Of a stretch of 64,000 bases of DNA, positions 1 through 64,000 are shown in pieces. The number at the start of each line of letters is the position of its first letter. Position 1 is the stretch's first letter. The notes beneath the pieces were generated by a model. The model did not search any database. It was not told where the DNA came from and saw nothing but the letters and a program-made list of their open reading frames with translations. Made by a program: the position numbers and the translations under genes. The stretch spans positions 1 through 64,000 of the forward strand of contig JARLHJ010000012.1 in NCBI GenBank assembly GCA_031292305.1, written 5' to 3'. The stretch comes from Candidatus Babeliales bacterium. Its GTDB lineage: Bacteria; Babelota; Babeliae; Babelales; JABDEC01.

Positions 1-370
1 AATTTAAAGCAGTATCTAAATTCTCTTTTTGTGCAGAGCTTAAGAGTCCTGTGCTTTTTAGATTTTCAGCCATTTGTGCAAATTCAGGAACTAAATTATC
101 AATTTCTTCATTTTGCTGTTCTTTCGATAGATTTGCAGCAAAACCACCTAATTTTTGATATAGAATTTTATATTTAGTATTAATATTTCCAGAATTAAAT
201 GCATTTACTTGTTCCGGACTTAGTATTTTAACCAACTCTGAATAAATTTCAGGATTTATTTGTACTTGTTCCAATTTAAGCACAAAAGGTACATACTCAT
301 AAGCAGCATTTAAAGAAGGTATTATTCCTAAAAACAGTACAAAAACAAAAATTTCTTTAATATATTTCAT
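1..370 (-). CDS. Hypothetical secreted protein, 5' part only (start codon at 370, gene runs off the window edge)
   Basis: The reverse complement from 370 reads ATG AAA TAT ATT AAA GAA..., giving MKYIKEIFVFVLFLGIIPSLNAAYEYVPFV... with no stops to position 1. The N-terminus is a hydrophobic signal peptide ending in an AxA-like site. It is absent from the ORF track only because it is truncated by the window. Confidence 0.4.
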   Translation of the reverse strand, partial: MKYIKEIFVFVLFLGIIPSLNAAYEYVPFVLKLEQVQINPEIYSELVKILSPEQVNAFNSGNINTKYKILYQKLGGFAANLSKEQQNEEIDNLVPEFAQMAENLKSTGLLSSAQKENLDTALN

Positions 371-526
371 ATTTTTCCTTTATTAATATTACTAATTATA
401 TTTAAGTTTAAAGCATTCGTTGTCATAAAGTCAATAACTTCAGATCAATAAGTTTTCAGATAGCAAAATTAAGGGTATTTTTACGTTTTGATTGAAGATA
501 AAGTGTTAATATCTTACTATTAAATA

Positions 527-3286
527 ATGAAAGTTTTTTCAATTTTATTAAAAATTATATTCGGGCTATCAATTGGGATAATTATTTCGCTTTATTTGCT
601 GCAATATGAAAGGCAATTAAAAGAGACAATATCAAAGCATATAAAAGCATTTATGAACACATCATTAAGTGCTGATATTGATTTTAAGGTAACGCATATA
701 AATATTTTCTTTCCCTTTGTAAAAATAGAGAAGGTGCAAGTTAAGCCTTTGCAAAACACTTCAGATTGGTATTGGCATTGTAAGAAGATATCAGTATCTA
801 TATCATGGATAGATATTTTATTTACAAAATGTATACAGCCCAAAATAGTGATAGATAATCTCGAGGCTTATACACAAGCAAGAAATGGTGATTTGTTAAT
901 AGGTCCACATTTCCAGAAATTATTATTTTCAGGCAATGACCAACCAATTCCAGTAATAATTAATGATTTAAAATTAAATAAATCTAATTTTATTATGGAA
1001 GATAAAGATTTAGATTTTAAATTTCAAATAAGATACGATTGCCAAACTACAGAAATAGATAAAATTTTACAGAATAGAATTTATCTCAATGGTGGTTCAA
1101 TTATATGCAAAAATGTTCAATATTGTAATAATATTTCCGGCTTGGTTCATCTGGGTATTCTTTATAGCGGCGCAATTAAAAATTTTTCTTTAGACGGGCT
1201 TATCGAATTAAATCATTTAAGCATGCATGAAAATAAATGTTTTTTTGTTGGCAAATGGCAAAGTGATGCAGATGAGTGTTTAATTCGGTTTTCTACTATA
1301 GATGGTAAATCAATTATTAATCTTTTAATGTCTGGTATAAAAGAAACAGAACAAAAATTAAGTTTAAGTTTGCGCTCACCTATTTCTACTTTCCAAAAGA
1401 TTTTACAATTAAATTATGGGCTCGAGGCTGATTTTCAATTAGATGCAAATTTAGATATTAATAACCTGCAAAATTTTAAGGGCGTATGCAAAGTAAAAAA
1501 ATTACAAGATAAGTCAGGTTCAGTAATATTAGATGATATAAAAATAAATTTTAATAAAAATTTAAATGCTATTAATAGCAATATTATTATAGATAAAAAA
1601 GATAAACTTAAACTATTGGGTGAACTTAATTTTGATTTAGAATCAAAAGTGGGTAATTTGGTTTTTAAGAATGAATTAGGCGCTAACAGTCCCAACTCTT
1701 TATTTCTCTCTTTATTATTCAATCACAAACTAGAATATTCAGGAGAATTTAATTATAATTTATTTAGCACAGTGTTAAACCAACAACTTAAATCACGTGG
1801 TCAAATTAAGGGGTCCACACAATTTTTAGATATAAATAGCAATCTAGATGATCAAGAAATTGATCTTAAAGTGTGTTTGCAGCCTTATTTTAAAATAGAT
1901 AAATTTTTGTTAACTGATAATAAAAAAAATGAATGCTTAAATATAGTCTCAGATATAAAACAGGTAAATAACATTAACGCGATTTTTAACTGCAATAATA
2001 TAAAAAATTGGCTGTCTAATTATATTAATTGTTTTAGTGTATCTGCAAATAAGCAATTGTTTTTAGGTGATGGTAAATTAGAACTAGACGGTAATTGTAC
2101 TCATACAGGTTTTAATGGCGTTATAAAGATGCGTAATGCTAACTTAGTTATCCCCGAAATTCATAATGTTATAAACAATATTGCCGGTAAAATTGACTTA
2201 AATATAAAAGAAAAAAAAATTATTATACAAGATTTGTTAATTAATTTTTATAAGGGTCAACTGGAATGTAAACAACTAACAATTATTTTCGATGATACTT
2301 TTCAAATAATTAAGTTTGTGCATTTTCCTTTAGTTATTAAAAACTTTTTTATTAATTGGGAAAATATTTTTTTAACTAACATTACAGGTAGATTATTGGT
2401 CCAAAAAGAAGTAGATAAAAATATAGCTATCACCGGAAATATAGGCTTAGACAAATCAGAAATTAAAGACAATATATTTTCACCTGACTTTAGAAAAAGT
2501 ATATTTAACCAGACAAGACCTGAAGAATCAAATATTAAACAAAAGAGCTTGATAGATGATATTAATATTAATGTTTCTTTATTTACTAAATCAGCAATAA
2601 AAATAAAAACTGCTTTTTTTAAAAGTTTAATTAATTTAGATCTTAAAGTAGTAAAAGAAAAGCAGATAGATCTTCAAGGCGATATTAATTTAATAGATGG
2701 CGAAATTATTTTCCCATATAAAGCCTTAAAAATAACGAATGCAAATATTAAGTTTTTACCAGGCCAAATAGATGATCCAATAATTAATATAATCGCTAAA
2801 AATAAAATAAAAGGTTATGCAATAACATTGCAGGCAATGGGTTCAGCGCAAAACCCACATATTTTATTGGAATCTAATCCAACGCTTAAAGAAGAGCAGA
2901 TAATTTCACTTTTATTAATTGGTTCAGAAAGTTCTTTAAACTTGGTAATACCTGCATTGTTGTCAGAAAATATTAAAAATATGGTTTTAGGTTCAGCGCA
3001 ATATCAAGAGAAATTAAAAAAACATTTTTCACAAATATTATTACCATTCAAGCATGTAAGATTTATTCCCGCATTTCATGATGCTTTAGGAGGTAAAGGC
3101 TTAACTGCTACTTTAGATATTGAAGTAAATGATAGGTTAAGTGCCAGCATTCAAAATAATTTTACAACATTTGAACAAGCAAGAGTTGAAGTTGATTATT
3201 CATTAACTGATGACGTAGTTCTGCGTGGTGTTCAAGATGAGGTTGGCAATTTATCAGGTGAAGTTGAAATGCGCTGGAAATTTTAA
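527..3286 (+). CDS. tamB: TamB/AsmA-family outer-membrane translocation and assembly module protein (919 aa)
   Basis: An N-terminal membrane anchor is followed by a long region with a beta-rich signature. The C-terminal region (…RVEVDYSLTDDVVLRGVQDEVGNLSGEVEMRWKF) resembles the DUF490/TamB C-terminus. Size is typical of the family. Confidence 0.5.
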   Translation: MKVFSILLKIIFGLSIGIIISLYLLQYERQLKETISKHIKAFMNTSLSADIDFKVTHINIFFPFVKIEKVQVKPLQNTSDWYWHCKKISVSISWIDILFTKCIQPKIVIDNLEAYTQARNGDLLIGPHFQKLLFSGNDQPIPVIINDLKLNKSNFIMEDKDLDFKFQIRYDCQTTEIDKILQNRIYLNGGSIICKNVQYCNNISGLVHLGILYSGAIKNFSLDGLIELNHLSMHENKCFFVGKWQSDADECLIRFSTIDGKSIINLLMSGIKETEQKLSLSLRSPISTFQKILQLNYGLEADFQLDANLDINNLQNFKGVCKVKKLQDKSGSVILDDIKINFNKNLNAINSNIIIDKKDKLKLLGELNFDLESKVGNLVFKNELGANSPNSLFLSLLFNHKLEYSGEFNYNLFSTVLNQQLKSRGQIKGSTQFLDINSNLDDQEIDLKVCLQPYFKIDKFLLTDNKKNECLNIVSDIKQVNNINAIFNCNNIKNWLSNYINCFSVSANKQLFLGDGKLELDGNCTHTGFNGVIKMRNANLVIPEIHNVINNIAGKIDLNIKEKKIIIQDLLINFYKGQLECKQLTIIFDDTFQIIKFVHFPLVIKNFFINWENIFLTNITGRLLVQKEVDKNIAITGNIGLDKSEIKDNIFSPDFRKSIFNQTRPEESNIKQKSLIDDININVSLFTKSAIKIKTAFFKSLINLDLKVVKEKQIDLQGDINLIDGEIIFPYKALKITNANIKFLPGQIDDPIINIIAKNKIKGYAITLQAMGSAQNPHILLESNPTLKEEQIISLLLIGSESSLNLVIPALLSENIKNMVLGSAQYQEKLKKHFSQILLPFKHVRFIPAFHDALGGKGLTATLDIEVNDRLSASIQNNFTTFEQARVEVDYSLTDDVVLRGVQDEVGNLSGEVEMRWKF

Positions 3287-4215
3287 TTCAATAACAGTTT
3301 CATGTCTTCAGGCAAATCTTTTTTAAATACAAAAACTTGTCCTGCATATTTAAATTCTAAAGAATAAGCATGCAGTGCTTGTCTATTAATTAATTTAGAT
3401 ACTTTTCCATAAAGTTCATCGCCGATAACAGGGTGGCCAATTGCTGCAAAATGTACACGTATTTGATGTGTTCTGCCAGTTATTAGATTCACTTCAACTA
3501 AACTCATATCACTTAAGTGTTCTAAATTCTTATATTCAGTTCTTGCTTCTTGTTGATCACGTATAAAATCATCTTTTTTAACACACATTCTTTTTAATGT
3601 GCCAGGTTTTAAAACAATAGGAAAATTAATAATGCCTTCTTGGGGGGCTTGGCCTTTAACAATTGCCCAATAAGTTTTTTTAATTTCTCTGTCTTTAAAC
3701 ATTTGTAAAAATGTTTCTAATGATTTGTTATTTCTTGCAATTAACATGATTCCAGATGTTAAAAAATCTAATCTGTGTACTATGCCAGATCTCTCTGACC
3801 CTGGTTGTAGGGTAAAAATCTCTGGGTAATTAACTTCTAACCAGTCCACAACACTAAGTGTGTTATTAAGTTGTATTTCACTTTTTTCAGGATTGCCGTG
3901 TGTTAAGATACCTGCAGGTTTATATATTACTAAAAAGTCTTCATGTTCATGCAAAAGCTCAATTCCTGAATTTTTGACTAATTCTTCTTTTTCAAGAACA
4001 GTCTGTTTTTTAGGCATGTTTACAGTTACTGCATATCCTGTTTTTAAATCATATCCTGATTTTGTGATAACTTTGTTGTTAACCAAGACGTAACTGTCAT
4101 CAATTAATTTCTGCACAAAGGAGCGCGAAAATTGCGGGCAATGTTTTGAAACAAATTTATCTAATCTAGTTTCATTATCTTGTATATCTACTGTAAAGGT
4201 AAAATTATTTTGCAT
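3283..4215 (-). CDS. rluD: RluA-family 23S rRNA pseudouridine synthase (RluD-like) with N-terminal S4 domain
   Basis: The catalytic motif HRLDFLTSGIMLIARN matches the RluA-family HRLDxxTSG(L/V) motif. An N-terminal S4-like RNA-binding segment is present. Length is 310 aa. Confidence 0.85.
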   Translation of the reverse strand: MQNNFTFTVDIQDNETRLDKFVSKHCPQFSRSFVQKLIDDSYVLVNNKVITKSGYDLKTGYAVTVNMPKKQTVLEKEELVKNSGIELLHEHEDFLVIYKPAGILTHGNPEKSEIQLNNTLSVVDWLEVNYPEIFTLQPGSERSGIVHRLDFLTSGIMLIARNNKSLETFLQMFKDREIKKTYWAIVKGQAPQEGIINFPIVLKPGTLKRMCVKKDDFIRDQQEARTEYKNLEHLSDMSLVEVNLITGRTHQIRVHFAAIGHPVIGDELYGKVSKLINRQALHAYSLEFKYAGQVFVFKKDLPEDMKLLLN

Positions 4216-4636
4216 TAATGTCTTTAGCGTTCGGTAATAATTGTATGTAATCGATTGTTGCTAATATTGAATTTGATAGGATCATTTTAAGTGACCGATT
4301 GTAAAAATCTAAAGTTCTAACTGGAGAGTTTTCAAGAGTTACTTCAGCTTCACTTATTGCGCTAGTAATTACATTCGAAATTATCAATAAAATTTTATTA
4401 TCAGTGTATTTTAATTCTTGATGCCAAGATTGCAATTTATTATCTAATTTATATTGCCAATTCCTTTCATTTTCATATGATCTTGCATTTAAAGATTCAA
4501 CTATTTCATCCAAAGTTCTAATCAGGATTGCTTTTTCTGCATTGTTTAATCTAGCAATATCATCTAGAGTATTCGCTTGGCAATTAAAGAATGAAATTAA
4601 GGTTATGAAAATTCTTAAATATATTTTTTTAAACAT
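4205..4636 (-). CDS. Hypothetical lipoprotein/secreted protein (143 aa)
   Basis: N-terminal signal peptide with a lipobox-like SFFNC. Its start overlaps the rluD-like gene by 11 nt, suggesting translational coupling. Confidence 0.4.
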   Translation of the reverse strand: MFKKIYLRIFITLISFFNCQANTLDDIARLNNAEKAILIRTLDEIVESLNARSYENERNWQYKLDNKLQSWHQELKYTDNKILLIISNVITSAISEAEVTLENSPVRTLDFYNRSLKMILSNSILATIDYIQLLPNAKDINAK

Positions 4637-5387
4637 AGGTTTCCCTGAAAGTTGTTAAGGCGGCTAATAATTTTTGTTCACTTAAAATTGTGTTATAAAT
4701 AGTTTCTATTTCTTTTATTTGTTCCTTTAAGGACAGCCAAATACCAAGATTGCTACACTCTTGCAGTTGGTCATGTACTGCGCTTTTTCCTAACTTAATA
4801 ACCAATTTAGCTATTGTATGGTCAGCAATAGAATTAACTATTAAGTCACTATAATTAGGTTTTTCTAATTCATGATAAGAATAACATTCTTTAATTTCTT
4901 CCATATAGCCAAGTAAAAGTTCTATTTTCTTAGGATCTAATTTTCTAATATCTTCCATAATATTTTTACGTTCTTGTATTATAATTTGTTCCTTTTCATT
5001 TTCAATTACGTTCATTATAGAAGACCAAATGCTCCAAAAAGCATACTCATCTGGATCTGTATCAGAATTTTTTATTAATTTTATAAAATATTTAATAAAT
5101 TTAGTTATTTTTATTTTACTAATTTTTATGATGTGTTTAATTTGTTTAGATCTTTCATATTTACCACCAATCAAAGCGTTTTGTATTCTTTGCATTGCAA
5201 AGTATAAATCTGAAATTTCGTTGCAATTCAACTTTCTAACACCCTTCATAACAGGGTCAAGATTTAATTTTTCTAAAACTTCTTCTCTGGTTTTGTGTAT
5301 TTCGGCAACACGTGATTCAACAGAATCCATTGCATTGCAGTTAAAAACAGAAATAATAGCTAGTGAAAATATTATTTTATTGAACAT
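4629..5387 (-). CDS. Hypothetical helical lipoprotein (252 aa), possible divergent BamD-like protein
   Basis: Signal peptide with a lipobox-like VFNC. The protein is helical and rich in E/K/L. It is BamD-sized and sits immediately upstream of the rluD-like gene, matching the conserved bamD-rluD synteny of Gram-negatives. This is inference only. Confidence 0.4.
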   Translation of the reverse strand: MFNKIIFSLAIISVFNCNAMDSVESRVAEIHKTREEVLEKLNLDPVMKGVRKLNCNEISDLYFAMQRIQNALIGGKYERSKQIKHIIKISKIKITKFIKYFIKLIKNSDTDPDEYAFWSIWSSIMNVIENEKEQIIIQERKNIMEDIRKLDPKKIELLLGYMEEIKECYSYHELEKPNYSDLIVNSIADHTIAKLVIKLGKSAVHDQLQECSNLGIWLSLKEQIKEIETIYNTILSEQKLLAALTTFRETYV

Positions 5388-5779
5388 TCAACTCCGAATT
5401 TGGTTTTATATATTTCTCTTATAAATCGAATGTATCTTCTGAATCCACCAGCAATAAGTGTACATCTCAATTGCTGGGCTTCAATTTTGCATTTCCAAGA
5501 TTCTTTTCTAACCTTAAAGCATATATCCTGGCCTATACAAATTACTTTTTCTGAAATCCCACTAAAATTTAAAGAATGCTTTGGTAGTCCATCTACAGTA
5601 AATCCTCTTTGGAAATTGTCTCTATATGCCAAATCTAGGTAGTATATCAAATTACCCATATCTTTTTGATCTAATTTTCTTATTTTTTTAATATTATTTA
5701 CCGGATAATTAAAAAAAACAAAACCAAATGCTATAGATAGGATTATTTTCTTAAACATATTCACCTTTTTATTTAACAA
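5372..5779 (-). CDS. Hypothetical secreted protein (135 aa)
   Basis: N-terminal hydrophobic signal segment. It is the first gene of a four-gene minus-strand string with overlapping stops and starts. Confidence 0.4.
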   Translation of the reverse strand: MLNKKVNMFKKIILSIAFGFVFFNYPVNNIKKIRKLDQKDMGNLIYYLDLAYRDNFQRGFTVDGLPKHSLNFSGISEKVICIGQDICFKVRKESWKCKIEAQQLRCTLIAGGFRRYIRFIREIYKTKFGVECSIK

Positions 5780-5815
5780 TTAAGTATATTTATAGTGTAT
5801 TGGAGGGGGTATTTT
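5764..5815 (+). repeat. Promoter-like direct repeat, copy A (CCTTTTTATTTAACAATTAAGTATATTTATAGTGTATT…GGTATTT)
   Basis: Near-identical to 6583..6638 apart from a 3-nt indel and a few substitutions. It contains TTAACA … TATAGT-like hexamers. Confidence 0.5.
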
Positions 5816-5903
5816 TAGTCAAAGTTAACTTTTTGCCTCAGGGTAAAGTCACCAAAAATAGGGCTGTTGTGAATCCAAAGATTATCGGTAGAGTTAATAA
5901 TAT

Positions 5904-6476
5904 ATGTATATATTAACTATTTTAGGGGGTGGCGTGATTAAAAAATTATTACTAAGTTTGCTGCTAGTTTTCAGTGCACAAGGTGTGATTTTAAGAAATG
6001 GTATTGACGTTTCTCAGGATTCTATCGATAAAGTCTGGGAATTTGTTCAACACTTATATAAAGATAGCATGTATAAAACCTTAGCTGATTTGTCTAATAG
6101 TGCAAAAAACAATAGCCCAATTGAATATGCTGGAATTGTTTTTAAGGGCAGAAGAGTTTCTAATATTCCAGATAATAGTTTTTACATACAAATGCCTGTT
6201 AAATTTAATAATGAAAAAACAAGATACGGGATGAATCGCCAGCGAATTGCAATGGGTAAAAAACACGATGAAGCAATACAAGAAATGATACTTTTAGGTA
6301 TTTGTGATAAAAATCGAGTTCTAACTTCAGATGCAATTAATATTATAAAATCTTCAATTTATAACCTGTCTTACGAAGATAAAACCCAAGCAGTTATGAG
6401 CTGTTCAATTCAGCACCCTGTAAGTTTTACAAAAAGACTAAAAATAAATTTTAAGAATGTGTTTTATAAGAAATAA
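5904..6476 (+). CDS. Hypothetical secreted protein (190 aa)
   Basis: Signal peptide MYILTILGGGVIKKLLLSLLLVFSAQG. No recognisable domain. The gene is flanked by the two copies of the promoter-like repeat. Confidence 0.45.
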   Translation: MYILTILGGGVIKKLLLSLLLVFSAQGVILRNGIDVSQDSIDKVWEFVQHLYKDSMYKTLADLSNSAKNNSPIEYAGIVFKGRRVSNIPDNSFYIQMPVKFNNEKTRYGMNRQRIAMGKKHDEAIQEMILLGICDKNRVLTSDAINIIKSSIYNLSYEDKTQAVMSCSIQHPVSFTKRLKINFKNVFYKK

Positions 6477-6582
6477 TTCATAATTTCTCATAGTTTAATA
6501 TATAACCTATTGGTTTAAGAAATAATTTTTCATAAATTTGTAGGTTATATTTGTTTTTCTGATCTAAAATTACAATATCTTA

Positions 6583-6638
6583 ACCTTTTAATTAACAATT
6601 AAGTAGATTTAAATTATAGTGTATTTAAGCAGGTATTT
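6583..6638 (+). repeat. Promoter-like direct repeat, copy B
   Basis: CCTTTTAATTAACAATTAAGTAGATTTAAATTATAGTGTATTTAAGCAGGTATTT, a direct repeat of 5764..5815. Confidence 0.5.
6592..6620 (+). promoter_or_regulatory. Putative sigma70 promoter of mgtE (TTAACA-17 bp-TATAGT)
   Basis: -35 TTAACA, 17-bp spacer and -10 TATAGT, about 45 nt upstream of the mgtE start. Confidence 0.4.
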
Positions 6639-6667
6639 ACTTAAACTATGACCCTAGGAAGTAATTC

Positions 6668-8029
6668 ATGATTCCACAGAAGATATTTAATCAAATAGAA
6701 AACAACATAGAGACTATAATTAATAAGGATTCAGCTCTAGGAATCGAGCTTTGGAATGAATTGCTAAAAATTCACCCTGCAGATTTAGCTACCTTTTTTA
6801 CTAACATAGATAAAGAAGATTTTAAAGCATTGTTCGTTGGCTTGCCAGAAAAAATCAAGGCATCAACTTTTGACTATCTTTCAGATTCAATGAAGGCATT
6901 TACATTATCATTTACTAAAGAAGATGAAAAAGGTCTGCTATTAGAAAGTATATCAATCGAAGAACTAACAGATCTTTTTGATTACTTATCAGATGAAGAA
7001 ATAAAAGATTATTTTGAGCTTTTACATAAAAAAGATAGAGAAAAAGTACTTTCTTTAATGAAATTTAGCCCTGAATCAGCAGGGGGGATCATGGATCCTT
7101 ACGTGGTAACATTTAGGGAATATTTTACAATTGAACAAAGTATTAATATTTTACAACGTGTGAGACCAAGTAAAGATTTACATCAGCAAATTTATGTAAC
7201 AGATAAAGATAATAGATTAGTAGGCCATATACAGTTAGAAGATCTATTACTTAAAAGCCCTAAAACAAAGTTAGCAAATATTTTAAGGCAAAATGAACTA
7301 GTGGTATCGGTAGATGAAGATCAAGAAGAGATAGCAAAACAAATGATGCACTATAGCTTGGTGACTGTGCCTGTAGTAGGTGATAATGAGATTTTCTTGG
7401 GAGTTATTCCAAGTACAACGTTAGTGGATATTATTGAACAGGAAGCTACAGAAGATATTTATAAAATTTCTGGTATGGCTCCAATTAAAAAATCTTATTT
7501 TGAAATTCCATTTTTTAAACATTTTTTTGATCGTGGTTATATTTTGGCAATCTTATTATTAATTGAGTCATTTTCCAGTACTATATTAAAAGCATATGAA
7601 CATTCTTTAGTAGATTTTTCCTTTTTAGGCTTATTTATACCTATGCTTGTAAGTACAGGCGGTAACACAAGTAGCCAGACTTCAGCTTTGGCAATTCAAG
7701 GTTTAGCTTTAGGTGAAATTAACTATTCTAATATTCGCAGATTCTTTAAACGTGAATTTTTTATGGCATTTTGCTTAGCAACAATGTTGGGTTTAATTGC
7801 CTTTTTAAGAGTCTATTTTACCCATGGTAAAATTTTGGCAAGTGTAGTTGTGGCTATGTCTTTATCGGTGATTGTAATGCTTTCTGTTGTGCTTGGCAGC
7901 TGTATTCCATTATTATTAAAAAAGATTAATATTGACCCTGCGTTTGCAGCGGGTCCATTCTTGGCAACTATAGTAGATATTTTAGGAATTTTAATTTATT
8001 GTTATATAAGTAAGCTTATTTTATCATAA
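6668..8029 (+). CDS. mgtE: Magnesium transporter MgtE
   Basis: MgtE N-domain, tandem CBS region and C-terminal 5-TM domain (…VSTGGNTSSQTSALAIQGLALGE…PFLATIVDILGIL…). Length 453 aa. Confidence 0.85.
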   Translation: MIPQKIFNQIENNIETIINKDSALGIELWNELLKIHPADLATFFTNIDKEDFKALFVGLPEKIKASTFDYLSDSMKAFTLSFTKEDEKGLLLESISIEELTDLFDYLSDEEIKDYFELLHKKDREKVLSLMKFSPESAGGIMDPYVVTFREYFTIEQSINILQRVRPSKDLHQQIYVTDKDNRLVGHIQLEDLLLKSPKTKLANILRQNELVVSVDEDQEEIAKQMMHYSLVTVPVVGDNEIFLGVIPSTTLVDIIEQEATEDIYKISGMAPIKKSYFEIPFFKHFFDRGYILAILLLIESFSSTILKAYEHSLVDFSFLGLFIPMLVSTGGNTSSQTSALAIQGLALGEINYSNIRRFFKREFFMAFCLATMLGLIAFLRVYFTHGKILASVVVAMSLSVIVMLSVVLGSCIPLLLKKINIDPAFAAGPFLATIVDILGILIYCYISKLILS

Positions 8030-8053
8030 ATTTACATATATTTAATATTTTAC

Positions 8054-8080
8054 TTGACAGGAATGCGCTCTGTGTATAAT
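8054..8080 (+). promoter_or_regulatory. Putative sigma70 promoter of the tRNA operon (TTGACA-15 bp-TATAAT)
   Basis: Consensus -35 TTGACA and consensus -10 TATAAT about 65 nt upstream of tRNA-Lys. The spacer is short, so confidence is moderate. Confidence 0.35.
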
Positions 8081-8147
8081 ATTTTTCTATACTAACTCTT
8101 TTATTGAAAATCTTTTCAATTATTTAGATTGTTTTTAGAAATTTTAT

Positions 8148-8223
8148 GAGCCGCTAGCTCAGTCGGTAGAGCAACAGCCTTTTAAGCTGTGGGTCGTTGG
8201 TTCGATTCCAACGCGGCTCACCA
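8148..8223 (+). tRNA. tRNA-Lys (anticodon UUU)
   Basis: Cloverleaf drawn by hand. Acceptor stem GAGCCGC/GCGGCTC. D-arm GCTC-AGTCGGTA-GAGC. Anticodon stem ACAGC/GCTGT with loop CTTTTAA (anticodon TTT). T-arm GTTGG-TTCGATT-CCAAC. Encoded CCA. Confidence 0.9.
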
Positions 8224-8295
8224 TATTTAGCTTAAAGTCTATCTATGGTGTACTAAATCAGGTTGGTTTAGTCAAATTTTAACTTGAAATAATAT

Positions 8296-8373
8296 GTCCC
8301 TATCGTCTAGCCCGGTCCAGGACGCCACCCTTTCACGGTGAAAACATGGGTTCGAATCCCATTAGGGACGCCA
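8296..8373 (+). tRNA. tRNA-Glu (anticodon UUC)
   Basis: Acceptor GTCCCTA/TAGGGAC. Anticodon loop CTTTCAC (TTC). T-arm GGGTTCGAATCCC. Encoded CCA. Strongly resembles the canonical bacterial tRNA-Glu. Confidence 0.85.
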
Positions 8374-8414
8374 TTTTTATTCTTTTTAGAGTAATATTGG
8401 CTCTATAAATTTAA

Positions 8415-8447
8415 AAAGATCAGTTTAAAAGCTGATCTTTTTTTTTT
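8415..8447 (+). terminator. Rho-independent terminator of the tRNA operon
   Basis: Hairpin AAAGATCAG-tttaaaag-CTGATCTTT followed by T10. Confidence 0.7.
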
Positions 8448-8502
8448 GATTATTTTTAGGTAATAGGAAGTTTAATGATCCAATACAAAAAATTAGGAAA
8501 AA

Positions 8503-9372
8503 ATGGTTAAAAAATATAATTTTTATATAATTCTGTTATTAATTTCATTAAATTTATTATGCAGCGAAAGTTTAAAAATGGAAACAAAACCTATTGGACT
8601 TAGATACCTAGATTTTCTAAAAGTTTTTGCAATACCTAATCAAGATAATTTTTCTAAAGAAATTGAATCTTTATTCTCTCCAGATATTAAAAAAGTAGTT
8701 AATTCTAATTTAGTATGCAAAGATCGTAATCAATTATTAGAACAGATGAATGATGTTAAAAAAACTTATGGTTTAGGGTATATGGAATTGTTAGAATTAT
8801 TTATAGATAAGAATACTAATTCTAATATCTTAAGCTGGGAAATTAAATATAAAGATAATACAGTTGAAACTGTTATAACTATTTTAAAATATAATGAACT
8901 AGATTTAATAACAGAAATAAATGAAGTCTTTGGAGAAAAAGAAGTTTATAAGTTTCCAGAAGTTAAAAATCATTTAATTGAAGTAGCGCAAAATTATTTA
9001 AAATTTGTTAATGATGTTGGAAGTGCAAAATCTGTAAAATCAGATGATACTCGAGTAAAAACATTATTTGCTGAAAACTTAACTAAGATTGATAACCGTA
9101 CAATTTTGTTTGCAAATGATCGTAATTTATTATTGTCTCAAATGAAAGGCTTTGAAAAAGAATACACCCCTAATTCAAACGTAGCTGATTGGACTGTAAA
9201 CTTAAATACAGCATTAATAATTCCTTCAACAGAGACTAATTCTGTAACAGTACAATTTGAATGGCAGCACATAAATGTTGGTAGAGCTACAACTACTGCA
9301 ATATTACAATGTAATAGCAATAATCAAATAGAAAAAGTTATAGATGTTTGGGCAAAAATACATTCTGTTTAA
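8503..9372 (+). CDS. Hypothetical secreted protein (289 aa)
   Basis: N-terminal signal peptide. No recognisable motif. Confidence 0.45.
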   Translation: MVKKYNFYIILLLISLNLLCSESLKMETKPIGLRYLDFLKVFAIPNQDNFSKEIESLFSPDIKKVVNSNLVCKDRNQLLEQMNDVKKTYGLGYMELLELFIDKNTNSNILSWEIKYKDNTVETVITILKYNELDLITEINEVFGEKEVYKFPEVKNHLIEVAQNYLKFVNDVGSAKSVKSDDTRVKTLFAENLTKIDNRTILFANDRNLLLSQMKGFEKEYTPNSNVADWTVNLNTALIIPSTETNSVTVQFEWQHINVGRATTTAILQCNSNNQIEKVIDVWAKIHSV

Positions 9373-9766
9373 ATGATAAACTATTGAAGTTTGGATGCTT
9401 AATCTGGCTATAAGAATTGCATTCATAATGGTAAATCTCGAATGTTTAAATAATTTTTTGTGATTTATAATTTTATCATAATGACTTTTCTTAGCTTTTA
9501 CTTCCTTTGATTTCTTAGACTTTGTAGCTGATTTCAAACGTTTATCTACTTCTACTAACATTACAAATAAAGCTGTAACCTTTTTTTTCGATTATCAAAA
9601 GACAAAACGACATTTGCCTATTTAAACATTGTATTTCTTTTAAATGATATTCAATATCATTCGTTAAATTCTAATAAAATGAATGAAGCTTTTATAAAAA
9701 TATAATTAGTTTACAAAAATGCGAAGTATGCCCTTCGTAGCTATCCACAAAGTGGATGCGTAACAA

Positions 9767-9916
9767 ATGTTTAATCAATATACAGCATTAGCTGAAAAGC
9801 GCGTTGATGCTAAACAGATGAATGATAAAACTGCTAAAGAATTTTCATTTTTTCATAGAATGGTTAAAAATGCTTTAGAAAAAGAAGCATTTGGAAGTAT
9901 CCAAAGCAAATTATAA
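9767..9916 (+). CDS. Candidate small protein (49 aa), hypothetical
   Basis: ATG…TAA ORF MFNQYTALAEKRVDAKQMNDKTAKEFSFFHRMVKNALEKEAFGSIQSKL. It is followed at 9941..9975 by a strong hairpin terminator. No RBS is obvious, so confidence is low. Confidence 0.25.
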   Translation: MFNQYTALAEKRVDAKQMNDKTAKEFSFFHRMVKNALEKEAFGSIQSKL

Positions 9917-9940
9917 TATCAAAGAAGACCAAATAATCAA

Positions 9941-9975
9941 AGAAGGCCAGCGTAAAAAGCTGGCCTTCTTCTTTC
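9941..9975 (+). terminator. Rho-independent terminator (GAAGGCCAGC…GCTGGCCTTC + T-run)
   Basis: Perfect 12-bp stem followed by CTTTC. It belongs to the GCCAG…CTGGC hairpin family seen at several gene ends in this window. Confidence 0.55.
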
Positions 9976-10025
9976 AAAAACATAAAAAATGTTCGTTTAA
10001 ATAATAATTTTTAATTAAAAGAATG

Positions 10026-10604
10026 TTATTTGGCCTTACAAGTTTCTTGTGGATTGCGCCATATTAATATTGAATTAGAAGAATTTTTTGATAATAAGAT
10101 ATCTTTTATATACACAAACCCTGATTTTTTATAACAGTTAATGCTTCTAATATTATTAATATTGGGATCTACCATACAAGCATTGAAATTATTATCGACG
10201 AATTTGATTAAAAATTGTTTTAGAATTTCAGTCCCATATCCCTTATTTAAAAATTCAGTATTGCCAATATAAAAATCTATTGCAGCAAGTTTGGGAATTT
10301 CTTTAATTTCATTTTCAATTAGAGAAAGTTCGTAGCCTTCACGTTTAAATTCTCTAGCGTTATATAATTGAATATATCCTATAGGTTCATTTTTTATAAA
10401 AATTATAAAGCAATCAATATTTTCGGTTTTATCAATACGGGGTCCTAATTTTTTTTCAATGCCATGCAAAGTAATTTGTTTGGATGTAGAATTTCCAAAC
10501 CATTCTTTTACATGTTCAGAATTTAACCATTTAATTAAATATGAAAAATGTGATCGTCTTAATTTAACAAATTCAATTTTATCATTTTCAAAAAATGTAT
10601 TCAT
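10026..10604 (-). CDS. GNAT-family N-acetyltransferase (192 aa)
   Basis: Acetyl-CoA binding-like segment …IGNTEFLNKGYGTEILKQFL… with GNAT fold topology. Small cytoplasmic protein. Confidence 0.6.
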   Translation of the reverse strand: MNTFFENDKIEFVKLRRSHFSYLIKWLNSEHVKEWFGNSTSKQITLHGIEKKLGPRIDKTENIDCFIIFIKNEPIGYIQLYNAREFKREGYELSLIENEIKEIPKLAAIDFYIGNTEFLNKGYGTEILKQFLIKFVDNNFNACMVDPNINNIRSINCYKKSGFVYIKDILLSKNSSNSILIWRNPQETCKAK

Positions 10605-10708
10605 CTAAGTCTACTTTCTATTCAATTTAAGTGTGTTAATTATAGTTTAATTTTAACTTTTTAGTAATACCTGTTAAAATATTTAAAAATAAAAATCTAG
10701 GAGAATGA

Positions 10709-11200
10709 ATGAATAAATTCAATAAAATATTAGCCTTTTTCCAAACTTTAGTAATTTTTGTAAGTCCAATTGCTGGGATAACTTCGATTTGTGGCTTTGT
10801 TTACGGTTTTTATTGGGTTCGCAACCATAAAATACAACAAAGAATGGATCATAGAAGTGAAGAAGCAAGAAAAGCCTTAGATCATTTATTTGAAGTTAAA
10901 TTGTTATTAAAAGAAGCTTTTGAAGGTGATGCTTGTGATCGAAAAGAAGTATTAGATAATAGATTGCCAATTCTTTTAAATAATTTACTTAACACATTAT
11001 TTTTCATAAAGCATTCACAGGCTATTGAGGACTTAAAGAAAATGCTTAATGATTTATTAGAAGCTGTTGTAAGTTATGAAGATATTAAAAATTCTGAAAT
11101 TGTTTGTAGCAGGGTTAAATCGATAATTTACCAAAATAATCATAATAGATTAGATGATCTAAAGATTGTTTTATTAGAAATTTATGAAATGAAACGATAA
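10709..11200 (+). CDS. Hypothetical membrane-anchored protein (163 aa)
   Basis: One N-terminal TM helix and a helical C-terminal part. The RBS GGAGAATGAATG is present. Confidence 0.4.
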   Translation: MNKFNKILAFFQTLVIFVSPIAGITSICGFVYGFYWVRNHKIQQRMDHRSEEARKALDHLFEVKLLLKEAFEGDACDRKEVLDNRLPILLNNLLNTLFFIKHSQAIEDLKKMLNDLLEAVVSYEDIKNSEIVCSRVKSIIYQNNHNRLDDLKIVLLEIYEMKR

Positions 11201-11462
11201 TTAATTTTAAATTTTTTCCTATAGCTTTTTACATAAGATCTTTTTTTATAAACTGACCTCCTTTTTGCATAAAATCACCTAAATTACAGTAATATTTAAT
11301 ATTTTCGAGTTTTCACATGGAAAGAATGCGTCAACTAATGATTCTAATAGCTTGTTTTTTATGGCTTGGATTTGTTACTATTAGAATGAGTAAGTAGATT
11401 GAACCTTAAAAAGTCAATCTTCTTAGGTGTGAAAGCAGTTTAACGTAAAAAAGGAGGTAATT

Positions 11463-11678
11463 ATGAAAATATTTCATAAAATGTTAATTTTTGTTCTTTT
11501 AGCATCTGCAACTACAGCAATGCAAGGTTTTCTAGGTGATGTAATTAGAGGTAGTGGTCAATTAGCTGGTAACGTAGTTACTGGTGCTACAGACACAGCA
11601 GCAAACATAGTATCTGGTCCAGGTTACTATGAAGATGACATTTATTATCCAAGAAGTGGTTACAGATCTTATAGATAA
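11463..11678 (+). CDS. Small secreted Gly/Tyr-rich protein (71 aa)
   Basis: Strong RBS AAAGGAGGT 6 nt upstream. Signal peptide, then a G/A/T/V-rich segment with a YY…Y tail. A perfect palindromic terminator follows. Confidence 0.45.
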   Translation: MKIFHKMLIFVLLASATTAMQGFLGDVIRGSGQLAGNVVTGATDTAANIVSGPGYYEDDIYYPRSGYRSYR

Positions 11679-11689
11679 ATAATAATTAT

Positions 11690-11723
11690 TTACTCAGGGC
11701 TATTAATTAATAGCCCTGAGTAA
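11690..11723. terminator. Perfect 34-nt palindrome (TTACTCAGGGCTATTAA|TTAATAGCCCTGAGTAA), probable terminator
   Basis: The exact inverted repeat is seen directly. It lies 3' of the 11463 gene. Confidence 0.5.
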
Positions 11724-11804
11724 ATATATCTAGACTAACTTTTAATTTTTTGTATAAACTATCACGAATTTCAAAAGTTTAACGTTTTAAAAAGTGAGTA
11801 GTTT

Positions 11805-12347
11805 ATGATGAAAAATAATTCAATATTTCTTTTATTAGTTATTGGTTTAATTAGTAATTCACAATTTATATATGGCAAAAAATGTTTTAACAATGTTAAT
11901 CCGCCTAGGCCGCAACCAATAACATTAACCTACTATTTGAATGTCTCAGATTTTGCAAGAAGTTTTATTGCAATCCCAACATCTAATGTATCAACAAAAA
12001 GTTTAACATTAGCTTCTAGTTATCTTGCAGGAAGAGCCCCTATTTATAATTCAGCAAACAAGAAGGCTGGAACATGCTCAGCATCATTTTTAAATATGAA
12101 AACTAAAGATGGAATTTTTACCGATATTTCTAATTATATATCTGCTGAAAATGGGTTAATAGTAACTTGGTTTACACCAACAAAATTAGCAAACTTAGAA
12201 TTAGATAGCATTATACATGGCATGGTTACTGAATGTCTGGTGACTGTAACAACTAAGGTAGGATTTTCGCTATTTTACGGACAAAAATTTAATTTAGTTG
12301 TTTCATCAAAGGATGGAAGAATCTATTTTCAATTTACTAGTATCTGA
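11805..12347 (+). CDS. Hypothetical secreted protein (180 aa)
   Basis: Signal peptide. The beta-rich composition is suggestive only. A terminator at 12392..12424 (AAGATCCG-tttcaaag-CGGATCTT + T-run) follows. Confidence 0.4.
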   Translation: MMKNNSIFLLLVIGLISNSQFIYGKKCFNNVNPPRPQPITLTYYLNVSDFARSFIAIPTSNVSTKSLTLASSYLAGRAPIYNSANKKAGTCSASFLNMKTKDGIFTDISNYISAENGLIVTWFTPTKLANLELDSIIHGMVTECLVTVTTKVGFSLFYGQKFNLVVSSKDGRIYFQFTSI

Positions 12348-12625
12348 TCTATAAGAGAGTAATAACTCATAAAAATGATAAATTTATTAATAAGATCCGT
12401 TTCAAAGCGGATCTTATTTTTTTGTATTGATTATGAAAACTTTTTTTTTAAATTTCTCAATTTTAAATTTTTGAACAAATGCTTTGCCAGTAATAATTAA
12501 TTTAAAATCAAGGTACAAAAAGCAATAGATGTAAATTTAGTAATTATTTTTATATTGCAATATGAAATTTTATTGTGTTAATATATAAATAATATTTCAA
12601 TTTAGCTGTATAAAGGGGGCTGGGT

Positions 12626-14257
12626 ATGCAAAATAAATTAAAGAAGCTATTTATCTCATTTTTAATATTATTTGGTTCTAATAATGCAATGGATAAGGTG
12701 CAGTCTAATTTTAGTGAAGAAAAAGAAGAAAAAATTCATATGTTGGGTGTGCCTACATCTCATGTTCCAGTAAACCCTGTATTAAGCATGCCAATACCAG
12801 TAAAGCAGACAGAGAAAAAAGAAAATTCTCAAATACCCAACCTATTGCAAAGCAAACCCGAATTAGAAGAAAAAGTTCAGGATGTGTTGCATCTTGTAAA
12901 GAATGCTCGTGAAAATTTCAAAAAAATAAATGTTAAAAATATTGATAAACTTGAAATTTTTGTAGATCCAAAAGATAAAAGTAAAAAAGAACTAGATGAA
13001 ATTAAAGAGAATGCTTTGAGTCATAAAGAAGAACTTGATGAAAATCAAAACGTAGATTCAGTAACAATAGAAAAAATTAGTGAACCCAATTTTGAAAATG
13101 GTTTATGGTACTTAGATTTAGCAATTAAAAAAATGCAATCTAAGCCTGCAAATAATAAGGTAAATTCTATTGAAGTAGTAAATAAGGATATAAAGGAGAT
13201 TGAAAATATTTTTAATAATATCGAATCAAATCTTACATTAATATTCGAGCAAGTTAAAGCAAAAATTGCACTTCTTAATTCACTTAAAATAAATGAAAAA
13301 GAAAAAGATTCTAAAGATATTAATAATCATACTGATATAAATATTAAGCAGTTAGGTAATATTTTTGAAAGCTGGAATAATATAAAAAAACGTGAAATTA
13401 AAGCATTTGCAGAACTTAAGCAAGAAGTTGCAACACAAGCAATGATAGCAAAAAAACCAAACATTGATGTGCCAAAGAAAGAAGTTGAGGAAAAAAAATC
13501 AGATGAAACATTCACAAACAAACCAATAAAACCACCACTTTTGAATCCTAAGCCGATTAAAATTATAGAAAAGCCAACATCCATATTAAAACCAGATATA
13601 AAAAAAGAACCAGAACTAAAAACTAATGGAGACTATGAAAAGCTTCAATCTGATTGGGAGCAAGCCAAAGGTAGTGAGAAAACAAAATTATTTGCTGAAT
13701 TACAAGTTTATAAAATTAAACACAAAATGAAGTTTAATTTGAATAACGTGGATTATAGAGTAGGTTCTAAAGAACGTATAGCTAAAGCTATAGAATTATT
13801 TAAAGATAAGCCCGGAGCAGAGAATCTTATTAAGAAAATTATTTTACAAGGTTCAACTAATACTCCCGGAAATTTGAGAGTGGCTATAGGAGCAGCATAT
13901 GAATTACTAATGGGATTACAATTAACAGAAGAAGGTCAAACAGTAATTGGGTTTGGAAGTGTATACACTTCCAAAAAAATCAACAGAAAATTTGAATATG
14001 ACATAGAAACCAATGAAACATTAATAGAATGTAAACATTGGAATTGGTCAGATAACCAAAATCGAAAAATTGCAGAAATTCAAAGAGATTTTGAAGAAAG
14101 AAAAAACCTTGCAAATGAGCAACAAAAAGAGTTTATTTTAATTTCTAAAGAAGACATTCCTGAAAGGTTAAAATTGTGGCTTGTAAATAAGAAAATTTCA
14201 TATTCAATAATTCCTAAGCCTGCAAGTATGTACGCAAAAACTTTTGGAAAAGGATAA
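12626..14257 (+). CDS. Large lysine/glutamate-rich secreted protein (543 aa), hypothetical
   Basis: Signal peptide. A long charged coiled-coil-like middle contains a PKP-rich segment (KPIKPPLLNPKPIKIIEKP). The last roughly 200 aa look globular. Confidence 0.5.
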   Translation: MQNKLKKLFISFLILFGSNNAMDKVQSNFSEEKEEKIHMLGVPTSHVPVNPVLSMPIPVKQTEKKENSQIPNLLQSKPELEEKVQDVLHLVKNARENFKKINVKNIDKLEIFVDPKDKSKKELDEIKENALSHKEELDENQNVDSVTIEKISEPNFENGLWYLDLAIKKMQSKPANNKVNSIEVVNKDIKEIENIFNNIESNLTLIFEQVKAKIALLNSLKINEKEKDSKDINNHTDINIKQLGNIFESWNNIKKREIKAFAELKQEVATQAMIAKKPNIDVPKKEVEEKKSDETFTNKPIKPPLLNPKPIKIIEKPTSILKPDIKKEPELKTNGDYEKLQSDWEQAKGSEKTKLFAELQVYKIKHKMKFNLNNVDYRVGSKERIAKAIELFKDKPGAENLIKKIILQGSTNTPGNLRVAIGAAYELLMGLQLTEEGQTVIGFGSVYTSKKINRKFEYDIETNETLIECKHWNWSDNQNRKIAEIQRDFEERKNLANEQQKEFILISKEDIPERLKLWLVNKKISYSIIPKPASMYAKTFGKG

Positions 14258-14298
14258 ACTTGTAAAGGGTTAACAAAGAAGTATTAATACATATTCTA

Positions 14299-15210
14299 TT
14301 AATACTTCTTTGTTAACCACCACATAACTTCATGTTTGTTATGGTATAAGTGAATAATTTTACTACCATCTATTTTTAAAAACTCATCTATTACTTTAAA
14401 GTCCGCTTCGCCTTGAAATTTTATTGTACAGACAAAGTTTTTAGTGTTACTTTCTTGCATCCATTTTTTAATTAGCGTAAGCAAGCGTTCTGGATAACAA
14501 ATTATATCAGAAAAGAACCATTCAATATTTGGCAAAGATTTAGGGTCAAGTGCAAATGCGCTTTCTTGCAAAAAAGTTATGTTGGCGAGTTTTGCAATTT
14601 TTGGATCTAAAGGTGCTTTGTCAACGCTTACTACATTTAACCCAAGTTCAGATAAAACCCAGCTCCAACCTCCAGGGCAAGAACCCATATCAATAACTTG
14701 AGTGCCTTTAGCAGGTGTTTTACAATGCAAGGTAAATAATTCCCACAATTTTAAATAAGCGCGAGAAGGTGGAATAGTCTTATTTTCAACAAATTCGCAC
14801 TTTCCTAGTGCAAAACGGGAAGTTGTCTCAGTTGAGTATACTATTGTATTTGCATCAAGCAGGGTCCATCCTCCCATTGGATATTTGGGTAAATCGCCTA
14901 AGAATTCAATAGGTTGATCTTTAATTTTATATAAGCCTTCTTGGATTAATTGTGCTCTTCTATGATTTTCTATAGTAAATAAAGACCAGTTTCTGCCTGC
15001 AGCTTTAAGTTTTTTGATTCCATCACCTATTGAGGCGATAGTTTCTTTTTTGCAATTGATCCATGTCACTTGAGCAAAAATCGGGCAATAATTTTGATCT
15101 AAAAAGTATAAGCGATCATGTTTTTCAAAGTTTATTTTGCGATATCTTAATTCTCGCTCTAGTTCATGTTCAAGTTCAAAGATTGCTAAGGCTATATTTA
15201 TAAGGTTCAT
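14299..15210 (-). CDS. rlmM: RlmM/FtsJ-like 23S rRNA 2'-O-ribose methyltransferase
   Basis: …PSRAYLKLWE… followed by the SAM-binding motif VIDMGSCPGGWSWVL, resembling RlmM PSRSxLKLEE / DLGAxPGGW. Confidence 0.6.
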   Translation of the reverse strand: MNLINIALAIFELEHELERELRYRKINFEKHDRLYFLDQNYCPIFAQVTWINCKKETIASIGDGIKKLKAAGRNWSLFTIENHRRAQLIQEGLYKIKDQPIEFLGDLPKYPMGGWTLLDANTIVYSTETTSRFALGKCEFVENKTIPPSRAYLKLWELFTLHCKTPAKGTQVIDMGSCPGGWSWVLSELGLNVVSVDKAPLDPKIAKLANITFLQESAFALDPKSLPNIEWFFSDIICYPERLLTLIKKWMQESNTKNFVCTIKFQGEADFKVIDEFLKIDGSKIIHLYHNKHEVMWWLTKKY

Positions 15211-15361
15211 AGGTTTAATTATCGCTTTTTATGTTGTAGTATTTATTATTTAATATACCTTAAATTGCTAAAAATGAAAAATTTGGCAGATTAATAGGTG
15301 TTAAAACTTGATAAAAGTTTCTATTTGACAATTTATATAAATAGTTTATTATTATTAAGAT

Positions 15362-16114
15362 GTGATATTTTTTACCAAAACATTGAAAGTAGGTAATGAA
15401 ATGAAATCTTTAAAACAATTAATATTATTTTTCATAATGGGCATGAATATAATGCAAATTGATGCTGCTCAAGAAAATATGTCTGCAGAGGATTATAATA
15501 AAATAACCAAATCTGCAGAACAAAGAGGTATGTATTCACGAGATTATACTGAATTGATCTTGTCTGCATGTATTGGTTTTATAGATAAATTTGAATTAAT
15601 ATCTCATGAACTTGGTCATGCTATAACTGCAAAAACATTCAATGGCAGTCCAATTGATATTAACTTAGGTGAGATTATAAAAATAGGTGATGCGCAACAA
15701 TATTTATTCAAATTATTAGGTATAATGGTAAATGGATTTGAAAATTATGGCGCTACAAACCATAGAATTTATAATAATGAAAGTAATAAAAAACTAAAAT
15801 TTTTTTTGATAAAACTTATGGGGCCAGTATTTGGAATTACTAGTTTAATTATTATGAAAAGCTTATTAAATAAATTTATAAAAAGTAACGATACATCATC
15901 TTTAAATTTATATCTAAAATTTTTAAGACTCATATGTAATATAAGAATTGCAGTGGAAACTTTTTATGGTTTAACGCCATTTAATTCCACAAAAAAAGGT
16001 GATGGGTATCAAATTTGGAAATTATTAGATTCTAATGAAAAATATATTGGTAAAATTCCTATTGAATATATATCAAACTTACATGGTTTTATGAAACCAC
16101 TTAGGCTTGCATAG
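15362..16114 (+). CDS. Hypothetical secreted protein with an HExxH motif (possible metalloprotease-like)
   Basis: A signal-peptide-like region begins at the internal Met (MKSLKQLILFFIMG…). The motif ISHELGHAIT is HExxH. No further family assignment is possible. Confidence 0.4.
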   Translation: MIFFTKTLKVGNEMKSLKQLILFFIMGMNIMQIDAAQENMSAEDYNKITKSAEQRGMYSRDYTELILSACIGFIDKFELISHELGHAITAKTFNGSPIDINLGEIIKIGDAQQYLFKLLGIMVNGFENYGATNHRIYNNESNKKLKFFLIKLMGPVFGITSLIIMKSLLNKFIKSNDTSSLNLYLKFLRLICNIRIAVETFYGLTPFNSTKKGDGYQIWKLLDSNEKYIGKIPIEYISNLHGFMKPLRLA

Positions 16115-16129
16115 GCATTAAGATTAAAA

Positions 16130-16172
16130 AAGAATAAGGCCAGGAAAAAATTCCTGGCCTTATTCTTTTTTA
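16130..16172. terminator. Bidirectional rho-independent terminator (AAGAATAAGGCCAGG-aaaaaatt-CCTGGCCTTATTCTT)
   Basis: Perfect 15-bp stem with T-runs on both sides, between convergent genes. Confidence 0.65.
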
Positions 16173-16224
16173 ATCTATTATTAATCGCGTTTTTTACCCA
16201 TACATTTAAGTAAGTATAAAATAA

Positions 16225-16662
16225 TCATTTATAAGCACTTAACGCTATTTCCAATAATGCTTCTTTTGAATTGTTAAGTAATTTTCCAATTATTCGCGAT
16301 TCAAACGCATGAAATTTTTTATTATGATCCTGTGTTACCCAGCCGATAGTATATGGTAATCCTGGAGGAGCGGGCATGCTGCCTGTTATTATTACATAAA
16401 TATATTTTCCATCGGAAGGAATAACGACAATTTCTTTTCTTTCAAATGTATTATTTTCATCAAAAGAAATATTATTTTCTAAGGCTTCTTGTTTTGATTT
16501 AAAAGCGGTTTTGCCTATTAAAACTTGATCTAAAAGATTTAAAAAAACTTTTTCAGGAATATTTTTACCGGTATATAAATATTCCGAAGAAATTATTAAT
16601 GTTGGAATAAATAAAACTAATAAAAGTATTTTTTTTGGATCAATCATTTTTAACATGCTCAT
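16225..16662 (-). CDS. Hypothetical secreted protein (145 aa)
   Basis: N-terminal TM/signal segment. Confidence 0.4.
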   Translation of the reverse strand: MSMLKMIDPKKILLLVLFIPTLIISSEYLYTGKNIPEKVFLNLLDQVLIGKTAFKSKQEALENNISFDENNTFERKEIVVIPSDGKYIYVIITGSMPAPPGLPYTIGWVTQDHNKKFHAFESRIIGKLLNNSKEALLEIALSAYK

Positions 16663-16705
16663 ATTGTATTTCCTCAGATTGGAACAATAATTTCTCTAGA
16701 GTATT

Positions 16706-17389
16706 TTAATCTCTTTTTTTACCCATAAATTTAAGTAAATATAAGAATAAATTTATAAAGTCTAGATACAGTGTTAATGCACCGGTAATGCTTAATTTTG
16801 TTGCGTCTTCATGTGTAGAAGCAGCATGTGCAAGCATTTTAATTTTTTGTGCATCATAAGCTGTTAATAGTGTAAATACTATTACACCAAAAAAGCTTAA
16901 AGCGTAATCAAATGCACTATTTTGTAAGAACATATTAACAAAAGAAGATAATATTATTCCAAATAAGCACATTGTTAAAGCACTACCCATTTCTGACAAA
17001 TCGGCTTGAGTAAAATGACCATATAAGGCCATAGCACCAAACATTGCAGCTGCTAAAAAGAATACTACAGCAATTGAGCTCATAGTATAAACTAAGAAAA
17101 CAGATGATAAAGTTAAACCAGTTAATGCAGAATAAGCAATAAATGCCATTTGTGCAGTAGTTGTACTTATTTTGTGAATTGCAGCTGATAAACTGATTAC
17201 AAGTGCAAAATTAACTAGCATTAAAACCATTAACAATCCAGGTGTGCCAAATAGCAAGTTAATCATATATGGGCTATTTGCTGTATAAAAAGCAACCAAA
17301 CCAGTAATTGATAAACCTAACGCCATCCAACCATATACCTTAGAGATAAATAGTGAAGTTGCTTGCGATATTGAGTAGTTGTTATTCAT
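16706..17389 (-). CDS. Bax-inhibitor-1/YccA family membrane protein
   Basis: Seven hydrophobic segments with a short charged tail. The start MNNNYSI… follows the RBS-like AAAGGAAC. The ORF-track start at 17458 is probably an upstream extension. Confidence 0.7.
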   Translation of the reverse strand: MNNNYSISQATSLFISKVYGWMALGLSITGLVAFYTANSPYMINLLFGTPGLLMVLMLVNFALVISLSAAIHKISTTTAQMAFIAYSALTGLTLSSVFLVYTMSSIAVVFFLAAAMFGAMALYGHFTQADLSEMGSALTMCLFGIILSSFVNMFLQNSAFDYALSFFGVIVFTLLTAYDAQKIKMLAHAASTHEDATKLSITGALTLYLDFINLFLYLLKFMGKKRD

Positions 17390-17633
17390 GATAGTTCCTT
17401 TCAGTATGAATATACTTTTTACTTTACTATAAATACATTCTACCATAAATTTTATCATTTGAAAATCATTGCTTTAAATTTATTTTAGGATAGAATTATA
17501 ACGTATAAGTTAAAGTTCTAACATTTCTGAATATATAATATTAATCTAAGGGTTTTTTCTTCATCCGCGGCATGGCAAGTTTCAGGGAATCGTCACTTTA
17601 TTCAATCGATATTAGCCAGTGAAAGGGAATATC

Positions 17634-18218
17634 ATGCTAATCTACATATCTAATTTTTTACAAAATTTTGCTAATAATATTTTTTTTGCAAGTGCAGTTG
17701 TTGGTACAACGCTATTTGTTTTAAGAATGCTCATGACCGTTTTTGGTGGAGCATTAGAAATAGATGATGCCGATACAGATTTTGATTTGGAATCACATCA
17801 CCATTTTATACCATCATTTAAATTGTTTACTTTGCATTCTATATCCGGTTTTTTTATGATGTTTGGCCTTGTAGGCCTTGCATGTATGCACCAATATAAT
17901 ATGACCTATGTACAATCATTTTTAATGGCAAGTGCTGCAGGTTTAATTATAATGTTGGTTACAGCTTTTATATTTAAAGGCGCACTATATTTTGAATCAC
18001 AAGGTGATGTATTTGATATACAACAAAGCATTGGATTGACTGGGATTGTATATCAAACTATTCCAGAAAGCGGGCAAGGCAAAATTAATGTGGTGATAAA
18101 TGGAACAACACGAGAATTATTAGCACAATCGATAAACCAGAAATCAATAGAATCATTTGCAATTATTAAAATTGTAAATGTCATAGATCACGAAATAGTT
18201 GAAGTGATCAAAATTTAG
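17634..18218 (+). CDS. NfeD-like membrane protein (partner of the flotillin/SPFH protein)
   Basis: N-terminal TM helices and a C-terminal soluble beta domain. It lies immediately upstream of an SPFH/flotillin gene, the classic nfeD-floT operon. ATG at 17634 is preferred over GTG at 17619. Confidence 0.6.
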   Translation: MLIYISNFLQNFANNIFFASAVVGTTLFVLRMLMTVFGGALEIDDADTDFDLESHHHFIPSFKLFTLHSISGFFMMFGLVGLACMHQYNMTYVQSFLMASAAGLIIMLVTAFIFKGALYFESQGDVFDIQQSIGLTGIVYQTIPESGQGKINVVINGTTRELLAQSINQKSIESFAIIKIVNVIDHEIVEVIKI

Positions 18219-18231
18219 AAAGGGTACAGCT

Positions 18232-19551
18232 ATGATGAATTTCATAATTTTAGGTGCACTGTTATTTGCACTATTCATATTTTTTACTTTTGCATATTTA
18301 GCAACTTGTTATCGCAGATGTGCATCTAACCAGATTTTAGTTGTCTTTGGTAAATTAACAGGCAAGCAATCTGCTAAATGTTACCATGGCGGTGGAACTT
18401 TTGTTTGGCCATTAATTCAGGATTATCAATATCTTGATTTGACTCCTATGGCTATTCACGTTCCTCTTAAGTCTGCATTATCACAACAGAATATACGTAT
18501 AAATGTTCCAAGTACTTTTACTGTAGCATTAGATACAACGCCAGAGTCTATGAATAATGCTGCAATAAGATTGTTGTCTTTAACTTCAAAAGAAATTGAA
18601 CTTATGGCAACAGAAATAATAGTTGGACAATTGCGATTAACTGTTGCTTCATTGAGAATAGAAGAAATCAACCAAGATCGTGAACGCTTTTTATTTGAAA
18701 TAAGAAAGCACATAGAACCTGAGCTTAAAAAAATAGGTTTAATGTTATTAAACGTTAACATAACTGATATAACAGATGAATCAGGTTATATAGAAAGTAT
18801 TGGCAGAAAGTCTGTATCTACTGCTTTAAACCAAGCCAAGATTGATGTTTCTGAACAAGAAAAACTTGGTGATATTGGTAAAGCGTTAGCTGAAAAAGAA
18901 AGACGTATTCAAGTAGCTGTGTATAATGCACAAGCAGTTGAAGGTGAAAATCAATCTAAAGCTAATATTGCAAATGTTAATGCGCAATTAATTGAACAAG
19001 AAGCTGATGCAGATAGACGCAGTAGAGTTGCATTGCATAATTCATATGCAGAAATTAACGTGGCTAAAAGTTTAGCAGAAATTAAGCGTTTAGAAGCTGA
19101 AGAAATTGTGCCAAAAGAAATTGAAAAAAGAAAAATTGAAATTGACGCAAATGCTCAAGCTGAAAAACATAAAATAGATGCTTATGCACAAGCTGCCGCA
19201 ATACTTGCTTTACAACAAGCAGAAGCTGAAGGTATTTTAAAAATACTTAAAGCAAAAGCTGATGGTTATAGAATGTTGGTTGAATCTTGTTCTAATAATG
19301 CACAAGATGCTGCTACAATGTTGATGGTAGAAAAGCTGGATGAAATTGTAAAACTACAAGCAGAAGCTATCAAAAACATTAAAATAGATAAAATTACTGT
19401 TTGGGATAGTGGCAAAGGTAATACGAGTTCAACTGCTGACTTTTTAAGTAATATGATTAAGTCTTTACCACCTCTACATGAAGTTGCTGCTATGTCAGGA
19501 GTTAAATTGCCTGAATACTTAGGTAATCTAGAAAAACAGAAACCAGTTTAA
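18232..19551 (+). CDS. Flotillin-like SPFH/band-7 protein (439 aa)
   Basis: N-terminal TM and an SPFH domain are followed by a long Ala/Glu-rich coiled coil (EA repeats) typical of flotillins. Confidence 0.75.
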   Translation: MMNFIILGALLFALFIFFTFAYLATCYRRCASNQILVVFGKLTGKQSAKCYHGGGTFVWPLIQDYQYLDLTPMAIHVPLKSALSQQNIRINVPSTFTVALDTTPESMNNAAIRLLSLTSKEIELMATEIIVGQLRLTVASLRIEEINQDRERFLFEIRKHIEPELKKIGLMLLNVNITDITDESGYIESIGRKSVSTALNQAKIDVSEQEKLGDIGKALAEKERRIQVAVYNAQAVEGENQSKANIANVNAQLIEQEADADRRSRVALHNSYAEINVAKSLAEIKRLEAEEIVPKEIEKRKIEIDANAQAEKHKIDAYAQAAAILALQQAEAEGILKILKAKADGYRMLVESCSNNAQDAATMLMVEKLDEIVKLQAEAIKNIKIDKITVWDSGKGNTSSTADFLSNMIKSLPPLHEVAAMSGVKLPEYLGNLEKQKPV

Positions 19552-19556
19552 ATCGA

Positions 19557-19590
19557 TAATAAGAGCCAGGGTAAGCCTGGCTCTTATTTT
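19557..19590 (+). terminator. Rho-independent terminator (AAGAGCCAGG-gtaag-CCTGGCTCTT + T-run)
   Basis: Perfect stem followed by ATTTT. Confidence 0.6.
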
Positions 19591-19765
19591 GTGCTATTTT
19601 TTAAAAAAACACTATTATAGAGCAATTATTCTCAATCTGGCTGACACCTAGGACAAAAATAGATAAAATAGTTTCAAATTTGTTGCAATTAGAAAACAAT
19701 ATATGTTATCCTTGAATTAATAATGCTTTATTGTAAGGCATACTTAAATTAAAAAGGAGTACAAA

Positions 19766-20593
19766 ATGAAAAAATTTAAATTGGCTATGTTAGTCTCATT
19801 ATTGGCAGTTTCCGGTAATTTAATGACAGATGATACAGTTGCAACTTCTGATTCATCATCTGCAACTCCAGCTGCAAGTACTGATAGTTCATCAAGTTCA
19901 TCAACAACTACACCTGCAACAAGTTCTGATGTTGCAGTGGCTATTTCAACAACAACTACAAGTCCAGATGCGCCAGCGGCTACGCCTGTAGACACACCTG
20001 TAGTAGCTTCAGCTTCGGTAGTAGATAGTTCAGCTATAGCTACTCTAGATGCATCTACAACTCCAGAGACAATAGCACAAGACAATAAAGATTTACAAGC
20101 TTCTGGTGATGCAGTAAAAGCTTCAGAAACAGAAGCAGTTGCTACTGATGCAGAAGTATCAAAATCAGAAACAGATGTAAAAGATGCTAAAGTTGATCAA
20201 GCTCAAGCAACTACTCCAGATGAAAAAGTTGCAGCTACAACAGTAGTTGAATTAGCTAAGCAAGAATTAGATGCAACTAAAGAAGTTGCGAAATCTGTTA
20301 AAAACTTAACTTCAACAAAAAAAGATCTTAACACTAAAATTAAAACTTTAGTTAAGGCAAAAGTTGATTTAAAAGCAGCAGTTAATTCAAAAGAGAAAGA
20401 AAAAAAGGCTGCTGAAATTAAAAAAGCTCAACTAGCGTTAGATCAAATAAAAGCTTCAATTAAGCAAGCTCAAGTACAATATGATGCTCTTAAAGCTAAA
20501 TCAAAAGTAATTAAAAATAATCTAGTGGCTGCAAAAACTAAGTTTAAAGCACGTAAGAAAAATAATGTAGGCAGCAGACCAGTTAAGAAGTAA
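19766..20593 (+). CDS. Secreted low-complexity protein: Ser/Thr/Ala/Asp-rich N-terminal half, Lys/Ala-rich coiled-coil C-terminal half (275 aa)
   Basis: RBS AAAGGAG. Signal peptide MKKFKLAMLVSLLAVSGNLMT. Composition was read directly. The antisense ORF 19744..20085 is an artefact of the repeats. Confidence 0.5.
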   Translation: MKKFKLAMLVSLLAVSGNLMTDDTVATSDSSSATPAASTDSSSSSSTTTPATSSDVAVAISTTTTSPDAPAATPVDTPVVASASVVDSSAIATLDASTTPETIAQDNKDLQASGDAVKASETEAVATDAEVSKSETDVKDAKVDQAQATTPDEKVAATTVVELAKQELDATKEVAKSVKNLTSTKKDLNTKIKTLVKAKVDLKAAVNSKEKEKKAAEIKKAQLALDQIKASIKQAQVQYDALKAKSKVIKNNLVAAKTKFKARKKNNVGSRPVKK

Positions 20594-20633
20594 TTCGCAT
20601 AAAGCATAATATTATATATTTAATATTTACAAT

Positions 20634-20670
20634 AAAGAGCCAGGAAATACCTGGCTCTTTTTATTATTTT
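20634..20670 (+). terminator. Rho-independent terminator (AAAGAGCCAGG-aaata-CCTGGCTCTTT + T-run)
   Basis: Same stem sequence family as the terminator at 19557. Confidence 0.6.
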
Positions 20671-20707
20671 CTATAAAATATCCCAATATTAACACAGAAG
20701 GAATATC

Positions 20708-21328
20708 GTGCTTAAAACTAATGTTTTTATTTTAATTATCTTAATTACAATACCAAGTTGCTTTGCAAAGGATTCTAAAATGGAAGATGCGAAAAAACCA
20801 ATAATTCAAATTATATTAGGAAGTACAAGGCAGGGTAGAACTTCAGAGAAAGTATATAATGCATTAAAAGGCTTAATTGATAAAAGAACAGACGTAGTTT
20901 TAGAAAAGATAGATTTAAAAGATTTTAACTTACCATTCTTAGATGATGCTGTTTCTCCATCTAGTCGCAAAGAAATCACAGACCCTATAATTCAAAAATG
21001 GTCAGATAAAATAAAACAAGCAGATGCTTATATTATTCTAGTGCCTGAGTATAATTCTGGTTACCCGGGCGTTTTAAAAAATGCTTTAGATCTTTTATAT
21101 AAAGAATGGAACAATAAGCCGGTTGCATTTATTGGTTTTTCAGGCGGACCTGATGGTGCAGCAAATGCTATTGCGCAATTGCGACAAGTAGCGCGTGCAT
21201 TTAAAATGACACCTGTTGAGGCTGAAATTAAAATACCAACATCATGGAAAGCATTTGATGAACAGGGAAATTTGATTAATAATGTTGAAGCTGATTTTAA
21301 TAAGATTATTGACCAATTAAAGAGATAA
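20708..21328 (+). CDS. NADPH-dependent FMN reductase-family flavoprotein
   Basis: …IIQIILGSTRQGRTSEKV… and …LVPEYNSGYPGVLKNALDLL… fit the flavodoxin-like FMN-reductase fold. The track ORF starts at a GTG and carries a hydrophobic leader. The true start may be the internal ATG (MEDAKKP…). Confidence 0.6.
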   Translation: MLKTNVFILIILITIPSCFAKDSKMEDAKKPIIQIILGSTRQGRTSEKVYNALKGLIDKRTDVVLEKIDLKDFNLPFLDDAVSPSSRKEITDPIIQKWSDKIKQADAYIILVPEYNSGYPGVLKNALDLLYKEWNNKPVAFIGFSGGPDGAANAIAQLRQVARAFKMTPVEAEIKIPTSWKAFDEQGNLINNVEADFNKIIDQLKR

Positions 21329-21358
21329 ACTTAATTATCTCTTTAATTGTGGTGAAAT

Positions 21359-21745
21359 TTACATCTTGATTTTTTCAGCCCAGTCAACATCCTGAGTTTC
21401 TCTATGAAGTATCAATTTATTTATGAATTTCATAATCAAAAAAGCACTAAAAGAGATTAATAGAAAATCTATAACCGCTTGTAAAAAATGACCATAACTA
21501 ATTGCCACTTCAGGTGTAATTATATGGTTTTTGTGTTTCACCGCTTCTTTTAATATTATTTTAAGGTTTGGAAATGTTGCTCCGCCTAATAAAAAACCGA
21601 TAGGCGGAGTAACAATATCATTTACTAAAGATGAAACAACTTTGCCAAATGATACGCCCAGCACGATACCTACAGCCATATCAACAGCACTTGTTTTTAG
21701 TGCGAAGTGTTTAAATTCACTCATTAGCTCATTAATTTTGGACAT
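21359..21745 (-). CDS. mscL: Large-conductance mechanosensitive channel MscL
   Basis: MSKINELMSEFKHFALKTSAVDMAVGIVLGVSFGKVVSSLVNDIVTPPIG… is the hallmark MscL N-terminus and TM1. Length 128 aa. Confidence 0.9.
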   Translation of the reverse strand: MSKINELMSEFKHFALKTSAVDMAVGIVLGVSFGKVVSSLVNDIVTPPIGFLLGGATFPNLKIILKEAVKHKNHIITPEVAISYGHFLQAVIDFLLISFSAFLIMKFINKLILHRETQDVDWAEKIKM

Positions 21746-21886
21746 ATTAACCCTTTTTTTAGGTAAAAAATAAATTTAAAACAACTTATTAGCTAGTATA
21801 ATAAGCTCTTTTAAATAATAAAAGTACAAATATATATATTTACTGTATGCTTATAATATAATAAATAGAAACATTCATAGGAATAT

Positions 21887-23131
21887 ATGTCATATAATGA
21901 TCCCAGAAACAAAACAGATAAAAAAAGTGGATACAAGCCTAAATCTAATGATGCTAGATCATCAGGTAGACCATCAAGAGGAAATTCAGGTTCACGACCT
22001 GGCAATTCTGGTAGATCAGCACGACCTATTCAAACATTTGACCCATCAGCAGTTATTAAAAAAGTAGAAGAACAAGTAATAGCGCCAGTTTATGTACCTA
22101 AACATAAATTTGCAGACTTTGCTATAGAAGAACAACTTAAAAAAAATATTATAGATCGTGGTTATATTAACCCTACCCCTATTCAAGATGAAGCAATTCC
22201 TCTTTTGTTAGAAGGTAATGATATAATTGCTACTGCCAACACTGGTACAGGTAAAACAGCAGCATTCTTGATTCCTTTAGTTAATAATCTATTAACTAAA
22301 AAGATCTACAAAGTGCTTATTATTACCCCTACAAGAGAATTAGCAGCACAAATTCAAGATGAATTATCGATGTTTATGAATAAAACAGGCTTTAATTCAG
22401 TATTATGCATTGGTGGTTTAAGCTTAGGTCCCCAAATTCAGCAGTTAAAGCGAAATCCTGAATTTATAATAGGTACACCAGGTAGATTAAAAGATTTAGA
22501 AGAACAAAGATTTCTTAACTTTAACAGTTTTGATGCCATAGTATTAGATGAAGTAGATACAATGCTTGATATGGGCTTTATTAGAGATATTAAATATATT
22601 ATTTCTAAATTGCCTTCAAAGCGCCATTCATTATTCTTCTCTGCTACAATTGATGCTAGTTTAAAAGAAGTTATGAACAGCTTTTTACGCAAGCCTATTT
22701 CTGTAAGTGTAAAAACAAGGCAAACTGCTGAAAATGTTAACCAAGAGATAATAAAAGTTGGTGACAAAAATAAGTTGGAAATGTTACATGACCTGTTAAT
22801 TAAACCAGAATTTAAAAAAGTAATTATATTTTCGCGTACTAAACGCGCTACTGACAGATTATCTAAAGTTTTAAAAGAACGTGGTTTTGAAGTTGCTTCA
22901 ATTCATGGTGATAAAACTCAGGCGCAAAGAAAAAAAGCTTTAGCATTCTTTAAAGATGATAAAGTAAAAATTCTTTTAGCGACCGACGTTGTGGCCCGTG
23001 GTATTGATATTGACGATGTTTCACATGTTATCAACTTTGATTTACCTGCGACACATGAAGATTATATACACAGAATTGGTAGAACTGGCCGTGCTAATAA
23101 AATCGGACAGGCTATTACTTTTATTGATTAA
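21887..23131 (+). CDS. DEAD-box ATP-dependent RNA helicase with N-terminal Arg/Ser/Gly-rich extension
   Basis: Motifs seen: Q-motif region, TGTGKTAAF (Walker A), DEVD (DEAD variant), SAT, and HRIGRTGR (motif VI). Confidence 0.9.
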   Translation: MSYNDPRNKTDKKSGYKPKSNDARSSGRPSRGNSGSRPGNSGRSARPIQTFDPSAVIKKVEEQVIAPVYVPKHKFADFAIEEQLKKNIIDRGYINPTPIQDEAIPLLLEGNDIIATANTGTGKTAAFLIPLVNNLLTKKIYKVLIITPTRELAAQIQDELSMFMNKTGFNSVLCIGGLSLGPQIQQLKRNPEFIIGTPGRLKDLEEQRFLNFNSFDAIVLDEVDTMLDMGFIRDIKYIISKLPSKRHSLFFSATIDASLKEVMNSFLRKPISVSVKTRQTAENVNQEIIKVGDKNKLEMLHDLLIKPEFKKVIIFSRTKRATDRLSKVLKERGFEVASIHGDKTQAQRKKALAFFKDDKVKILLATDVVARGIDIDDVSHVINFDLPATHEDYIHRIGRTGRANKIGQAITFID

Positions 23132-23146
23132 TAATTAAGATATTAA

Positions 23147-23185
23147 AAAAACGAGCTAATCCATCAAAGATTAGCTCGTTTTTTA
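23147..23185. terminator. Bidirectional rho-independent terminator (ACGAGCTAATC-catcaaa-GATTAGCTCGT, flanked by A- and T-runs)
   Basis: Sits between the convergent DEAD-box gene and the Cys-rich gene. Confidence 0.65.
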
Positions 23186-23187
23186 AT

Positions 23188-24099
23188 TTATAATTCGATA
23201 AGTTCATTAGCTTCTTCAAAACCAGGATTAATAGGTTCTACTATAGCAGGTCCATGCTCTACAGATGGATTGTAACCAGCCACACATTGATTATTTGTGC
23301 AAGCATAATTTGGACAACCTACCATTCCCGCAGGACACAATTTTTCTTTGCAATCCGCATCAGTTTTACATTGTGATGTTGACGCGTTTTAAGTTCTTTC
23401 CCAAGGTCTATTGCAAGTCCCTAAGTGTCCATTATTAGGTTTAGTTAAATCGCAACTATAACCACCATCAGTTACACAATTAGCGTCTGAATCACATGCA
23501 TCATTTGCAAACCTAACTGCAGGCATTCCACCTACAATGATTGGTTTAGGAGTTGCAAGTTTTTTGGGTTGAGCAACCTGTTTTTTTACAACCGCTTTTG
23601 CAGCTATAGGTTTATTATCAAGTTCTTCTAAAACAAATGAATTATCATGTGTTTGTATTATAGCATATGTTCCATGTAAATTAATTGAATGCGGAAGTTT
23701 TACTGTAGAGATCTCAGGTGATGAATCTTGTATTGGAGACATTGCAAGTTTGGTAATTTCTTCTTCTTTATTTACGTATTTTTTCATTATAATTTTAGAA
23801 ATTGATTTGGGGTGGTTGCAAGTAAATGCACCGCGCGCCACTTGAGCTACACGTTTTCTCATTACCAAGCCTGCATAACTAATTGGAAATTTAAATGTGT
23901 TTTTATCTGCTATATCATGCGCTTGGACAATATATTTGCCACTATGTTGAGCGTTTGATTCATCTGTACAAGTAAAATCGACCTGTGCTTTATCGTTTGT
24001 CATATTTATAATTTTAAAGTTTGAAACAGCTTCACTTGCTCTTAAAGCTGAACATATTAGACTTACAATAATTATTAATATAGTTTTGTTCTTTATCAT
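23188..24099 (-). pseudogene. Cys-rich secreted protein gene with an in-frame TAA (pseudogene, recoding or sequence error); full frame about 303 codons
   Basis: After the TAA the same frame continues …NASTSQCKTDADCKEKLCPAGMVGCPNYACTNNQCVAGYNPSVEHGPAIVEPINPGFEEANELIEL* to 23188. This extends the Cys-rich pattern begun before the stop (…CDSDANCVTDGGYSCDLTKPNNGHLGTCNRPWERT*). Confidence 0.45.
23389..24099 (-). CDS. Secreted Cys-containing hypothetical protein (236 aa), probably interrupted; see pseudogene feature
   Basis: Signal peptide. The ORF ends at TAA (23389-23391), but the same frame stays open for a further 66 codons. Confidence 0.5.
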   Translation of the reverse strand: MIKNKTILIIIVSLICSALRASEAVSNFKIINMTNDKAQVDFTCTDESNAQHSGKYIVQAHDIADKNTFKFPISYAGLVMRKRVAQVARGAFTCNHPKSISKIIMKKYVNKEEEITKLAMSPIQDSSPEISTVKLPHSINLHGTYAIIQTHDNSFVLEELDNKPIAAKAVVKKQVAQPKKLATPKPIIVGGMPAVRFANDACDSDANCVTDGGYSCDLTKPNNGHLGTCNRPWERT

Positions 24100-24205
24100 A
24101 TTTCCCCCATTTTGTTATTCAATCGAAATAATTGTATAATTATGTTAGCATTTTGAGGTTCTAGAAAGCAATAGTTGCTGTTTTCCAGGTTTAAATCTTT
24201 AACCA

Positions 24206-24233
24206 TTGACTCAGAATGTTTCAATTTGATAAT
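24206..24233 (+). promoter_or_regulatory. Putative sigma70 promoter of dps (TTGACT-16 bp-GATAAT)
   Basis: Hexamers read directly about 50 nt upstream of the dps start. An A/T-rich partial palindrome downstream (AATAATGTTTATTAG) could be a Fur/PerR-type operator. Confidence 0.4.
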
Positions 24234-24281
24234 TTATATATTAATAATGTTTATTAGATACAATTTCTTAAAGGAGAAAAT

Positions 24282-24770
24282 ATGAAAAGTTTAATGCATC
24301 ACTCAAAAATAAGTTTACCTGAAAAAGACAGAATTGAGCTTATAAATATTTTAAATAAATCATTAGCTTCAACAGCTGATTTATACGCGCAATTAAAGCA
24401 GGCTCATTGGAATGTAAAAGGAAGAGAATTTATTGAATTACATAAGTTATTTGATGAAATTGCAGAATTAGTAGAAGAGCAAGTAGATATTATAGCAGAA
24501 CGTATCACTAGTTTAGGTGGTACTGCTTTAGGTACAATTCAACAAGCTACAACTAATACAGAGCTAAGATTATATCCAGTTGATATTTTTAAAGCAGAAG
24601 ACCACATAGAACATTTAACGCATAATATTGCAATTTTAGGCGAGCTTACTCGTACTAATATTAAACGTTCTGAAGATTTAGGCGATATGGGTACTAACGA
24701 TTTATATATAGATCTAGTAAGATTGTTAGACAAGAGCTTATGGTTTATTGAGGCTCATGTTCAAAAGTAA
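24282..24770 (+). CDS. dps: Dps (DNA-binding ferritin-like protein)
   Basis: 162 aa. …LYAQLKQAHWNVKGREFIELHKLFDEIAELVEEQVDIIAERITSLGG… is the ferritin-like di-iron fold signature of Dps. RBS AAAGGAGAA. Confidence 0.9.
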   Translation: MKSLMHHSKISLPEKDRIELINILNKSLASTADLYAQLKQAHWNVKGREFIELHKLFDEIAELVEEQVDIIAERITSLGGTALGTIQQATTNTELRLYPVDIFKAEDHIEHLTHNIAILGELTRTNIKRSEDLGDMGTNDLYIDLVRLLDKSLWFIEAHVQK

Positions 24771-24793
24771 TTGAAATTAAGATTATTTAAATT

Positions 24794-24825
24794 AAACCCC
24801 AAAGGAAACTTTGGGGTTTTTTCTT
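24794..24825 (+). terminator. Rho-independent terminator (AAACCCCAAAG-gaaa-CTTTGGGGTTT + T-run)
   Basis: Perfect stem followed by TTTTTC. Confidence 0.7.
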
Positions 24826-24936
24826 TGGATAGCGTAATATTTACTTCCAGTTGCAGGAAATTGCTTATTTGATAATATAATAATTGCGTATGTCTAACTT
24901 GGTGAAACACAAAATCTAAATGCGTTAAGGTAAATA

Positions 24937-25395
24937 ATGAAAAAATTAATGAGTTTTATGCTTATTCTTTTAGTAAGCACAACATTGGTAAATGCAGAAT
25001 TGAACAAGGTTACTAAAGCAGTAGCAACCTTAGTTCCATTAAACGTGGCAACTACTTTTCTAGGTTATAAATGTATTCAATGGGGAAATGCAAATAAATA
25101 TTTAGCAGAAGATGTTAAACAAAATCCTCAAAATAATCTGGATTATATAAGAGATTTTTGTGCTAATTATAAAGAAATTATAAGTACTGGCAAGCACGTA
25201 ATTACAAAACACGATTCAGCTTTATATTTAAAGTTTATTGATGTTAAAAACAAACCTGATGATTTAAAAGAGTTTGGTTACTATATAAGCACTTTGATGA
25301 AAGAAAAATCAAATAATTTAGTTGCAGTTGGCGTGATTCTTCCTTTGTTAGTTTTAGCTAGCTCATCTGTTTATGTTTATAATTTAAGCAAATAA
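24937..25395 (+). CDS. Hypothetical secreted protein (152 aa)
   Basis: Signal peptide MKKLMSFMLILLVSTTLVNA. Terminator at 25419..25460 (TAGACCCAGATT…AATCTGGGTCTA + T-run). Confidence 0.4.
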   Translation: MKKLMSFMLILLVSTTLVNAELNKVTKAVATLVPLNVATTFLGYKCIQWGNANKYLAEDVKQNPQNNLDYIRDFCANYKEIISTGKHVITKHDSALYLKFIDVKNKPDDLKEFGYYISTLMKEKSNNLVAVGVILPLLVLASSSVYVYNLSK

Positions 25396-25550
25396 GTTAC
25401 CTCTTTTTCAGAATTTAATAGACCCAGATTTGTTTTTTCAAATCTGGGTCTATATTTTTTAAATAAATTATTAAACCCAAAAGCATATCTATTGCTTATC
25501 CCTCATTTATTTTGATACTATTAGTATTAAATAATTAAGAAGGGTTTAAA

Positions 25551-25898
25551 ATGAATTCTACTACGCCAAGGCTACGAAGAACAGGAAAATTAATAATTTT
25601 AATTTTCGCATTAATTGCGTTTAATACAAATATTGAAGCTAATAGAGGCTATGCAAGCGGTAATTTCAACCGTGGATATAGTAATAGAAATAATAGAAAT
25701 CAGCGTTGGTCAAATAACCCTTACGGATGGGGAAATAGAAACCGTTGGAACTCAAACTATTGGAACAATAATTATAGACCATATCCTATTTTTAATACAT
25801 GGCCATATGATGAATATTCTTATGTCTATGATGATTATTATGATGATTGTTATTACTACCCACAAAGCTGTCAGTTTGGCTTCTTTTGGGGGTATTGA
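25551..25898 (+). CDS. Small secreted Asn/Arg/Trp/Tyr-rich low-complexity protein (115 aa)
   Basis: Signal peptide, then NRGY/NRN/WN repeats (…NRGYSNRNNRNQRWSNNPYGWGNRNRWNSNYWNNNYRPY…) and a YDDYYDDCYYY tail. Confidence 0.45.
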   Translation: MNSTTPRLRRTGKLIILIFALIAFNTNIEANRGYASGNFNRGYSNRNNRNQRWSNNPYGWGNRNRWNSNYWNNNYRPYPIFNTWPYDEYSYVYDDYYDDCYYYPQSCQFGFFWGY

Positions 25899-25902
25899 TT
25901 AG

Positions 25903-26481
25903 ATGGATATTGATTTAATAATAAAAGTTTCATTAACAATATTTGTTATTATATTGTTTCCTGTATATAAAAAAAATTATGGCTTAAGAAATTTTTTATG
26001 GTTATCTGATATTGGATTATTTCTAACGTTGTTTGCTTTATGGTTTAAATCGCCATTATTAATAAGTATTGCAGTCGTTGGAATTTTGCCCTTAGAGATA
26101 ATATGGAACATAGATTTTTTTGTTAAATTACTTAGTAGTTACAGCATTTGTGGGTTATCCAACTACATGTTTGATAGTAAATATAGCTATGCATTAAGAA
26201 GTTTGTCATTGTTTCATGTCTTTATGCCTCTAATTTGGGTTTATTATCTAAGTAAATGGGGTTATGATATTGGTGCATTTCAATATTGGCTCTTTCTCTT
26301 TTGGATTATACTTACCGTATGTTATTTATTTACAAGCCCAAAAGAGAATATTAATTGGGTTTTTATGCCTGCAAAGTCTAATTGGGATAAAATATCACCT
26401 TTGCAATGGCTACTTATTCTTATGGTTGTGATACCAGTTTTCATATCTTTACCAATGCATTTTATCCTAAAACACCTGTAA
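25903..26481 (+). CDS. Hypothetical polytopic membrane protein (192 aa)
   Basis: About six hydrophobic helices. The start lies 5 nt after the previous stop. Confidence 0.45.
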   Translation: MDIDLIIKVSLTIFVIILFPVYKKNYGLRNFLWLSDIGLFLTLFALWFKSPLLISIAVVGILPLEIIWNIDFFVKLLSSYSICGLSNYMFDSKYSYALRSLSLFHVFMPLIWVYYLSKWGYDIGAFQYWLFLFWIILTVCYLFTSPKENINWVFMPAKSNWDKISPLQWLLILMVVIPVFISLPMHFILKHL

Positions 26482-26619
26482 ATTCATTGCTTGCTGAAAC
26501 CTTTAGGGGTATTTATGCCTTAAATAAGGCAAATTCATTTATTGGAAACTATTGCAATTAGAAACTTTCTTGATTTATACTATTAATAAAGTGAAGTTTA
26601 TTCAAAAAAGGAGGCTCAA

Positions 26620-27681
26620 ATGAAAAAGTTTTTAATATTAATGCTAGTTTTAGCATTAGGTTCAACAGTTAATTTAGATTTAATTGCTAGAGGCGGCGGT
26701 GGCGGTGGTCATGGCGGCGGTGGTCGCGGTGGCGGTGGTATGCGTGGAGGCGGTGGTATGCGTGGTGGCGGTATGCGCGGTGGCGCTAGAGGAGGTGCAC
26801 GTGGCGGCGCAGCTCGTGGTAGAGGTGCTGCAGGTCGTGGAGCTGCAAATCGTGGTGGAGCAAATCGTACAAGAAATGCTAATGCTAACCATAATAGAAA
26901 TGCGAATGCCAATCGTAACAGAAACGCAAATAGAAATCGTAATGGCAACAGAAACAGAAATGGTAATAGAAATAGAAATGGCAATAGAGGTCGTGGTGGT
27001 CGTGGCAACTGGAATCATGGTGGCAATTGGAACCGTGGCGGAAACTGGGGCGGCTGGGGTTATGGCGGCTTAGGCTTAGGATTAGGCTTATTAGGCGGTG
27101 GTCTATTAGGTTACGGTCTATTAGGCGGTTTTGGTCCATACGGTGGCTACGGTTATGGTGGCGATTCAACAACATATGTTGAAGGCGATACTACTTATGT
27201 AGATAGTGGCTATGTAGATAGTGACTATGTTGATAATGGATATTCAGACAATAGTAATAATTATACAATTGTTTCTGATGATAATTCGGGCTCTGCAAAT
27301 GGTGCTTCTGCTGAAAATTCAGAAATGGAAGCAGCAAAGCAAAAAATATTAGCAGATCCAATTAAAAGAGAATTTACTCAAACCTTAGATAATCTAAGTA
27401 AAGAAAATCCAGCAGCTTATGATGCATTCCAAAATAAGCTTAAAGATGATTCTGCATTTAGAGATAAGCTTGAAAGACAGCTAAAAACAAATAAGGGAAT
27501 TAAGAAAGTTACTGCAAGCTTAAAGCGTGCAGATTACCAAGAGTCATTAATAAATGCAGGTAAAGCAGATTCAATATTAAACTCGGGTATTTTAGATGAT
27601 TCTGAAAATATTCAAGCAGTTAAGTTTCCATCAAATGAAGAAACTGTAATAATTGTGCCTCAAGGTACAGTAGCTGGTTAA
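26620..27681 (+). CDS. Secreted Gly/Arg (RGG-type) and Asn/Arg-repeat low-complexity protein (353 aa)
   Basis: RBS AAAGGAGG. Signal peptide. Then GGGGRGGGGMRGGGGMRGG…, (NRNRNG)n repeats, GNWNHGGNWNRGGNW, GYG repeats, and a C-terminal roughly 130-aa non-repetitive region. The ORFs listed on the other frames and strand here are repeat artefacts. Confidence 0.55.
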   Translation: MKKFLILMLVLALGSTVNLDLIARGGGGGGHGGGGRGGGGMRGGGGMRGGGMRGGARGGARGGAARGRGAAGRGAANRGGANRTRNANANHNRNANANRNRNANRNRNGNRNRNGNRNRNGNRGRGGRGNWNHGGNWNRGGNWGGWGYGGLGLGLGLLGGGLLGYGLLGGFGPYGGYGYGGDSTTYVEGDTTYVDSGYVDSDYVDNGYSDNSNNYTIVSDDNSGSANGASAENSEMEAAKQKILADPIKREFTQTLDNLSKENPAAYDAFQNKLKDDSAFRDKLERQLKTNKGIKKVTASLKRADYQESLINAGKADSILNSGILDDSENIQAVKFPSNEETVIIVPQGTVAG

Positions 27682-27763
27682 ATAAAAATTAGTTCTCCTG
27701 GTGTATAAACCAGGAGAACTAAAGTAAATGTGTATAACTGTATATTTTAAAAAGGAGAATGAA

Positions 27764-27973
27764 ATGGAAAATATAAAAATAGTTGATAACATTGTTTTAT
27801 TATTGTTAATTATTGGTGCATTAAACTGGGGTCTAGTTGCTTTCTTAGATTTCAACTTAGTAGCTCGCTTATTAGGTGAAGGTACTGTATTTGCTCGTGT
27901 TGCATATGCATTAGTTGCTGCAGCAGGAGTTTACGCAGCTACTTGGTTTGTAAGAGATCAAGTTTCACAATAA
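27764..27973 (+). CDS. DUF378-family small membrane protein
   Basis: MENIKIVDNIVLLLLIIGALNWGLVAFLDFNLVARLLG… matches the DUF378 GALNWGL signature. RBS AAAGGAGAA 7 nt upstream of this ATG. The track ORF starts earlier at 27728. Terminator at 27995..28029. Confidence 0.7.
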   Translation: MENIKIVDNIVLLLLIIGALNWGLVAFLDFNLVARLLGEGTVFARVAYALVAAAGVYAATWFVRDQVSQ

Positions 27974-28219
27974 TTAGAACATTTTAGATTATTAAGCTCC
28001 ATGCAATAATACATGGAGCTTTTTTTTTGCTTAGGAATCTATTTAATTTGTTTTGATTATATTGGATGTTCGAAGTGCTGTTAAATTGTTCGGGAATAAA
28101 TATATAAAGTTATTAATGTCACGCAAAATTGATATTAATTAAAATTATATTTTTATATTTAGATTTCTATGTTATTAAATTTATATAATTATTGATCTTT
28201 TTATAATGAGAAGGGTTTT

Positions 28220-28906
28220 ATGAATGTTTTAATATTAAGTATTGTTTTGCTATTAAGTTTCAATATCTTTTCTGGTTTAGATTTTAAGTATCCATATACA
28301 GTGCCAACATTGCCGTATGAATATAAGTCATTAGAACCCTATATAGATGAACAAACTATGAAATTGCATCATGATGCGCATCACAAAACCTATGTTGATA
28401 ATTTAAATGCAGTTTTGGTTGATAACAAAAAATTGCAAGCAAAAGACTTAGAGTGGTTATTAAGAAACTTAAATACAATAGAAGACACTCAAACACAAAC
28501 GACAATAAAAAATAATGGTGGTGGTCATTGGAACCATTCATTTTTTTGGAAAATTATGGCTCCTGATTGTCAAAAACTTTCAAATAAAAAATTAATGAAA
28601 GAGATTAAGAAACAATTTGGGTCATTTGATAAATTTAAAGATCAATTTAATGCAGCAGCTAAAAAAGTATTTGGTAGCGGTTGGGCTTGGTTATGTGTTG
28701 ATCAAAATAAAAAATTGGTAATTATTACTACACCAAATCAAGAAAGCCCGATATCACAAGGTTTAGAGCCAATACTTGGTCTTGATGTCTGGGAGCATGC
28801 ATATTATTTAAAATACCAAAATAAGCGAATTGATTATATTAGTTCATTTTGGCATGTGATTAATTGGCGACAAGTTGAAATGAATTATAGTTTTGCAATT
28901 AAGTAA
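28220..28906 (+). CDS. Fe/Mn-family superoxide dismutase with N-terminal signal-peptide-like extension
   Basis: …LPYEYKSLEPYIDEQTMKLHHDAHHKTYVDNLN… and …DVWEHAYYLKYQNKRIDYI… are the Fe/Mn-SOD metal-ligand motifs. About 20 hydrophobic residues (MNVLILSIVLLLSFNIFSG) precede the canonical start of the fold. Confidence 0.9.
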   Translation: MNVLILSIVLLLSFNIFSGLDFKYPYTVPTLPYEYKSLEPYIDEQTMKLHHDAHHKTYVDNLNAVLVDNKKLQAKDLEWLLRNLNTIEDTQTQTTIKNNGGGHWNHSFFWKIMAPDCQKLSNKKLMKEIKKQFGSFDKFKDQFNAAAKKVFGSGWAWLCVDQNKKLVIITTPNQESPISQGLEPILGLDVWEHAYYLKYQNKRIDYISSFWHVINWRQVEMNYSFAIK

Positions 28907-28920
28907 ATTTATAAGATATA

Positions 28921-28957
28921 AAAATAGCTAGCATAAAATTATGCTGGCTATTTTTAT
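28921..28957. terminator. Hairpin terminator between convergent sod and propeller genes
   Basis: AATAGCTAGCATA-aaat-TATGCTGGCTATT (one mismatch) with flanking A/T-runs. Confidence 0.5.
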
Positions 28958-28970
28958 ATCTTATAACTGT

Positions 28971-29993
28971 TTATTTTAAAATCTCCGGTAACAAAAAATC
29001 AGCTAAAAATATTTGGCATGTTTTGTCATCACTACGTTTAGATGTCCAAATAATTTGTTTGCCATCTTTACTAAAACTCGGCAAACCATCAAAAGTAGGG
29101 TGATATGTTAGTCTATAATTAACGCCACTTTTAATATTCATTAAATATATCTCATAGTTATGGTGCCCATGCAATGAAGTTGTATATGCAATTACTTCAC
29201 CATTGGGGTGCCAGTATGGCGCCCAATTAACTGCGCCATTATTAGTCAGTTGAATTTTATTTTTACCATCAGCTTCCATGCAATAAATTTGCAAATAATG
29301 TTCTTTTTCATAATCTGCTCTATAAATTATTTTCTTTGCATCTGGAGAAAAGAAAGGTCCGCCAATATAGACGTTATCTTCAAATGTAATCTGTTTTATA
29401 TTTGTACCATCTGCATTCATGGTATAAATATTCATGCGCCCATGCATGTTGCTCGCAAAAACAATTTGTTTGCCATCACTTGAATATGCACATTCTGCTT
29501 TGTAGTCAGGGCCAGTCGTTAATCCTTTTAATTCTGTGCCATCTGGGTTTGCTTCATAAATATTCATGTATGGTGTAAATTCCCAGCTATATTTGCTGTT
29601 ATCTTTTTTATATCCTGGCACTGCTTGTTTAGTTTTGTCTAAATCTGGGTCTTCATGGCTGCTTGCAAAAATAATCTTCTTACCATCAGGTCTAAAATAT
29701 GCACATGTACATGCACCTTTACCGGTGCTAACCATTTCAGGCATGGTTTCACCAATGCGCAATGTATAAATCTGGTAATGCTCTTTTCCCTTTGGCACTG
29801 CTTGGAAAATTATTGTTTTGCCGTCGGGAGAGAAATAAGATTCACCGGCTTTTTCAAATCCCATTGATGTGTATGTTAATTGCCTAATATTTTGTAATGC
29901 AGGCTGTTCTTGAAGTGCATCAAAATTTTTATAATTTGCTGCGCAAATAGAAAATAGACTTAAGAAAAAAATAAAATAGTTTTGCATTTCCAT
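28971..29993 (-). CDS. TolB-like WD40-like beta-propeller repeat protein (340 aa)
   Basis: Signal peptide, then repeated …SPDGKxIIF/…YSSDGKQIVFAS…/…FSPDAKKIIY… blades characteristic of the Tol-dependent-translocation beta-propeller repeat. It lacks a TolB N-terminal domain and is not in a tol-pal operon. Confidence 0.6.
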   Translation of the reverse strand: MEMQNYFIFFLSLFSICAANYKNFDALQEQPALQNIRQLTYTSMGFEKAGESYFSPDGKTIIFQAVPKGKEHYQIYTLRIGETMPEMVSTGKGACTCAYFRPDGKKIIFASSHEDPDLDKTKQAVPGYKKDNSKYSWEFTPYMNIYEANPDGTELKGLTTGPDYKAECAYSSDGKQIVFASNMHGRMNIYTMNADGTNIKQITFEDNVYIGGPFFSPDAKKIIYRADYEKEHYLQIYCMEADGKNKIQLTNNGAVNWAPYWHPNGEVIAYTTSLHGHHNYEIYLMNIKSGVNYRLTYHPTFDGLPSFSKDGKQIIWTSKRSDDKTCQIFLADFLLPEILK

Positions 29994-30084
29994 TCCTAAA
30001 ATATAATTTACTGAGAAAGCAGCTTACTATATTTTTCAGAAAGTTTATATTTAACTGATCGTTTGTCAGTAAATTTCGATTAAA

Positions 30085-30654
30085 TTATTGGCATGGATTT
30101 TTGCTTTTTTCTTCTAAGCTGTAATAAAGAATCATAAAGAAAGAAAGTGAAGCCAATATTGTCATAGATACTAAAAGAGCGGTAAATCCAAAATAAGATG
30201 CAATAACTCCACCGCTTAAGCAAGCGATACCATAGAAAATTGTAGATACGCCTTCATTCATTGCCCAGCCGCCAGAAAGATCATGCATGGTTTGTTTAGA
30301 ATATTCAGCGTCGTAAGCTGGGTTAGATATTGCACTACCTAATGCGCCTAATACTTCTGTTAAAAACAGAGTATAAATATTAGTAACAAAGAAATACATT
30401 ACAACGCTCATAACCCACAAGAACCAACCAATACAAAGAAATTCTCTTTGGTAAATACGGCTAGATTTTGTTTGGTAAATTAATATAGTAGCCACGCCGG
30501 TAACTATAGAAAATAATGCTACAGCAAAGGAAGTTTCTAAGATTCCTCCACCGATTCTTTCTACAAAAAATGCATAGATTGGTGCTAAAATACCTTGGGA
30601 AAATGTTGAAATACTATAAGAAGCGATTAAGAGTCTTAAATATTTTTTTTGCAT
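30085..30654 (-). CDS. Hypothetical polytopic membrane protein (189 aa)
   Basis: Five to six hydrophobic helices. Confidence 0.4.
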   Translation of the reverse strand: MQKKYLRLLIASYSISTFSQGILAPIYAFFVERIGGGILETSFAVALFSIVTGVATILIYQTKSSRIYQREFLCIGWFLWVMSVVMYFFVTNIYTLFLTEVLGALGSAISNPAYDAEYSKQTMHDLSGGWAMNEGVSTIFYGIACLSGGVIASYFGFTALLVSMTILASLSFFMILYYSLEEKSKNPCQ

Positions 30655-30740
30655 AATAAAGCCTTTAACATAAGTTGTTTATTTAATATAAGTTAAAGGT
30701 ATTATATGATAATGCAATTAAATAAATTTGATAGCAGTAT

Positions 30741-31220
30741 TTACTTATTTTTTGCGTTCTTTATTAGATTAATAATATAATTTTTCATTTCTAAAATTAG
30801 TAAAGAAGATTCTATTCCAGTTGTTAAACGAGAAAAATGATTTTCTGGATTAATATTAGAATCCATTTTTAAATGAAGGCAAGTAACGCATGCAGCACAA
30901 ACTAGAGAGAAATTAATATTATTAACGTCTTTTGAGTAGCATGGATTTTCATTATCACTTACTTTTTTATAAATATTCAAGCCAGTTATTAAAGCACCAG
31001 GCAGAAGCATTATTTCTGGTGTATTTTCTGCAAAATAGCCTAAACATTTGCCAAGATAGTAGCTTGTTAGAACAAATGCTCCAGCTTTAGCACTTTTTAA
31101 ATAAATACTTTCAGTTTTTTGTTCTTCTACTTTTACCTCTGGATCAATTGTAATTTGAACTGTGCCTAGCATGTTAGAAGATAGTATTAATAAACTTAGG
31201 CTTAAGATAAATTTTTTCAT
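30741..31220 (-). CDS. Hypothetical secreted protein (159 aa)
   Basis: Signal peptide. Confidence 0.4.
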   Translation of the reverse strand: MKKFILSLSLLILSSNMLGTVQITIDPEVKVEEQKTESIYLKSAKAGAFVLTSYYLGKCLGYFAENTPEIMLLPGALITGLNIYKKVSDNENPCYSKDVNNINFSLVCAACVTCLHLKMDSNINPENHFSRLTTGIESSLLILEMKNYIINLIKNAKNK

Positions 31221-31299
31221 GGCATCCTCTAATTGTGTAAATATAGTATGTATAGGTCATATTATTAAGTTTAGGCTATATATTTCATTTGTAAAATGG

Positions 31300-32427
31300 T
31301 CACTGTTTTAAATATTTCTTATTTCTTAGCTTTTCTGGCAATAAACAATCAGTTGTATATTTCTCATACCCTTTGCCGTAACCAATTTCTTGCATTAATT
31401 TAGTGGGTGCATTGCGAATGTTCATTGGCACTGGCAAATTACCTAGTTTTTTAACATCATCTTGTGCTTCTAGTAGTGCGTAATAGGACGCTTTGCTTTT
31501 TGGTGCATTTGCCAAATAGCAAACTCCATGTGCTAAATTAATTGCACATTCTGGGTAGCCAATTATTTCCACTGCGCGAAAAACAGAATTGGCAATTGCT
31601 AATGCATTAGTGTCTTCTAGGCCAATATCTTCACTTGCAAATATAACCATGCGACGTGCGATAAATTTAGGGTCTTCGCCAGCTTCTACCATACGTGCTA
31701 AATAGTATAATGCCGCATTAGGTTGGCTTGCGCGCATAGATTTTATAAATGCAGAAATAGTATTGTAATGTTCTTCTGCTTTTTTGTCGTACCTTAAGAA
31801 TTTGTTTTGTAAGGCGTTCTGTAAATTTTCTATATTAATTTCTTTATAAAGTTTTACAGTATTTTCTAGCATTGTAATGGCTTGTCTTGCATCACCATTT
31901 ACCATTCTTGCTAACCATTCTTTTGATTCTTGGTCTATGTTTAAACCAGTTGAATCTATAATTTTAAATATATTTTCTTGAGTCAATTCATTTAAAATAA
32001 ATACACGGCAACGAGAAAGCAAAGCTGAAATAACTTCAAAGCTTGGATTTTCTGTTGTTGCGCCGATTAAGGTTAATTCACCAGATTCAACATAAGGTAA
32101 TAAAAAATCTTGTTGTGCTTTATTAAATCTATGAATTTCATCTAAAAATAATATTTTTGATTTGTCGGTTTTATTGGCAATAATTTTTCTAATATCATCT
32201 TTGCCTGTAGAAACAGCAGAAAGTTCATAATATTCTGCATCTAATGCATTTGCGTAAATTCTGGCTAGGGTTGTCTTACCTGAACCTGGCGGTCCCCATA
32301 AAATAAAACTGAAGATATGTTTTTTTTCTATAGCTATTTTTAAGGGTTTGCCATTTCCTACTAGATGTTCTTGTCCTGCAAAGTCGTTTAGGGTTTTGGG
32401 TCTAATTTTTGATGCTAATGGTTCCAT
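31300..32427 (-). CDS. rarA: Replication-associated recombination protein A (RarA/MgsA AAA+ ATPase)
   Basis: …[18 protein letters not shown]… (Walker A), …[23 protein letters not shown]… (Walker B and sensor), …[21 protein letters not shown]… match the RarA/WRNIP family. Confidence 0.85.
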
Positions 32428-32527
32428 TTTGTTCCCCCATTTAAGTATAATAAAGATAGATGTTCTTTATATTACTATTATACCATAAAAAATAGATTTT
32501 ATAAACTGGTAGGGGAGGTGTTAGAAA

Positions 32528-33055
32528 GTGAAGATAATTAAAAATAGAAAACCGATTTTTATGGTTCACAAACATCATGCCACTAAATTACACTATGATT
32601 TAAGGTTAGAAATTGGAGGTAAATTAAAATCCTTTGCTATGTATGAATTGCCTATTAAACCGTCTGAACCAGTTAATGCTGTGCAAGTGCCAGATCATCC
32701 ATTTTGGTATAGGCATTTTGAAGGTGTAATACCAGAAGGAGATTATGGTGCTGGGCCAGTAATGGTTTGGGACAAAGGTTTATTTTCAAGCTTTATGAAA
32801 GACCATGATGGCAAAGCTATAAGTTTAGAAGAATCTATAAAAAAGGGCTTTATGTTACTTTGGCTAAAGGGACACAAACTAAATGGTGGTTATATTTTAG
32901 TTAGATTAAGCAAGAAGGCAAAATGGTTGATAATAAAAATGGATGATGAGTATGTTATTAAAGGTCGCAAACCAGCTAATTGGCAACGTTCTGTTAAAAG
33001 CAATAAAACATTAGATCAAATTTTAGAACATTATTCAGACAAATTAAAAAAGTAG
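32528..33055 (+). CDS. Stand-alone LigD-type 3'-phosphoesterase (PE) domain protein
   Basis: …FMVHKHHATKLHYDLRLE…KSFAM…PDHPFWYRHFEGVIPEGDYGAGPVMVWDKG…LNGGYILVR… matches the LigD PE-domain consensus (QKHxAxRLHYDFRLE … EGxIPxGxYGAG … WD.G). The track start is GTG 32528. ATG 32561 is an alternative. Confidence 0.75.
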   Translation: MKIIKNRKPIFMVHKHHATKLHYDLRLEIGGKLKSFAMYELPIKPSEPVNAVQVPDHPFWYRHFEGVIPEGDYGAGPVMVWDKGLFSSFMKDHDGKAISLEESIKKGFMLLWLKGHKLNGGYILVRLSKKAKWLIIKMDDEYVIKGRKPANWQRSVKSNKTLDQILEHYSDKLKK

Positions 33056-33105
33056 CAATTTCCCAAATTTCTGAAGGAAATTGCTACAAAAATTAATAAT
33101 AAATA

Positions 33106-33327
33106 TTATCTTTTTTTACGTAACATTGGTAAACCAGTGCGTTCATTTTCTGTTACTTCATAACCTTCTGGTAATTTATCTAATGCGAATTCTTTAGTAA
33201 CTTCACCAGCAAAATAATAAATTCTTTGTTTGCGGCCGCCAGAAAGTTCTACTTCTTTTGAATGTAGATTGTAATCTTTTCCACTTTTCTTTGATTTAAC
33301 TGTAAAAGCCATGATAATACCTTTCAA
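33106..33327 (-). CDS. Small hypothetical protein (about 68-73 aa)
   Basis: ORF with a basic C-terminus. No family recognised. Confidence 0.3.
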   Translation of the reverse strand: MKGIIMAFTVKSKKSGKDYNLHSKEVELSGGRKQRIYYFAGEVTKEFALDKLPEGYEVTENERTGLPMLRKKR

Positions 33328-33430
33328 TTATTTAACATTTAAAATTTATTCATAAGATAAAGCTATTTTATTAACTAAATAAAATGCAATATTTCATTAA
33401 AATAGAATTTTCTAGATTTATAATCAAATA

Positions 33431-33976
33431 TTATTTTTTAGTAGAGAATAATTTAATCATTTCTCTATTAAACGCTGGAATATCTTCAGGTTTTCGAGAC
33501 GTTACTAAATTATCATCGACAACCACTTCTTCATCTATCCAATCGGCACCAGCATTTTTTAAATCTAATTCTAGAGATGGCCATGAAGTTAATTTTTTGC
33601 CTTTAACAGCTTGCGCATTTATAAGAGTCCATGGACCGTGACAAATTGCTGCAATAGGTTTTTCATTTATAACAAATTCTTTTATAAACTTAATGGCATC
33701 GGGAATAATTCGTAATTTATCTGGATTCATTACGCCTCCAGGTAAAACTAAGGCATCATATTTATTGGCATTTGCTAAACTCAATTCAATATCAACTTTT
33801 AATTTTTTAGACCAGTTATCATTATTCCAACTTTGAACTTTAGATTTTTCAGGTGAAATTATTTCAACAATTGCACCTTCATTTTCTAATGCTTTTTTGG
33901 GTTTTTCTAACTCAGAAAGCTCAAAGCCATTAGCTACCAATATTGCTACTTTTAAGCCTAATAATAAATTTGTCAT
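33431..33976 (-). CDS. DJ-1/PfpI-family protein (glutamine amidotransferase-like class 1)
   Basis: …KVAILVANGFELSELEKPKKALENEGAIVEIISPE…YDALVLPGGVMNPDKL…KPIAAICHGPWTLINA… includes the nucleophile-elbow Cys motif AICHG. Confidence 0.85.
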   Translation of the reverse strand: MTNLLLGLKVAILVANGFELSELEKPKKALENEGAIVEIISPEKSKVQSWNNDNWSKKLKVDIELSLANANKYDALVLPGGVMNPDKLRIIPDAIKFIKEFVINEKPIAAICHGPWTLINAQAVKGKKLTSWPSLELDLKNAGADWIDEEVVVDDNLVTSRKPEDIPAFNREMIKLFSTKK

Positions 33977-34010
33977 AATGTTTCCTTTTTATAAAAAAAA
34001 TTTATGATAA

Positions 34011-34184
34011 TTAAACTTTTGGTCCGGGAAAAAATATCGTTTGAATTAACGATATAACAAATAATATTGCAAAAATTGGCCATAAAATTTGTAATAATAT
34101 TAAAATTCCTGAGCCAACTAATAAACCACTGAAACTTAATCCACCTGTTAACAAAGCAAGTAATAAAAATATTAATAATAACAT
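34011..34184 (-). CDS. Candidate small hydrophobic membrane protein (57 aa)
   Basis: RBS GGAGATAAT precedes the ATG. MLLLIFLLLALLTGGLSFSGLLVGSGILILLQILWPIFAILFVISLIQTIFFPGPKV has two TM helices. Not in the ORF track because it is under 60 aa. Confidence 0.3.
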   Translation of the reverse strand: MLLLIFLLLALLTGGLSFSGLLVGSGILILLQILWPIFAILFVISLIQTIFFPGPKV

Positions 34185-34504
34185 ATTATCTCCTTCTTAT
34201 ATGAATTTATGCTTTATCCATTAAAGCACATTTACTACAATAGTAACAAATTTCATATTTGAAAAACAAGATTTTGAAGTTGGAAAATCAAGTACTAATT
34301 TATACTTGATAATAAATTTTAAGCTGTGTTAATCTTAAATATAAGTAAAAAACAAGTTAAACAGTACAATCTATGACATCGCCATGTGACAACTTTAACG
34401 CACATTATTACTATAATTTTTTATTCATAGTTATCGCTTGCTTTTTAGTATTCACATTTTAGTAAATTTAACAATATATTATTTTACTAAAAAGGAGATA
34501 TGTT

Positions 34505-34903
34505 ATGATTGGTTCAAGTTTTACAGCTCAAAAAACCTATAATACATGGCTTTTGCTACGCATTGCTTATGGTCTTTTATTTATCGTTGTTGGTGTAGAT
34601 AAATTTTTTAATTATATTGTAAACTGGGGACAATACGTTAGTCCTGTAATATTAGACAAATTATTTCCAGATTTATATACATTAATATTAATTGTATCTG
34701 TAGTTGAAATTTTATTAGGGCTTTTAGTTTTAACAAAATGGACCCGCGCAGGCGCTTATGGAATGGCAGTATGGTTTTTAATTATTGCTGTAAATTTGGT
34801 AACAACGTTTCATTTTTTTGATATTGCTGCGCGTGATGTTATATTAGCAATTGGTGCTATTGCTTTGGCCAGATTAACTGAAATTAAAGACGAAATTAAA
34901 TAA
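34505..34903 (+). CDS. Small 4-TM membrane protein, possibly DoxX-like (132 aa)
   Basis: RBS AAAAGGAGAT. Four hydrophobic helices. The LLLRIAYGLLFIVVGVDKF motif resembles DoxX-family N-termini. Confidence 0.4.
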   Translation: MIGSSFTAQKTYNTWLLLRIAYGLLFIVVGVDKFFNYIVNWGQYVSPVILDKLFPDLYTLILIVSVVEILLGLLVLTKWTRAGAYGMAVWFLIIAVNLVTTFHFFDIAARDVILAIGAIALARLTEIKDEIK

Positions 34904-34913
34904 AGGAGATCTT

Positions 34914-35030
34914 ATGGAAAATACTCATAAAAAATGCGAAGAATGTGGTAAATGGCCTTGTAAATGTATTTATGATGGCAACCAAAAGAAATGTGAAGAA
35001 TGTGGCAAATGGCCTTGCATTTGTAAATAA
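34914..35030 (+). CDS. Cys-rich micropeptide (38 aa) with duplicated KKCEECGKWPCxC motif
   Basis: RBS AAGGAGAT 5 nt upstream. Translation is MENTHKKCEECGKWPCKCIYDGNQKKCEECGKWPCICK*, with 8 Cys in two identical CxxC…CxC units. Confidence 0.4.
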   Translation: MENTHKKCEECGKWPCKCIYDGNQKKCEECGKWPCICK

Positions 35031-35083
35031 CTTATATTTTTTAATCCCCGTTGGCTTTTTCACAACCAGCGGGGATATTTTAA

Positions 35084-35307
35084 TGAAAGAAATAATGAAC
35101 AATAAAAATTTAGGCATTCTTTATATTATTCTAGGTTCTGCAATAGTTGTATTATTTGCAGGGCATTTATTAATTAGATTTTTAGGTGCTATTTTTGGTC
35201 TATTTATTTTAAATCATGGCTTACAACTTTTGCGTTTTGCTCCGGTGCAAATTTTAGCATTTCAAATTTTTGAAGATATTAAGAATGGCGTGAAGAAAAG
35301 AAAATAA
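35084..35307 (+). CDS. Small 2-TM membrane protein (74 aa)
   Basis: MKEIMNNKNLGILYIILGSAIVVLFAGHLLIRFLGAIFGLFILNHG… has two helices and a basic tail. It is the 3' part of track ORF 34945..35307. Confidence 0.35.
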
Positions 35308-35482
35308 AAGTTTGTCATTTTCAGGCCTTGTAATGAGGCCTTCTTTTAAACCTCCTATTTTACCCTGTAAGTCAGCTCTAATTGAAATTAATCATTGATT
35401 ATATGCTTAAACTCTTGCTTTTTAGGCTTGGCAACTGCTACTCTAATAGAAATAATGGTGTTAATCAAAAAAGGGAGAAGTT

Positions 35483-36082
35483 ATGAATTATTTTAATAAT
35501 TTAACCGGTAATGAACGTGAAGCGCTAAATCAGTTAAAAGAAAATAGAGGCTGGTACTTAGCATTAGGCATAGGCTTAGTTGCATTAGGTATTTTAGCAG
35601 TTTTATTTTCAATAATTAGTACAGAATTAATGGTAATATATTTAGGTGCAGTTTTATTTGTATTTGGTGTTTTTGAAGTTGTAAAAGCTTTAAAATTAAG
35701 CCATTGGAGCAATTTCTTTTTACATCTATTTTTGGGGATATTATATATTGTCGCAAGTATTTTTATAGTAATACATCCACTTGCTAATGCATTAAGCTTA
35801 ACGCTATTATTAGCAGTGTTCTTTGTAGTTGCAGGTATTGCACGTATAGTCTTTTCATTTACAAACCATGTACGCAACAGAGGCTGGTTACTTTTAAATG
35901 GATTAGTAACATTATTACTTGGTATTTTAATCTGGGTTCAATGGCCATATTCAGGCCTATGGGTTATTGGTACAATCGTTGGTATTGATGCAATATTTAC
36001 AGGTTGGACATGGATTATTTTAGCAATTGAAGCGAAAAATATTAAGATAGAAAATCATCATCATAATAGTGAAGTTAAATAA
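35483..36082 (+). CDS. HdeD-like (DUF308) acid-resistance-type membrane protein with His-rich tail
   Basis: RBS AAAAGGGAGAAG. Six TM helices with the repeated GxxxxGIL pattern typical of HdeD/DUF308. C-terminus ENHHHNSEVK. Terminator at 36101..36130. Confidence 0.5.
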   Translation: MNYFNNLTGNEREALNQLKENRGWYLALGIGLVALGILAVLFSIISTELMVIYLGAVLFVFGVFEVVKALKLSHWSNFFLHLFLGILYIVASIFIVIHPLANALSLTLLLAVFFVVAGIARIVFSFTNHVRNRGWLLLNGLVTLLLGILIWVQWPYSGLWVIGTIVGIDAIFTGWTWIILAIEAKNIKIENHHHNSEVK

Positions 36083-36140
36083 TATAATTTGTTATAATGA
36101 AAAAGGCAGAGTAATTCTGCCTTTTTTTTATCTTAAAATA

Positions 36141-36800
36141 TTATGGAAATTGCTGAATGCCCAATTTTTTCCAATCTTCAGTAAACTTTTCAATACCCTG
36201 ATTTGTCAAAATATGTTTAATAGATTTTTCAAAAATTTCTACAGGCATAGTAACCGCATCAGCGCCATTTAAAATAGCTTCATGAAATTCACGAACAGTG
36301 CGAATCGATGCTGCTAATAATTCAGTTTCAAAGTTATAGTTATCAAGCATTTCTCTAATTTCAGAAATTATCACATTTCCATCTACGTCTAAATCATCTA
36401 AGCGGCCCACAAATGGTGAAATGTATGTCACACCTAATTTGGCCATCATAAGACTTTGTAGCATTGTGAACACAAGTGTTACATTCACAGGCACTTCTTC
36501 TATTACTAATTTATTAATAATTTTATAATAATCTGCATGACAAGGTATTTTGACAATAATATTTTTAGATAATGCCGCAATTTCTTTTGCCTGTTTATAA
36601 ACATCATCAGGATTGGTTTTTGTAATTTCTACACTTATATCACCATCTGGTAATATTGAGCAAATTTCTAAAATAATTTTTTTTGCATCTCCACCTTCTT
36701 TAAAAAGTAATGACGGGTTTGTTGTAATACCATCTATTAAACCTGTTTGTGATAACTCTTTTATCTTTGCTATATTTGCGGTATCTAAAAATATTTTCAT
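36141..36800 (-). CDS. tal: Transaldolase / fructose-6-phosphate aldolase (short TalC/FSA type)
   Basis: MKIFLDTANIAKIKELSQTGLIDGITTNPSL… is the classic N-terminus of FSA/short transaldolases. The catalytic Lys region …IIVKIP… is present. 219 aa from this start. The track ORF extends 16 codons further upstream. Confidence 0.8.
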   Translation of the reverse strand: MKIFLDTANIAKIKELSQTGLIDGITTNPSLLFKEGGDAKKIILEICSILPDGDISVEITKTNPDDVYKQAKEIAALSKNIIVKIPCHADYYKIINKLVIEEVPVNVTLVFTMLQSLMMAKLGVTYISPFVGRLDDLDVDGNVIISEIREMLDNYNFETELLAASIRTVREFHEAILNGADAVTMPVEIFEKSIKHILTNQGIEKFTEDWKKLGIQQFP

Positions 36801-36920
36801 AATTTCTCCTAGTTTGCAATTTATTATTACAAAAAAAATTACAAGCAATCAATATATTTGTTGAATTGAATAGAACTGTTTGTTATATTTAAATTTATTA
36901 TTCCATTAGTTGGGACATTT

Positions 36921-37967
36921 ATGACGTATAGCTTTCCATCAATTTTTTCTCAAAAACTATCATGTAGTGTAATAACAGGTTCTGTTATAAAAACTATTTA
37001 TGGTGATTTTGAGATTCAAGAGCAAGTGTTAATAGATTTATTAAATAGTGCTGCAGTGCAACGTCTTAAAAAAATTCGCCAAGGCGGAATGACAGACTAT
37101 GTTTTTAAAGAAATAGACTATTCACGCTATGACCATTCTGTTGGCGTTTTAGTTATTTTAATGAAATTTAAAGCAAGCTTAAATGAGCGCATTGCAGGGT
37201 TGTTGCATGATGTTTCGCATACGGCATTTTCACATGTTGCTGATGTAGTATTTAATCATAGAGATGAAAAAGAATCTTACCAAGATGCAATTCATGAATG
37301 GTATATTCAAAATACTGATATTCCAGAAATTTTAAAACGTTATAATATATCTGTAAAAGAAATTTTACATAAAACAAATGACTTTAAAGCTTTAGAACAA
37401 GATTTGCCTGATTTGTGTGCTGATAGGCTTGAGTATAATTTACATACGGCATATTTGAACGGCATGTTGACTCAAGAAGATATAAGCGCAATTTTAAGTG
37501 ATTTAACTTTTTTTGATGGCAAATGGTTTTTTAATAGCATAGAAATAGCAACACAGTTTGCATCAGTCCCTTTAAAACTTAATCAAAGCTATTGGGCGCT
37601 AGAAGTAAATTTATATGTATATTATTTTGCAGGCAAACTTTTACGACGTGCATTAGAATTAAATATTATTACGCATGACGATTTTCATTTTAAAGATGAT
37701 TATTTTATTTTAGAAAAATTGGATGAAAGTAGTGATACAGAAATTCAAGATTTAATGTCTAAAATTTTTAATTTTCAAGATCATTATAAATTAGGTTCAT
37801 TTTCTGATTCTGATCTGTTTTTAAAGGGCAAATTCCGTGGAATTAACCCTTTAATTAAATGCGATTCTGAGTTTAAAAGACTTTGTGATGTTAATAATGA
37901 ATTTAAGATTGAATTTGCTAATGTTAAAGCAAAACTTTCACAAGGCTTTTTCTTTAAGTTTCTTTAA
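36921..37967 (+). CDS. HD-domain metal-dependent phosphohydrolase
   Basis: …YDHSVGV… and …AGLLHDVSHTAFSH… are HD-domain metal-binding motifs of the H…HD…H type, resembling dNTP-triphosphohydrolase-like HD domains. It is shorter than Dgt. Confidence 0.55.
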   Translation: MTYSFPSIFSQKLSCSVITGSVIKTIYGDFEIQEQVLIDLLNSAAVQRLKKIRQGGMTDYVFKEIDYSRYDHSVGVLVILMKFKASLNERIAGLLHDVSHTAFSHVADVVFNHRDEKESYQDAIHEWYIQNTDIPEILKRYNISVKEILHKTNDFKALEQDLPDLCADRLEYNLHTAYLNGMLTQEDISAILSDLTFFDGKWFFNSIEIATQFASVPLKLNQSYWALEVNLYVYYFAGKLLRRALELNIITHDDFHFKDDYFILEKLDESSDTEIQDLMSKIFNFQDHYKLGSFSDSDLFLKGKFRGINPLIKCDSEFKRLCDVNNEFKIEFANVKAKLSQGFFFKFL

Positions 37968-39415
37968 TAGCATCTATCAAAAATTTCAACTGATCCTTTA
38001 TTGGATATAATCGCTAATCTATCATCTGAAGATGAGAAAGCATAACTTGATATATTATTCAAATGGTGTTCAATTAATTCATCATTTAGTGATTCTAACT
38101 GCTTAGGTAAATTTTGTTGATTACTAATAAATTGCGATTGAGAAGAAATTGCTTTGAAAGTATTTGTTGAAAGAATATAATCAAATTCACCTAAACGTCT
38201 TGTATATCCTGGTCTATATATTGTACCATCAGTAGAAGGACAGTTACCACCTGGCGTATGTTGAAAACCACGCATTTTGATAATTAATTCTGACTCATTT
38301 TCGTTGAATTTAATAGATTCAATATTTAAAAAAAAGTATTCACTAAAAGTATTTATCCAATTAATCAAAGTTCCTGGCAATAATGACAATTTCTGATCTG
38401 TTTTCAAAGAATCGTATTCAATATTGCCGATATCCATAAGGAATATTACCTCAAAATTATTGTTCCAAATGTTAATACTATGTTTATTGTATGCGAGCAA
38501 AAATCTTTCTTTTGGTGACCATAATAAAATATTTTTTCCATGACCTTTTACACTTTCATCAAACTTATCATCAATAGCATTCAAAATAATTTTACCTTCA
38601 TATTTACCGGGCTCTAAATAGCTTGAAACAATACCAGAAAAATCATTTGAGAAATGATAATTGTCTCTTTCAAGCAAATTAATAGCATTATTAATCAAAA
38701 CTGAGCGGGTTCTAGAAATTTGCTTATATTGTTGTATTTTCTTAAGCTCTTTTAATGCTTGACCAATTTTATTATCATTTAATTTTCGAATTATTTGATC
38801 TAAAATTAACTGTGTCCATTTTGATTCATAACCCAGGTAATCCCGTATTATTTTTAATAAATAAATTGCTTTTGGTACATCGAGCGCCTTATAATCAGAT
38901 TCTATCCCGTTAGATATTTTTGCTGCAATCGCTTTTATAATTTGTGAAATATCATTTATGCATTCATCTAATTGGTCTTTTATATCATTACTCAGATCAG
39001 CAAATTTTATTTTAATATTTTTTAAAATCTCAAAAGCATTGTCAAATTGATAGTTGTTAATGTAAAGCTTTGATTTGTTAAATAATATTTTTAAATCATG
39101 ATAAGGAGTATTAGATTCTACTGAATTTAAATTCAGTAGAATCTTTGTTCTTAAATTACCAATAAATAAATTTATGCTCTCATTACTTGCACAACTAATC
39201 GAGCTTGAAGAGCTACTAGGACTTGAATAATTATTTTCTTTACATTCCTGAGCTGAACATAAGTTTGTAAAAATTAACAGAATAATTATAAAAATATTTT
39301 CAATTGATCCTAAGCTGAGATCTCTGAAGGCGTTTTTTTTAAATTTAATTAAATTTTTATTCAGGATCATCATGAAATACAGGTTCGGGAATATCTTCTT
39401 CAAGTAATAAATCAA
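37964..39415 (-). CDS. Hypothetical membrane-anchored/secreted protein (up to 483 aa)
   Basis: N-terminal hydrophobic segment and a Ser-rich stretch. No recognisable domain. The 5' end overlaps the next gene, so the true start is probably an internal Met. Confidence 0.4.
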   Translation of the reverse strand: MIYYLKKIFPNLYFMMILNKNLIKFKKNAFRDLSLGSIENIFIIILLIFTNLCSAQECKENNYSSPSSSSSSISCASNESINLFIGNLRTKILLNLNSVESNTPYHDLKILFNKSKLYINNYQFDNAFEILKNIKIKFADLSNDIKDQLDECINDISQIIKAIAAKISNGIESDYKALDVPKAIYLLKIIRDYLGYESKWTQLILDQIIRKLNDNKIGQALKELKKIQQYKQISRTRSVLINNAINLLERDNYHFSNDFSGIVSSYLEPGKYEGKIILNAIDDKFDESVKGHGKNILLWSPKERFLLAYNKHSINIWNNNFEVIFLMDIGNIEYDSLKTDQKLSLLPGTLINWINTFSEYFFLNIESIKFNENESELIIKMRGFQHTPGGNCPSTDGTIYRPGYTRRLGEFDYILSTNTFKAISSQSQFISNQQNLPKQLESLNDELIEHHLNNISSYAFSSSDDRLAIISNKGSVEIFDRCY

Positions 39416-39716
39416 TTTTATTTTCCAGCATTGAAATTTGTTGTCTTAATTTGAGATTAAGAGCTTCTAATTGAAGTTTTTGTTGATTTAATTCAAGATT
39501 TTGATTTTGTAGTAGGTGAAAATTATTTAATAATTCTTGGTGTTTCGCATATAGATTATTAAACTCTTGGGAATTATTTTGATATGAATTGCGTGCCCCT
39601 CTTGAATGTAAATAGATCTCGTGCCCAGGCTCTAGGCCTTCCGTGCCCACTATAGTGCCAAAACAAGTATTTATATTTATTAAACAAAGTGCTATTAACA
39701 TTTTATATTTATTCAT
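39357..39716 (-). CDS. Hypothetical secreted coiled-coil protein (119 aa)
   Basis: Signal peptide, then Q/L/N-rich heptad-like repeats. Confidence 0.35.
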   Translation of the reverse strand: MNKYKMLIALCLININTCFGTIVGTEGLEPGHEIYLHSRGARNSYQNNSQEFNNLYAKHQELLNNFHLLQNQNLELNQQKLQLEALNLKLRQQISMLENKIDLLLEEDIPEPVFHDDPE

Positions 39717-39723
39717 GATTTTC

Positions 39724-42174
39724 CTATTGCTTCACGACAAAACTAATTATTTTATCTTTAACAAATATCACTTTAACAACTTCTTTTCCTTCAAGCCATT
39801 TAGCAATTTCTTGTCTTGCAAGTTCTTCAACTTCTTTTTGTTCAGAACCAGGCTTAACTTTAAGGTCAGCACGTAACTTGCCGTTAACTTGTACAGCAAT
39901 AGTAGCAAAATCGTCGACTGTTAATGCAGGGTCATAAGTTGGCCAGGTGCAATCTTTTAATTGTTTTGCAAAGAGGGTTTCTAGCAATTCACTAGACAGA
40001 TGCGGTGCCATTGCCGATAGGCAAACTATTAATTGTTCTAAGTTGGTTTTGCCAAGTTTTAATTGTCCAGAACTCATGTCATTCAAGAATTCCATGAATG
40101 CAGAAATTGCAGTGTTAGGTTTAAATAAATTTAAACGTTCTTGGTAATCGCGTAAGAATTTATGGAATCTTTTTTTAGCTTCTAGGCTCTCATCTGAATC
40201 AGTAACATTTGCTGAATCCACACAGAAGTTCCAGAATCTATTTAAGAATCGCTTAATACCTTCAAGGCCAGCATCTTGCCATTCGCAATCTAATTCAGGT
40301 GGTCCCATAAATAAGATGTACATCCGCAATGCATCAGAGCCATAAGCTTTAATAATATCATCAGGGTTAACAACGTTACCCTTAGATTTAGACATCTTTT
40401 CAACAAGGCCTGTTTTATCTGAATATTTAAGCACCATGCCTTGGTTAAATAATTGTGTAAAAGGTTCATCAAATTCTAAATGTCCAAGATCATGCAGAAC
40501 TTTAACATAAAAGCGTGAATATAACAGATGTAAAATTGCATGTTCAATACCACCTACATATAAATCTACCGGGAGCCAATATTGCATATCGCGTTTGTCA
40601 AATGCTGCAGTTGTTAAATGTGGGTTTGGATACCTTAAGAAATACCAACAAGAACCAGCCCATTGTGGCATGGTATTAGTTTCACGTTTAGCAGGGCCAC
40701 CACATTTTGGGCATGTTGTATTAACCCATGAATCAATTCCCGCTAATGGAGATTCACCAGTTCCGGTTGGTTGATATTTTTCAACTTGTGGCAATGTAAC
40801 AGGTAGCTGATTTTCAGGCACGGGCACTACACCATCTTTTGGGCAATGAACTAATGGAATTGGCTCTCCCCAATAACGTTGGCGAGAAAATATCCAATCG
40901 CGTAATTTATACTGTGTCTTTTTAATAGCAAGGTCTTTTTGAACGCAATGATTAGCGATTTCATTACGTACTGATCCTGCTTTTTTGCCAGCAAAAATTC
41001 CTGGCTCTGTTAAGATTCCATTTTGCATATCTGTGTAACAGACTTCTAGATTGCGTATTTTTTCTCTTAGTTCTAAATCTTCTGGAAACAATACAGTCTT
41101 TAAAGGAATGCCATATTGTTTTGCAAATTTAAAGTCACGTTCATCATGAGCAGAACATTTTACAATCCCGGTACCGTAATCTTTAAGAACATAATTTGCT
41201 ACCCAAATTTGTAGCTCACCATTCCCAACTGGATCAATAATATATTGCCCAGTAAAAACACCCATAGGTGTGCTTACAGATTCTGGGTCTTTAGCGCGTT
41301 GTGCTATAATTTGCTTGCAAACTTCTAGAACTACATCTTTTTTTTCATAATTTTTAATTAATTCAGGTAAAAGTTCGTGATCGGGTGCAATAACCACAAA
41401 TGTGTCAGCTTTATAAGCTTCAAAGTGTGTTGAATAAGTTTGTATTATTAAATTACTATTTTTGACTGGGGCTGAAAATAATAAACCTTCTGATTTGCCA
41501 ATCCAGTTACGTTGCATTGTTTTAACTTTTTCAGGCCACAGGGGAAGTCTATCCAGGCCTTCAAGTAGTTTTTCTGCATAGTCAGTGATTTTTAATATCC
41601 ATTGTCTAACTTTTTTTTCAATAACTTGCGTTCCACAACGTTCGCATTTGCCATTTATAACCTCTTCATTTGCAAGCCCGGTCAAATCATGTGGACACCA
41701 ATTAATAGATGCATCAGCTTGATAAGCAAGACCAGCATTAAACATTTGCAGAAATATCCATTGTGTCCATTTATAATAGTCAGGATCAGTAGTATTTACT
41801 TCTTTATCCCAATCGTAAATGGCACCAATTTCTTGAAGTTGTTTTTTGAAATTTGCGATATTAGCTTGTGTGCCTATTTCCGGGTGAATCCCTTTTTTAA
41901 TTGCGTCATTTTCAGCAGGTAGGCCAAATGCGTCCCAGCCCATTGGATGCAAAACATTATAATTTTCTAACCATTTAATACGGGCATAAACATCAGATAG
42001 TGTATAACCTCTCCAGTGGCCCACATGCAACCCAGAACCTGAAGGGTATGGAAACATATCTAGGCAGTAATATTTTTTGCCACTATCTGTAGGCCGAGTT
42101 TTAAATGGATTTTTTTGCCAGTTTTCTTGCCACTTTTTTTCAATTTTAGAAAAATCATAAATCATAAAGTTCAC
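39724..42174 (-). CDS. leuS: Leucyl-tRNA synthetase
   Basis: P(Y)PSGxxLHVGHW HIGH-type motif (…[17 protein letters not shown]…), KMSKS motif (…KMSKSKGN…), editing CP1 domain and anticodon-binding C-terminus. 816 aa. Confidence 0.95.
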
Positions 42175-42284
42175 CTAGAATATGTTTTTTGTCTTAGCTT
42201 TTATATTAATTTTATCTCAATATCTTATTTTTTGCAAAGTAGCTTTGATAGGGTAAAGATGCTTGCAAAATTAAGAAGGAACTA

Positions 42285-43511
42285 ATGAAGAATTTTATTT
42301 TATTTTTTATTATTAATTTAGTTATAAACTGTTATGCAATTGTTGAGATCCAGGCTTCGCATTTGGCAAACCCCCCAATTGGAACAAAAGTCGCAAGAAA
42401 AAAAATTTTAGTTTTAAGCACAAAAGGAGGTGGCGGGAATACTTGCGCTGCCAATGCTGTTGCTAGTTATCTTGAAAAAGATTATGACATTACTGTAGTT
42501 AATGTAATTTGTGATGTATTTGGATGCTGTAATTCTTTAAAGCCATTCTCATATGCGGAAGACTGCTATAATTTTTTATTAAAACATAGATGCAACTTTT
42601 TAATTAATTTTTACAATTATTGTGGGTTATTTACTTTTAAGTTACTTAAAACAGTTTTAACAAATGTATTATATACTTATATTAAAAGTCATAAGTTTGA
42701 TATGTTAATTTCTATGACACAGTATATAAACGGGGTAGCTCTAGATGCTGCAAAAAAATTAGATATTCCATTTCTAGTTATTACGACTGATTTAAATACG
42801 GCGACATTTGCACATGATATTTCTGATCCAAATTATAAAAAATTTAATTATCTTTTGCCATTTGAAGATGAGCTATTAACTGATAAAATTGCATTCGCTA
42901 AAATACCAAAAGATAAAATAAAATTCATTGGTTATCCATTAAGAGAAGATTTTTTTGAATGCAAAGATGCAAATGAAATTAAGAAAAAATGGGGCATTCC
43001 TACAAATAAACCTATTGCTATGGTACTAATGGGATCTATTGGTTCGACGGCAACTTTTATGTATGCATATAGGTTGTCAAAATATAAAAAGCCATTGCAT
43101 ATAATTATTTGTCTGGGTAAGGGTGAGTGGCTACGTGAAAAAATTAAAAGAATTAAATTTCCACCACATATAACTGTTTCACTGGTGGGCTTTACAAATA
43201 AAATCTCTGATTTGATGGCAGTCTCAGATGTACTTATAACAAAAACAGGATCCCATTCTGTTTGTGAAGCAATGCAATCAAAAGTTCCATTAATACTAGA
43301 TTCAATTAATCCAAGCCTTGAATGGGAAGATTTAAATCCTGTATATATAGACAAGCATCAATTTGGAGAAAACTTAACCGATTACCAAGATATTTATGAT
43401 TGGTTGGATAAAGTTTTAAAAGATAAAAAATATAAAGATAATTTATTATCACAACGCGTATATAATTTCTCTCATGAATTAAAGAAATTGATTTCAGGTT
43501 TTTTTGATTAA
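42285..43511 (+). CDS. GT28-family glycosyltransferase (MGDG-synthase/UgtP-like)
   Basis: N-terminal …KKILVLSTKGGGGNTCAANAV… resembles the Gly-rich N-terminal motif of MGDG synthase / diacylglycerol glycosyltransferases. The C-terminal GT-B half includes …VLITKTGSHSVCEAM…. Confidence 0.55.
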   Translation: MKNFILFFIINLVINCYAIVEIQASHLANPPIGTKVARKKILVLSTKGGGGNTCAANAVASYLEKDYDITVVNVICDVFGCCNSLKPFSYAEDCYNFLLKHRCNFLINFYNYCGLFTFKLLKTVLTNVLYTYIKSHKFDMLISMTQYINGVALDAAKKLDIPFLVITTDLNTATFAHDISDPNYKKFNYLLPFEDELLTDKIAFAKIPKDKIKFIGYPLREDFFECKDANEIKKKWGIPTNKPIAMVLMGSIGSTATFMYAYRLSKYKKPLHIIICLGKGEWLREKIKRIKFPPHITVSLVGFTNKISDLMAVSDVLITKTGSHSVCEAMQSKVPLILDSINPSLEWEDLNPVYIDKHQFGENLTDYQDIYDWLDKVLKDKKYKDNLLSQRVYNFSHELKKLISGFFD

Positions 43512-43652
43512 TTTTGCTTGTTATTTTTTTTAAGATGAACTAACTTGTGTAAGTATTAAAAAAAAATTTGCGATGGATGAAGGTAGAAGATTTGAAGCGG
43601 CCTTGGGTTAAAAACCAGGGCTTTAATTTTTTAACCAATTAAGGATTATTAT

Positions 43653-44276
43653 ATGCAAACATCCACAACAGAAAATATACCAACTACTACGAAAAATGAT
43701 GAATTGATTTTAGTAGTTAAAAGAGAATCTTTATTTGATTCTCAAGAGGCCTTTCAAGGTGTTCAAGAAATAGATTTTCAAAGTTATTCAGCTTTAATTA
43801 AAAGCAACCAAGAATTTTTGCCACGTTCTGTAATGGAACAAGATTTTAAATATAAACAAATTATTCCCTACTTAGTTTTTACATATAATAATAAATTGTT
43901 CATGATGCAGCGTCAGGCTAAAGCATCTGAAACTAGACTTGCAAATAAATATACATTAGGCATTGGTGGCCATATAAGACAAGAAGATATGTCTAGTGAT
44001 TCTATAATTGACTGGGCTAAGCGTGAATTTTATGAAGAAGTTGATTATAAAGGCAATTTAGATATTCAGGCTATTGGCGTTTTAAATGATGATTCTAATG
44101 ATGTTGGAAAAGTGCATCTTGGTTTTATATTTTTATTAAAAGGCGATTCTGGATTAATTCGTGTTAAAGAAGAATTAAAAAGCGGAGAGCTTTTATCTTT
44201 TGCTGAATGTGAACTTTATTATGAAAAAATGGAAACCTGGAGTCAGATGGTTTTTGATTTTTTAAAAAATAGATAA
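43653..44276 (+). CDS. Possible Nudix-family hydrolase with an extended Nudix-box loop
   Basis: …GIGGHIRQE-(12 aa)-REFYEEVDY… fits G(x5)E…RE(x2)EE with a longer spacer. Confidence 0.35.
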   Translation: MQTSTTENIPTTTKNDELILVVKRESLFDSQEAFQGVQEIDFQSYSALIKSNQEFLPRSVMEQDFKYKQIIPYLVFTYNNKLFMMQRQAKASETRLANKYTLGIGGHIRQEDMSSDSIIDWAKREFYEEVDYKGNLDIQAIGVLNDDSNDVGKVHLGFIFLLKGDSGLIRVKEELKSGELLSFAECELYYEKMETWSQMVFDFLKNR

Positions 44277-44348
44277 TTAAAAATAATCAATAAAAAAATG
44301 AGAGAAAACTAGCTAAAGTTTTCTCTCATTTTGATTAAAGTTACCATG

Positions 44349-45311
44349 TTATAGTTTAAAATTTTCTTTTTCTAAAGTTATTTTTTCCCACATTGTTACG
44401 GTTCCATCTTTATAAGCTGCAGCTAAAAATTGTTCATCAGATGTATGTGATATCGAGTTAAGGGTAATTGAAAGATCATTAAATAATTTTTTTATAATAA
44501 AATTATATTCATAATAAACTAGAGTATTAAATGTTGGTTCATTTGAAATATAACATTCTGAATGTTGTGTTTGAGGTTTTGCCCAAAGTAAAAAATCTAC
44601 TTTATTAACAGTAGATTTAAAGATTGTTAATTTTTTAGTTTTTAATTCACATATTCTAATTGTGTTATCTATTGCAATAGTACCTAAAAATAAAGAATCA
44701 TCTGACCAGGTGATTGACCTAATAGGTAAAGGCATTTTAACTTCTTTAATTTTTTTTTCTGATGAAATATCCCAAATTATTATCTTATTATTATAAGAAG
44801 ATGCTAATTGTGAATTATCAGGTGACCATGCAATAGCATAAGTAAATCCTTCGAAATCCTTTAAAAATTTATGTTTATCCAGTTGCAGATTAATTTTATC
44901 AAGTTTTAAAATTAATATAGAATTAATGCCTCCAATAGCTAATCTATTATCAGAAGACCATTTTAAATATTTAATAACATACTTGGAGTTATTTTCAAAA
45001 ATTAAATCCAAATCAGTTATTATTTCTCCTTTTGTGTCAGATATTTTAATTACCCCATCTTGCCCCCCTGAAGCTAGTAGATCATTATTTGACCAGTCTA
45101 CACAATTAACTTGTGATTCATGCTTCAATGTTGAAATTTTTCTATATGTATATGCTGGGTGTTTATAATTTCGTTCTTTTAATTGTTTATAAATATCATC
45201 TCGCTCTTTTACGGCAACATTTAATTGTTTAAAAGCATCTACAGTAGAAATATCAGCGCTTTTAAGCGTAATACACAAAGTTAATAGAAGAAGAATAATT
45301 ATTTGTTTCAT
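44349..45311 (-). CDS. Secreted WD40-repeat protein (320 aa)
   Basis: Signal peptide. The repeat …NCVDWSNNDLLASGGQDGVIKISD… and others ending in WD/WE-like dipeptides. Confidence 0.6.
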   Translation of the reverse strand: MKQIIILLLLTLCITLKSADISTVDAFKQLNVAVKERDDIYKQLKERNYKHPAYTYRKISTLKHESQVNCVDWSNNDLLASGGQDGVIKISDTKGEIITDLDLIFENNSKYVIKYLKWSSDNRLAIGGINSILILKLDKINLQLDKHKFLKDFEGFTYAIAWSPDNSQLASSYNNKIIIWDISSEKKIKEVKMPLPIRSITWSDDSLFLGTIAIDNTIRICELKTKKLTIFKSTVNKVDFLLWAKPQTQHSECYISNEPTFNTLVYYEYNFIIKKLFNDLSITLNSISHTSDEQFLAAAYKDGTVTMWEKITLEKENFKL

Positions 45312-45568
45312 GAATTTCCTAACTAGAAAGGTTGAGGTTTCAATTTAATAATATAGAGTTGATAAAAATTGTCAATTTATTTCAGTTAGTATATTTGACT
45401 TGATCTTGAAATTCACTTTTATTATTTGATATAAGAAGATGTTGGGAATAAAATTAAATAATGGGCGCATTCATATAATAATATTATAATAATAACAATT
45501 TATATTTTATACTTCTCGCCAGTTCGCAACTATGGAGATAGCTAAGCGAACTAGTAAAGATGTTAATT

Positions 45569-45997
45569 TTAATTTTCAACTTCTTCTAAATTTTCTTCTT
45601 TAATAAATTGCGTGAATAATTTGGGTAATTCTTCAAAGTTATAAAAAAAAAGTTTAAGTTTTATGCCATTATTTTTAAAAACAATAAATTCATCTTTTTT
45701 TAATGATTTGTCTTCATTTAAAAACAACTCTATAGGTAGGTTTTGTTTGGAAGAAAACGATTTAACAACTGTAGAATATGTATCATACCAAGAGAAATAA
45801 ACAGTTACTTTTCTTTCTATTTGAATGATTGTTTTGACATAAATGTGAAATTTATTGTCAGAGCTCTGCTTTGCTATAAACACAGGTTTAGCGTATTCTT
45901 CATTTAGAAAAGCATATCCTATAATTTCTGCATTTGCAGTGCCTATGAATATGATAGAATAAATAAGTAATAAGTTTTTCAAATTAAATTTCATCAT
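45569..45997 (-). CDS. Hypothetical secreted protein (142 aa)
   Basis: Signal peptide. Confidence 0.35.
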   Translation of the reverse strand: MMKFNLKNLLLIYSIIFIGTANAEIIGYAFLNEEYAKPVFIAKQSSDNKFHIYVKTIIQIERKVTVYFSWYDTYSTVVKSFSSKQNLPIELFLNEDKSLKKDEFIVFKNNGIKLKLFFYNFEELPKLFTQFIKEENLEEVEN

Positions 45998-46367
45998 CTA
46001 AATATAAATGTTCGCCAAATTTTAAATGATATTGTGATGCAACAAGTAATAATAAATCAGCAGGAAGTTCTGTAGCTCTTTTTTGAATACTGCTCATGTT
46101 AAAAAAGTTTGATTGATCTTGTTCGATCATATCTGCGTATATACACGCAATTAAAGTCATTACAGCTGTATTATTTGCTTTTTTAGCGCCTAAATAAATT
46201 TGATTAATATTTCTTTCAGTTATCTCAGCTTTTATACAAATCATAGAATCAGTTTTTTTTGATTGCTTATCAGATTTACTTTCAGAAGAATAAGCAGAAT
46301 AAATCTGGCATAACATAATGCCTAGTAATAATAATCTTTGCATTTTTTTCATAATATTCCTTTTCAA
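45984..46367 (-). CDS. Hypothetical secreted protein (127 aa)
   Basis: Signal peptide. It overlaps the downstream gene start by 14 nt. Confidence 0.35.
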   Translation of the reverse strand: MKRNIMKKMQRLLLLGIMLCQIYSAYSSESKSDKQSKKTDSMICIKAEITERNINQIYLGAKKANNTAVMTLIACIYADMIEQDQSNFFNMSSIQKRATELPADLLLLVASQYHLKFGEHLYLDDEI

Positions 46368-46457
46368 TTTAGTATTTTTATAAAATATAACCTAAGTATG
46401 CAAAAATGTCTATTTATTTCAACTAGGCAATATAAGCAGGTAGGTTTTAGGGGGGCT

Positions 46458-46844
46458 ATGAAAAGAGTTATTATATTAATTCTTTCTTTATATTTTGAAT
46501 CTCAGGCATTTGTTACAATAAATAATAGAATTGAAAAGAATATAATAGTAAAAATTTTAAATGTAGGTATCGAAACAACTATTGCCAAATTTAGCCTGCA
46601 ATCAAATGAGGGTGCCAAGCGTAATTTATATGATGATTTTGGTATTACTTGGAAACTTAAAATGTCATTTAAAATTGAAGAGATTAAGCATGAGCCAATG
46701 GTTTGTAATATTTTTAAAAAATGGACCTATGTTTTTGACATTGTCTCTGATGGAATTTATGTCACTAGAGGATATGATATAGAAATTTTGGGAGACCTGT
46801 TGGTTTTGAAGCCTGAAAAGATATTTTCTTTTAATAATCAATAA
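46458..46844 (+). CDS. Hypothetical secreted protein (128 aa from the internal Met)
   Basis: The G-rich RBS-like AGGGGGG precedes ATG 46458 (MKRVIILILSLYFESQAFV… signal peptide). The track ORF 46338..46844 probably over-extends. Confidence 0.35.
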   Translation: MKRVIILILSLYFESQAFVTINNRIEKNIIVKILNVGIETTIAKFSLQSNEGAKRNLYDDFGITWKLKMSFKIEEIKHEPMVCNIFKKWTYVFDIVSDGIYVTRGYDIEILGDLLVLKPEKIFSFNNQ

Positions 46845-46851
46845 TTTTTTA

Positions 46852-47259
46852 TCATGAAATTATACAACAATTTTTTTCAGTATTTAATATAGGCATATAC
46901 ATGTATTCTAAATAATAAATTGATTCGTTTGTTTGTAATTTATATAAATCATTATTTAACTTTAAAAGATTAACCCAACTATATGGTGTTTTTAATTTAT
47001 TATTATCAAAAAATATATTCAAAGGTAGATAACATAATAGTTTTTTATTGCTAATCATTATGTTTACAGGAACAATTAGATCGTTTTCAGGATCATTTTC
47101 TAATGAATAATTTATCTGATGCTTAGGGACGAAATATTTTTTTTTATGTTTAGATTGTCTAATTATATGTTGATTAGTTAATATTTTAATTGTTCCTAAA
47201 AATTCTTCCGAAAAGATATAATTAAAAAAAAGTAAGATTAAAAATATTTTTAATATCAT
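46852..47259 (-). CDS. Hypothetical secreted protein (135 aa)
   Basis: Signal peptide. Confidence 0.35.
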   Translation of the reverse strand: MILKIFLILLFFNYIFSEEFLGTIKILTNQHIIRQSKHKKKYFVPKHQINYSLENDPENDLIVPVNIMISNKKLLCYLPLNIFFDNNKLKTPYSWVNLLKLNNDLYKLQTNESIYYLEYMYMPILNTEKNCCIIS

Positions 47260-47367
47260 ACGCCCCTTAAATAGATTTAAGTTACTATTGCATAATTATA
47301 TATATATTTTCAATAGTTATGTTCCAATAATTATTCTTTCTTAAGAAAAAAATATAAGATAGTTAGT

Positions 47368-47901
47368 ATGAAAAATATAGGCATAGTTTTAAAAACTTTT
47401 TTTCCAATTAAGCAACAAATCTTAGTTTTAGATAGAAAACTAGGAAAGCTCTTTTTGTCGTCTAAGCATCAAAATAATTTATTGCGTTTATGCAATGGAG
47501 TAGTTTTTGAGTATAATTTAGAATCACAAAATGATAAAAATTTAATCACTGACGTAGATATTATTAGGTTTCCAAATGTAGGTGAAAATATTTTATTTTT
47601 TCATCACATTCTTGAATTGTATAATTTTTTTATTCCTATAGGATTTACATATTGCCAATTGTTTGATTCGCTTTACTCAATGTATGATTTGTTGGAGCAA
47701 GAAAATATAACAAAAAAAGAGCAAAAATTGTTTTTATATCAATTTTTTTCATTATTAGGAATGTGTCCTATTAATGAAAAAGAGTTTGGATTAAACAGTA
47801 TAGATTTGCAAGATGAAAAGTTTTTAGAAAAATGGATTAATACTTGTATTAATTCGCATCCTAACGTTAGTTTTTTAAAAACAAAGATTCCTTTTAACTA
47901 G
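47368..47901 (+). CDS. Hypothetical protein, weak RecO-like N-terminal pattern (177 aa)
   Basis: N-terminus GIVLKTFFPIKQQILVLDRKLGKLFLSSKH… loosely resembles the RecO OB-fold start. The protein is much shorter than RecO. Confidence 0.3.
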   Translation: MKNIGIVLKTFFPIKQQILVLDRKLGKLFLSSKHQNNLLRLCNGVVFEYNLESQNDKNLITDVDIIRFPNVGENILFFHHILELYNFFIPIGFTYCQLFDSLYSMYDLLEQENITKKEQKLFLYQFFSLLGMCPINEKEFGLNSIDLQDEKFLEKWINTCINSHPNVSFLKTKIPFN

Positions 47902-47913
47902 GATAAATAAATT

Positions 47914-50900
47914 ATGAAAAATTTAGTACTCAGTTTTATTTTATTTTTAAACGTTGTCACAGTAAACGCTGATTGGTTTAGTTTTTTGCCATTTTCTGAA
48001 AAAAAAGAAAAGGCAGCAGATAGTCAGTTAATTATAGCCAGTGGCGTTCAAGAAAAACAACATCAACTTAATATATTAAAAAAAGAAAAAGAATTATTAG
48101 AAAGTTCGGATAAAGAATTTTTTGAGACGCTTCAGTCGGAATTAAATATAATAAATCAAAAAATATCAGATATTAAAGAAAAATTACAATCTTCTACCTT
48201 TGATTCAGCATTTCATAATAAAATGTTATCGAAGTTAAATGAAATTTCTCAAGTATTATTGGATACACAGCTTTTAAGAAAAAAAATTGTAGAAGTTATT
48301 GATCAAAATATAGAAATGCTAGAAACCTATCTTAAAGACCCTTATTTTAAGAATATTAAAGTTGAAACAAAAACTTCTTATGAATTTAATACGCTTTATA
48401 AGTTGAGCAAAGACATTTCTAAATCTGAAGAAGAATTAAAATGCCTAAATGAAGAAAAAATAGCATTGGAATCTAGCTTAGAGTCAAATAAAAAGGATTT
48501 AATTGCATTAGATAAAGATATTAAATTAAAAGAAAAAGATAGAAAAAATGGGCTAAAGTTAAATGCTACAGATGAATCATTATCAGTTGCACAACGTGGT
48601 GAACTATTAGATTTAGATATACAGTTAATTAATACTAAAAAAAGATTTTTAGAACTAAAGTTTAAAGAGTTAAGTAATAAATTGATGCTGTTAAATACAA
48701 GAGCATTTGTTGCAGATTCTATTTTAAAAATTCTTAAATCTAATTTGATAGTAATAGAAAACTCTCTGTGGATTTCTGAATCTGATATAGATTATTATGA
48801 AGATGAACTAATCAATAAAAAACGTGAATCAATAGAAGCTCAATCAAATTATTCACAAAATATTAAAAGGCTTTCACAAGAAAAAGAACAATTAAGTAAA
48901 GAAATAGAAACACTAAGTAAAAAATATAAAATTCATATAACAGATTTAAATGAACTTAATTTATGGAATATAGACCCTGATACTGTAAATTCAGAAGTAG
49001 GTCTTTATGAATTAGGATATATATACGATAGAATATTTGCTTTAGAGCGTGAGATTGAGTTAAAAGAAACAATGCGAGAGTTAGAAAGAGAAAAAATTGA
49101 GGCAGAGGAATTTTTAATAAAAATTCTAACTTCTTGGCATAAAATCACACAACATAAATTTAAATCAGAAGAAGATATTAATAACGAAATAAAAACTTAT
49201 GAAGATTATAAGATTGATACTAGTCGTGCAATTGCATCTTACAGAGATAAGATAAATATAGTTACTAATTTATTAAATAATCAAATTAGGGCATTAAATA
49301 ATTTAAAAGAACGTATTACAATATTAGATCAAAATGAATCTAAATTTATAAAGAGATATGGTAAAGACAATTTTAAAAAGGCTCATTCATTATTGGAAAA
49401 AGTAGAAGAGCAAAAAAACATTCAAACAGATTTCAATAATAGATTAATTGAGGCATATTCTAATTTAATAAATTATAAGAAGAATTCCTTAAAACAAATA
49501 AATGTTATAGTAGATAAATTAGAACGTGCCGTAGGTATTTTACAACGTTCTGAATATGCTATTTCTTGGTCGAATATTAAAAACATTAGTCCAGATATTG
49601 GATTGTTTTTATTTGATCTAAAAAATGTGATAGTATCTTCTATTTCAACAACCGGTATTAAAACAATATTTAGTAAATTATCTGCATTTGCAGGAAATTT
49701 TAATTCATTATTTATGTTCTTAATTATAATGTTGTTAATTTTAATATCTTACTTCTTGTTAAGAAAATTTTTATTAATACTTTATCAGGATTTTTTACTA
49801 GTAAGACCCGCAAATAAAATCTTATATTTTTTAAATTCTTTAGTGGCATTAATAATAGGATTTACGGCTTTTAATTTATTAAGTCTTTATATTTGGTCAA
49901 TAATTTTTAGTTTAATTAGATTTAAATATATTACAGATTTAAGCTTTAGAGTTGTTTTTTATTTAGTTTCAATCCCATATTTGTGTTCCATAGTTACTAA
50001 GTTTGCTCATTTTTTGATCGCATTTAACATTAAAAATAATTTTTCATTATTAAATGCATCTTTTCAAAAACGATTTGTGAATGTTTTTCAATTTCTTTTA
50101 TACTCAACAATTATAATTTTCTTTTTCCGCGAAGCTTTCTTATTAATTACATATGGTAAATCAGAGCTTCCAATATTGCTATTAGCCTTTTATTCAATAA
50201 TTTTAAGATCAGGTTTAATATTCTTAATTGGTAAAGAAGAAATATTAAGTTTTATTCCAACATCAGGAGGCACTGGAACTTGGAATTGGATAAGGACTAA
50301 AATAGATAAATATTATTATCTAATTCTTATAGTAATAATAGGTGTAATTATAATTAGTGATCCTTATATAGGTGGCTTTAGTAAATTAGTTTCATTTATA
50401 TTGCAGGGGATTATATATACAGCTTTATTATTTGTTGTTTTATGGTGGCTGCAAATATTCTTAAAAAAGATTTCTTCAGCGGCATTTTTTAAATTAGATG
50501 AAGAAGATGTTGCTCATGAAAGATTTTTATATGCAAAAACTTTCTATAGTATATTTACAATAGTTGCCATTTTATTTTTCATATGTTCAGTGGCATTTAT
50601 TTGTGCAAAAATATGGGGATTGCCTGTATCTATAGATAAAGTTTCTGATGCGCTCAACGTTACACTTTTTAATGTAAGGGGTGATTTAGATCAATTAATT
50701 CCTATTACATTAAGATCTTTCCTAACAATATTTGTTTTTATTATGGCAAGTTTTGTAGTTGCATGGGTTTTTGAACGTTTTATTCTACGTAGAATATTTG
50801 ATATTTTATTAGTAGACCAAGGTGTTCAAAGTATAATTTCAAGCATTAGTTATTATCTAATTCTTATAATTATTATTTTAGTTGGTTTTTTACATGTAGG

Positions 50901-51525
50901 TTTCGGCGGAATGATTCCAGTAGTTCTTGGTGCATTAGCTGTTGGCTTAGCTTTTGCAATTAAAGAACCTGCAAATGATATTATTGGATATTTTATAATT
51001 GCAGTAGAACGTTCCATAAAGATTGGTGATTATATAGAAGTTGATCCAAACACTAAAGGCATTGTACGCAGTATTAGTGCAAGATCGATAGTTATAAGAC
51101 GTAATAATAGTGTGAGTATTATTGTTCCTAATTCTAAAATAATTAGTGCATCTTTCTATAACTGGAACTATGTAAGAGGCTTTGTAGCTTTTGAAGATAT
51201 AGTATTAACAATACCATTTAATGTAGATCCTGAAAAAGTATCAAAGTTATTGTTTCAAGTATTAGATGAAAACCCAAATATATTAAAGAGCCCAGCACCT
51301 GTAGTCAGATTAGATGATTTTAGTGAAAATGGTTATGTGTTTATGGTAAGAGGTTTTTTAAGTTCACAAAATGTAACTAATATGTGGAACATTGCAAGTG
51401 GTGTTAGACTTGGTATTGTTAAAAAATTACGTGAAAATAATATAGAAATCTCAGAAGCTATTAGAAAAGTTATTATTGCCCCTGAATCCTTGGCTATATT
51501 AAATAAAGGCTTACAAGATAAGTAA
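47914..51525 (+). CDS. MscK/KefA-like mechanosensitive channel of the MscS family (1203 aa)
   Basis: Signal peptide, a roughly 550-aa periplasmic coiled-coil region, about 11 TM helices, and a C-terminal MscS core (…GALAVGLAFAIKEPANDIIGYFIIAVERSIKIGDYIEVD…GIVRSISARSIVIRRNNSVSIIVPNSKI…). Confidence 0.75.
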   Translation: MKNLVLSFILFLNVVTVNADWFSFLPFSEKKEKAADSQLIIASGVQEKQHQLNILKKEKELLESSDKEFFETLQSELNIINQKISDIKEKLQSSTFDSAFHNKMLSKLNEISQVLLDTQLLRKKIVEVIDQNIEMLETYLKDPYFKNIKVETKTSYEFNTLYKLSKDISKSEEELKCLNEEKIALESSLESNKKDLIALDKDIKLKEKDRKNGLKLNATDESLSVAQRGELLDLDIQLINTKKRFLELKFKELSNKLMLLNTRAFVADSILKILKSNLIVIENSLWISESDIDYYEDELINKKRESIEAQSNYSQNIKRLSQEKEQLSKEIETLSKKYKIHITDLNELNLWNIDPDTVNSEVGLYELGYIYDRIFALEREIELKETMRELEREKIEAEEFLIKILTSWHKITQHKFKSEEDINNEIKTYEDYKIDTSRAIASYRDKINIVTNLLNNQIRALNNLKERITILDQNESKFIKRYGKDNFKKAHSLLEKVEEQKNIQTDFNNRLIEAYSNLINYKKNSLKQINVIVDKLERAVGILQRSEYAISWSNIKNISPDIGLFLFDLKNVIVSSISTTGIKTIFSKLSAFAGNFNSLFMFLIIMLLILISYFLLRKFLLILYQDFLLVRPANKILYFLNSLVALIIGFTAFNLLSLYIWSIIFSLIRFKYITDLSFRVVFYLVSIPYLCSIVTKFAHFLIAFNIKNNFSLLNASFQKRFVNVFQFLLYSTIIIFFFREAFLLITYGKSELPILLLAFYSIILRSGLIFLIGKEEILSFIPTSGGTGTWNWIRTKIDKYYYLILIVIIGVIIISDPYIGGFSKLVSFILQGIIYTALLFVVLWWLQIFLKKISSAAFFKLDEEDVAHERFLYAKTFYSIFTIVAILFFICSVAFICAKIWGLPVSIDKVSDALNVTLFNVRGDLDQLIPITLRSFLTIFVFIMASFVVAWVFERFILRRIFDILLVDQGVQSIISSISYYLILIIIILVGFLHVGFGGMIPVVLGALAVGLAFAIKEPANDIIGYFIIAVERSIKIGDYIEVDPNTKGIVRSISARSIVIRRNNSVSIIVPNSKIISASFYNWNYVRGFVAFEDIVLTIPFNVDPEKVSKLLFQVLDENPNILKSPAPVVRLDDFSENGYVFMVRGFLSSQNVTNMWNIASGVRLGIVKKLRENNIEISEAIRKVIIAPESLAILNKGLQDK

Positions 51526-51649
51526 GCAAGGTTTTAAAAACTCTATATAGTTACATTACTCAGATTGAATAATTTTCAACAAAAATAGCATTAGAGTCTT
51601 GTTTTCTATCTTTATAATATGTTACCCTTGAATTAAAGAAGGGGAGCAC

Positions 51650-54382
51650 ATGGAAATAAAAAAGATAATATTTATTGTTTTGGTTGCATTTATTACCAGC
51701 GAAAACCTATTTGCTGCTGGCTTTAATTTAAATATAGTTAATAAAAGTACAAAAACGATTTGGGTACAATCGCAAAAAGATACACGTGTAGGGTATAATT
51801 ATATTCCAGGTAGTTTAATACCTGTTAACTCTAACATGACTCAAACTTTGTCTTCTGAAGTATCTAGTGTTCCTTATTATTTTTTCTATTCCAATGTAAG
51901 TAATGCTCCAAGTATGGCACAAATTACATTTGACGCATCAGGATTTACTGCAAATTCTAATCCCCTAGGATTTCCAATAAAAACTAACTATTTATATCAA
52001 TTTGATAATACTCAATTGACGCAAAAGCCAAGTGATTTTACAATTTATGTAACTGACCCTACTTGTAATTATAATGCGTCAGCGCCTGCTTGGGATTACA
52101 GTGTTGATAGTAATGGAAATGCTTCAAATTTTAAATGTGTTGCTCAGGAAAATTCAATAACTGCAGGTCATTTTAATTTTCAAAATAATACTAACCAAGA
52201 TGCCATTTCTATTACAGGATTTAATCCTGGTTTTGGGTCATGTACACCTGGTTTACCAACCGGAATAGCGCATGGCAATAGTGCTAGTTTTGATGCTTGG
52301 TGCACAATTAATTCTGCGGGCTCTATTCAATACACACCTATAGGTGGTAGTGCACAAACTATAAGTTTAAAAAATATAAATACAACAGATACATATTTTC
52401 AAATTACATTTAACCAAAGTAGTGTTACTTTAAATTCGGGTACAACTAGTGGAAGTTACCCTAATGCAATTGGTACATTTACATATGTATCACCGACTGC
52501 TACTGCATCAGTAACAACAACTTTGCCTGCAGTAACAACTCCCACACCGACACCAGTTGCAACCACACCTTCAATAAATTCAATATCAGTAGGGCATTTT
52601 AATTTTACAAATAATACCAAACAAGATGTAATTTCTATCAATGCATTTAATACAGGTGGGTCCTGCCCAGGACTTGGTTTACCAACAGGCATACAACATG
52701 GCAATAGTGCAGATTTAGATATTTGGTGTGCAATTAATGCCAATGGTTCAATTCAATACACACCTACTGGTGGAAGTGTACAAACAATAAGTTTAAAAAA
52801 TATAAATACAACAGATACATATTTCCAAGTTACATTTAGTCAGACTGGTGTAACTTTAAATTCAGGAAAAAGCAGTGGAAGTTACCCGAATGCAATTGGT
52901 ACATTTACGTATATATCACCAACTCCAACGGTTACCCCGGCGGTTACGGCACCTGTAACACCAGCGGTTACACCGACACCAACTGCAACTCCAATAGTAA
53001 CTCCAACTGCGATACCAGCAGCTACGCCTGTAGCACCAACACCTGCAGTAATACCAACAGTAACACCGACAGTAGCTCCAGCTTCGGTGCCAGCAGTTTC
53101 GCCTGCAGCACCAACACCGACACCAACCGTAACACAAACAGTAACTCCAGTTACGACACCAGCAGTTTCGCCTGCAGTAATAGCAATAACACAAGCAGCT
53201 GCACCTGCAGTAACAACTTCGTCTAGTACAACAATTAAGGCACCAGTGGATGTGCCTACGCAATCAATAGTATCAACTACAACTTCTTCACAAGTAGCAG
53301 ATTCAGAGCCGATTATATTTTTAACGCCAACATTGACTGAAGAACCAGTTGTAAACACACCTTCAAATAATTCCACATCTGTAGGACATTTTAATTTTAC
53401 AAATAATACCAAGCAAGATGTAATTTCTATTAATGCATTTAACACAGGTGGGTCATGCCCAGGACTTGGTTTGCCAACAGGCATACAACATGGCAATAGT
53501 GCAGATTTAGATGTATGGTGTAAAATTAATGCAAATGGCTTTATTCAATACACACTTACATCTGCAAGTGTACAAACAATAAGTTTAAAGAATATAAATT
53601 CAATAGATACATATTTCCAAGTCATATTTAACCAGACTGGTGCAACTTTAAGTTCGGGTACAAGTGCAGGAAGTTATCCTAATGCAATTGGTACATTTAC
53701 GTATGTGTCACCAAACGCAGCTGCTAATTCATCAAATGTTGTACCAATACCAACAATAAATACAACTTTGATTCCAGCAGTAACAGCAACAGCAGCTTCG
53801 GGAATTCTAACACCAACTGTTAGTTCTGCAACTCTATCGCCAGTAATTACAACGTCACCAACCACCGTTTCTAATGTTTCATCTGCATTACCAACGCTTC
53901 TATCAGAGTCTACAACTGCAATTCCTGTAACTTCTAATGATAGTGCTACCTCAGTATTGGGAGTGTCAACACCTATAGTTCCTTCAGTAGCTTCAGTACC
54001 ATTAGCATCAACTTTAGTACCTGCGCCGTTAACGCCAGCTTCCACACCTAAGGCTGCCTTAACTTCTGTAACTCCTATTAAAAAAGCTACTGTGGTTGCA
54101 AAGCCTAGTGTTGTATCAAAAAAACCTATTGTACCCGCTAAGCCTGTTGCAAAAAAACCACTTGTGTCAAAGAAACCAGTACCTGTTTTAAAAAAGCCTG
54201 TAGTAGCAAAAAAACCAATTGTAGTCGCAAGACCTGTAATTAAAGTAACTAATAGTGATGGTTGTAAATTAAGTGGTCAGTCTTGTAAGTGTTCAAATAC
54301 TGGATTATCTGGAACATGTAGTATAGGTGATGCTAAACCTGGTTTATATTGCCATTGTGACGAAGAAGAAGACGATTACTGA
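51650..54382 (+). CDS. Large secreted protein (910 aa) with a conserved N-terminal domain, three copies of a roughly 110-aa GHFNF…TFTY domain, P/T/A/V-rich linkers, a Lys/Pro-rich tail and a Cys-rich C-terminus
   Basis: RBS GAAGGGGAG. Signal peptide. Repeat domains at about 52166-52497, 52592-52923 and 53384-53715. Linkers such as …PTVTPAVTAPVTPAVTPTPTATPIVTP…. Tail …KKPIVPAKPVAKKPLVSKKPVPVLKKPVVAKKPIVVARP… then …CKLSGQSCKCSNTGLSGTCSIGDAKPGLYCHCDEEEDDY. The antisense and off-frame ORFs within it are artefacts. Confidence 0.6.
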   Translation: MEIKKIIFIVLVAFITSENLFAAGFNLNIVNKSTKTIWVQSQKDTRVGYNYIPGSLIPVNSNMTQTLSSEVSSVPYYFFYSNVSNAPSMAQITFDASGFTANSNPLGFPIKTNYLYQFDNTQLTQKPSDFTIYVTDPTCNYNASAPAWDYSVDSNGNASNFKCVAQENSITAGHFNFQNNTNQDAISITGFNPGFGSCTPGLPTGIAHGNSASFDAWCTINSAGSIQYTPIGGSAQTISLKNINTTDTYFQITFNQSSVTLNSGTTSGSYPNAIGTFTYVSPTATASVTTTLPAVTTPTPTPVATTPSINSISVGHFNFTNNTKQDVISINAFNTGGSCPGLGLPTGIQHGNSADLDIWCAINANGSIQYTPTGGSVQTISLKNINTTDTYFQVTFSQTGVTLNSGKSSGSYPNAIGTFTYISPTPTVTPAVTAPVTPAVTPTPTATPIVTPTAIPAATPVAPTPAVIPTVTPTVAPASVPAVSPAAPTPTPTVTQTVTPVTTPAVSPAVIAITQAAAPAVTTSSSTTIKAPVDVPTQSIVSTTTSSQVADSEPIIFLTPTLTEEPVVNTPSNNSTSVGHFNFTNNTKQDVISINAFNTGGSCPGLGLPTGIQHGNSADLDVWCKINANGFIQYTLTSASVQTISLKNINSIDTYFQVIFNQTGATLSSGTSAGSYPNAIGTFTYVSPNAAANSSNVVPIPTINTTLIPAVTATAASGILTPTVSSATLSPVITTSPTTVSNVSSALPTLLSESTTAIPVTSNDSATSVLGVSTPIVPSVASVPLASTLVPAPLTPASTPKAALTSVTPIKKATVVAKPSVVSKKPIVPAKPVAKKPLVSKKPVPVLKKPVVAKKPIVVARPVIKVTNSDGCKLSGQSCKCSNTGLSGTCSIGDAKPGLYCHCDEEEDDY

Positions 54383-54514
54383 TAAGTTGCAAAAGAAGAC
54401 GACTTTGATCAAAAAAAGCCTAACTGAATAAATTATTAAAAAATGCATTACAAACACTTGTTTTATATATTTTAACTATGTTACTCTTAAATAAAAAGTA
54501 AAAAGGGGTAAAGT

Positions 54515-55756
54515 ATGAAATTTATAAATAAGATTTTCCTACTAGGTTGTTTAGGTGTATATGGCTTAAATGGCGCTGGTTTTAATTTAAATATAGTTAA
54601 TAAAAGTACAAAAACTATTTGGGTGCAATCTCAAAAAGACGTACGCGTGGGGTATAATTATACTCCAGGTAGTTTAATACCTGTTAATTCTAATATGACT
54701 CAAACTTTGTATTCTGAAGTGCCTAGTGTTCCTTATTATTTTTTTTATTCCAATGCAAGTAAGGCTCCAAGTATGGCACAAATTACCTTTGATTCAACAG
54801 GATTTACTGCAAGTTCTAATCCAATAGGATTTCCAATAAAAACTAATTATATATATAAATTTGATAATACTAAATTGGTACAAAAGCCAAGTGATTTTAC
54901 CATTTATATTAGTGATCCTAAATGTAGTTATACATCAGCTTCTGCGGTATGGGATTATAATGTTGATGGTGCTGGAAATGCTTCTGGTTTTACTTGTGTA
55001 ACGCCTCCAATAGCCAATGGGCATTTTAATTTTATAAATAACACAGCCGATACAATTTCTATAACAAAATTTAATTCAGGTGCTGGATCATGTACTCCTG
55101 GTTTACCACAAGGTATACAGCCTGGAAATAGCGCAAGTTTTGATGCTTGGTGCCCAATTAATACAAATGGATCTATTGAATTTACGCCAGTGGGCGGCAA
55201 AGCTCAATCAATTGATTTAAAAAAACTGAATACAGATACATACTTTCAAATAAAATTTGATAAAAGTAGTAGTATTGTAACATTAAATTCTGGTACAGAT
55301 GGAAAAACTTATTCAAATCTTGTTACTAGCGTTGCTTATACGCCAGCGCCCCTATCAGCTCTTAATCCTAATTTTACTACAGGGTCTATTAATGGAAAAT
55401 TTAAATATCAAAATGATACAAATGATAAAATAACAATTAAGAGTATTACAAATTGTAGTCCTTGGATGCCAATGTTAAATCCGGGTGATGCTCCATCAAC
55501 AGATTATTGGGGTTGTTCATTTACTAGTCCAATTAGTACGATTACCTATACAACAAGCAAAGATGGTTCAGCAAGTAATACTATAAGAAAAATCACTTTT
55601 TCTAATCTTTTTTCTACAGATAAAGATTTTCGTATTAGGTTTGCAGATAGAGTTTATTTAGAATCCGGACCGGTAGGTACAGGTGTGGCTTCTGATGCTA
55701 ATAAAACTATAGCATGGCCTCGTATATTAGCTTCTACAGTTTATCCTGCATCATAA
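54515..55756 (+). CDS. Secreted paralog (413 aa) of the 51650 protein: same N-terminal domain plus one GHFNF-type domain and a distinct C-terminal region
   Basis: RBS AAAAGGGGTAAAG. The first roughly 165 aa are about 90% identical to the upstream gene (AGFNLNIVNKSTKTIWVQSQKD…). Then …GHFNFINNTADTISITKFNSGAGSCTPGLPQGIQPGNSASFDAWCPIN…. Confidence 0.6.
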   Translation: MKFINKIFLLGCLGVYGLNGAGFNLNIVNKSTKTIWVQSQKDVRVGYNYTPGSLIPVNSNMTQTLYSEVPSVPYYFFYSNASKAPSMAQITFDSTGFTASSNPIGFPIKTNYIYKFDNTKLVQKPSDFTIYISDPKCSYTSASAVWDYNVDGAGNASGFTCVTPPIANGHFNFINNTADTISITKFNSGAGSCTPGLPQGIQPGNSASFDAWCPINTNGSIEFTPVGGKAQSIDLKKLNTDTYFQIKFDKSSSIVTLNSGTDGKTYSNLVTSVAYTPAPLSALNPNFTTGSINGKFKYQNDTNDKITIKSITNCSPWMPMLNPGDAPSTDYWGCSFTSPISTITYTTSKDGSASNTIRKITFSNLFSTDKDFRIRFADRVYLESGPVGTGVASDANKTIAWPRILASTVYPAS

Positions 55757-55779
55757 TGTATTAGAGCTTATAAATTACT

Positions 55780-55813
55780 AAGGGATTGATATTAAATTTA
55801 ATATCAATCCCTT
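55780..55813. terminator. Perfect 34-nt palindrome (AAGGGATTGATATTAA-AT-TTAATATCAATCCCTT), bidirectional terminator
   Basis: Exact inverted repeat between convergent genes. Confidence 0.5.
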
Positions 55814-55819
55814 ATAAGT

Positions 55820-56080
55820 TTAATCTTTTTTGTGAATCTCAGATCTGTTGTGAATTATAGATTGATTTTTTTTAGATAAATAACTGTTTAATAAAGCTAT
55901 AAATTTGCTAAACAATCCACCTAAATATATGCCATAAATTGTTAAAACAAAGCCTGTTATTAAAAGAGGGTAATATAAAATTTTCATTAAAAAACCTGAA
56001 ATGAAAAGCAATATTGATACCCCAATTAAAACTAAAAATGAACCTTTATAGCTATCTGGTAAATTGTTTAAAAAATTCAT
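55820..56080 (-). CDS. Small 2-TM membrane protein (86 aa), paralog of 56101..56352
   Basis: …GSFLVLIGVSILLFISGFLMKILYYPLLITGFVLTIYGIY… is about 50% identical to its neighbour. Basic/His-containing tail. Confidence 0.45.
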   Translation of the reverse strand: MNFLNNLPDSYKGSFLVLIGVSILLFISGFLMKILYYPLLITGFVLTIYGIYLGGLFSKFIALLNSYLSKKNQSIIHNRSEIHKKD

Positions 56081-56100
56081 AAATTCCTTTATCTAATTAT

Positions 56101-56352
56101 TTATTTTTTATGTTCGTGGCTTTTATGATGAGATGATTTACTTTTAGGTAAGTATTTATTTAATACCTTAACATTATCAAAAACTTCGCATTCATATAAA
56201 CCATAAACAACGAATCCAATTCCAGCTATTAACAATGGATAAAATAAAATTTTAGTAATAATACCAGAAATGAAAAGCAAGAATGTTACGCCAATTAAGA
56301 CTAAAAATAATCCGTGTTGTGCTTGTTTAGATAAGTTCTTGAATGAGTTCAT
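56101..56352 (-). CDS. Small 2-TM membrane protein (83 aa), paralog of 55820..56080
   Basis: …HGLFLVLIGVTFLLFISGIITKILFYPLLIAGIGFVVYGLY…. The tail SSHHKSHEHKK is His-rich. Confidence 0.45.
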   Translation of the reverse strand: MNSFKNLSKQAQHGLFLVLIGVTFLLFISGIITKILFYPLLIAGIGFVVYGLYECEVFDNVKVLNKYLPKSKSSHHKSHEHKK

Positions 56353-56416
56353 GAGATCTCCTTTATATAATATAAATATATTTCGTAGTATATATCTAAA
56401 GATTTTCGAATTGCAA

Positions 56417-56974
56417 CTAATTTTTAAAAAAGCCTTCTAAGGGCCATGTATTCGAGAAATCAAGATGGCTATCTTGCATAGGTTTATGGTACACAAGAAA
56501 ATAAATTTTAGGGACTTTAATATCATTTTCTCTTAATGTTTTTAACAAACCTTCAATTAACATTAATTTTTGATAAGTTGAATGGTCTTCAATAAGTAAA
56601 TTTCTATCGAATGATAAAAAAAGTTCGTTTGAAGCTTCTGATATTAGAGCTGTTTGCAAGAAAATCTTTTCAATTATTTTCTCTTCATCTAACAAATTAA
56701 GCCAACTATTTAAGATATGTTGTACATTGTCTTGTAAATTTGCAGATACTAAAATAGTTGTAGTTTCATTTATCCACTTATTATTGTTCCAATAAAATAG
56801 TTTAATTCTTTTTTTGGTAGCTAAATTATTATCTTCTTTAAAGGCTATTGTTTTTGTAGGCCATCTAAAAATTATAAAATCATTTTGAATACCGAAAAAT
56901 ATTGTACCCAAAATTAAAAATATAAATGAATGGGACAGATATTTAAATTTATTCATATAACCTGCTTGGCACAT
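56417..56974 (-). CDS. Hypothetical membrane-anchored protein (up to 185 aa)
   Basis: N-terminal TM. It overlaps the upstream amidase-like gene by 26 nt and is probably co-transcribed with it. Confidence 0.35.
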   Translation of the reverse strand: MCQAGYMNKFKYLSHSFIFLILGTIFFGIQNDFIIFRWPTKTIAFKEDNNLATKKRIKLFYWNNNKWINETTTILVSANLQDNVQHILNSWLNLLDEEKIIEKIFLQTALISEASNELFLSFDRNLLIEDHSTYQKLMLIEGLLKTLRENDIKVPKIYFLVYHKPMQDSHLDFSNTWPLEGFFKN

Positions 56975-57620
56975 ATGGGCTAAGTATTGGTTGTAAAGCT
57001 AAAAGTACAGGTTCTACGAAATTTTTGTAATCGTTTGAATTTTTTAATCCCGCTTCTAAAGCAATTGCAGGTGCTTTAATTCCAACCAAGGGTTTAAAGG
57101 GAATGCCTAATAAGTATTTAAAATCAAATTGATTATTTTTTTCTAATATTTGTTTCATTTTATTTGTGTAATCTAATGTTTTATTAACATTAATTAAATG
57201 TGCATTATTATAATTTATAAAACTAATATTAGATGGTAATTGCATATAAAAGGGTTCATTAAGGTAATGGTATAAATATAATTTTGGTCTTACGTCAGTT
57301 TCTTTATAAAAATGAATGCTTAAATAAAAATCTACATCTAATCTGTTTGCAAAATTAGCATTCTGTAAAAATTCTAAAGTTTCGCCAGGTACACGTGTTA
57401 ATATTACACGTACATTTTGGTAGTTTGCTTCAATGCTCTTTTTTAGCTCTTGTGCAAATTGTAGAGTTATACCACGCTCAAAGCTATCATTTAATGTGCG
57501 TCCTGCATCTTTAGCATCACCTGCTGGGTCTAGCATTATTGTAAATGTTTTAGGTTGATAATAATCAAAGCTAAATAGGGGAAGGAATATAAGAAAAATT
57601 AAAAGTTTTTTTATCTGCAT
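56949..57620 (-). CDS. Amidase_3-like (N-acetylmuramoyl-L-alanine amidase fold) secreted protein with a substituted first metal ligand
   Basis: Signal peptide. …TIMLDPAGDAKDAGR… aligns with the amidase_3 motif …IDAGHGGxDPGA…, with His replaced by Asp. …ERGITLQFA…, …VILTR… and …DFYLSIHF… align with the Glu, LTR and SIHA(D) segments. Confidence 0.45.
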   Translation of the reverse strand: MQIKKLLIFLIFLPLFSFDYYQPKTFTIMLDPAGDAKDAGRTLNDSFERGITLQFAQELKKSIEANYQNVRVILTRVPGETLEFLQNANFANRLDVDFYLSIHFYKETDVRPKLYLYHYLNEPFYMQLPSNISFINYNNAHLINVNKTLDYTNKMKQILEKNNQFDFKYLLGIPFKPLVGIKAPAIALEAGLKNSNDYKNFVEPVLLALQPILSPYVPSRLYE

Positions 57621-59809
57621 ACTAAATCTGTTGTTAAAAATTCTTTAAGAAACGTTTTGCGTTTAACGCTTTTGTTGTTTTTAATAGCCATAGCCATAGC
57701 TTTAACCTGTCCTATAAATATACACAATTTTTTTGCTCTTGTAATTGCAGTATATATTAAATTTCTTTGTAGCAATGCAAAATGCTGTGTAAATATAGGG
57801 ATTATAACAGCCTGGAATTCAGATCCTTGGCTTTTATGGATAGAAATAGCATAAGCCAATGTAATTTCATCTAATTCGTCAAAATCGTATTCAATTTCGC
57901 GTTCATAATATTTAATAAGAAGTTTTTTATCTTCAGTATTTATATTTTCTACGTTGCCAATATCGCCATTAAAAACTAATTTCTCATAGTTATTTTTGAT
58001 TTGCATTACGCGATCACCAATTTTATAAGTATAACCAAAATTAGAAACTTGTGGTCCTTCAGTTGGGGGATTTAAAATTGATTGTAATTGTATATTTAAG
58101 TTTTGTGTTCCAACAATTCCTTTATTCATAGGAACTAGCGTCATAGCTTGTGATGGTAGTATATGAAATTGTGCTAAAGTCTTGGCCATTATGCCTTTTA
58201 AATGATCTATTGCTTTTAATGGGTCTTCTTCTTTTATAAAGAAAAAATCTTTTTTAGTATCCGGTAAAAATGTAGTTGGAAATTCGCCTTTATTTATTCT
58301 ATGCGCGTTTAAAATAATTAAACTATTTTTTGCTTGTCTAAAAATTTGTACTAATTTAATGCAAGTTATTTTATTACTTTGTATTAAATCATTTAAAAAG
58401 TTGCCAGCACCTACTGCAGGTAATTGGTCTACATCACCTATTAAAATTAAATGTGCATTTAGTGGAATCGCTTTTAAAATAGAATTAGCCAAAAAAATAT
58501 CAATCATCGATGCTTCATCAATAATTAAGAAATCTAAGCTTAAGCTATTTTTTTCATTATGTGCAAAACCCATAGTCTTAAAATCAAATTCTAGCAATCT
58601 ATGAATTGTTAAAGCAAACCTTCCAGTGCTTTCCATCATACGCTTGGTTGCTCTTCCAGTTGGTGCTGCTAATTTATATTTAACTTTTTGTTCATCTAAA
58701 GTATTTAATAATTTTTTTATTAACGTTGTTTTACCTGTTCCAGGCCCACCTGTAATTATAGTTACTTTATTTCGCATGCAAGCTAGTATGCCTGCTTTTT
58801 GATCTTCGTTTAATTCTACGCCACTTGTGTCATTGTCTAAGCTTTGCGAAATTGCATTCATATCAAATCTATTTCCCTGATCCGCTTGGGATATATCTGC
58901 GGCGTGATAGGATAATAAATTCTGTATTTTTGTAGCTACATTTTTTTCTGAATGATAATATTTGCTTAATGTAACATAATGCTTATCTAGGTGAGTTAAC
59001 AATTTAATCTTATCTTCTTCATATAATTGGTGCATAGCCAATTTAAGTAAAGCTGCGTTTTCCGTTTGTTCTAATTCAAGCAGCATACAAGATTTATCTT
59101 TAAGTTCTTGCACTTCTACATATAGATGGCCATTGCCAACTTCAGAGGTGATAGCAAAAGTAATACCGGATTTAATACGTTTTACAGAATTTCTTTCAAT
59201 TCCCATCTTAAGTGCAATCTGATCAGCAGTTTTAAATCCGACACCCCAAATTTCATCAGCTATTCTATAAGGGTTTTCGGTCATCACCGCAATAGAATTT
59301 TGTTCATATTTTTTGTATATTTTAGTTGCATATGATGTTGATATTCCACGTTCTTGCAAGAATATCATAACATTAGAAATCTCACGTTGAGATTTAAAAG
59401 ATTCAATTATTTGTTCAACACGTCTTTGGCCTATTCCGCCAACTTCTTTTAGTCTGTCAGGCTCATTTTCTATAATTTCTAAGACAGATTGTCCAAAATG
59501 ATTAACCAGTCTTTCTGCATATTTTGGGCCTATGCCTTTAATTAAACCAGAACCCAGATATTTTTTAATTCCTAAGATACTTGTCGGAACAACATTAATA
59601 CATTGGGCGACTTCAAATTGTCGCCCAAATTTAGGATGAAAAATCCAATTTCCAGAAAGTAAAACTTCAGTTCCTGGTTGTAAGTTTGGAATGTAGCCTT
59701 TAGCTGTAATAAATTCATCAGTTTTAACTTGAATGTTAAAAATAACAAATCCATTATCATTATTTTGAAATAAAGTTTTTTCTACAGATCCGCGAAGTTC
59801 TACATTCAT
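57611..59809 (-). CDS. recD2: RecD2-type ATP-dependent 5'-3' DNA helicase (RecD-like/TraA family)
   Basis: N-terminal OB/HhH region. Walker A …ITGGPGTGKTT… and SF1 motifs (…LILIGDVDQLP…). C-terminal UvrD-like and SH3-like domain. 732 aa. Confidence 0.85.
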   Translation of the reverse strand: MNVELRGSVEKTLFQNNDNGFVIFNIQVKTDEFITAKGYIPNLQPGTEVLLSGNWIFHPKFGRQFEVAQCINVVPTSILGIKKYLGSGLIKGIGPKYAERLVNHFGQSVLEIIENEPDRLKEVGGIGQRRVEQIIESFKSQREISNVMIFLQERGISTSYATKIYKKYEQNSIAVMTENPYRIADEIWGVGFKTADQIALKMGIERNSVKRIKSGITFAITSEVGNGHLYVEVQELKDKSCMLLELEQTENAALLKLAMHQLYEEDKIKLLTHLDKHYVTLSKYYHSEKNVATKIQNLLSYHAADISQADQGNRFDMNAISQSLDNDTSGVELNEDQKAGILACMRNKVTIITGGPGTGKTTLIKKLLNTLDEQKVKYKLAAPTGRATKRMMESTGRFALTIHRLLEFDFKTMGFAHNEKNSLSLDFLIIDEASMIDIFLANSILKAIPLNAHLILIGDVDQLPAVGAGNFLNDLIQSNKITCIKLVQIFRQAKNSLIILNAHRINKGEFPTTFLPDTKKDFFFIKEEDPLKAIDHLKGIMAKTLAQFHILPSQAMTLVPMNKGIVGTQNLNIQLQSILNPPTEGPQVSNFGYTYKIGDRVMQIKNNYEKLVFNGDIGNVENINTEDKKLLIKYYEREIEYDFDELDEITLAYAISIHKSQGSEFQAVIIPIFTQHFALLQRNLIYTAITRAKKLCIFIGQVKAMAMAIKNNKSVKRKTFLKEFLTTDLVCR

Positions 59810-59815
59810 GTGATA

Positions 59816-60484
59816 TTATTTGCTATACTTTAATTTAAATTGTGCAAAAGCTTTTGGGCAGCTAAAAATTAAATCCCCTAAAAACATATTGACATGATTT
59901 AAAAATATATCAAATTCTTTCAAGCTTTTTACTTTAGTTGCAAACACTTCTTCTTCTTTTCCTAAAGGGGTGTTAATCCATTCAAAACATAAGCTTTTTT
60001 TAATTTTTCTTTTGTTAAATGATTGCTGTATCAAGTCAACCACTAAAGACTTTGTCCATGCAATTCGTTCAATAAATTCTTGAGTAGTATCTAAAAATTC
60101 TTTTTTTACAGCTTCTAAGGCAGTATGAATATCTTTAGATTTTGCAGCATTGGGTTCTTTATTCAATTCTTCTTCGAATTTAACTAAAGCGCCCATATCA
60201 TATCTTTTCCCATCAAAAAGATAATTGCCAACTCTTTGTTTGGTTTTTAGATCTAATTCTCCATATATCATATCTTTTATTTTTGATCTAACTAGGATAA
60301 TTTGCTTGATTGCAGTCGCATCAAGGGCATTAGTAATACCATCTAAACCTTGAATTTCACGGCCTATTAGTTTTACATAAGAATCGGGTTTTTTAGGTGC
60401 ATCAGCCAGTATAGGTAGTGATAATAATAACATGACAAAAATCAACGCTTGTTTCATGAATGCTCCTTTTATTAGTACATACAA
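59816..60484 (-). CDS. Hypothetical secreted protein (222 aa)
   Basis: Signal peptide (…MKQALIFVMLLLSLPILA…). No recognisable domain. Confidence 0.4.
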   Translation of the reverse strand: MYVLIKGAFMKQALIFVMLLLSLPILADAPKKPDSYVKLIGREIQGLDGITNALDATAIKQIILVRSKIKDMIYGELDLKTKQRVGNYLFDGKRYDMGALVKFEEELNKEPNAAKSKDIHTALEAVKKEFLDTTQEFIERIAWTKSLVVDLIQQSFNKRKIKKSLCFEWINTPLGKEEEVFATKVKSLKEFDIFLNHVNMFLGDLIFSCPKAFAQFKLKYSK

Positions 60485-60526
60485 TAACTCACGCTAAATT
60501 TTGCAAAATTAATTGGTTAAAAGCAA

Positions 60527-62140
60527 TTAAAAATTAATTTCAAAACGACCAGCAATAGTAAAATCTTTGCCAATACCTTTAGTAGCAATTGCATATTCTC
60601 CAAATAAAGACAGGCTCCAATCATAATCTTTTTGGATTTTATTATATCCAAAGCTTCCAAAAAGTTTATTTTGTACTGAACCAATATTTTGGCCTTTTGC
60701 AACTTTTAGATTTTTGCAAGGGTCTATGCCGCAAATTGATCCAATTTTTTCTTTTTGCTGCCACCAAGCATCATATCCAATATTAAAATCCCATTCACGT
60801 ATCCTAAAATTTGTTCCAATTGTAAATTGAACAGAATTTTTAGGAAAAATATCAGTCTTGTATAAACCAGGGAACAATGTTTCAACCAATGCTTGGTTTA
60901 ATTGTTTCATATCTTGGGTAGCAGCTTCTTCATTTCCGTCAGCAATATCTTTTTCAAATTTTGCCAGATCGAGATTTTTAATTTTTAAAAAGAATCTTTT
61001 TTCAACATGCGGGAATGTGTATTCATAAGATAAGTTTGAAAATATAGCAACGCCTTCTTGTATCTTTATTCTAGATTCAAAAAATAAACCAGCAGTAAAA
61101 TGTCTATGGTTTCCTAATGGACTATCTAGAACCATTGCTCCAAATCTATCTAGTGCATCAAAACCTATTGGTTTAAGTAATGCAATAAGTTCTTCTTTTG
61201 CTTCTTCATCTTCCATTAAAGCTTTGTTGCCCAAGCAAGATATTAATTTTAAATTTATTTTTGGTGTATTTAGATCGCCTCTAAAATCAGATCCCAGCAA
61301 TCCCTTTTTTAAGCAGAATGTAGTTGGTAATGTGGTTTGCATACCAAGTTTAGCGCAGAAATTAGAATCATGTATAAAAGGGAATGCTAAGCGTATTCTC
61401 ATATCCCCAAATCCAATTTTGTCACTTACCACATGCTGCAAAAATTCTTTTTCTATTGCTTTAGAGTCTACATCGCCACCGGGTGGTGTTAATTCTCTTT
61501 TTAAGTTGTATTCTTCTGCCTCAGTTGGACGTATGTTTCTTTCTTGATAAAAAAATGGAATATCAAATTCTAAGCTACAATGTTTGTAGTTCTTAAAAAT
61601 TTGAGTCATAATACCTACTCTTCTTTCTTCAAGTTTAATATTACCAACTAATTTTGATATTTTTTTAATTAGTGGAACTTGATCTACAGTAGTAAGACTT
61701 TTTTCAAGCTTATCAATTATGCATGGGGTATTTATAGTAATATAAGATCTAAGATGTGGGTGATTATTAGAATAAAATTCTTTAGTGCAAACATTGCCAA
61801 AAAGATTAAATTTTAATACAAGGTCTTGGCAAGCATGTTCTAAATGATAAAGATTAAAAATGGGCAATGTTGTAATTGGTCTTTTATTTACTTCATTGGT
61901 TTTTTGATATATATCACAATCTGACAATATTGATGCAGTTGGTGAACCAAATACCAAAATAGTTAATGCTTCTAAATTAGTTGTATCAGAACAAGGCGCA
62001 GGCCCATCGTTGTCTTTCTTTTCCAAAGAGGCTTTATCATCTGTGAAGCCTTCGAGTTCCTCAGCAAAATCACAAATTAATGGATTAAAAAATGAACACT
62101 GCATAAGCAATAATAGAATAATTTTTTTTATGGGTGACAT
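60527..62140 (-). CDS. Putative Cys-rich outer-membrane beta-barrel protein (537 aa) with C-terminal Phe
   Basis: Signal peptide. Alternating hydrophobic beta-strand pattern in the C-terminal half (…YDWSLSLFGEYAIATKGIGKDFTIAGRFEINF). The terminal aromatic residue is typical of BAM substrates. More than 12 Cys. Confidence 0.45.
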   Translation of the reverse strand: MSPIKKIILLLLMQCSFFNPLICDFAEELEGFTDDKASLEKKDNDGPAPCSDTTNLEALTILVFGSPTASILSDCDIYQKTNEVNKRPITTLPIFNLYHLEHACQDLVLKFNLFGNVCTKEFYSNNHPHLRSYITINTPCIIDKLEKSLTTVDQVPLIKKISKLVGNIKLEERRVGIMTQIFKNYKHCSLEFDIPFFYQERNIRPTEAEEYNLKRELTPPGGDVDSKAIEKEFLQHVVSDKIGFGDMRIRLAFPFIHDSNFCAKLGMQTTLPTTFCLKKGLLGSDFRGDLNTPKINLKLISCLGNKALMEDEEAKEELIALLKPIGFDALDRFGAMVLDSPLGNHRHFTAGLFFESRIKIQEGVAIFSNLSYEYTFPHVEKRFFLKIKNLDLAKFEKDIADGNEEAATQDMKQLNQALVETLFPGLYKTDIFPKNSVQFTIGTNFRIREWDFNIGYDAWWQQKEKIGSICGIDPCKNLKVAKGQNIGSVQNKLFGSFGYNKIQKDYDWSLSLFGEYAIATKGIGKDFTIAGRFEINF

Positions 62141-62301
62141 AATTTTCTTATATTAATTAAGGTTAATTTTATTAGGTAACACTATTGTAGCTTAATTTTT
62201 TCATATTTCAAATTAGCCCTAATTTTTAAATAATTAATATTTTTCTTGTAAAAAAGCTTTTAATTAGGCTAAAATAAGACTTAAGATTTAATAATCCTGT
62301 T

Positions 62302-62568
62302 ATGGAAAGGATTTTTATGGATATTGATGGGATTTTTGTAGTAAGAGCAGCGGCATTTTTAGGTGCAGCTTTTGTTATGGCTATTGGTAGTGTGGGTCCA
62401 GCTTTAGGTCAGGGTATGATTGGAAAGCAATCTTGCGAAAGTATTGGCAAGTACCCAGAAAGTTCAAGCAAAGTGCGAATAGCTATGATGATAGCATTAG
62501 CAATGGTAGAATCTTCAGCTGTTTTTTGTTTTTTAATAGCGTTGTTATTGATATTAACCGTTAAATGA
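62302..62568 (+). CDS. atpE: ATP synthase F0 subunit c
   Basis: Two-helix hairpin with a Gly-rich helix 1 (…FLGAAFVMAIGSVGPALGQG…) and helix 2 with the conserved acidic residue (…IAMMIALAMVESSAVF…). The true start may be the second Met (MDIDG…). Confidence 0.8.
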   Translation: MERIFMDIDGIFVVRAAAFLGAAFVMAIGSVGPALGQGMIGKQSCESIGKYPESSSKVRIAMMIALAMVESSAVFCFLIALLLILTVK

Positions 62569-62569
62569 C

Positions 62570-62938
62570 ATGACGATTAATTTTACAATAATTATACAAG
62601 CTATTCATTTTTTTTTAGCTTATTTAATTATAACAAGGTTTTTTATAAAGCCTGCGCTCGATATTATTGTACTGCAAGAAAAGCAGGACCGAGAATTATT
62701 GAGGCAATTAGATTTGTATACTAAAAAATATGAGGAAAAAAATAAAAATAAGCTGGATTTATGGAAAGAAAGTTTAATTAAATTTTCTTTTTATAAATCT
62801 GATATAGATAAAACCAAAAATAAAATTCAAGTAAATTGGGAAGTTCCCAAAGTTTGCGAGCCATCAGATTTTTTAATCAATTCATTAAAAAAAGAAACTT
62901 TAAGTTTTTTAAAGGATAAAATAAGTCATGTTCAATAA
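62570..62938 (+). CDS. ATP synthase F0 subunit b-type (b')
   Basis: Single N-terminal TM followed by a charged helical stalk. It is immediately downstream of atpE and overlaps the next b-type gene by 11 nt. Confidence 0.5.
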   Translation: MTINFTIIIQAIHFFLAYLIITRFFIKPALDIIVLQEKQDRELLRQLDLYTKKYEEKNKNKLDLWKESLIKFSFYKSDIDKTKNKIQVNWEVPKVCEPSDFLINSLKKETLSFLKDKISHVQ

Positions 62939-63422
62939 TATGAGTTATTTGTCTATTTTTTTTAGGTTATTTAATTTTGCAATTATTATGGGTATTTTTT
63001 ACTATATTTTTAAGAAATATATTAAAGAAGGCATAATGAAACAAATTAATGATCGTATCGAATATTTAAAAAATATTAAGGATGAGCAAATAGCACTTAT
63101 AGAAAATGCAAAACAACTTGATATAGATATAAACCAGCAGAATAAACTTACTCAAGATTTATTATATAAATTAGATAGATGGAAATCTGTAATTCAAACG
63201 GAACAAGAAGATAAATTAAAAAAACTTGATTCTATAAAAGTTGATATTCAAAATAAACAAGCAATTAAAAATAATCTTTTATCGCAAAAAATTGTTTATA
63301 GCCATGTGATACCTCAAATTATAGAAGATAATAAAATTGAAATATTAAAAGAATTTTCAGATAATAAAGAGGCTGTTAGATATCAAAAAGATATTATTGC
63401 ATTTATAAAGAAAAGCCTATGA
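62928..63422 (+). CDS. atpF: ATP synthase F0 subunit b
   Basis: N-terminal TM (…FNFAIIMGIFYYIF…), then a long amphipathic helix. It overlaps atpH by 4 nt (ATGA). Confidence 0.6.
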   Translation: MFNNMSYLSIFFRLFNFAIIMGIFYYIFKKYIKEGIMKQINDRIEYLKNIKDEQIALIENAKQLDIDINQQNKLTQDLLYKLDRWKSVIQTEQEDKLKKLDSIKVDIQNKQAIKNNLLSQKIVYSHVIPQIIEDNKIEILKEFSDNKEAVRYQKDIIAFIKKSL

Positions 63423-63967
63423 ATATTAAAGATTCAATCATTGCAAAAAGGTATGCAGTAGCATATTTGAATTTATCTTTAGAAAAGTTGGATAATGAAG
63501 ACTTATTAAAAATTCGTGGAGCCTATGATTTTTTATTAAATAACAGGCAAGCCTTTTTTTTATTAACTTTGCCAAATATATCTTTATCTGATAAAACATA
63601 TTTAATAGATGTTTTTTTAAAAAAATTTAATTTATCTATTTATTTAAAAGATTTATTTTTATTATTAGTAGAGCAAAATAGAATTTATCTTGTAAAAGAT
63701 GTTTTGAAGGCAATTATAACCATTTATCAAGTAAGAAGAAATATTATGATATTTGATATATCAAGTTCTGATTCTTTAGATAAAAATGATATAGATGTTA
63801 TTTCAAAATTTTTGTATAAAAATACAAAGAATGAAATTTTACCGCTTTATAAGATAGATAAAAGTCTTATAGCAGGTATAAAGTTGCAAAGCGGATCTTT
63901 TTTATGGGAATATTCTATTAAAAAACAATTGGCCAGCACAAAAAAATTATTATATAAATTAAGGTAA
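63419..63967 (+). CDS. atpH: ATP synthase F1 delta subunit (OSCP)
   Basis: The N-terminal …IAKRYAVAYLNL… pattern resembles delta (…ARPYAKALF…). Operon position after b. 182 aa. Confidence 0.6.
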   Translation: MNIKDSIIAKRYAVAYLNLSLEKLDNEDLLKIRGAYDFLLNNRQAFFLLTLPNISLSDKTYLIDVFLKKFNLSIYLKDLFLLLVEQNRIYLVKDVLKAIITIYQVRRNIMIFDISSSDSLDKNDIDVISKFLYKNTKNEILPLYKIDKSLIAGIKLQSGSFLWEYSIKKQLASTKKLLYKLR

Positions 63968-63978
63968 AAAACCCTAAA

Positions 63979-64000
63979 ATGGAAATAAAAAATACAGATC
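63979..64000 (+). CDS. Start of the next ATP synthase gene (probably alpha subunit), truncated by the window edge
   Basis: ATG GAA ATA AAA AAT ACA GAT… (MEIKNTD) 11 nt after the atpH stop. The call rests on operon order only. Confidence 0.3.

What the first reader, a model, noticed from the sequence alone, without database searches (positions are those of the whole stretch)
23188..24099. Cys-rich secreted-protein gene interrupted by a single in-frame TAA, with 66 further Cys-rich codons in frame
The minus-strand ORF ends …GTCNRPWERT-TAA. The next codons in the same frame read NASTSQCKTDADCKEKLCPAGMVGCPNYACTNNQCVAGYNPSVEHGPAIVEPINPGFEEANELIEL*, continuing the Cys spacing and ending exactly at the shared bidirectional terminator. 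This points to a recent nonsense mutation (incipient pseudogene), a sequencing error, or, less likely, stop-codon readthrough. Recent gene decay fits a host-adapted genome. The C-terminal module alone resembles small disulfide-rich knottin or EGF-like effector domains.
Basis: seen in the sequence. Interest (0 to 1): 0.55.

Follow-up and report, generated by a model that had tools for sequence, protein, structure and literature searches.

The report
Secreted-protein gene cut by one stop
A single TAA stop codon cuts the last cysteine-rich module off a secreted protein gene in an uncultured Babeliales bacterium; this is an ordinary truncation (or a base-calling or strain artefact) that sits at a natural domain boundary.

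Summary
The minus-strand ORF 23389-24099 (236 aa, signal-peptide-like N-terminus) ends in TAA. The same frame stays open for 66 more codons, to a second TAA at 23188-23190, three bases from a 16-bp terminator hairpin. Chance gives such an open stretch about 0.5% of the time. The 198 nt have gene-like codon usage in that frame only, and 39% GC against 26% for spacers. They encode a 6-Cys module resembling repeats in a Binatia protein. In a DPANN archaeal protein, a module-1-like and a module-2-like unit run on without a stop. So the two pieces were once one 303-codon gene.

TAA is the normal stop here (44 of 57 long ORFs), and no RNA structure follows it, so recoding is unlikely.

The only homologue of module 1, a 79-aa secreted protein from another AT-rich metagenome contig, ends naturally one residue from the same point (RPWEK-stop versus RPWERT-stop). 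The TAA therefore sits at a domain boundary. The 236-aa product probably still folds, so this looks like domain loss rather than gene death.

No orthologue, independent assembly or reads were available. A real mutation cannot be separated from a consensus or strain artefact. NCBI annotates two genes (236 and 45 aa). Interest is low.

The parts
23389..24099 (-). Upstream ORF of 236 aa including its TAA stop (NCBI P4L22_01680, hypothetical protein). It has a signal-peptide-like N-terminus, an orphan N-terminal region of about 165 aa, a Lys/Pro-rich linker, and the 4-Cys module 1.
   Evidence: Searches give the ORF. One search gives a 100% match to the NCBI Babeliales MAG protein. There are no Pfam or NCBIfam hits. 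The AF2 model is poor, pLDDT 42.7.
24028..24099 (-). Signal-peptide-like N-terminus (MIKNKTILIIIVSLICSALRASEA). The cleavage site is approximate.
   Evidence: Read directly from the sequence: a basic N-region, a hydrophobic core, then small residues. This is inferred; no predictor was run.
23392..23538 (-). Linker IVGGMPAVR plus the 4-Cys module 1 (ACDSDANCVTDGGYSC...GTCNRPWERT), residues 188-236.
   Evidence: It is 49% identical to P0003 across the aligned region, with 28 invariant columns. It also resembles L003 residues 882-910 (shuffle test 2 of 2000).
23389..23391 (-). The interrupting TAA (context ACT TAA AAC), at the boundary between module 1 and module 2.
   Evidence: P0003 ends one residue earlier in the alignment.
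23191..23388 (-). 66 in-frame sense codons: the 6-Cys module 2 (Cys core 23284-23370) plus an acidic tail of about 30 residues. It has no start codon or signal peptide of its own.
   Evidence: Coding statistics are and chance estimates. It is 35-50% identical to four repeats of the Binatia protein in L002 (shuffle test 0 of 2000). An L003 alignment runs across the stop.
23188..23190 (-). Second TAA, the presumed original stop of the 303-codon gene.
23146..23184 (.). 16-bp hairpin with T-runs on both strands. It is a bidirectional intrinsic terminator shared with the convergent DEAD-box helicase gene.
   Evidence: plus strand. The minus-strand reading shows cgagctaatc...gattagctcg followed by ttttttt.
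23188..23325 (-). 45-aa ORF annotated by NCBI as a separate gene (P4L22_01675 = P0002). It is most likely an annotation artefact.
   Evidence: It starts after the third Cys of module 2, would carry only 3 Cys, and has no signal peptide. Coding signal and homology extend 21 codons upstream of its ATG.

Best explanation
The locus was a single gene of 303 codons. It encoded a Sec-exported, disulfide-rich modular protein: a signal peptide, an orphan N-terminal region, the 4-Cys module 1, the 6-Cys module 2 and an acidic tail. Its stop lay directly in front of the terminator. One base substitution turned a sense codon in the short linker between the two modules into TAA; AAA, CAA, GAA, TTA, TCA and TAT/TAC are each one step away.

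Transcription still runs to the old terminator. Translation now stops at codon 237 and yields a 236-aa secreted protein that lacks module 2. This truncated protein ends where a natural one-module relative (P0003) ends, and it keeps an even number of cysteines. It is therefore probably still folded and functional, so the event is loss of a terminal domain rather than loss of the gene. The 198 nt behind the stop are a very young untranslated relic.

Shown: the in-frame stop, the coding character and domain identity of the downstream stretch, the position of the terminator, and the homologue's end point. Inferred: that the change is a real mutation in the organism, that it is recent, that the protein is secreted, and that the short product works.
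For: The 66 open codons have chance probability 0.004-0.006. Codon-usage log-odds is +0.38 in this frame only, the same as real genes. GC by codon position is 0.53/0.46/0.18, and the region is 39% GC against 26% for intergenic DNA.

Module 2 matches four repeats of a Binatia Cys-rich protein at pairwise E 4e-8 to 3e-4. Its part outside the search seed scores 67 against 33 +/- 5 for shuffles, 0 of 2000. In the DPANN protein of L003, a module-1-like unit is followed without a stop by a module-2-like unit, and the alignment runs through the window's TAA (40% over 72 residues; module 1 alone 2 of 2000 shuffles).

The second stop lies 3 nt from the terminator, while the first lies 204 nt from it. 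In L001 the homologue's stop is followed within about 25 nt by its terminator hairpin. The downstream piece has no plausible start or signal peptide.

P0003 ends at RPWEK-stop against RPWERT-stop here. The mature 236-aa product has 6 Cys. The conserved genes in the window that were checked are intact, which argues for a good consensus.
Against: No reads, independent assembly or orthologue could be found, so the TAA itself is unverified. If nonsense mutations struck at random, only about 2% of positions would fall within two codons of the homologue's natural end. Selection against truncations inside a domain would have to explain this coincidence. The relic shows no decay at all: every Cys is present and there is no second stop. 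That fits a very recent event, but it equally fits a sequence that is still translated or was never interrupted.
Confidence: 0.55

Rival explanations
1. The gene is intact (303 codons) in the organism or in most of the population. The TAA would then be a consensus or base-calling error of the metagenome-assembled genome, or a minority-strain allele that entered the consensus.
For: The window comes from a MAG. The downstream module is completely undecayed and in frame up to the terminator. A continuous two-module arrangement exists in L003. Only one base needs to differ.
Against: Substitution errors in a consensus are rare (general knowledge). None of the conserved genes checked in the 64 kb shows a frameshift or an internal stop. 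An error landing one codon from the natural end of the homologue P0003 would be as much a coincidence as a random mutation, and no selection could explain it.
Confidence: 0.25
2. The stop is used on purpose to make two isoforms. Most ribosomes stop at the TAA and make the 236-aa form. A fraction read through and add module 2, as in the phage Q-beta A1 protein.
For: This reading explains both odd facts together: the stop sits exactly at a natural protein end, and the downstream module is perfectly preserved, in frame, and ends at the terminator.
Against: TAA is the standard stop of this genome, used by 44 of 57 long ORFs, and no other gene has a coding-like in-frame extension. UAA is the least leaky bacterial stop, and UAA-A is not a known leaky context (general knowledge). 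The 131 nt around and after the stop fold no better than shuffles, z = -1.05. No suppressor tRNA is in the window. No orthologues exist to show that the stop is conserved.
Confidence: 0.05
3. There are two independent genes, as NCBI annotates them: a 236-aa protein and a separate 45-aa (or 50-aa, TTG-started) peptide made from the downstream ORF.
For: PGAP called P4L22_01675, the 45-aa ORF starting at ATG 23325. An in-frame TTG lies at 23340.
Against: Both starts lie inside the 6-Cys module, after Cys 2 or Cys 3 of a unit whose six Cys all align with the Binatia repeats. The product would have an odd or incomplete set of Cys and no signal peptide. Homology continues across the 21 codons upstream of the ATG. 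The only purine-rich stretch (GGGA) directly abuts the ATG.
Confidence: 0.05
4. The TAA is the old, native stop. The downstream module is the remnant of a neighbouring small secreted Cys-rich gene, whose promoter and signal peptide were removed by a deletion that happened to leave it in frame.
For: Small stand-alone secreted proteins made of one such module exist: P0003 and the 111-aa ORF at L003 6470-6805. The homologue's end point matches the TAA.
Against: The deletion would have to end exactly at the stop codon and leave the frame intact, a 1-in-3 chance on top of the exact junction. No repeat or scar is visible at the junction. One point mutation is more parsimonious.
Confidence: 0.05

Closest known systems
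Nonsense-truncated genes and young pseudogenes in bacterial genomes, well documented in host-restricted bacteria such as Rickettsia and Mycobacterium leprae (general knowledge)
   Same: A single in-frame stop sits in an otherwise continuous frame. The downstream part still looks coding. The original stop and terminator are still in place.
   Different: The stop falls at a domain boundary, so the product is probably a working shorter protein. No other decaying gene is seen in the window. The stop itself is not verified in reads.
P0003, a 79-aa protein on Logan contig SRR21360224_522 (L001 377-616)
   Same: It shares the linker and the 4-Cys module ([IV]VGGxPxxR...ACxSxxNCxxDGGYSC...KP...GTCxRPWE). 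It also has a signal-peptide-like N-terminus, comes from an AT-rich genome (26% GC), and ends at the same place.
   Different: It has no N-terminal 165-aa region and no module 2. Its stop is followed directly by a terminator and a convergent endonuclease III gene.
Cys-rich repeat proteins of a Binatia MAG (L002, 513 aa) and a Diapherotrites (DPANN) MAG (L003, 986 aa), and the curated model TIGR04201 Myxo_Cys_RPT
   Same: Module 2 shares the pattern C-x-[TD]-D-x-D-C ... C-x-x-G-x3-C-P-x3-C-x-N-x-Q-C with four Binatia repeats. L003 has a module-1-like and a module-2-like unit in tandem.
   Different: Those are large multi-repeat proteins of unrelated phyla. The window module lacks the extra Cys pair of the Binatia repeat. 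It scores only 11 bits against TIGR04201, whose cut-off is 25. The similarity may reflect a common small disulfide scaffold rather than close descent.
Programmed stop-codon readthrough, such as the phage Q-beta coat/A1 protein (general knowledge)
   Same: A short form ends at a stop, and an in-frame extension encodes an extra domain.
   Different: The Q-beta stop is a leaky UGA. Here the stop is UAA, with no stimulatory structure and no comparative support.

Membership tests
Gene interrupted by a nonsense codon (truncation or young pseudogene) | An in-frame stop with the same frame open well beyond chance on the far side | tested here: met
   66 codons are open, with P = 0.004-0.006.
Gene interrupted by a nonsense codon (truncation or young pseudogene) | The downstream stretch has coding statistics in that frame only and encodes a recognisable protein module | tested here: met
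   Log-odds is +0.38, against -0.08 to -1.20 in the other frames. It matches the Binatia repeats.
Gene interrupted by a nonsense codon (truncation or young pseudogene) | Intact homologues read through the equivalent position | tested here: inconclusive
   Only a distant DPANN protein has the two module types joined. The one clear homologue of module 1 ends at the stop. No orthologue was found in any collection.
Gene interrupted by a nonsense codon (truncation or young pseudogene) | The stop codon is present in the organism's DNA (reads or an independent assembly) | not testable with these tools
   Neither the protein nor its neighbours are on record in other assemblies.
Programmed stop-codon readthrough | A leaky stop or context, or a stimulatory RNA structure downstream | tested here: not met
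   The stop is UAA-A, and TAA ends 44 of 57 long ORFs. The fold z-score is -1.05.
Programmed stop-codon readthrough | The stop and the downstream frame are conserved together in relatives | not testable with these tools
   No orthologues are available.
TIGR04201 Myxo_Cys_RPT (Cys-rich repeat) | A score at or above the curated cut-off of 25 bits | tested here: not met
   Module 2 scores 11.1 bits, E 0.34, over residues 5-14 only. L003 scores 18.5 bits.
   Pfam gives only sub-threshold noise: CPL1-like 14.5 bits and Nodulin_late 13.8 bits. The PDB sequence search gave nothing. The best Foldseek hit has E 0.31 (a scorpion toxin), on a model of pLDDT 62.
Module-1 family (P0003-like secreted 4-Cys module) | Alignment over the whole module with all four Cys and the DGGYSC and RPWE motifs | tested here: met
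   E = 3.3e-4 against 1.84 billion representatives, at 56% identity, with 28 invariant columns.

The most novel reading that the evidence does not exclude
The TAA is a deliberate decision point. A Babeliales bacterium would make a short secreted protein ending after module 1 and, by low-level UAA readthrough, a longer isoform carrying an extra 6-Cys module. This is the only reading under which both oddities are expected rather than coincidental: the stop lies at a natural protein end, and the downstream module is intact.
Probability: 0.05. Interest if true: 0.6.

Novelty: new member of a known kind. Interest (0 to 1): 0.15.

Why it matters
Mostly this matters for annotation. The public record splits the locus into two 'hypothetical proteins' of 236 and 45 aa. 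It is better described as one 303-codon gene interrupted by a stop, and the 45-aa call is spurious. The locus is also a clean small example of how a modular secreted protein can lose a terminal domain through one base change at a linker. It defines a tiny new family, a secreted 4-Cys module shared with one other AT-rich metagenomic bacterium. It shows nothing unexpected about mechanism unless the readthrough reading proves true.

Tried and rejected
**Orthologue comparison.**
- The word-index search, the exhaustive HMMER search of 1.84 billion representatives and two profile searches found only the window's own two annotated ORFs and P0003.
- The scan of GTDB species genomes and both metagenome scans gave no close relative.

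**Independent assemblies.** Exact look-ups of P0001, P0002, the Dps-like neighbour and the helicase neighbour all returned 'not on record'.

**TAA recoding.** Rejected: 44 of 57 long ORFs end in TAA, with short extensions.

**Paralogues in the window.** None were found by tblastn or by motif scan.

**Internal duplication of module 1 into module 2.** Not supported (BLASTP E = 3).

**Structure.**
- The single-sequence models were too poor to use, with pLDDT 42.7 and 62.4.
- The Foldseek search against the PDB was not significant.

**A second interrupted gene.** The same-frame pair 59816-60484 / 57611-59809 is two complete genes, since RecD2 starts with its own OB domain. Other adjacent ORFs gave no sign of being split.

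**Plus-strand genes under the region.** The two plus-strand ORFs that lie within the region (40 and 57 aa) fall in frames that score poorly, -0.08 to -0.88.

**Literature.** No paper combines Babeliales with cysteine-rich proteins.

Full report
**Source and setting.** The window is 29.5% GC and densely coding. The upstream ORF is 100% identical to NCBI 'MAG: hypothetical protein P4L22_01680 [Candidatus Babeliales bacterium]'. The gene lies on the minus strand. On one side is a convergent DEAD-box helicase gene (21887-23131, Pfam DEAD + Helicase_C). On the other is a divergent Dps/ferritin-like gene (24282-24770).

**Observation.** The minus-strand ORF 23389-24099 encodes 236 aa and ends ...GTCNRPWERT-TAA. 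The same frame continues for 66 sense codons, NASTSQCKTDADCKEKLCPAGMVGCPNYACTNNQCVAGYNPSVEHGPAIVEPINPGFEEANELIEL, to TAA at 23188-23190. A 16-bp hairpin with T-runs on both sides occupies 23146-23184. The second stop is therefore 3 nt from the terminator, and the first is 204 nt from it.

**Is it more than chance?**
- A stop-free run of 66 codons has probability 0.006 from shuffles of the region itself and 0.004 from window composition.
- The 198 nt score +0.38 bits per codon on the window's codon usage in this frame, and -0.08 to -1.20 in the other five.
- Real genes give +0.35 +/- 0.12 for windows of this size, and off-frame windows give -1.09 +/- 0.41.
- GC by codon position is 0.53/0.46/0.18, against 0.40/0.32/0.19 for genes.
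- The stretch is 39% GC, while intergenic DNA averages 26%.
- Among 57 long ORFs, the only other in-frame extensions over 50 codons run into neighbouring genes.
- The other open stretches in 'intergenic' DNA appear, from their translations, to be small genes with their own starts.

**Not a code change.** TAA ends 44 of 57 long ORFs. The window carries only tRNA-Lys and tRNA-Glu. The RNA around and after the stop folds no better than shuffles (z = -1.05).

**What the protein is.** The N-terminus, MIKNKTILIIIVSLICSALRASEA, looks like a Sec signal peptide; this is read from the sequence and is inferred.
- Residues from about 25 to 185 have no homologue anywhere and no family hit. The AF2 model is unusable, with pLDDT 42.7.
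- Residues 188-236 hold a linker and the 4-Cys module 1, with spacing C5C7C12C.
- The 66 codons after the stop hold the 6-Cys module 2, with spacing C5C4C6C4C4C, followed by an acidic tail.
- Both modules open with C-x-[ST]-D-A-[DN]-C. This motif occurs only at these two places in the six-frame translation of the window. The modules do not otherwise align.

**Relatives of module 1.** The exhaustive search of 1.84 billion representatives returned three proteins: the ORF itself, P0002 and P0003. P0002 is a 45-aa ORF inside the downstream stretch, which NCBI annotates as P4L22_01675.

P0003 is 79 aa: a signal peptide, a linker (VVGGNPSGR) and the same 4-Cys module. It ends ...GTCTRPWEK-stop. It sits on a 16-kb Logan contig of 26% GC. 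Its stop is followed within about 25 nt by a terminator hairpin and a convergent endonuclease III gene. In the alignment it has 28 invariant columns, and its end is one residue short of the window's RPWERT-stop.

**Relatives of module 2.** The scan of GTDB species genomes found two loci whose matches span the stop, at query residues 182-275 and 202-273.
- In L002 (a Binatia MAG), a 513-aa Cys-rich protein has four repeats 40-49% identical to module 2, with pairwise E from 4e-8 to 3e-4.
- The locus was picked through the exact word QCKTDADC, so I tested the remainder of the module. It scores 67 against 33 +/- 5 for shuffles, 0 of 2000.
- In L003 (a Diapherotrites archaeon), a 986-aa protein reads ...CESDSDCSDQDGGLCLLTTVNNIEKKVCNYYAEGCINLLLQCKTDADCPAGYTCITNKCIP... 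Here a module-1-like unit is followed without a stop by a module-2-like unit.
- The alignment runs through the window's TAA at 40% identity over 72 residues. Module 1 alone against this protein gives 2 of 2000 shuffles.
- The two metagenome loci, L004 and L005, give a tblastn match with the same query span and identity.
- No curated family fits. TIGR04201 Myxo_Cys_RPT scores 11 bits for module 2 and 18.5 bits for L003, below the cut-off of 25. Pfam gives only noise. The PDB sequence search is empty. The fold search on a model of pLDDT 62 is not significant.

**Interpretation.** The downstream 198 nt are real coding sequence for a real domain. They are in the frame of the upstream ORF, have no start or signal peptide of their own, and end at the terminator. 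The simplest history is one 303-codon gene and one base change.

The new fact is the location of the stop. It sits between two modules, one residue from where a natural one-module relative ends. The mature 236-aa product keeps six Cys. The short protein is therefore probably viable, and I read the event as loss of a terminal module rather than death of the gene. A random nonsense mutation would land this close to the boundary only about 2% of the time. Selection against truncations inside a domain is the likely filter, though that is an inference.

**What cannot be settled.** No reads, no second assembly and no orthologue were reachable. A true mutation (my estimate 0.55) cannot be separated from a consensus or strain artefact (0.25). 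The complete lack of decay fits both. About 5% of single-base changes in the stretch would create a stop, so the open frame alone tolerates only modest neutral divergence.

Programmed readthrough explains both oddities at once, but it has no positive support and an unfavourable stop codon (0.05). The two-gene annotation (0.05) and a deletion-fusion origin (0.05) are less parsimonious.

**Verdict.**
- The event is domain loss rather than an incipient pseudogene.
- The knottin or EGF-like label has no support.
- The window shows no other evidence of wider gene decay.

This is an ordinary event and is mainly of interest for annotation.

Noticed in passing
window 23188-23325 (-): NCBI annotates a separate 45-aa gene (P4L22_01675) inside the downstream stretch. 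It starts in the middle of the 6-Cys module and is most likely spurious. The locus is not flagged as a pseudogene.
   Followed up: yes
window 24937-27681 (+): There is a run of orphan ORFs, at least three with signal-peptide-like N-termini and two of odd composition. They are 24937-25395 (152 aa), 25551-25898 (115 aa, rich in N/R/W/Y), 25903-26481 (192 aa, hydrophobic) and 26620-27681 (353 aa, with Gly/Arg and NRNGNRN repeats). None has a Pfam hit.
   Followed up: partly
window 57611-60484 (-): The 222-aa ORF 59816-60484 and the RecD2-like helicase 57611-59809 lie in the same frame, separated only by TAA plus two codons. RecD2 is complete from its own OB_YrrC domain, so these are two genes and not a second interrupted one.
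   Followed up: yes
L003 6470-6805 (+): In the Diapherotrites MAG, a 111-aa ORF lies just downstream of the 986-aa Cys-rich protein. Its signal peptide is followed directly by CKADADC... It gives a weak Nodulin_late hit (E 0.0025, below the cut-off).
   Followed up: no
L001 377-616 (+): P0003 is a 79-aa stand-alone secreted 4-Cys protein on a 26% GC contig, next to endonuclease III, a sigma-54 activator, a XerC/D-like recombinase and PBP2. The host taxon was not determined.
   Followed up: partly
window 62278-62565 (+), 27728-27970 (+), 33109-33327 (-): These are short ORFs with gene-like codon usage in stretches I had treated as intergenic. One looks like an ATP synthase c-subunit-type membrane protein ahead of the ORFs at 62570-63967. 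None was checked against family models.
   Followed up: no

Follow-up and report, generated by a model that had tools for sequence, protein, structure and literature searches.

RGG/RG regions of eukaryotic proteins, including FUS, LAF-1, nucleolin and fibrillarin, have densely spaced RGG motifs and pair Arg/Gly with Tyr/Trp-rich tracts, and an Arg-aromatic "sticker" grammar is known for phase-separating proteins. In diderm bacteria, envelope proteins with TonB-type spacers keep acidic (Glu-Pro) and basic (Lys-Pro) low-complexity blocks apart, ahead of a small C-terminal domain. Silk-like sequences combine GGX with poly-Ala, and the magnetosome proteins Mms6 and MamG have an acidic tail after their LG repeats. 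Proteins of the DUF6515 type (PF20125) have a signal peptide, RGGG repeats and an N-rich tract. The trinucleotide repeat number of a DUF6515 gene varies among Erwinia amylovora strains (PMC12365104). An engineered CsgF-RGG protein (iDP2), displayed on E. coli after export by Sec and the curli machinery, gave about 90% cell aggregation (PMC12595443).

Here we describe a low-complexity protein encoded in a 64,000-nt stretch of DNA (the window) from a contig assigned to a Candidatus Babeliales (Dependentiae) MAG. The Dependentiae/Babeliales are a diderm, protist-parasitic group in which ORFans with signal peptides are common. TamB, an LpxB-like protein and a PD40 propeller were found as diderm markers of this organism, and eukaryote-like WD40 proteins are present within the 64-kb window. 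In Chromulinavorax destructans, a cultured member of Babeliales, 44% of CDS have signal peptides and ORFans are over-represented in that set; Babeliales are intracellular protist parasites, and vesicles and signal-peptide ORFans have been proposed as effector carriers (PMC6561590).

The locus and its relatives

The target gene and its surroundings contain the following features.

25551 to 25898, forward strand: 115-aa exported protein P4L22_01695; cationic N/R/G/W/Y part, then anionic D/Y part
25903 to 26481, forward strand: conserved multi-pass "membrane-associated protein" of 192 aa, with 181 homologs
26552 to 26581, forward strand: sigma-70-type promoter-like site (TTGCAA, 18-nt spacer, TATACT), from a consensus scan
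26590 to 26614, forward strand: conserved 5' leader AGTGAAGTTTATTCAAAAAAGGAGG, read from the sequence
26608 to 26614, forward strand: Shine-Dalgarno sequence AAGGAGG, 5 nt upstream of the ATG
26620 to 27681, forward strand: target ORF, 353 aa plus stop codon
27689 to 27722, forward strand: strong 3' hairpin directly past the stop codon (-23.7 kcal/mol, z = -8.9)

The membrane-protein gene, whose product has no Pfam family, begins 5 nt past the stop codon of the 115-aa gene. It was used as an anchor, and the genomic context of its homologs revealed orthologs of the target on two related metagenomic contigs, L097 and L100, which share the order Dps, small N,R-rich gene, membrane protein, gene X and DUF378. 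The syntenic ortholog on L097 matches the target with a BLASTP E-value of 4e-45, and L100 holds the N-terminus only of a syntenic ortholog. P4L22_01695 has orthologs at the equivalent position on both contigs (dN/dS 0.21); kinship between this neighbour and the target was rejected (E = 1.6), the likeness being one of style only.

The flanking signals are conserved as well. The -35 and -10 hexamers keep their positions in L097 and L100 (TTGCAA/TTGCTA ... TATACT in the intergenic alignment), and the leader with its Shine-Dalgarno sequence recurs in L100 and in the L097 gene next after the membrane protein. L097 has a hairpin at the place equivalent to that of the target (-22.5 kcal/mol, z = -7.5), with two compensatory pair changes. 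The 3' hairpin has no U-tract on the forward strand. Over the whole of 26620 to 27681 the target frame is the only one open; in the low-complexity part its synonymous-codon score is +0.43, against -0.15 or lower for the other five frames, and its codon usage is native. In the one full-length ortholog pair, from a family seen in three genomes, dN/dS is 0.31 in the C-terminal core and 0.42 in the GNW, GL and acidic part, and these ratios point to clear purifying selection on the protein. Between the units of the NR array pS is 0.85 and pN is 0.17, showing that the amino-acid pattern has been held while synonymous sites have been randomised. A separately assembled Logan contig (run SRR23300980), which may share reads with the MAG, is 100% identical across 1,944 bp including all repeats, which is evidence against collapse or expansion of the repeats by a single assembler.

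The target locus is thus a real, conserved, coding gene. The first-pass annotation had named three grounds for doubting it, and all three have fallen away: the frame is used, with a strong Shine-Dalgarno sequence before its ATG, it is preserved in orthologs, and a second assembly is identical. It is best explained as a monocistronic, expressed-looking Babeliales gene.

No relative of the target was found in Pfam, NCBIfam or the PDB, and in Pfam none even at E <= 10. A whole-protein database search was swamped by low-complexity candidates and gave five weak DUF6515-like proteins (P0001-P0005), and a search with the C-terminal region in a 5.8-billion-sequence collection found none. P0006, the sole HMMER match among 1.84 billion representatives, was rejected as spurious, since it is a eukaryotic 12-fold tandem repeat with summed weak scores. 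Scans of genomes, metagenomes and viral contigs with the target or its profile gave no match; a genome scan based on SOD gave at most 56% identity in mixed phyla without taxonomic or syntenic signal, and a metagenome scan based on PD40 gave relatives at 59-69% without synteny. The large sequence searches also missed the existing L097 ortholog, and their negatives therefore understate the spread of the family. The family is small and new.

Block architecture and comparison with described systems

The ORF encodes the sequence described in the first-pass annotation, and its mature part is, as stated there, of extremely low complexity. The following regions can be distinguished.

aa 1-23, 26620 to 26688, forward strand: signal-peptide-like N-terminus MKK / FLILMLVLAL / GSTVNLDLIA, with n/h/c organisation by inspection
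aa 24-147, 26689 to 27060, forward strand: polycationic block (RG, NR and GNW tracts), candidate disordered region, net charge +26, pI 12
aa 24-80, 26689 to 26859, forward strand: R/G tract, 33 Gly in 56 residues
aa 81-126, 26860 to 26997, forward strand: N/R tract
aa 127-147, 26998 to 27060, forward strand: tract of three GNW
aa 148-180, 27061 to 27159, forward strand: uncharged G/L/Y block YGGLGLGLGLLGGGLLGYGLLGGFGPYGGYGYG
aa 181-235, 27160 to 27324, forward strand: polyanionic Tyr/Asp/Ser block, net charge -12, pI 4.05, YV(D/E) repeats with a 15-nt period
aa 236-353, forward strand: normal-complexity C-terminus, 118 aa
aa 236-321, 27325 to 27582, forward strand: conserved helical C-terminal core, 64% identical to the L097 ortholog
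aa 322-353, 27583 to 27678, forward strand: lineage-specific C-terminal tail, without counterpart in the L097 ortholog

Relative to the proteome of the window itself (G 4.9%, R 2.9%, N 6.5%), the target is enriched in Gly (P = 6e-29), Arg (P = 2e-14) and Asn (P = 2e-12). It has ten RGG, 13 NR, nine NRN, three GNW, four GYG and five Y[VS][DE] motifs, and the tri-RGG pattern RGG-X0-4-RGG-X0-4-RGG, searched as a regular expression, occurs in two stretches, RGGGGMRGGGGMRGG and RGGARGGARGG. The polycationic block has neither Lys nor acidic residues, and the whole protein has no Cys. With its charges diluted by Gly and Asn, the protein reaches a Das-Pappu kappa of only 0.2-0.27; this measure is uninformative here, and run-length statistics were used instead. 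One stretch of 158 residues is free of acidic residues (Bonferroni P = 1.5e-7) and one of 100 is free of basic residues (P = 7e-6). Judged from this composition, we infer that the protein is largely disordered.

The RG block is retained by both orthologs, whereas the NRN block is confined to the target lineage; the L097 ortholog has (AKGRGRGTT)3 there. Its G/L/Y block, GGLGFGLGLLGFGLLGF, is near-identical to that of the target. L097 also encodes a paralog of the same architecture, in which the cationic block consists of Lys-Pro-Gly (KPGKGKK) in place of RGG/NRN, the middle block of GYG, Ala10 and Ser7, and the acidic block of TYEAP repeats. The charges of the four successive blocks are +26/0/-12/0 in the target, +27/0/-14/+2 in the ortholog and +26/0/-12/+4 in the paralog. 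Since the paralog replaces RGG/NRN by KPGKGKK at equal charge, selection appears to act on charge patterning and not on the RGG motif. On this comparison of sequences, the conserved trait appears to be the architecture with its block charges rather than the RGG sequence. The middle blocks, with GYG/GL in the target and GYG, Ala10 and Ser7 in the paralog, suggest a material-like character.

The C-terminus is a distinct region, as had been noted earlier, although its length is 118 aa rather than about 130, and in the ortholog only aa 236-321 are conserved. The C-terminus of the paralog aligns with that of the target by hhalign with a probability of 74% (E = 2.8e-5). Single-sequence AF2 gives four helices with low confidence (pLDDT 50-57 in the core); with pLDDT 42 for the C-terminus, the model is uninformative on disorder. 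The paralog C-terminus matches GerD (PF17898) with E = 9e-4 and 19.6 bits, below the cut-off of 29.5; the target itself has no GerD match, and the GerD structure 4o8w is not significant in the PDB profile search (E = 0.17). Two other candidates were rejected: PrgI, insignificant in PDB sequence and profile searches (E about 0.3), and the Cpl-7 CW_7 lysozyme 5i8l, whose E = 0.0047 is the sum of three repeats, each non-significant alone.

The target shares with the eukaryotic RGG regions the dense RGG spacing and the pairing of Arg/Gly with Tyr/Trp-rich tracts. On the other hand, it is a bacterial protein whose RGG tracts come after a signal-peptide-like N-terminus; it carries neither RRM nor KH nor any other domain for RNA binding and shows no detectable homology to RGG proteins, and KPGK substitutes for RGG in the paralog at equal charge. 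A nucleocytoplasmic RNA-binding context, with RRM, KH or helicase partners, is absent, as the protein has a signal-peptide-like N-terminus and no Pfam or NCBIfam domain. Its earlier description as a eukaryote-like RGG box finds no support in that form: as far as can be read from sequence, what it has in common with RNA-binding proteins of eukaryotes is composition. The DUF6515-like proteins P0001-P0005 are collinear with the target in having a signal peptide, RGGG(M/F)RGGG, an N-rich NxNxN(R) tract, a Trp stretch, a hydrophobic segment of small residues and a C-terminal domain, in that order. The signal peptide, RGGG repeats and N-rich tract of DUF6515 are found in the target, which is not evidence of homology; the composition-corrected BLASTP is not significant (E = 0.41), and P0001-P0005 are themselves sub-threshold for PF20125 (14-24 bits; cut-off 24.9). 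The DUF6515 domain with its Cys (WYxPxY..YVVV) is missing from the target, and DUF6515 proteins lack the acidic block and the helical C-terminus. The KPGK tract of the paralog is similar in kind to TonB spacers, but the target has the reverse block order, no evident uncleaved TM anchor and no TonB_C domain. As a lead only, the (GL)n and GYG motifs, the LG-repeat block with an acidic block after it and the Ala10 runs of the paralog resemble silk, Mms6 and MamG, whereas the target has no homology to them, no magnetosome or silk context and an extra polycation. The Pfam glycine-zipper clan gives no match, and in the ortholog the GxxxG register is broken by replacement of G with F. The synthetic iDP2 serves as a working model for an RGG block outside the cytoplasm, although it depends on the curli machinery, and the target is natural with anionic and helical parts of its own.

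Export, proposed function and alternatives

By inspection, the N-terminus of the target has the organisation of a Sec (SPase I) substrate, which comprises a basic n-region, a hydrophobic core of 7-15 residues and small or neutral residues at -3 and -1: a basic n-region and a short hydrophobic core are followed by L(-3)-I-A(-1), with an atypical Arg at +1. The cleavage-type L-x-A is common to four proteins, preceding RGG in the target and in the orthologs (VDLMA|RGG in L097, VDLFA|RGG in L100) and AGG in the paralog (LELVA|AGG). This is in line with the signal peptide proposed by the first-pass annotation. There is no lipobox, because the target has no Cys, and no Tat twin-arginine motif (n-regions MKK, MNKLMKR, MKKLSVMKR and MRK). 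Export is thus probably by Sec, with cleavage after ..L-I-A23. Against this, Sec export in E. coli is disfavoured by Arg at +1 and by a +26 segment straight after the cleavage site, and the positive-inside rule would put the polycation in the cytoplasm.

We regard the target, with a probability of roughly 40%, as a Sec-exported, non-enzymatic, multivalent protein of the envelope, the matrix or the bacterium-host interface. Sec would carry the product across the inner membrane, and the signal peptide would be cleaved to leave a 34-kDa mature protein, predicted to be a largely disordered tri-block polyampholyte with a small helical C-terminal domain. It would work as a multivalent binder or a self-associating material, either in the cell envelope or where bacterium and host meet. 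The polycation might grip anionic surfaces such as LPS and lipid phosphates, or nucleic acids and polyphosphate if the protein is released. Attraction of Arg to Tyr/Trp and of positive to negative blocks may draw molecules together in a coacervate- or matrix-like manner, and the helical C-terminus may provide specific docking or oligomerisation.

If the target self-associates or binds polyanions outside the cytoplasm, RGG-type disordered-region biology reaches the bacterial exterior, and the target also becomes a test case for conservation of a disordered protein without conservation of its sequence; if it does neither, it is one more lineage-specific envelope ORFan. Signal-peptide ORFans make up a large share of the genes of Dependentiae, of which this family is a small and tractable example, and the exchange of Arg-Gly/Asn-Arg for Lys-Pro-Gly at +26/0/-12 in the paralog is a natural experiment. 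The layout also fits the sticker-and-charge-block grammar of phase-separating proteins. In a bolder form of the proposal, which we hold to be rather improbable, the Arg/Gly polycation and the Tyr/Asp polyanion would make the protein self-complementary, and it would serve as a natural scaffold of condensates or coacervates outside the cytoplasm, building the parasite-host interface. Phase separation would then take place in the periplasm, on the surface or, after delivery, inside the protist, in which case host RNA could also be a partner of the RGG tract. Bacteria would thereby have their first natural example of an exported phase-separating protein of the RGG type, one whose conserved code lies in charge blocks and not in sequence.

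An alternative, considered unlikely, is that the target is a host-directed effector which reaches the protist cytoplasm via OMVs or another route, where its Arg-rich block would bind host RNA, ribosomes or nucleoli as eukaryotic RGG or poly-GR tracts do, or would behave like a peptide that penetrates cells or targets the nucleolus. The two tri-RGG stretches among ten RGG, the WD40 proteins in the window and the parasitic lifestyle of Babeliales, for which signal-peptide ORFans and vesicles have been proposed as effector carriers (PMC6561590), are consistent with this. However, the paralog retains the charge and not the RGG motif, the ortholog lacks the NRN block, and the target has neither an RNA-binding domain nor homology to eukaryotic RGG proteins. 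In addition, a Sec signal alone leads only to the periplasm, and no secretion-system genes adjoin the target.

The same sequence could also be read as an inner-membrane helical hairpin, in which the N-terminus and the G/L/Y block are TM segments and the +26 loop remains in the cytoplasm. The acidic block and the helical domain would then be periplasmic, and nucleic acid or ribosomes could be held at the membrane by the loop. Such a topology obeys the positive-inside rule, which the exported one does not, and two hydrophobic peaks (Kyte-Doolittle 19-mer 2.19 and 1.54, the latter the maximum of the G/L/Y block) flank the +26 loop, with the -12 segment after the second. Yet both are poor TM segments: the hydrophobic core of the first is about 10 residues long, the approximate Hessa sums are +1.7 and +2.4 kcal/mol, so that a TM helix is not favoured in the G/L/Y block, and the middle block of the paralog is even less TM-like. 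With the cleavage-type L-x-A kept in four proteins, this topology is judged quite unlikely.

A membrane-active cationic protein of the antimicrobial or lytic precursor type, attacking membranes of the host or of competitors and neutralised by its acidic pro-region, is very doubtful. Eukaryotic cationic peptide precursors have a comparable layout. In the target, a cationic part, Trp-containing GNW repeats and a G/L segment spaced as GxxxG precede an anionic part of about half the charge, and the 115-aa neighbour shows the same order of cationic, aromatic and anionic parts. Against this proposal, no processing sites and no toxin or immunity genes were found nearby, Gly and Asn dilute the charge, no amphipathic pattern is seen, and the ortholog lacks the GxxxG register; the conserved helical C-terminal domain is left unexplained. 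Equally doubtful is a tether or scaffold that spans the periplasm as TonB, TolA or GerD would, in which the charge blocks would be a spacer and the C-terminal helices the acting part. The organism is diderm, the KPGK tract of the paralog resembles the Lys-Pro spacer of TonB, and the sub-threshold GerD match lies in the paralog C-terminus, but the target matches none of TonB_C, TolA and GerD, its PDB profile search is not significant, and a cleaved signal peptide would leave no membrane anchor. Finally, the view that this is no functional gene, but an ORF left open by chance across low-complexity repeats or an artefact of assembly, has scarcely any probability, even though several other frames are open across the repeat and database searches gave no homolog, and, as far as sequence evidence reaches, it is refuted by the comparative data: the frame kept in orthologs, dN/dS below 0.5, the conserved promoter, Shine-Dalgarno sequence and hairpin, the native codon bias and the identical second assembly.

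Repeat arrays in the DNA

The underlying DNA had been described as GC-rich tandem repeats, which holds for the RG block (GC 0.70) and the GNW block (0.62) but not for the NR block (0.36), in a genome of about 0.28. A recent horizontal origin of the GC-rich block was rejected, since its codon choice is native. TRF gives repeat matches of 57-93%, and no tandem run stays perfect beyond 15 nt (2.5 units); the long perfect repeat expected of a phase-variable contingency locus is absent from the target. As perfect runs do not exceed 15 nt and synonymous sites are saturated, the proposed proneness to slipped-strand length variation is weakly supported. The two assemblies are identical in their repeats, whereas block content and length differ between lineages, which shows turnover of the arrays over evolutionary time.

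The gene and its repeats

The frame that the first-pass annotation had assigned to a secreted, eukaryote-like RGG protein is present with the sequence given there, together with the following parts and flanking signals.

26620..27681 (+), target ORF, 353 aa
aa 1-23, hydrophobic N-terminus
aa 24-80, R/G tract (33 Gly/56 residues)
aa 81-126, N/R tract
aa 127-147, three GNW units
aa 148-180, uncharged G/L/Y tract
aa 181-235, acidic Y/D/S tract
aa 236-353, ordinary-complexity region
26552-26581, promoter-like site TTGCAA-18-TATACT
26590-26614, 25-nt leader AGTGAAGT(T)TTATTCAAAAAAGGAGG; about 3033-3058 in L097 and about 10681-10706 in L100, two related Logan contigs
5 nt 5' of the ATG, Shine-Dalgarno (SD) sequence AAGGAGG
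3' of the stop codon, 14-bp hairpin (-23.7 kcal/mol, z = -8.9)

The normal-complexity C-terminus exists, with a length of 118 aa instead of the roughly 130 aa proposed. RGG is found ten times, NR 13 times, NRN nine times, GNW three times, GYG four times and Y[VS][DE] five times, and the tri-RGG pattern is satisfied twice. Measured against the remaining long ORFs in the window (G 4.9%, R 2.9%, N 6.5%), the product is enriched in Gly, Arg and Asn (binomial P = 6e-29, 2e-14 and 2e-12, respectively). The RG block has a GC content of 70% in a genome of about 28%, so that its Gly/Arg richness opposes mutational bias.

The annotated frame is the sole frame without stops and the best by synonymous-codon score overall; in the low-complexity part it scores +0.43 vs -0.15 or lower in the five other frames. 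The codons used for Gly, Arg, Asn, Ala and Leu agree with those in the rest of the window, which disfavours a recent foreign origin. In three genomes (window, L097 and L100), the intergenic region keeps both promoter hexamers (-35, -10) as well as the leader with its SD, and the 3' hairpin is also found in L097, where two base pairs carry compensatory changes. A separately assembled Logan contig (run SRR23300980) matches the locus with 100% identity along 1,944 bp, all repeats included. The target is a real gene. In each of the three genomes the leader stands before whichever gene comes first behind the membrane protein, and it is longer than an SD alone needs.

The underlying DNA had been regarded as GC-rich, tandemly repetitive and prone to slippage. 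Only two sub-blocks are GC-rich, and the repeats are imperfect: perfect tandem runs reach at most 15 nt, and the units are mixed with synonymous codons. Judged in this way, the repeats appear to lack the signature of a contingency locus, while on longer time scales the arrays do turn over, being expanded, contracted or replaced between lineages. Copy number of similar Gly-coding repeats in a DUF6515 gene varies among Erwinia amylovora strains (PMC12365104).

Syntenic relatives and the conserved charge pattern

No Pfam or NCBIfam domain was found in the target even at E <= 10. A whole-protein search gave five weak matches (P0001-P0005), whose C-termini match DUF6515 (PF20125) below threshold. 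Their N-terminal style is collinear with that of the target (signal peptide, RGGG(M/F)RGGG, N-rich tract, Trp-containing stretch, small-residue hydrophobic segment), and RGGG tracts after signal peptides are found in DUF6515-like proteins too; the similarity is gone after composition correction (E = 0.41). The C-terminal half had no match in a word-indexed protein search, and its lone match in an exhaustive HMMER search, a 12x repeat protein, was judged spurious. Genome, metagenome and viral scans gave no match, and PDB sequence and profile searches only insignificant ones. Single-sequence AF2 placed four helices in aa 225-353 (pLDDT 50-57), in a model too weak for a fold search (mean 42). These database negatives should be read with caution because the large protein searches also overlooked the L097 ortholog, a called gene later found through gene context.

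Syntenic loci were anchored on contigs carrying the closest relatives of the adjacent 192-aa multi-pass membrane protein (25903-26481), which belongs to a widespread family (181 matches) without a Pfam model; Aquicella, Pontibacter and Dependentiae records label it just 'membrane-associated protein'. In L097 (SRR21358266), where this protein is 71% identical, the gene order is that of the window (Dps, small N/R-rich gene, membrane protein, position X, DUF378), with PD40 and MFS genes further along. Position X holds two genes, a 311-aa ortholog and, directly upstream of it, a 337-aa paralog (3059-4072). The ortholog consists of a signal peptide ending in VDLMA and followed by RGGGGGGG, an RG block, (AKGRGRGTT)3, GRGNWNRNGWGRNNW, GGLGFGLGLLGFGLLGF, DTIYEGDTYIDTGYSDDD and a C-terminus with ENAKQQVLADPVKKEFVETLDTLSKENPEAYDAFTNKLKDDSRFRNK. 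The C-terminal domain, which the first-pass annotation had suggested seeking in related genomes, was reached here by synteny; the ortholog matches the target at E = 4e-45 (BLASTP) with 51% identity across aa 174-321. L100 (SRR21360224) has the same gene order and an ortholog N-terminus (VDLFA, then RGGGGGRGGGGGRGGGG), the rest being lost at the contig end. A neighbour-joining tree built on the membrane protein unites the window, L097 and L100 genomes in one clade. In the sister lineage L098, Dps, the membrane protein and DUF378 are present while the small N/R-rich gene and the target are absent; both are also absent from five more contexts (L099, L101, L102/L103, L104/L105, L106). As far as can be seen from these contigs, the family would be restricted to one small Babeliales clade.

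dN/dS, window vs L097
Target C-terminal core, 0.31
Target GNW + G/L + acidic part, 0.42
Dps, 0.07
Membrane protein, 0.15
115-aa neighbour, 0.21

Net charge of blocks (cationic, middle, anionic, C-terminus)
Target: +26, 0, -12, 0
L097 ortholog: +27, 0, -14, +2
L097 paralog: +26, 0, -12, +4

Among the five 18-nt NR units, 85% of synonymous and only 17% of non-synonymous sites differ, indicating that N-x-N-R-N-R is held at the protein level and that the array is old. The mature target runs for 158 residues without Asp/Glu and for 100 without Lys/Arg (Bonferroni P = 1.5e-7 and 7e-6). In the paralog, the cationic block is Lys/Pro/Gly (KPGKSKKPVKGKKPGKGAKPGKGKKPGK, with KPGK repeats), the middle block has GYG, Ala10 and Ser7, the acidic block is made of (GGGE)n and (TYEAP)4, and only a profile comparison links the C-terminus to the target family (hhalign probability 74%, E = 2.8e-5). 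The ortholog carries other Arg-rich repeats in place of the NRN tract. Since block charges are nearly the same while the chemistry is swapped, the RGG motif is probably not the conserved trait; by sequence comparison, the conserved 'code' appears to be block order, block charge and helical tail. The gene is under selection and looks expressed, and it encodes a tri-block polyampholyte with a signal peptide and a helical tail; this small, unannotated family is of interest for charge-block conservation across differing chemistries.

Probable export and possible roles

All four proteins begin with a basic n-region, a hydrophobic core of about ten residues and L-x-A right before the first Arg/Gly. 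The target has no Cys, hence no lipobox, and its N-terminus no twin-arginine motif. Hydrophobicity of the G/L/Y block peaks at KD 1.54, and approximate Hessa-scale sums are +2.4 kcal/mol for this block and +1.7 for the N-terminal 19-mer, neither of which looks like a stable TM helix. With the L-x-A motif and the poor TM candidates, the preferred reading is that the Sec signal is cleaved and that the exported protein, which would be largely disordered, is soluble or bound peripherally. The Sec signal peptide proposed earlier stands as a sequence pattern, with the reservation that Sec handles poorly a protein whose +26 segment begins at residue +1, and that the positive-inside rule would retain a polycation in the cytoplasm. 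Genes for TamB, an LpxB-like glycosyltransferase and a PD40 propeller in the window show that the organism is diderm, and it probably carries LPS.

We give a probability of about 0.4 to an exported, non-catalytic, multivalent binding or self-associating protein with a docking or oligomerising C-terminus. The polycation would bind anionic envelope or host surfaces, and Arg with Tyr/Trp, as well as plus with minus blocks, would provide multivalent self-association. An engineered RGG disordered region passes Sec and aggregates cells once outside (PMC12595443), and in the searchable literature no account was found of a natural RGG-type protein that a bacterium exports. A host-directed RGG mimic is unlikely. 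Slightly less probable is a membrane hairpin with the N-terminal segment and G/L/Y block in the membrane and the polycation in the cytoplasm, which obeys the positive-inside rule and suits the poor Sec passenger, but is disfavoured by the two segments being unlike stable TM helices. A membrane-active cationic precursor is improbable, and equally so is a TonB- or GerD-like tether, to which the sub-threshold score of the paralog C-terminus against GerD (PF17898; 19.6 bits, cut-off 29.5) points. An artefact, for which the first-pass annotation had left room, can practically be dismissed, as the ortholog keeps the frame, dN/dS is low, and promoter, leader and hairpin are conserved.

Low-complexity signal-peptide ORFans are commonplace in this phylum. 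In the cultured Babeliales member Chromulinavorax destructans, signal peptides are reported in 44% of CDS, a set enriched in ORFans (PMC6561590), so that composition is the standout trait of the target.

Neighbouring genes

The gene of a 115-aa exported protein (25551-25898) lies 5 nt before that of the membrane protein. Aromatic residues make up 25% of this small protein, which has a cationic part of N/R/G/W/Y, an anionic part of D/Y, two Cys and the C-terminus GFFWGY. The two genes recur as a tight pair in L097 (1996-2909) and L100 (9629-10633) with 65% identity, and the pair is missing wherever the target is missing.

The hydrophobic N-terminal extension (MNVLILSIVLLLSFNIFSG) of an Fe/Mn superoxide dismutase (28220-28906) suggests that it may be exported; the oxidative-stress genes for Dps (24282-24770), FMN reductase (20708-21328) and DJ-1/PfpI (33431-33976) lie around it. 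About 50 aa at the N-terminus of a DEAD-box helicase (21887-23131) form a tail rich in R/G/S/P, which gives this genome an Arg/Gly-rich disordered region in the cytoplasm as well; a relative of the helicase in L100 belongs to its 90% identity cluster. In the product of 19766-20593, a signal peptide precedes a low-complexity tract rich in Ser/Thr/Ala and a region resembling a coiled coil, with no more than weak SMC matches; the gene at 51650-54382 encodes a 910-aa signal-peptide ORFan without a Pfam/NCBIfam match, with raised local GC (0.37-0.40) and near-repeats around 52456-53496. In the Babeliales-like contig L104, a 1,592-aa collagen-like (G-T-T / G-S-T)n protein (6643-11421) adjoins a membrane-protein homolog. 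A eukaryote-type WD40 beta-propeller gene lies at 44349-45311, and similar WD40 genes are found in L100 and L102.

What the first reader, a model, noticed from the sequence alone, without database searches (positions are those of the whole stretch)
34505..36082. Duplicated-CxxC micropeptide (38 aa, 8 Cys) embedded in a cluster of small membrane proteins
An unannotated ORF at 34914..35030 has a strong RBS and encodes MENTHKKCEECGKWPCKCIYDGNQKKCEECGKWPCICK. This is two exact copies of K-K-C-E-E-C-G-K-W-P-C-x-C, a tandem zinc-ribbon or metallothionein-like metal site. It lies 10 nt after a DoxX-like 4-TM gene. It is followed by a 74-aa 2-TM protein and an HdeD-like 6-TM protein with a His-rich tail, all on the same strand. 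A small cytoplasmic Cys4-Cys4 peptide co-transcribed with membrane proteins could be a metal chaperone or sensor, or a redox switch partner for the membrane module. It is below most annotation length cut-offs.
Basis: seen in the sequence. Interest (0 to 1): 0.55.

Follow-up and report, generated by a model that had tools for sequence, protein, structure and literature searches.

The report
Unannotated cysteine-rich 38-residue metal-binding micropeptide
A real but unannotated 38-amino-acid gene in an uncultured amoeba-associated (Babeliales) bacterium encodes two copies of a four-cysteine motif that most likely binds metal; it belongs to a small, locally variable set of cysteine-rich mini-proteins linked to a DoxX stress membrane protein, and its function is untested.

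Summary
ORF 34914..35030 (+) encodes MENTHKKCEECGKWPCKCIYDGNQKKCEECGKWPCICK. It starts 10 nt after a Pfam-verified DoxX gene and has an AAGGAGA Shine-Dalgarno. It is absent from the public annotation.

Evidence that it is a translated gene:
- The two 13-codon copies differ at 6 nt: four synonymous third positions and one K/I codon. Simulation gives P about 1e-4.
- Every other frame scrambles the repeat, including the antisense 73-aa ORF.
- The closest relative with long flanks has a called 38-aa, 12-Cys peptide with the same K-C-x2-C...P-C-x-C x2 layout and a strong RBS in the same locus.

Limits:
- The gene is not stably conserved. One relative has DoxX directly followed by the 2-TM gene with no peptide, and two others also lack it.
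- No homologue was found among 1.84 billion representative proteins, Pfam, NCBIfam or PDB.
- Co-transcription is supported only with DoxX. A strong hairpin and two terminators separate the other membrane genes.

Best reading: a cytoplasmic metal-thiolate (Zn or Cu) micropeptide, zinc-knuckle/ribbon-like or metallothionein-like, in a stress-gene neighbourhood. Relatives also carry signal-peptide versions of the same Cys module next to DoxX. This echoes bufferin clusters, but the modifying enzymes are missing.

It is a new family of a known kind, of moderate interest.

The parts
34505..34903 (+). DoxX-family membrane protein of 132 aa with about 4 hydrophobic segments and no Cys. It is the first gene of the probable bicistron.
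   Evidence: Pfam DoxX 8.7e-7 (29.9 bits, cut-off 23.6) and MauE 1e-4. It is 100% identical to 'DoxX family membrane protein [Candidatus Babeliales bacterium]'.
34903..34909 (+). Shine-Dalgarno AAGGAGA for the micropeptide, overlapping the last base of the DoxX stop codon.
   Evidence: Sequence. Rarity of such a site before ATGs is shown. The architecture is the same as the DoxX and DUF308 RBSs.
34914..35030 (+). Micropeptide gene of 38 aa + stop: M + 2 x ~19-aa units. The core copies are aa 6-18 (34929..34967) and aa 25-37 (34986..35024), each K-K-C-E-E-C-G-K-W-P-C-x-C.
   Evidence: Four of the 6 nt differences between copies are synonymous, and P(<=1 aa change) = 1.25e-4. It is not in public protein collections.
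35044..35076 (+). GC-rich hairpin with an 11-bp stem and 11-nt loop, followed by AUUUUA. It is probably a partial terminator or RNA-stability element. Its 3' arm (GGGGA) is the only SD-like sequence for the 2-TM gene.
   Evidence: RNA fold gives -19 to -21 kcal/mol and z = -5.0, with 0 of 200 shuffles as stable. It persists in the 211-nt fold with no competing structure. It is unique in the window.
35083..35307 (+). 74-aa protein with two hydrophobic segments (annotated hypothetical, MDR3646248.1). Orthologues of 71-72 aa occur in L001, L002 and L060.
   Evidence: No Pfam or NCBIfam family.
35323..35341 (+). Terminator-like stem-loop + T tract after the 2-TM gene.
35483..36082 (+). DUF308/HdeD-family membrane protein of 199 aa. 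It is probably its own transcription unit, with a promoter-like site at 35428..35456 and a terminator at 36099..36127.
   Evidence: Pfam DUF308 8.5e-20 and NCBIfam HdeD 2.4e-17, below the equivalog cut-off.
34370..34420 (-). Relic of a DUF488 gene (KIIVIMCVKVVTWRCHR) with stop codons around it. In L060 an intact DUF488 sits at this same position. In L001 DUF488 is co-operonic with the 38-aa Cys peptide.
   Evidence: tblastn E = 0.001, 65% identity to aa 114-130 of the L001 DUF488.
34896..35117 (-). Antisense 73-aa ORF overlapping the micropeptide, rejected as a gene.
   Evidence: In this frame the two repeat copies differ at 5 of 12 residues, against 1 of 12 in the sense frame. Its product is not in any collection.

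Best explanation
The ORF is a genuine, translated, lineage-restricted gene for a hydrophilic cytoplasmic micropeptide. It arose by in-frame tandem duplication of a ~19-codon unit carrying a Cys4 module, K-C-x2-C-x3-P-C-x-C. It is most likely made from a doxX-peptide bicistronic mRNA, using its own strong SD 10 nt after the doxX stop.

Inferred: the eight thiolates bind metal, most probably two Zn(II). Two geometries are possible. One is two sequential Cys4 knuckles. The other is a cross-braced pair, in which the two CxxC knuckles form a zinc-ribbon site and the two PCxC pairs form a second site. Cu(I) thiolate clusters are an alternative.

Inferred role: a small metal/thiol buffer (metallothionein-like) or a metal-dependent partner of DoxX. 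It would act within a locus and neighbourhood devoted to oxidative, acid and metal stress in an amoeba-associated bacterium.

Shown: gene reality, duplication under purifying selection, locus linkage to DoxX, DUF488, the 2-TM gene and DUF308, and a probable homologue in a relative.

Inferred only: metal binding, metal identity, stoichiometry and physiological role.
For: - Coding: there is a strong SD. Between the repeat copies, 4 of about 5.5 synonymous sites have changed but only 1 of 13 residues. Simulation gives P = 1.25e-4, and all five other frames are less well preserved (5, 5, 5, 5 and 2 changes against 1).
- Age: the 84% nucleotide identity between copies means an old duplication, not an assembly artefact.
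- Homologue: L001 (DoxX 75% identical) encodes a called 38-aa peptide, MKCSQCECKNGPCFSCGCGECDKSKKCCVCNAEPCECD. It has AAGGAG-7nt-ATG and sits in the DoxX-to-DUF308 interval.
- Alignment with that homologue: the C-terminal halves align without gaps (K25 K26 C27 C30 P34 C35 C37, stop at 39). Seven Cys are in register, P = 5e-4. Overall identity gives P = 0.009 to 0.02 by shuffling.
- Shared locus history: a DUF488 relic lies in the window, and DUF488 is co-operonic with the peptide in L001.
- Same Cys module elsewhere: K-C-x2-C-x4-P-C-x-C forms the C-terminus of Sec-signal-bearing 62-83-aa proteins next to DoxX or the 2-TM gene in L001, L002 and L003. It also occurs as a C-terminal tail or stand-alone micro-ORF in unrelated lineages.
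- Fold: the AF2 model has pLDDT 84.7 with a beta-hairpin between the knuckles. All nearest PDB folds are Cys4 zinc ribbons. The best PDB sequence match is the aIF2-beta zinc ribbon.
- Context: DJ-1/PfpI, signal-peptide Fe/Mn SOD, Dps-like ferritin, FMN reductase and HdeD lie nearby.
- Literature: DoxX proteins belong to thiol/oxidative-stress systems and to the core of copper-chelating bufferin clusters (PMC7907618; PMC12452194; PMC11626156). Amoebae use Cu and Zn against bacteria (abstracts of PMC11197307 and 10.1101/356949).
Against: - No homologue was found in 1.84 billion representative proteins; the only hit is a spurious eukaryote-like repeat protein. The 5.8-billion word-indexed collection gave none either.
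- There is no Pfam, NCBIfam or significant PDB match.
- The gene is absent from L060, L002 and L003, although the flanking genes are present. It is therefore dispensable and its position is not conserved.
- Homology to the L001 peptide rests on 38 residues of biased composition (P about 0.01 to 0.02 for identity).
- The fold matches are statistically insignificant (E > 5).
- Two Trp and one Tyr are atypical for classical metallothioneins.
- Nothing here tests metal binding or expression. No metal transporter or metal-sensing regulator was found among the immediately neighbouring genes scanned in the window.
Confidence: 0.5

Rival explanations
1. The peptide is a redox-active partner of DoxX rather than a metal buffer. 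It would cycle between dithiol and disulfide states, or carry Fe like a mini-rubredoxin (CxxCG ... CxxCG). It would pass electrons to or from the quinone-linked DoxX membrane protein, acting as a thiol-stress switch.
For: The two genes are tightly coupled (10-nt gap). DoxX homologues act in thiol oxidoreductase complexes and HOCl-induced operons (PMC7907618). More distant DoxX homologues are followed by an FAD oxidoreductase. An unrelated AT-rich contig places similar Cys micro-ORFs next to DsbD_2/thioredoxin-like genes. The two CxxCG motifs resemble rubredoxin or zinc-ribbon knuckles.
Against: This DoxX has no cysteine, so direct thiol exchange is unlikely. The DoxX-peptide adjacency is unique to this genome: L001 pairs the peptide with DUF488, and L060 has no peptide. 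There is no evidence for Fe binding.
Confidence: 0.2
2. The ORF is spurious, or a young ORF without function: a chance ORF in a duplicated intergenic segment of a decaying locus.
For: It is an orphan in all protein databases. It is absent between the same flanking genes in L060. The locus shows decay, with a DUF488 relic. The record's annotation did not call it.
Against: The synonymous-only divergence of the repeat is hard to explain without translation (P = 1.25e-4). The SD is optimal. Eight regularly spaced Cys in a 29% GC genome are unexpected; only 4 of 342 small ORFs have at least 10% Cys and none of the others is patterned. L001 has a 38-aa counterpart with its own strong SD.
Confidence: 0.1
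3. It is a RiPP precursor, bufferin-like or ranthipeptide-like. Its cysteines would be modified by an enzyme encoded elsewhere in the genome, with DoxX as the accessory gene as in buf clusters.
For: DoxX is a core gene of bufferin clusters. Many bufferin-type precursors are not encoded next to an MNIO enzyme (PMC12452194). Relatives have Sec-signal Cys-rich small proteins adjacent to DoxX.
Against: The window peptide has no signal or leader peptide. There is no DUF2282 match or other precursor signature. None of the 20 size-compatible ORFs scanned in the 64-kb window is an MNIO (DUF692), DUF2063 or radical-SAM protein, nor are the immediate neighbours. None is called in L001 to L003.
Confidence: 0.07
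4. It is a cis-acting Cys-rich leader ORF. Its translation (Cys-tRNA supply) would control the downstream hairpin and so the expression of the 2-TM gene.
For: A stable hairpin follows 13 nt after the stop. It contains the only SD-like sequence of the 2-TM gene. The ORF is 21% Cys.
Against: No alternative (anti-terminator) pairing is predicted. Non-Cys residues (K, E, G, W, P) are conserved between the copies as strictly as Cys. The L001 homologue precedes DUF488 with a 9-nt gap and no hairpin. The downstream genes are unrelated to cysteine metabolism.
Confidence: 0.06

Closest known systems
C(P)XCG-type one-domain zinc-finger micro-proteins of haloarchaea (e.g. Brz; PMC2253796, PMC10117724)
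   Same: They are very small (under 70 aa) stand-alone cytoplasmic proteins. They are built from two (or four) C-x-x-C-G knuckles and are often missed by annotation. The window peptide has two CEECG motifs 15 residues apart and a zinc-ribbon-like AF2 model.
   Different: There is no detectable sequence relationship. The Pro of CPxCG is missing. Each CxxCG is followed by an extra P-C-x-C pair, giving 8 rather than 4 ligands. It comes from a bacterium of the Dependentiae, not an archaeon. No function such as transcription regulation is indicated.
Bacterial metallothioneins (SmtA/BmtA, Pfam PF02069; MymT of M. tuberculosis, RicR regulon, PMC3944814)
   Same: They are small cytoplasmic Cys-rich peptides with CxC and CxxC motifs in organisms exposed to host Cu/Zn intoxication. 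The L001 homologue has 12 Cys in 38 aa and looks metallothionein-like. The Sec-exported relatives carry C-x-C-x-P-C-x-C, the spacing I recall for the SmtA signature; this comes from my own knowledge and was not tested.
   Different: There is no Pfam match. The window peptide has 21% Cys with two Trp and one Tyr, and a strictly duplicated knuckle rather than a cluster-type sequence. No metal-responsive regulator is adjacent.
Bufferin biosynthetic clusters (BufA precursor - MNIO/DUF692 - DUF2063 - DoxX; PMC11626156, PMC12452194)
   Same: A DoxX gene is genetically linked to a small Cys-bearing peptide. In the related Babeliales loci the Cys-rich proteins have Sec signal peptides like bufferins. 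The context is metal or oxidative stress.
   Different: No MNIO or DUF2063 gene was found in the window or in the related loci. The window peptide has no signal peptide and no DUF2282 signature. It is therefore not a bufferin cluster. At most it is an enzyme-free analogue.
Cys4 zinc ribbons (e.g. aIF2-beta C-terminal domain 1k81, NrdD C-terminal ribbon 1h79)
   Same: The pattern is C-x2-C ... 15 residues with a beta-hairpin ... C-x2-C. These are the best, though weak, sequence and fold matches.
   Different: The matches are not significant (E = 0.47; Foldseek E > 5). The peptide has a second set of four Cys (2 x P-C-x-C) that ordinary zinc ribbons lack.

Membership tests
C(P)XCG zinc-finger micro-proteins | Stand-alone protein of 70 aa or fewer with two or four C(P)XCG motifs | tested here: inconclusive
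   The peptide is 38 aa with two CEECG (C-x-x-C-G) motifs but no Pro at position 2.
C(P)XCG zinc-finger micro-proteins | Sequence relationship to described members or a family profile | tested here: not met
   Pfam gave only sub-threshold noise (zf-H2C2_2 0.012, YhfH 0.031). No real hit was found in 1.84e9 proteins.
C(P)XCG zinc-finger micro-proteins | Binds zinc | not testable with these tools
   This needs metal analysis of the peptide.
Bacterial metallothionein (Metallothio_Pro PF02069 / MymT) | Match to the family profile | tested here: not met
   No PF02069 hit was found for the window peptide, the L001 peptide or the Sec-exported relatives, even at E <= 10.
Bacterial metallothionein (Metallothio_Pro PF02069 / MymT) | High Cys content, CxC/CxxC motifs, few aromatic residues | tested here: inconclusive
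   The window peptide has 8/38 Cys with CxxC and CxC motifs, but also W14, W33 and Y20. The L001 homologue has 12/38 Cys and one Phe.
Bufferin cluster (BufA-MNIO-DUF2063-DoxX) | [quoted passage not shown] | tested here: not met
   The N-terminus is MENTHKK, the maximum hydropathy is -0.91, and there is no hydrophobic segment. The paralogous proteins in L001 to L003 do have signal-like N-termini.
Bufferin cluster (BufA-MNIO-DUF2063-DoxX) | MNIO (DUF692/MbnB_TglH_ChrH) and DUF2063 partner genes in the cluster | tested here: not met
   No such Pfam hit was found in the immediate neighbours or in 20 ORFs of 150-410 aa across the window. None appears in the called genes of L001 to L003. The rest of the genome was not available.
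Bufferin cluster (BufA-MNIO-DUF2063-DoxX) | DoxX gene in the cluster | tested here: met
   Pfam DoxX is above the gathering score for 34505..34903.
Bufferin cluster (BufA-MNIO-DUF2063-DoxX) | Precursor signature (DUF2282; Buf_6/12Cys; Buf_EGKCG) | tested here: not met
   There is no DUF2282 hit. The authors' Buf2 and EGKCG profiles are not in the libraries available, so those two were not tested.
Cys4 zinc ribbon | Two CxxC knuckles flanking a beta-hairpin | tested here: met
   The pattern is C8-x2-C11 ... C27-x2-C30. AF2 places strands at 18-20 and 25-27, with pLDDT 84.7.
Cys4 zinc ribbon | Significant similarity to a solved zinc ribbon | tested here: inconclusive
   phmmer against PDB gives a best E of 0.47 (aIF2-beta). 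Foldseek against PDB gives a best E of 5.1 and TMq 0.52 (NrdD). All top hits are zinc ribbons but none is significant.
SCIFF/ranthipeptide precursors | Profile match and an adjacent radical-SAM maturase | tested here: not met
   There is no NCBIfam hit at E <= 1. None of the flanking genes that could be assigned to a family (DoxX, DUF308, DJ-1/PfpI, LigD_N, HD domain) is a radical-SAM enzyme.
Leader-peptide attenuator | Mutually exclusive terminator and anti-terminator structures overlapping the leader ORF | tested here: not met
   The hairpin 35044..35076 stays intact in the 211-nt fold, and no competing pairing is predicted.

The most novel reading that the evidence does not exclude
In this Babeliales clade, DoxX is the hub of an enzyme-free counterpart of the bufferin system. 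The same K-C-x2-C...P-C-x-C thiolate module would be deployed unmodified in two compartments. One form is a Sec-exported 40-60-aa periplasmic protein. The other is a leaderless tandem 38-aa cytoplasmic peptide. Both would sequester the Cu/Zn that the amoeba host pumps onto its intracellular bacteria. The quinone-linked DoxX (with the 2-TM and DUF308 proteins) would keep or sense the redox state of the thiolates. Rapid gain, loss and shuffling of these micro-genes within one locus would then reflect host-driven selection.
Probability: 0.12. Interest if true: 0.65.

Novelty: new member of a known kind. Interest (0 to 1): 0.36.

Why it matters
If the peptide binds metal, it adds an unannotated family of minimal Cys4-Cys4 micro-proteins to the poorly known biology of the Dependentiae, which are obligate associates of protists. 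It also gives a first functional hint for a variable DoxX-centred locus. The link between DoxX and small Cys-rich peptides recurs in bufferin clusters, where the role of DoxX is still unknown. An MNIO-free version could help show what DoxX does. Methodologically, the internal-repeat dN/dS argument shows how a micro-ORF can be validated from a single sequence. The practical impact is modest, because small Cys-rich metal-binding proteins are a familiar kind.

Tried and rejected
Padded with XX, it found nothing.
- The exhaustive HMMER search gave one hit, P0036, a 1269-aa low-complexity repeat protein (TCGSWVCSC repeats). I reject it as spurious.
- A profile of the window and L001 peptides retrieved only the L001 peptide.
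- I scanned the pattern KKC-x2-C-x3-PC-x-C-x-stop over 185,579 species genomes (28 hits), JGI metagenomes (24 hits) and IMG/VR (1 hit). Most hits are out-of-frame chance matches and none is from Babeliales. The window's own genome is not in that genome set.
- An exact look-up of the window DoxX found no record.
- TRF did not report the 57-nt two-copy repeat, which falls below its score threshold. The repeat finder did report it.
- The afdb50 fold library was unavailable.
- I searched PDB for a solved example of the Cys tail on MazG-like proteins. The solved homologue 1vmg ends before the tail.
- I considered and rejected the antisense 73-aa ORF, the leader-peptide attenuator and a repeated or mobile hairpin element.
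- DoxX-peptide fusion by frameshifting was considered from the sequence only. The peptide is in the +1 frame, but there is no recognisable slippery site or stimulatory element, so I did not pursue it.
- DNA alignment of the peptide flanks between the window and L001 was uninformative.
Full report
**Source and observation.** The window is a ~29% GC contig. The DoxX protein encoded in the window is 100% identical to 'MAG: DoxX family membrane protein [Candidatus Babeliales bacterium]' on a 69,208-nt contig. The two genes downstream of the finding are MDR3646248.1 (P4L22_01765, hypothetical) and MDR3646249.1 (HdeD family) from the same contig.

The ORF 34914..35030 (+) exists exactly as described. 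It is preceded by AAGGAGA (34903..34909) with a 5-nt spacer. An SD of this quality precedes 0.6% of all ATGs and 0.8% of the 251 small ORFs in the window, but 12% of the first ATGs of long ORFs.

The upstream gene 34505..34903 is a DoxX/MauE-family protein. The downstream genes are a 74-aa protein with two hydrophobic segments (35083..35307, no family) and a DUF308/HdeD protein (35483..36082). Neither the peptide nor the antisense 73-aa ORF is in a 15-billion-protein collection that does hold the flanking genes, so the ORF is unannotated.

**Is it a gene?** The strongest evidence is internal.
- The peptide is M + two ~19-residue units. The repeat is a 43-nt direct repeat with a spacing of 57 nt, 84% identical.
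- The 13-codon cores (KKCEECGKWPCxC) differ at six nucleotides. Four are synonymous third positions and two lie in one K/I codon.
- About 5.5 synonymous sites are available, so synonymous sites are nearly saturated. Only 1 of 13 residues changed.
- When six random substitutions are placed on the unit, one or fewer amino-acid changes occurs in 1.25e-4 of trials.
- In the antisense ORF's frame the copies differ at 5 of 12 residues. The sense frame is therefore the selected one.

Eight regularly spaced Cys in a 29% GC genome is itself unusual. Only 4 of 342 ATG-ORFs of 20 aa or more reach 10% Cys, and none of the other three is patterned. The peptide is hydrophilic, with no signal peptide or TM segment.

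**Conservation.** No homologue was found by any of these searches:
- the word-indexed search;
- an exhaustive HMMER scan of 1.84 billion representatives, whose single hit is a spurious repeat protein;
- Pfam, NCBIfam or PDB sequences.

I therefore looked at the loci of DoxX homologues. The table summarises the closest ones; in every row below the window, the identity is the DoxX identity to the window protein.

| Locus | DoxX identity | Layout |
|---|---|---|
| window | - | DUF488 relic (-) / DoxX (+) / pep38 (+) / 2-TM / DUF308 |
| L001 | 75% | DoxX / DUF488 (-) / called 38-aa peptide (-) / 222-aa protein / signal-peptide Cys-rich 83-aa protein / 2-TM 71 aa / DUF308 / transaldolase |
| L002 | 71% | same frame, but a DUF6496 gene replaces the DUF488-peptide pair |
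| L003 | 65% | 221-aa protein / signal-peptide Cys-rich 62-aa protein / DoxX |
| L060 | 70% | DUF488 (-) / DoxX (+) / 69 nt with a terminator / 2-TM gene; no peptide |

The L001 peptide is MKCSQCECKNGPCFSCGCGECDKSKKCCVCNAEPCECD, with 12 Cys and AAGGAG 7 nt before its ATG. It lies 9 nt upstream of DUF488, in the same operon.

The window has the L060 layout. A 17-residue DUF488 relic (34370..34420, minus strand, E = 0.001) sits upstream of DoxX, and the peptide is inserted between DoxX and the 2-TM gene.

More distant DoxX homologues (59% identity or less) are followed by an FAD oxidoreductase and have no Cys-rich ORF nearby.

**Relationship of the two 38-aa peptides.**
- They have the same length, and their C-terminal halves align without gaps: K25 K26 C27 C30 P34 C35 C37, then stop.
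- Seven of the window's eight Cys are in register, P = 5e-4 by shuffling. Eleven identities give P = 0.009, or 0.022 if any offset is allowed.
- With small gaps, both peptides read as two units of K-C-x2-C-x(3-5)-P-C-x(1-2)-C. All eight Cys and both Pro are then conserved. This last point is my reading of the sequences.

I regard them as probable homologues. The shared DUF488/DoxX locus history supports this. The gene is an accessory micro-gene that moves or is lost within one locus.

It is contradicted by L001 and by the selection signal.

**The same module elsewhere.** The Sec-signal-bearing proteins of L001 to L003 end in ...C-P-E-T-C-K-C-N-P-C-T-C-T-H-P-C-K-C-G. That is K-C-x2-C-x4-P-C-x-C plus extra Cys. 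They always follow a conserved ~220-aa membrane-anchored protein without a family. The window lacks both.

I scanned the pattern KKC-x2-C-x3-PC-x-C-x-stop over genomes and metagenomes. Most hits were chance, but a few in-frame cases were found:
- a 26-aa and a 57-aa Cys-rich ORF pair next to DsbD_2/thioredoxin-like genes in a 27% GC contig;
- a 28-aa peptide ending KKCPKCGKTPCKCK in a phage-like contig;
- a lipoprotein-like protein with the same tail;
- MazG-like proteins of about 96 aa with a KKCIKCESNPCKCY tail. Their solved homologue lacks the tail.

The unit therefore behaves as an autonomous Cys4 module. This favours one metal site per unit.

**Structure.**
- AF2 without an alignment gives pLDDT 84.7, with strands at 18-20 and 25-27 around a D-G-N turn.
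- Foldseek against PDB returns only zinc ribbons (NrdD, T7 primase, ribosomal and RNA-polymerase ribbons, a RING), all with E > 5.
- The best PDB sequence match is the aIF2-beta zinc ribbon, E = 0.47.
- These are leads, not proof. Two ligation schemes remain open: sequential (C1-4 / C5-8) and cross-braced (CxxC + CxxC / PCxC + PCxC).

**Transcription.**
- The 10-nt gap supports a doxX-peptide bicistron.
- After the peptide comes an 11-bp GC-rich hairpin (35044..35076; -19 kcal/mol; z = -5). It is followed by a weak U tract, is unique in the window, and has no competing fold.
- Its 3' arm holds the only SD-like sequence of the 2-TM gene.
- Terminator-like sites follow the 2-TM gene (35323..35341) and DUF308 (36099..36127). 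A promoter-like site precedes DUF308.
- 'Co-transcribed with membrane proteins' is therefore supported for DoxX, possible by read-through for the 2-TM gene, and unlikely for DUF308.

**Context and comparison.** The neighbourhood is rich in stress genes:

| Gene | Coordinates |
|---|---|
| FMN reductase | 20708..21328 |
| Dps-like ferritin | 24282..24770 |
| Fe/Mn SOD with a signal-like N-terminus | 28220..28906 |
| DJ-1/PfpI | 33431..33976 |

DoxX proteins take part in thiol/oxidative-stress systems (PMC7907618). DoxX is also one of the four core genes of bufferin clusters, in which Sec-exported Cys-bearing peptides are converted by an MNIO enzyme and a DUF2063 partner into copper chelators. 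DoxX is dispensable there for modification and for copper protection (PMC11626156; PMC12452194).

None of the ORFs scanned in the window is an MNIO or DUF2063 protein, and none is among the called genes of L001 to L003. The window peptide also has no signal peptide. This is therefore not a bufferin cluster, although the DoxX and Cys-peptide linkage is a suggestive parallel.

Amoebae are reported to use copper and zinc against ingested bacteria (abstracts). M. tuberculosis uses the metallothionein MymT within a copper regulon (PMC3944814). That makes a metal-buffering role plausible for an amoeba-associated Babeliales bacterium. This last step is inference.

**Verdict.**
- The ORF is very probably a real gene (about 0.85).
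- Metal-thiolate binding is the best-supported mechanism (about 0.5 for the full statement).
- A specific partnership with the membrane proteins is weakly supported.
- It is a new sequence family of a known kind: small Cys-rich metal-binding micro-proteins.
- Interest is moderate. It would rise if the DoxX-linked, enzyme-free 'bufferin-like' reading proved true.

Noticed in passing
window 34370..34420 (-): There is a 17-residue relic of a DUF488 gene (KIIVIMCVKVVTWRCHR) with stop codons around it, in the 320-nt spacer upstream of DoxX. An intact DUF488 occupies this position in L060. In L001 it is co-operonic with the 38-aa Cys peptide. This indicates gene decay and rearrangement in the locus.
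   Followed up: yes
window 35044..35076 (+): A unique, very stable GC-rich hairpin (11 bp, -19 kcal/mol) in a 29% GC genome lies between the peptide and the 2-TM gene. Its 3' arm contains the only SD-like sequence for that gene. It could be a partial terminator, an SD-sequestering element or a stabiliser.
   Followed up: partly
L001 5288..6293; L002 5116..6070; L003 2937..3882: A conserved gene pair occurs in three Babeliales relatives, next to DoxX or the 2-TM/DUF308 genes. It is a ~220-aa N-terminally anchored protein (MDSxQYN...KQFPDKF, no Pfam or NCBIfam family) followed by a signal-peptide Cys-rich 62-83-aa protein ending CPETCKCNPCTCTHPCKCG. Both are absent from the window.
   Followed up: partly
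L040 4789..5048 (also L043): A 27% GC metagenome contig carries two adjacent Cys-rich micro-ORFs. One is 26 aa (MKKCKKCGKEICKKCGGCKCTPCRCK) and the other is 57 aa with CEECG and 13 Cys. They face a DsbD_2 (CcdA-like) membrane protein and a thioredoxin-like protein. Neither micro-ORF matched a Pfam family, and the 26-aa product is absent from the 15-billion-protein collection.
   Followed up: partly
L044, L052, L053 (metagenome), L025 (Promethearchaeota MAG): MazG-like pyrophosphohydrolases of about 96 aa carry a C-terminal tail KKC-x-K/R-C-x-S-x-P-C-K/Q-C-x. The solved homologue SSO3215 (1vmg) lacks it. This looks like an appended Cys4 module of unknown role.
   Followed up: partly
L017 2033..2075 (uncultured Gammaproteobacteria chromosome OZ246408.1): A possible 16-codon micro-ORF with a TTG start (FKKCAKCGKKPCRCK) is followed directly by a canonical terminator. 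Its tail is almost identical to the window peptide's C-terminus (KKCEECGKWPCICK). Its status as a gene is unknown.
   Followed up: no
L047 1204..1290: A 28-aa basic peptide, MYSKSKPKAPAKKAKKCPKCGKTPCKCK, carries a single copy of the motif. It sits in a tightly packed phage-like gene row after GroEL/GroES-like genes.
   Followed up: no
window 20708..33976: Stress and redox genes are concentrated upstream of the finding: FMN reductase, Dps-like ferritin, an Fe/Mn superoxide dismutase with a signal-peptide-like N-terminus, a stand-alone LigD 3'-phosphoesterase domain (32528..33055) and DJ-1/PfpI.
   Followed up: partly
L004 5001..6805; L005 5001..6709; L006; L062: In more distant relatives the DoxX gene is immediately followed by a ~430-aa FAD-dependent oxidoreductase (DAO/FAD_binding_2). 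This is a conserved DoxX-flavoprotein pair, different from the window's arrangement.
   Followed up: no
window 26620..27681 (+): A 353-aa ORF has a signal-like N-terminus followed by a long Gly-rich run (GGGGGGHGGGGRGGGG). It has no Pfam family.
   Followed up: no
window 51650..54382 and 54515..55756 (+): Two adjacent large ORFs share an identical N-terminal stretch (GFNLNIVNKSTKTIWVQ) after their signal-like peptides. They are probably paralogous secreted proteins.
   Followed up: no
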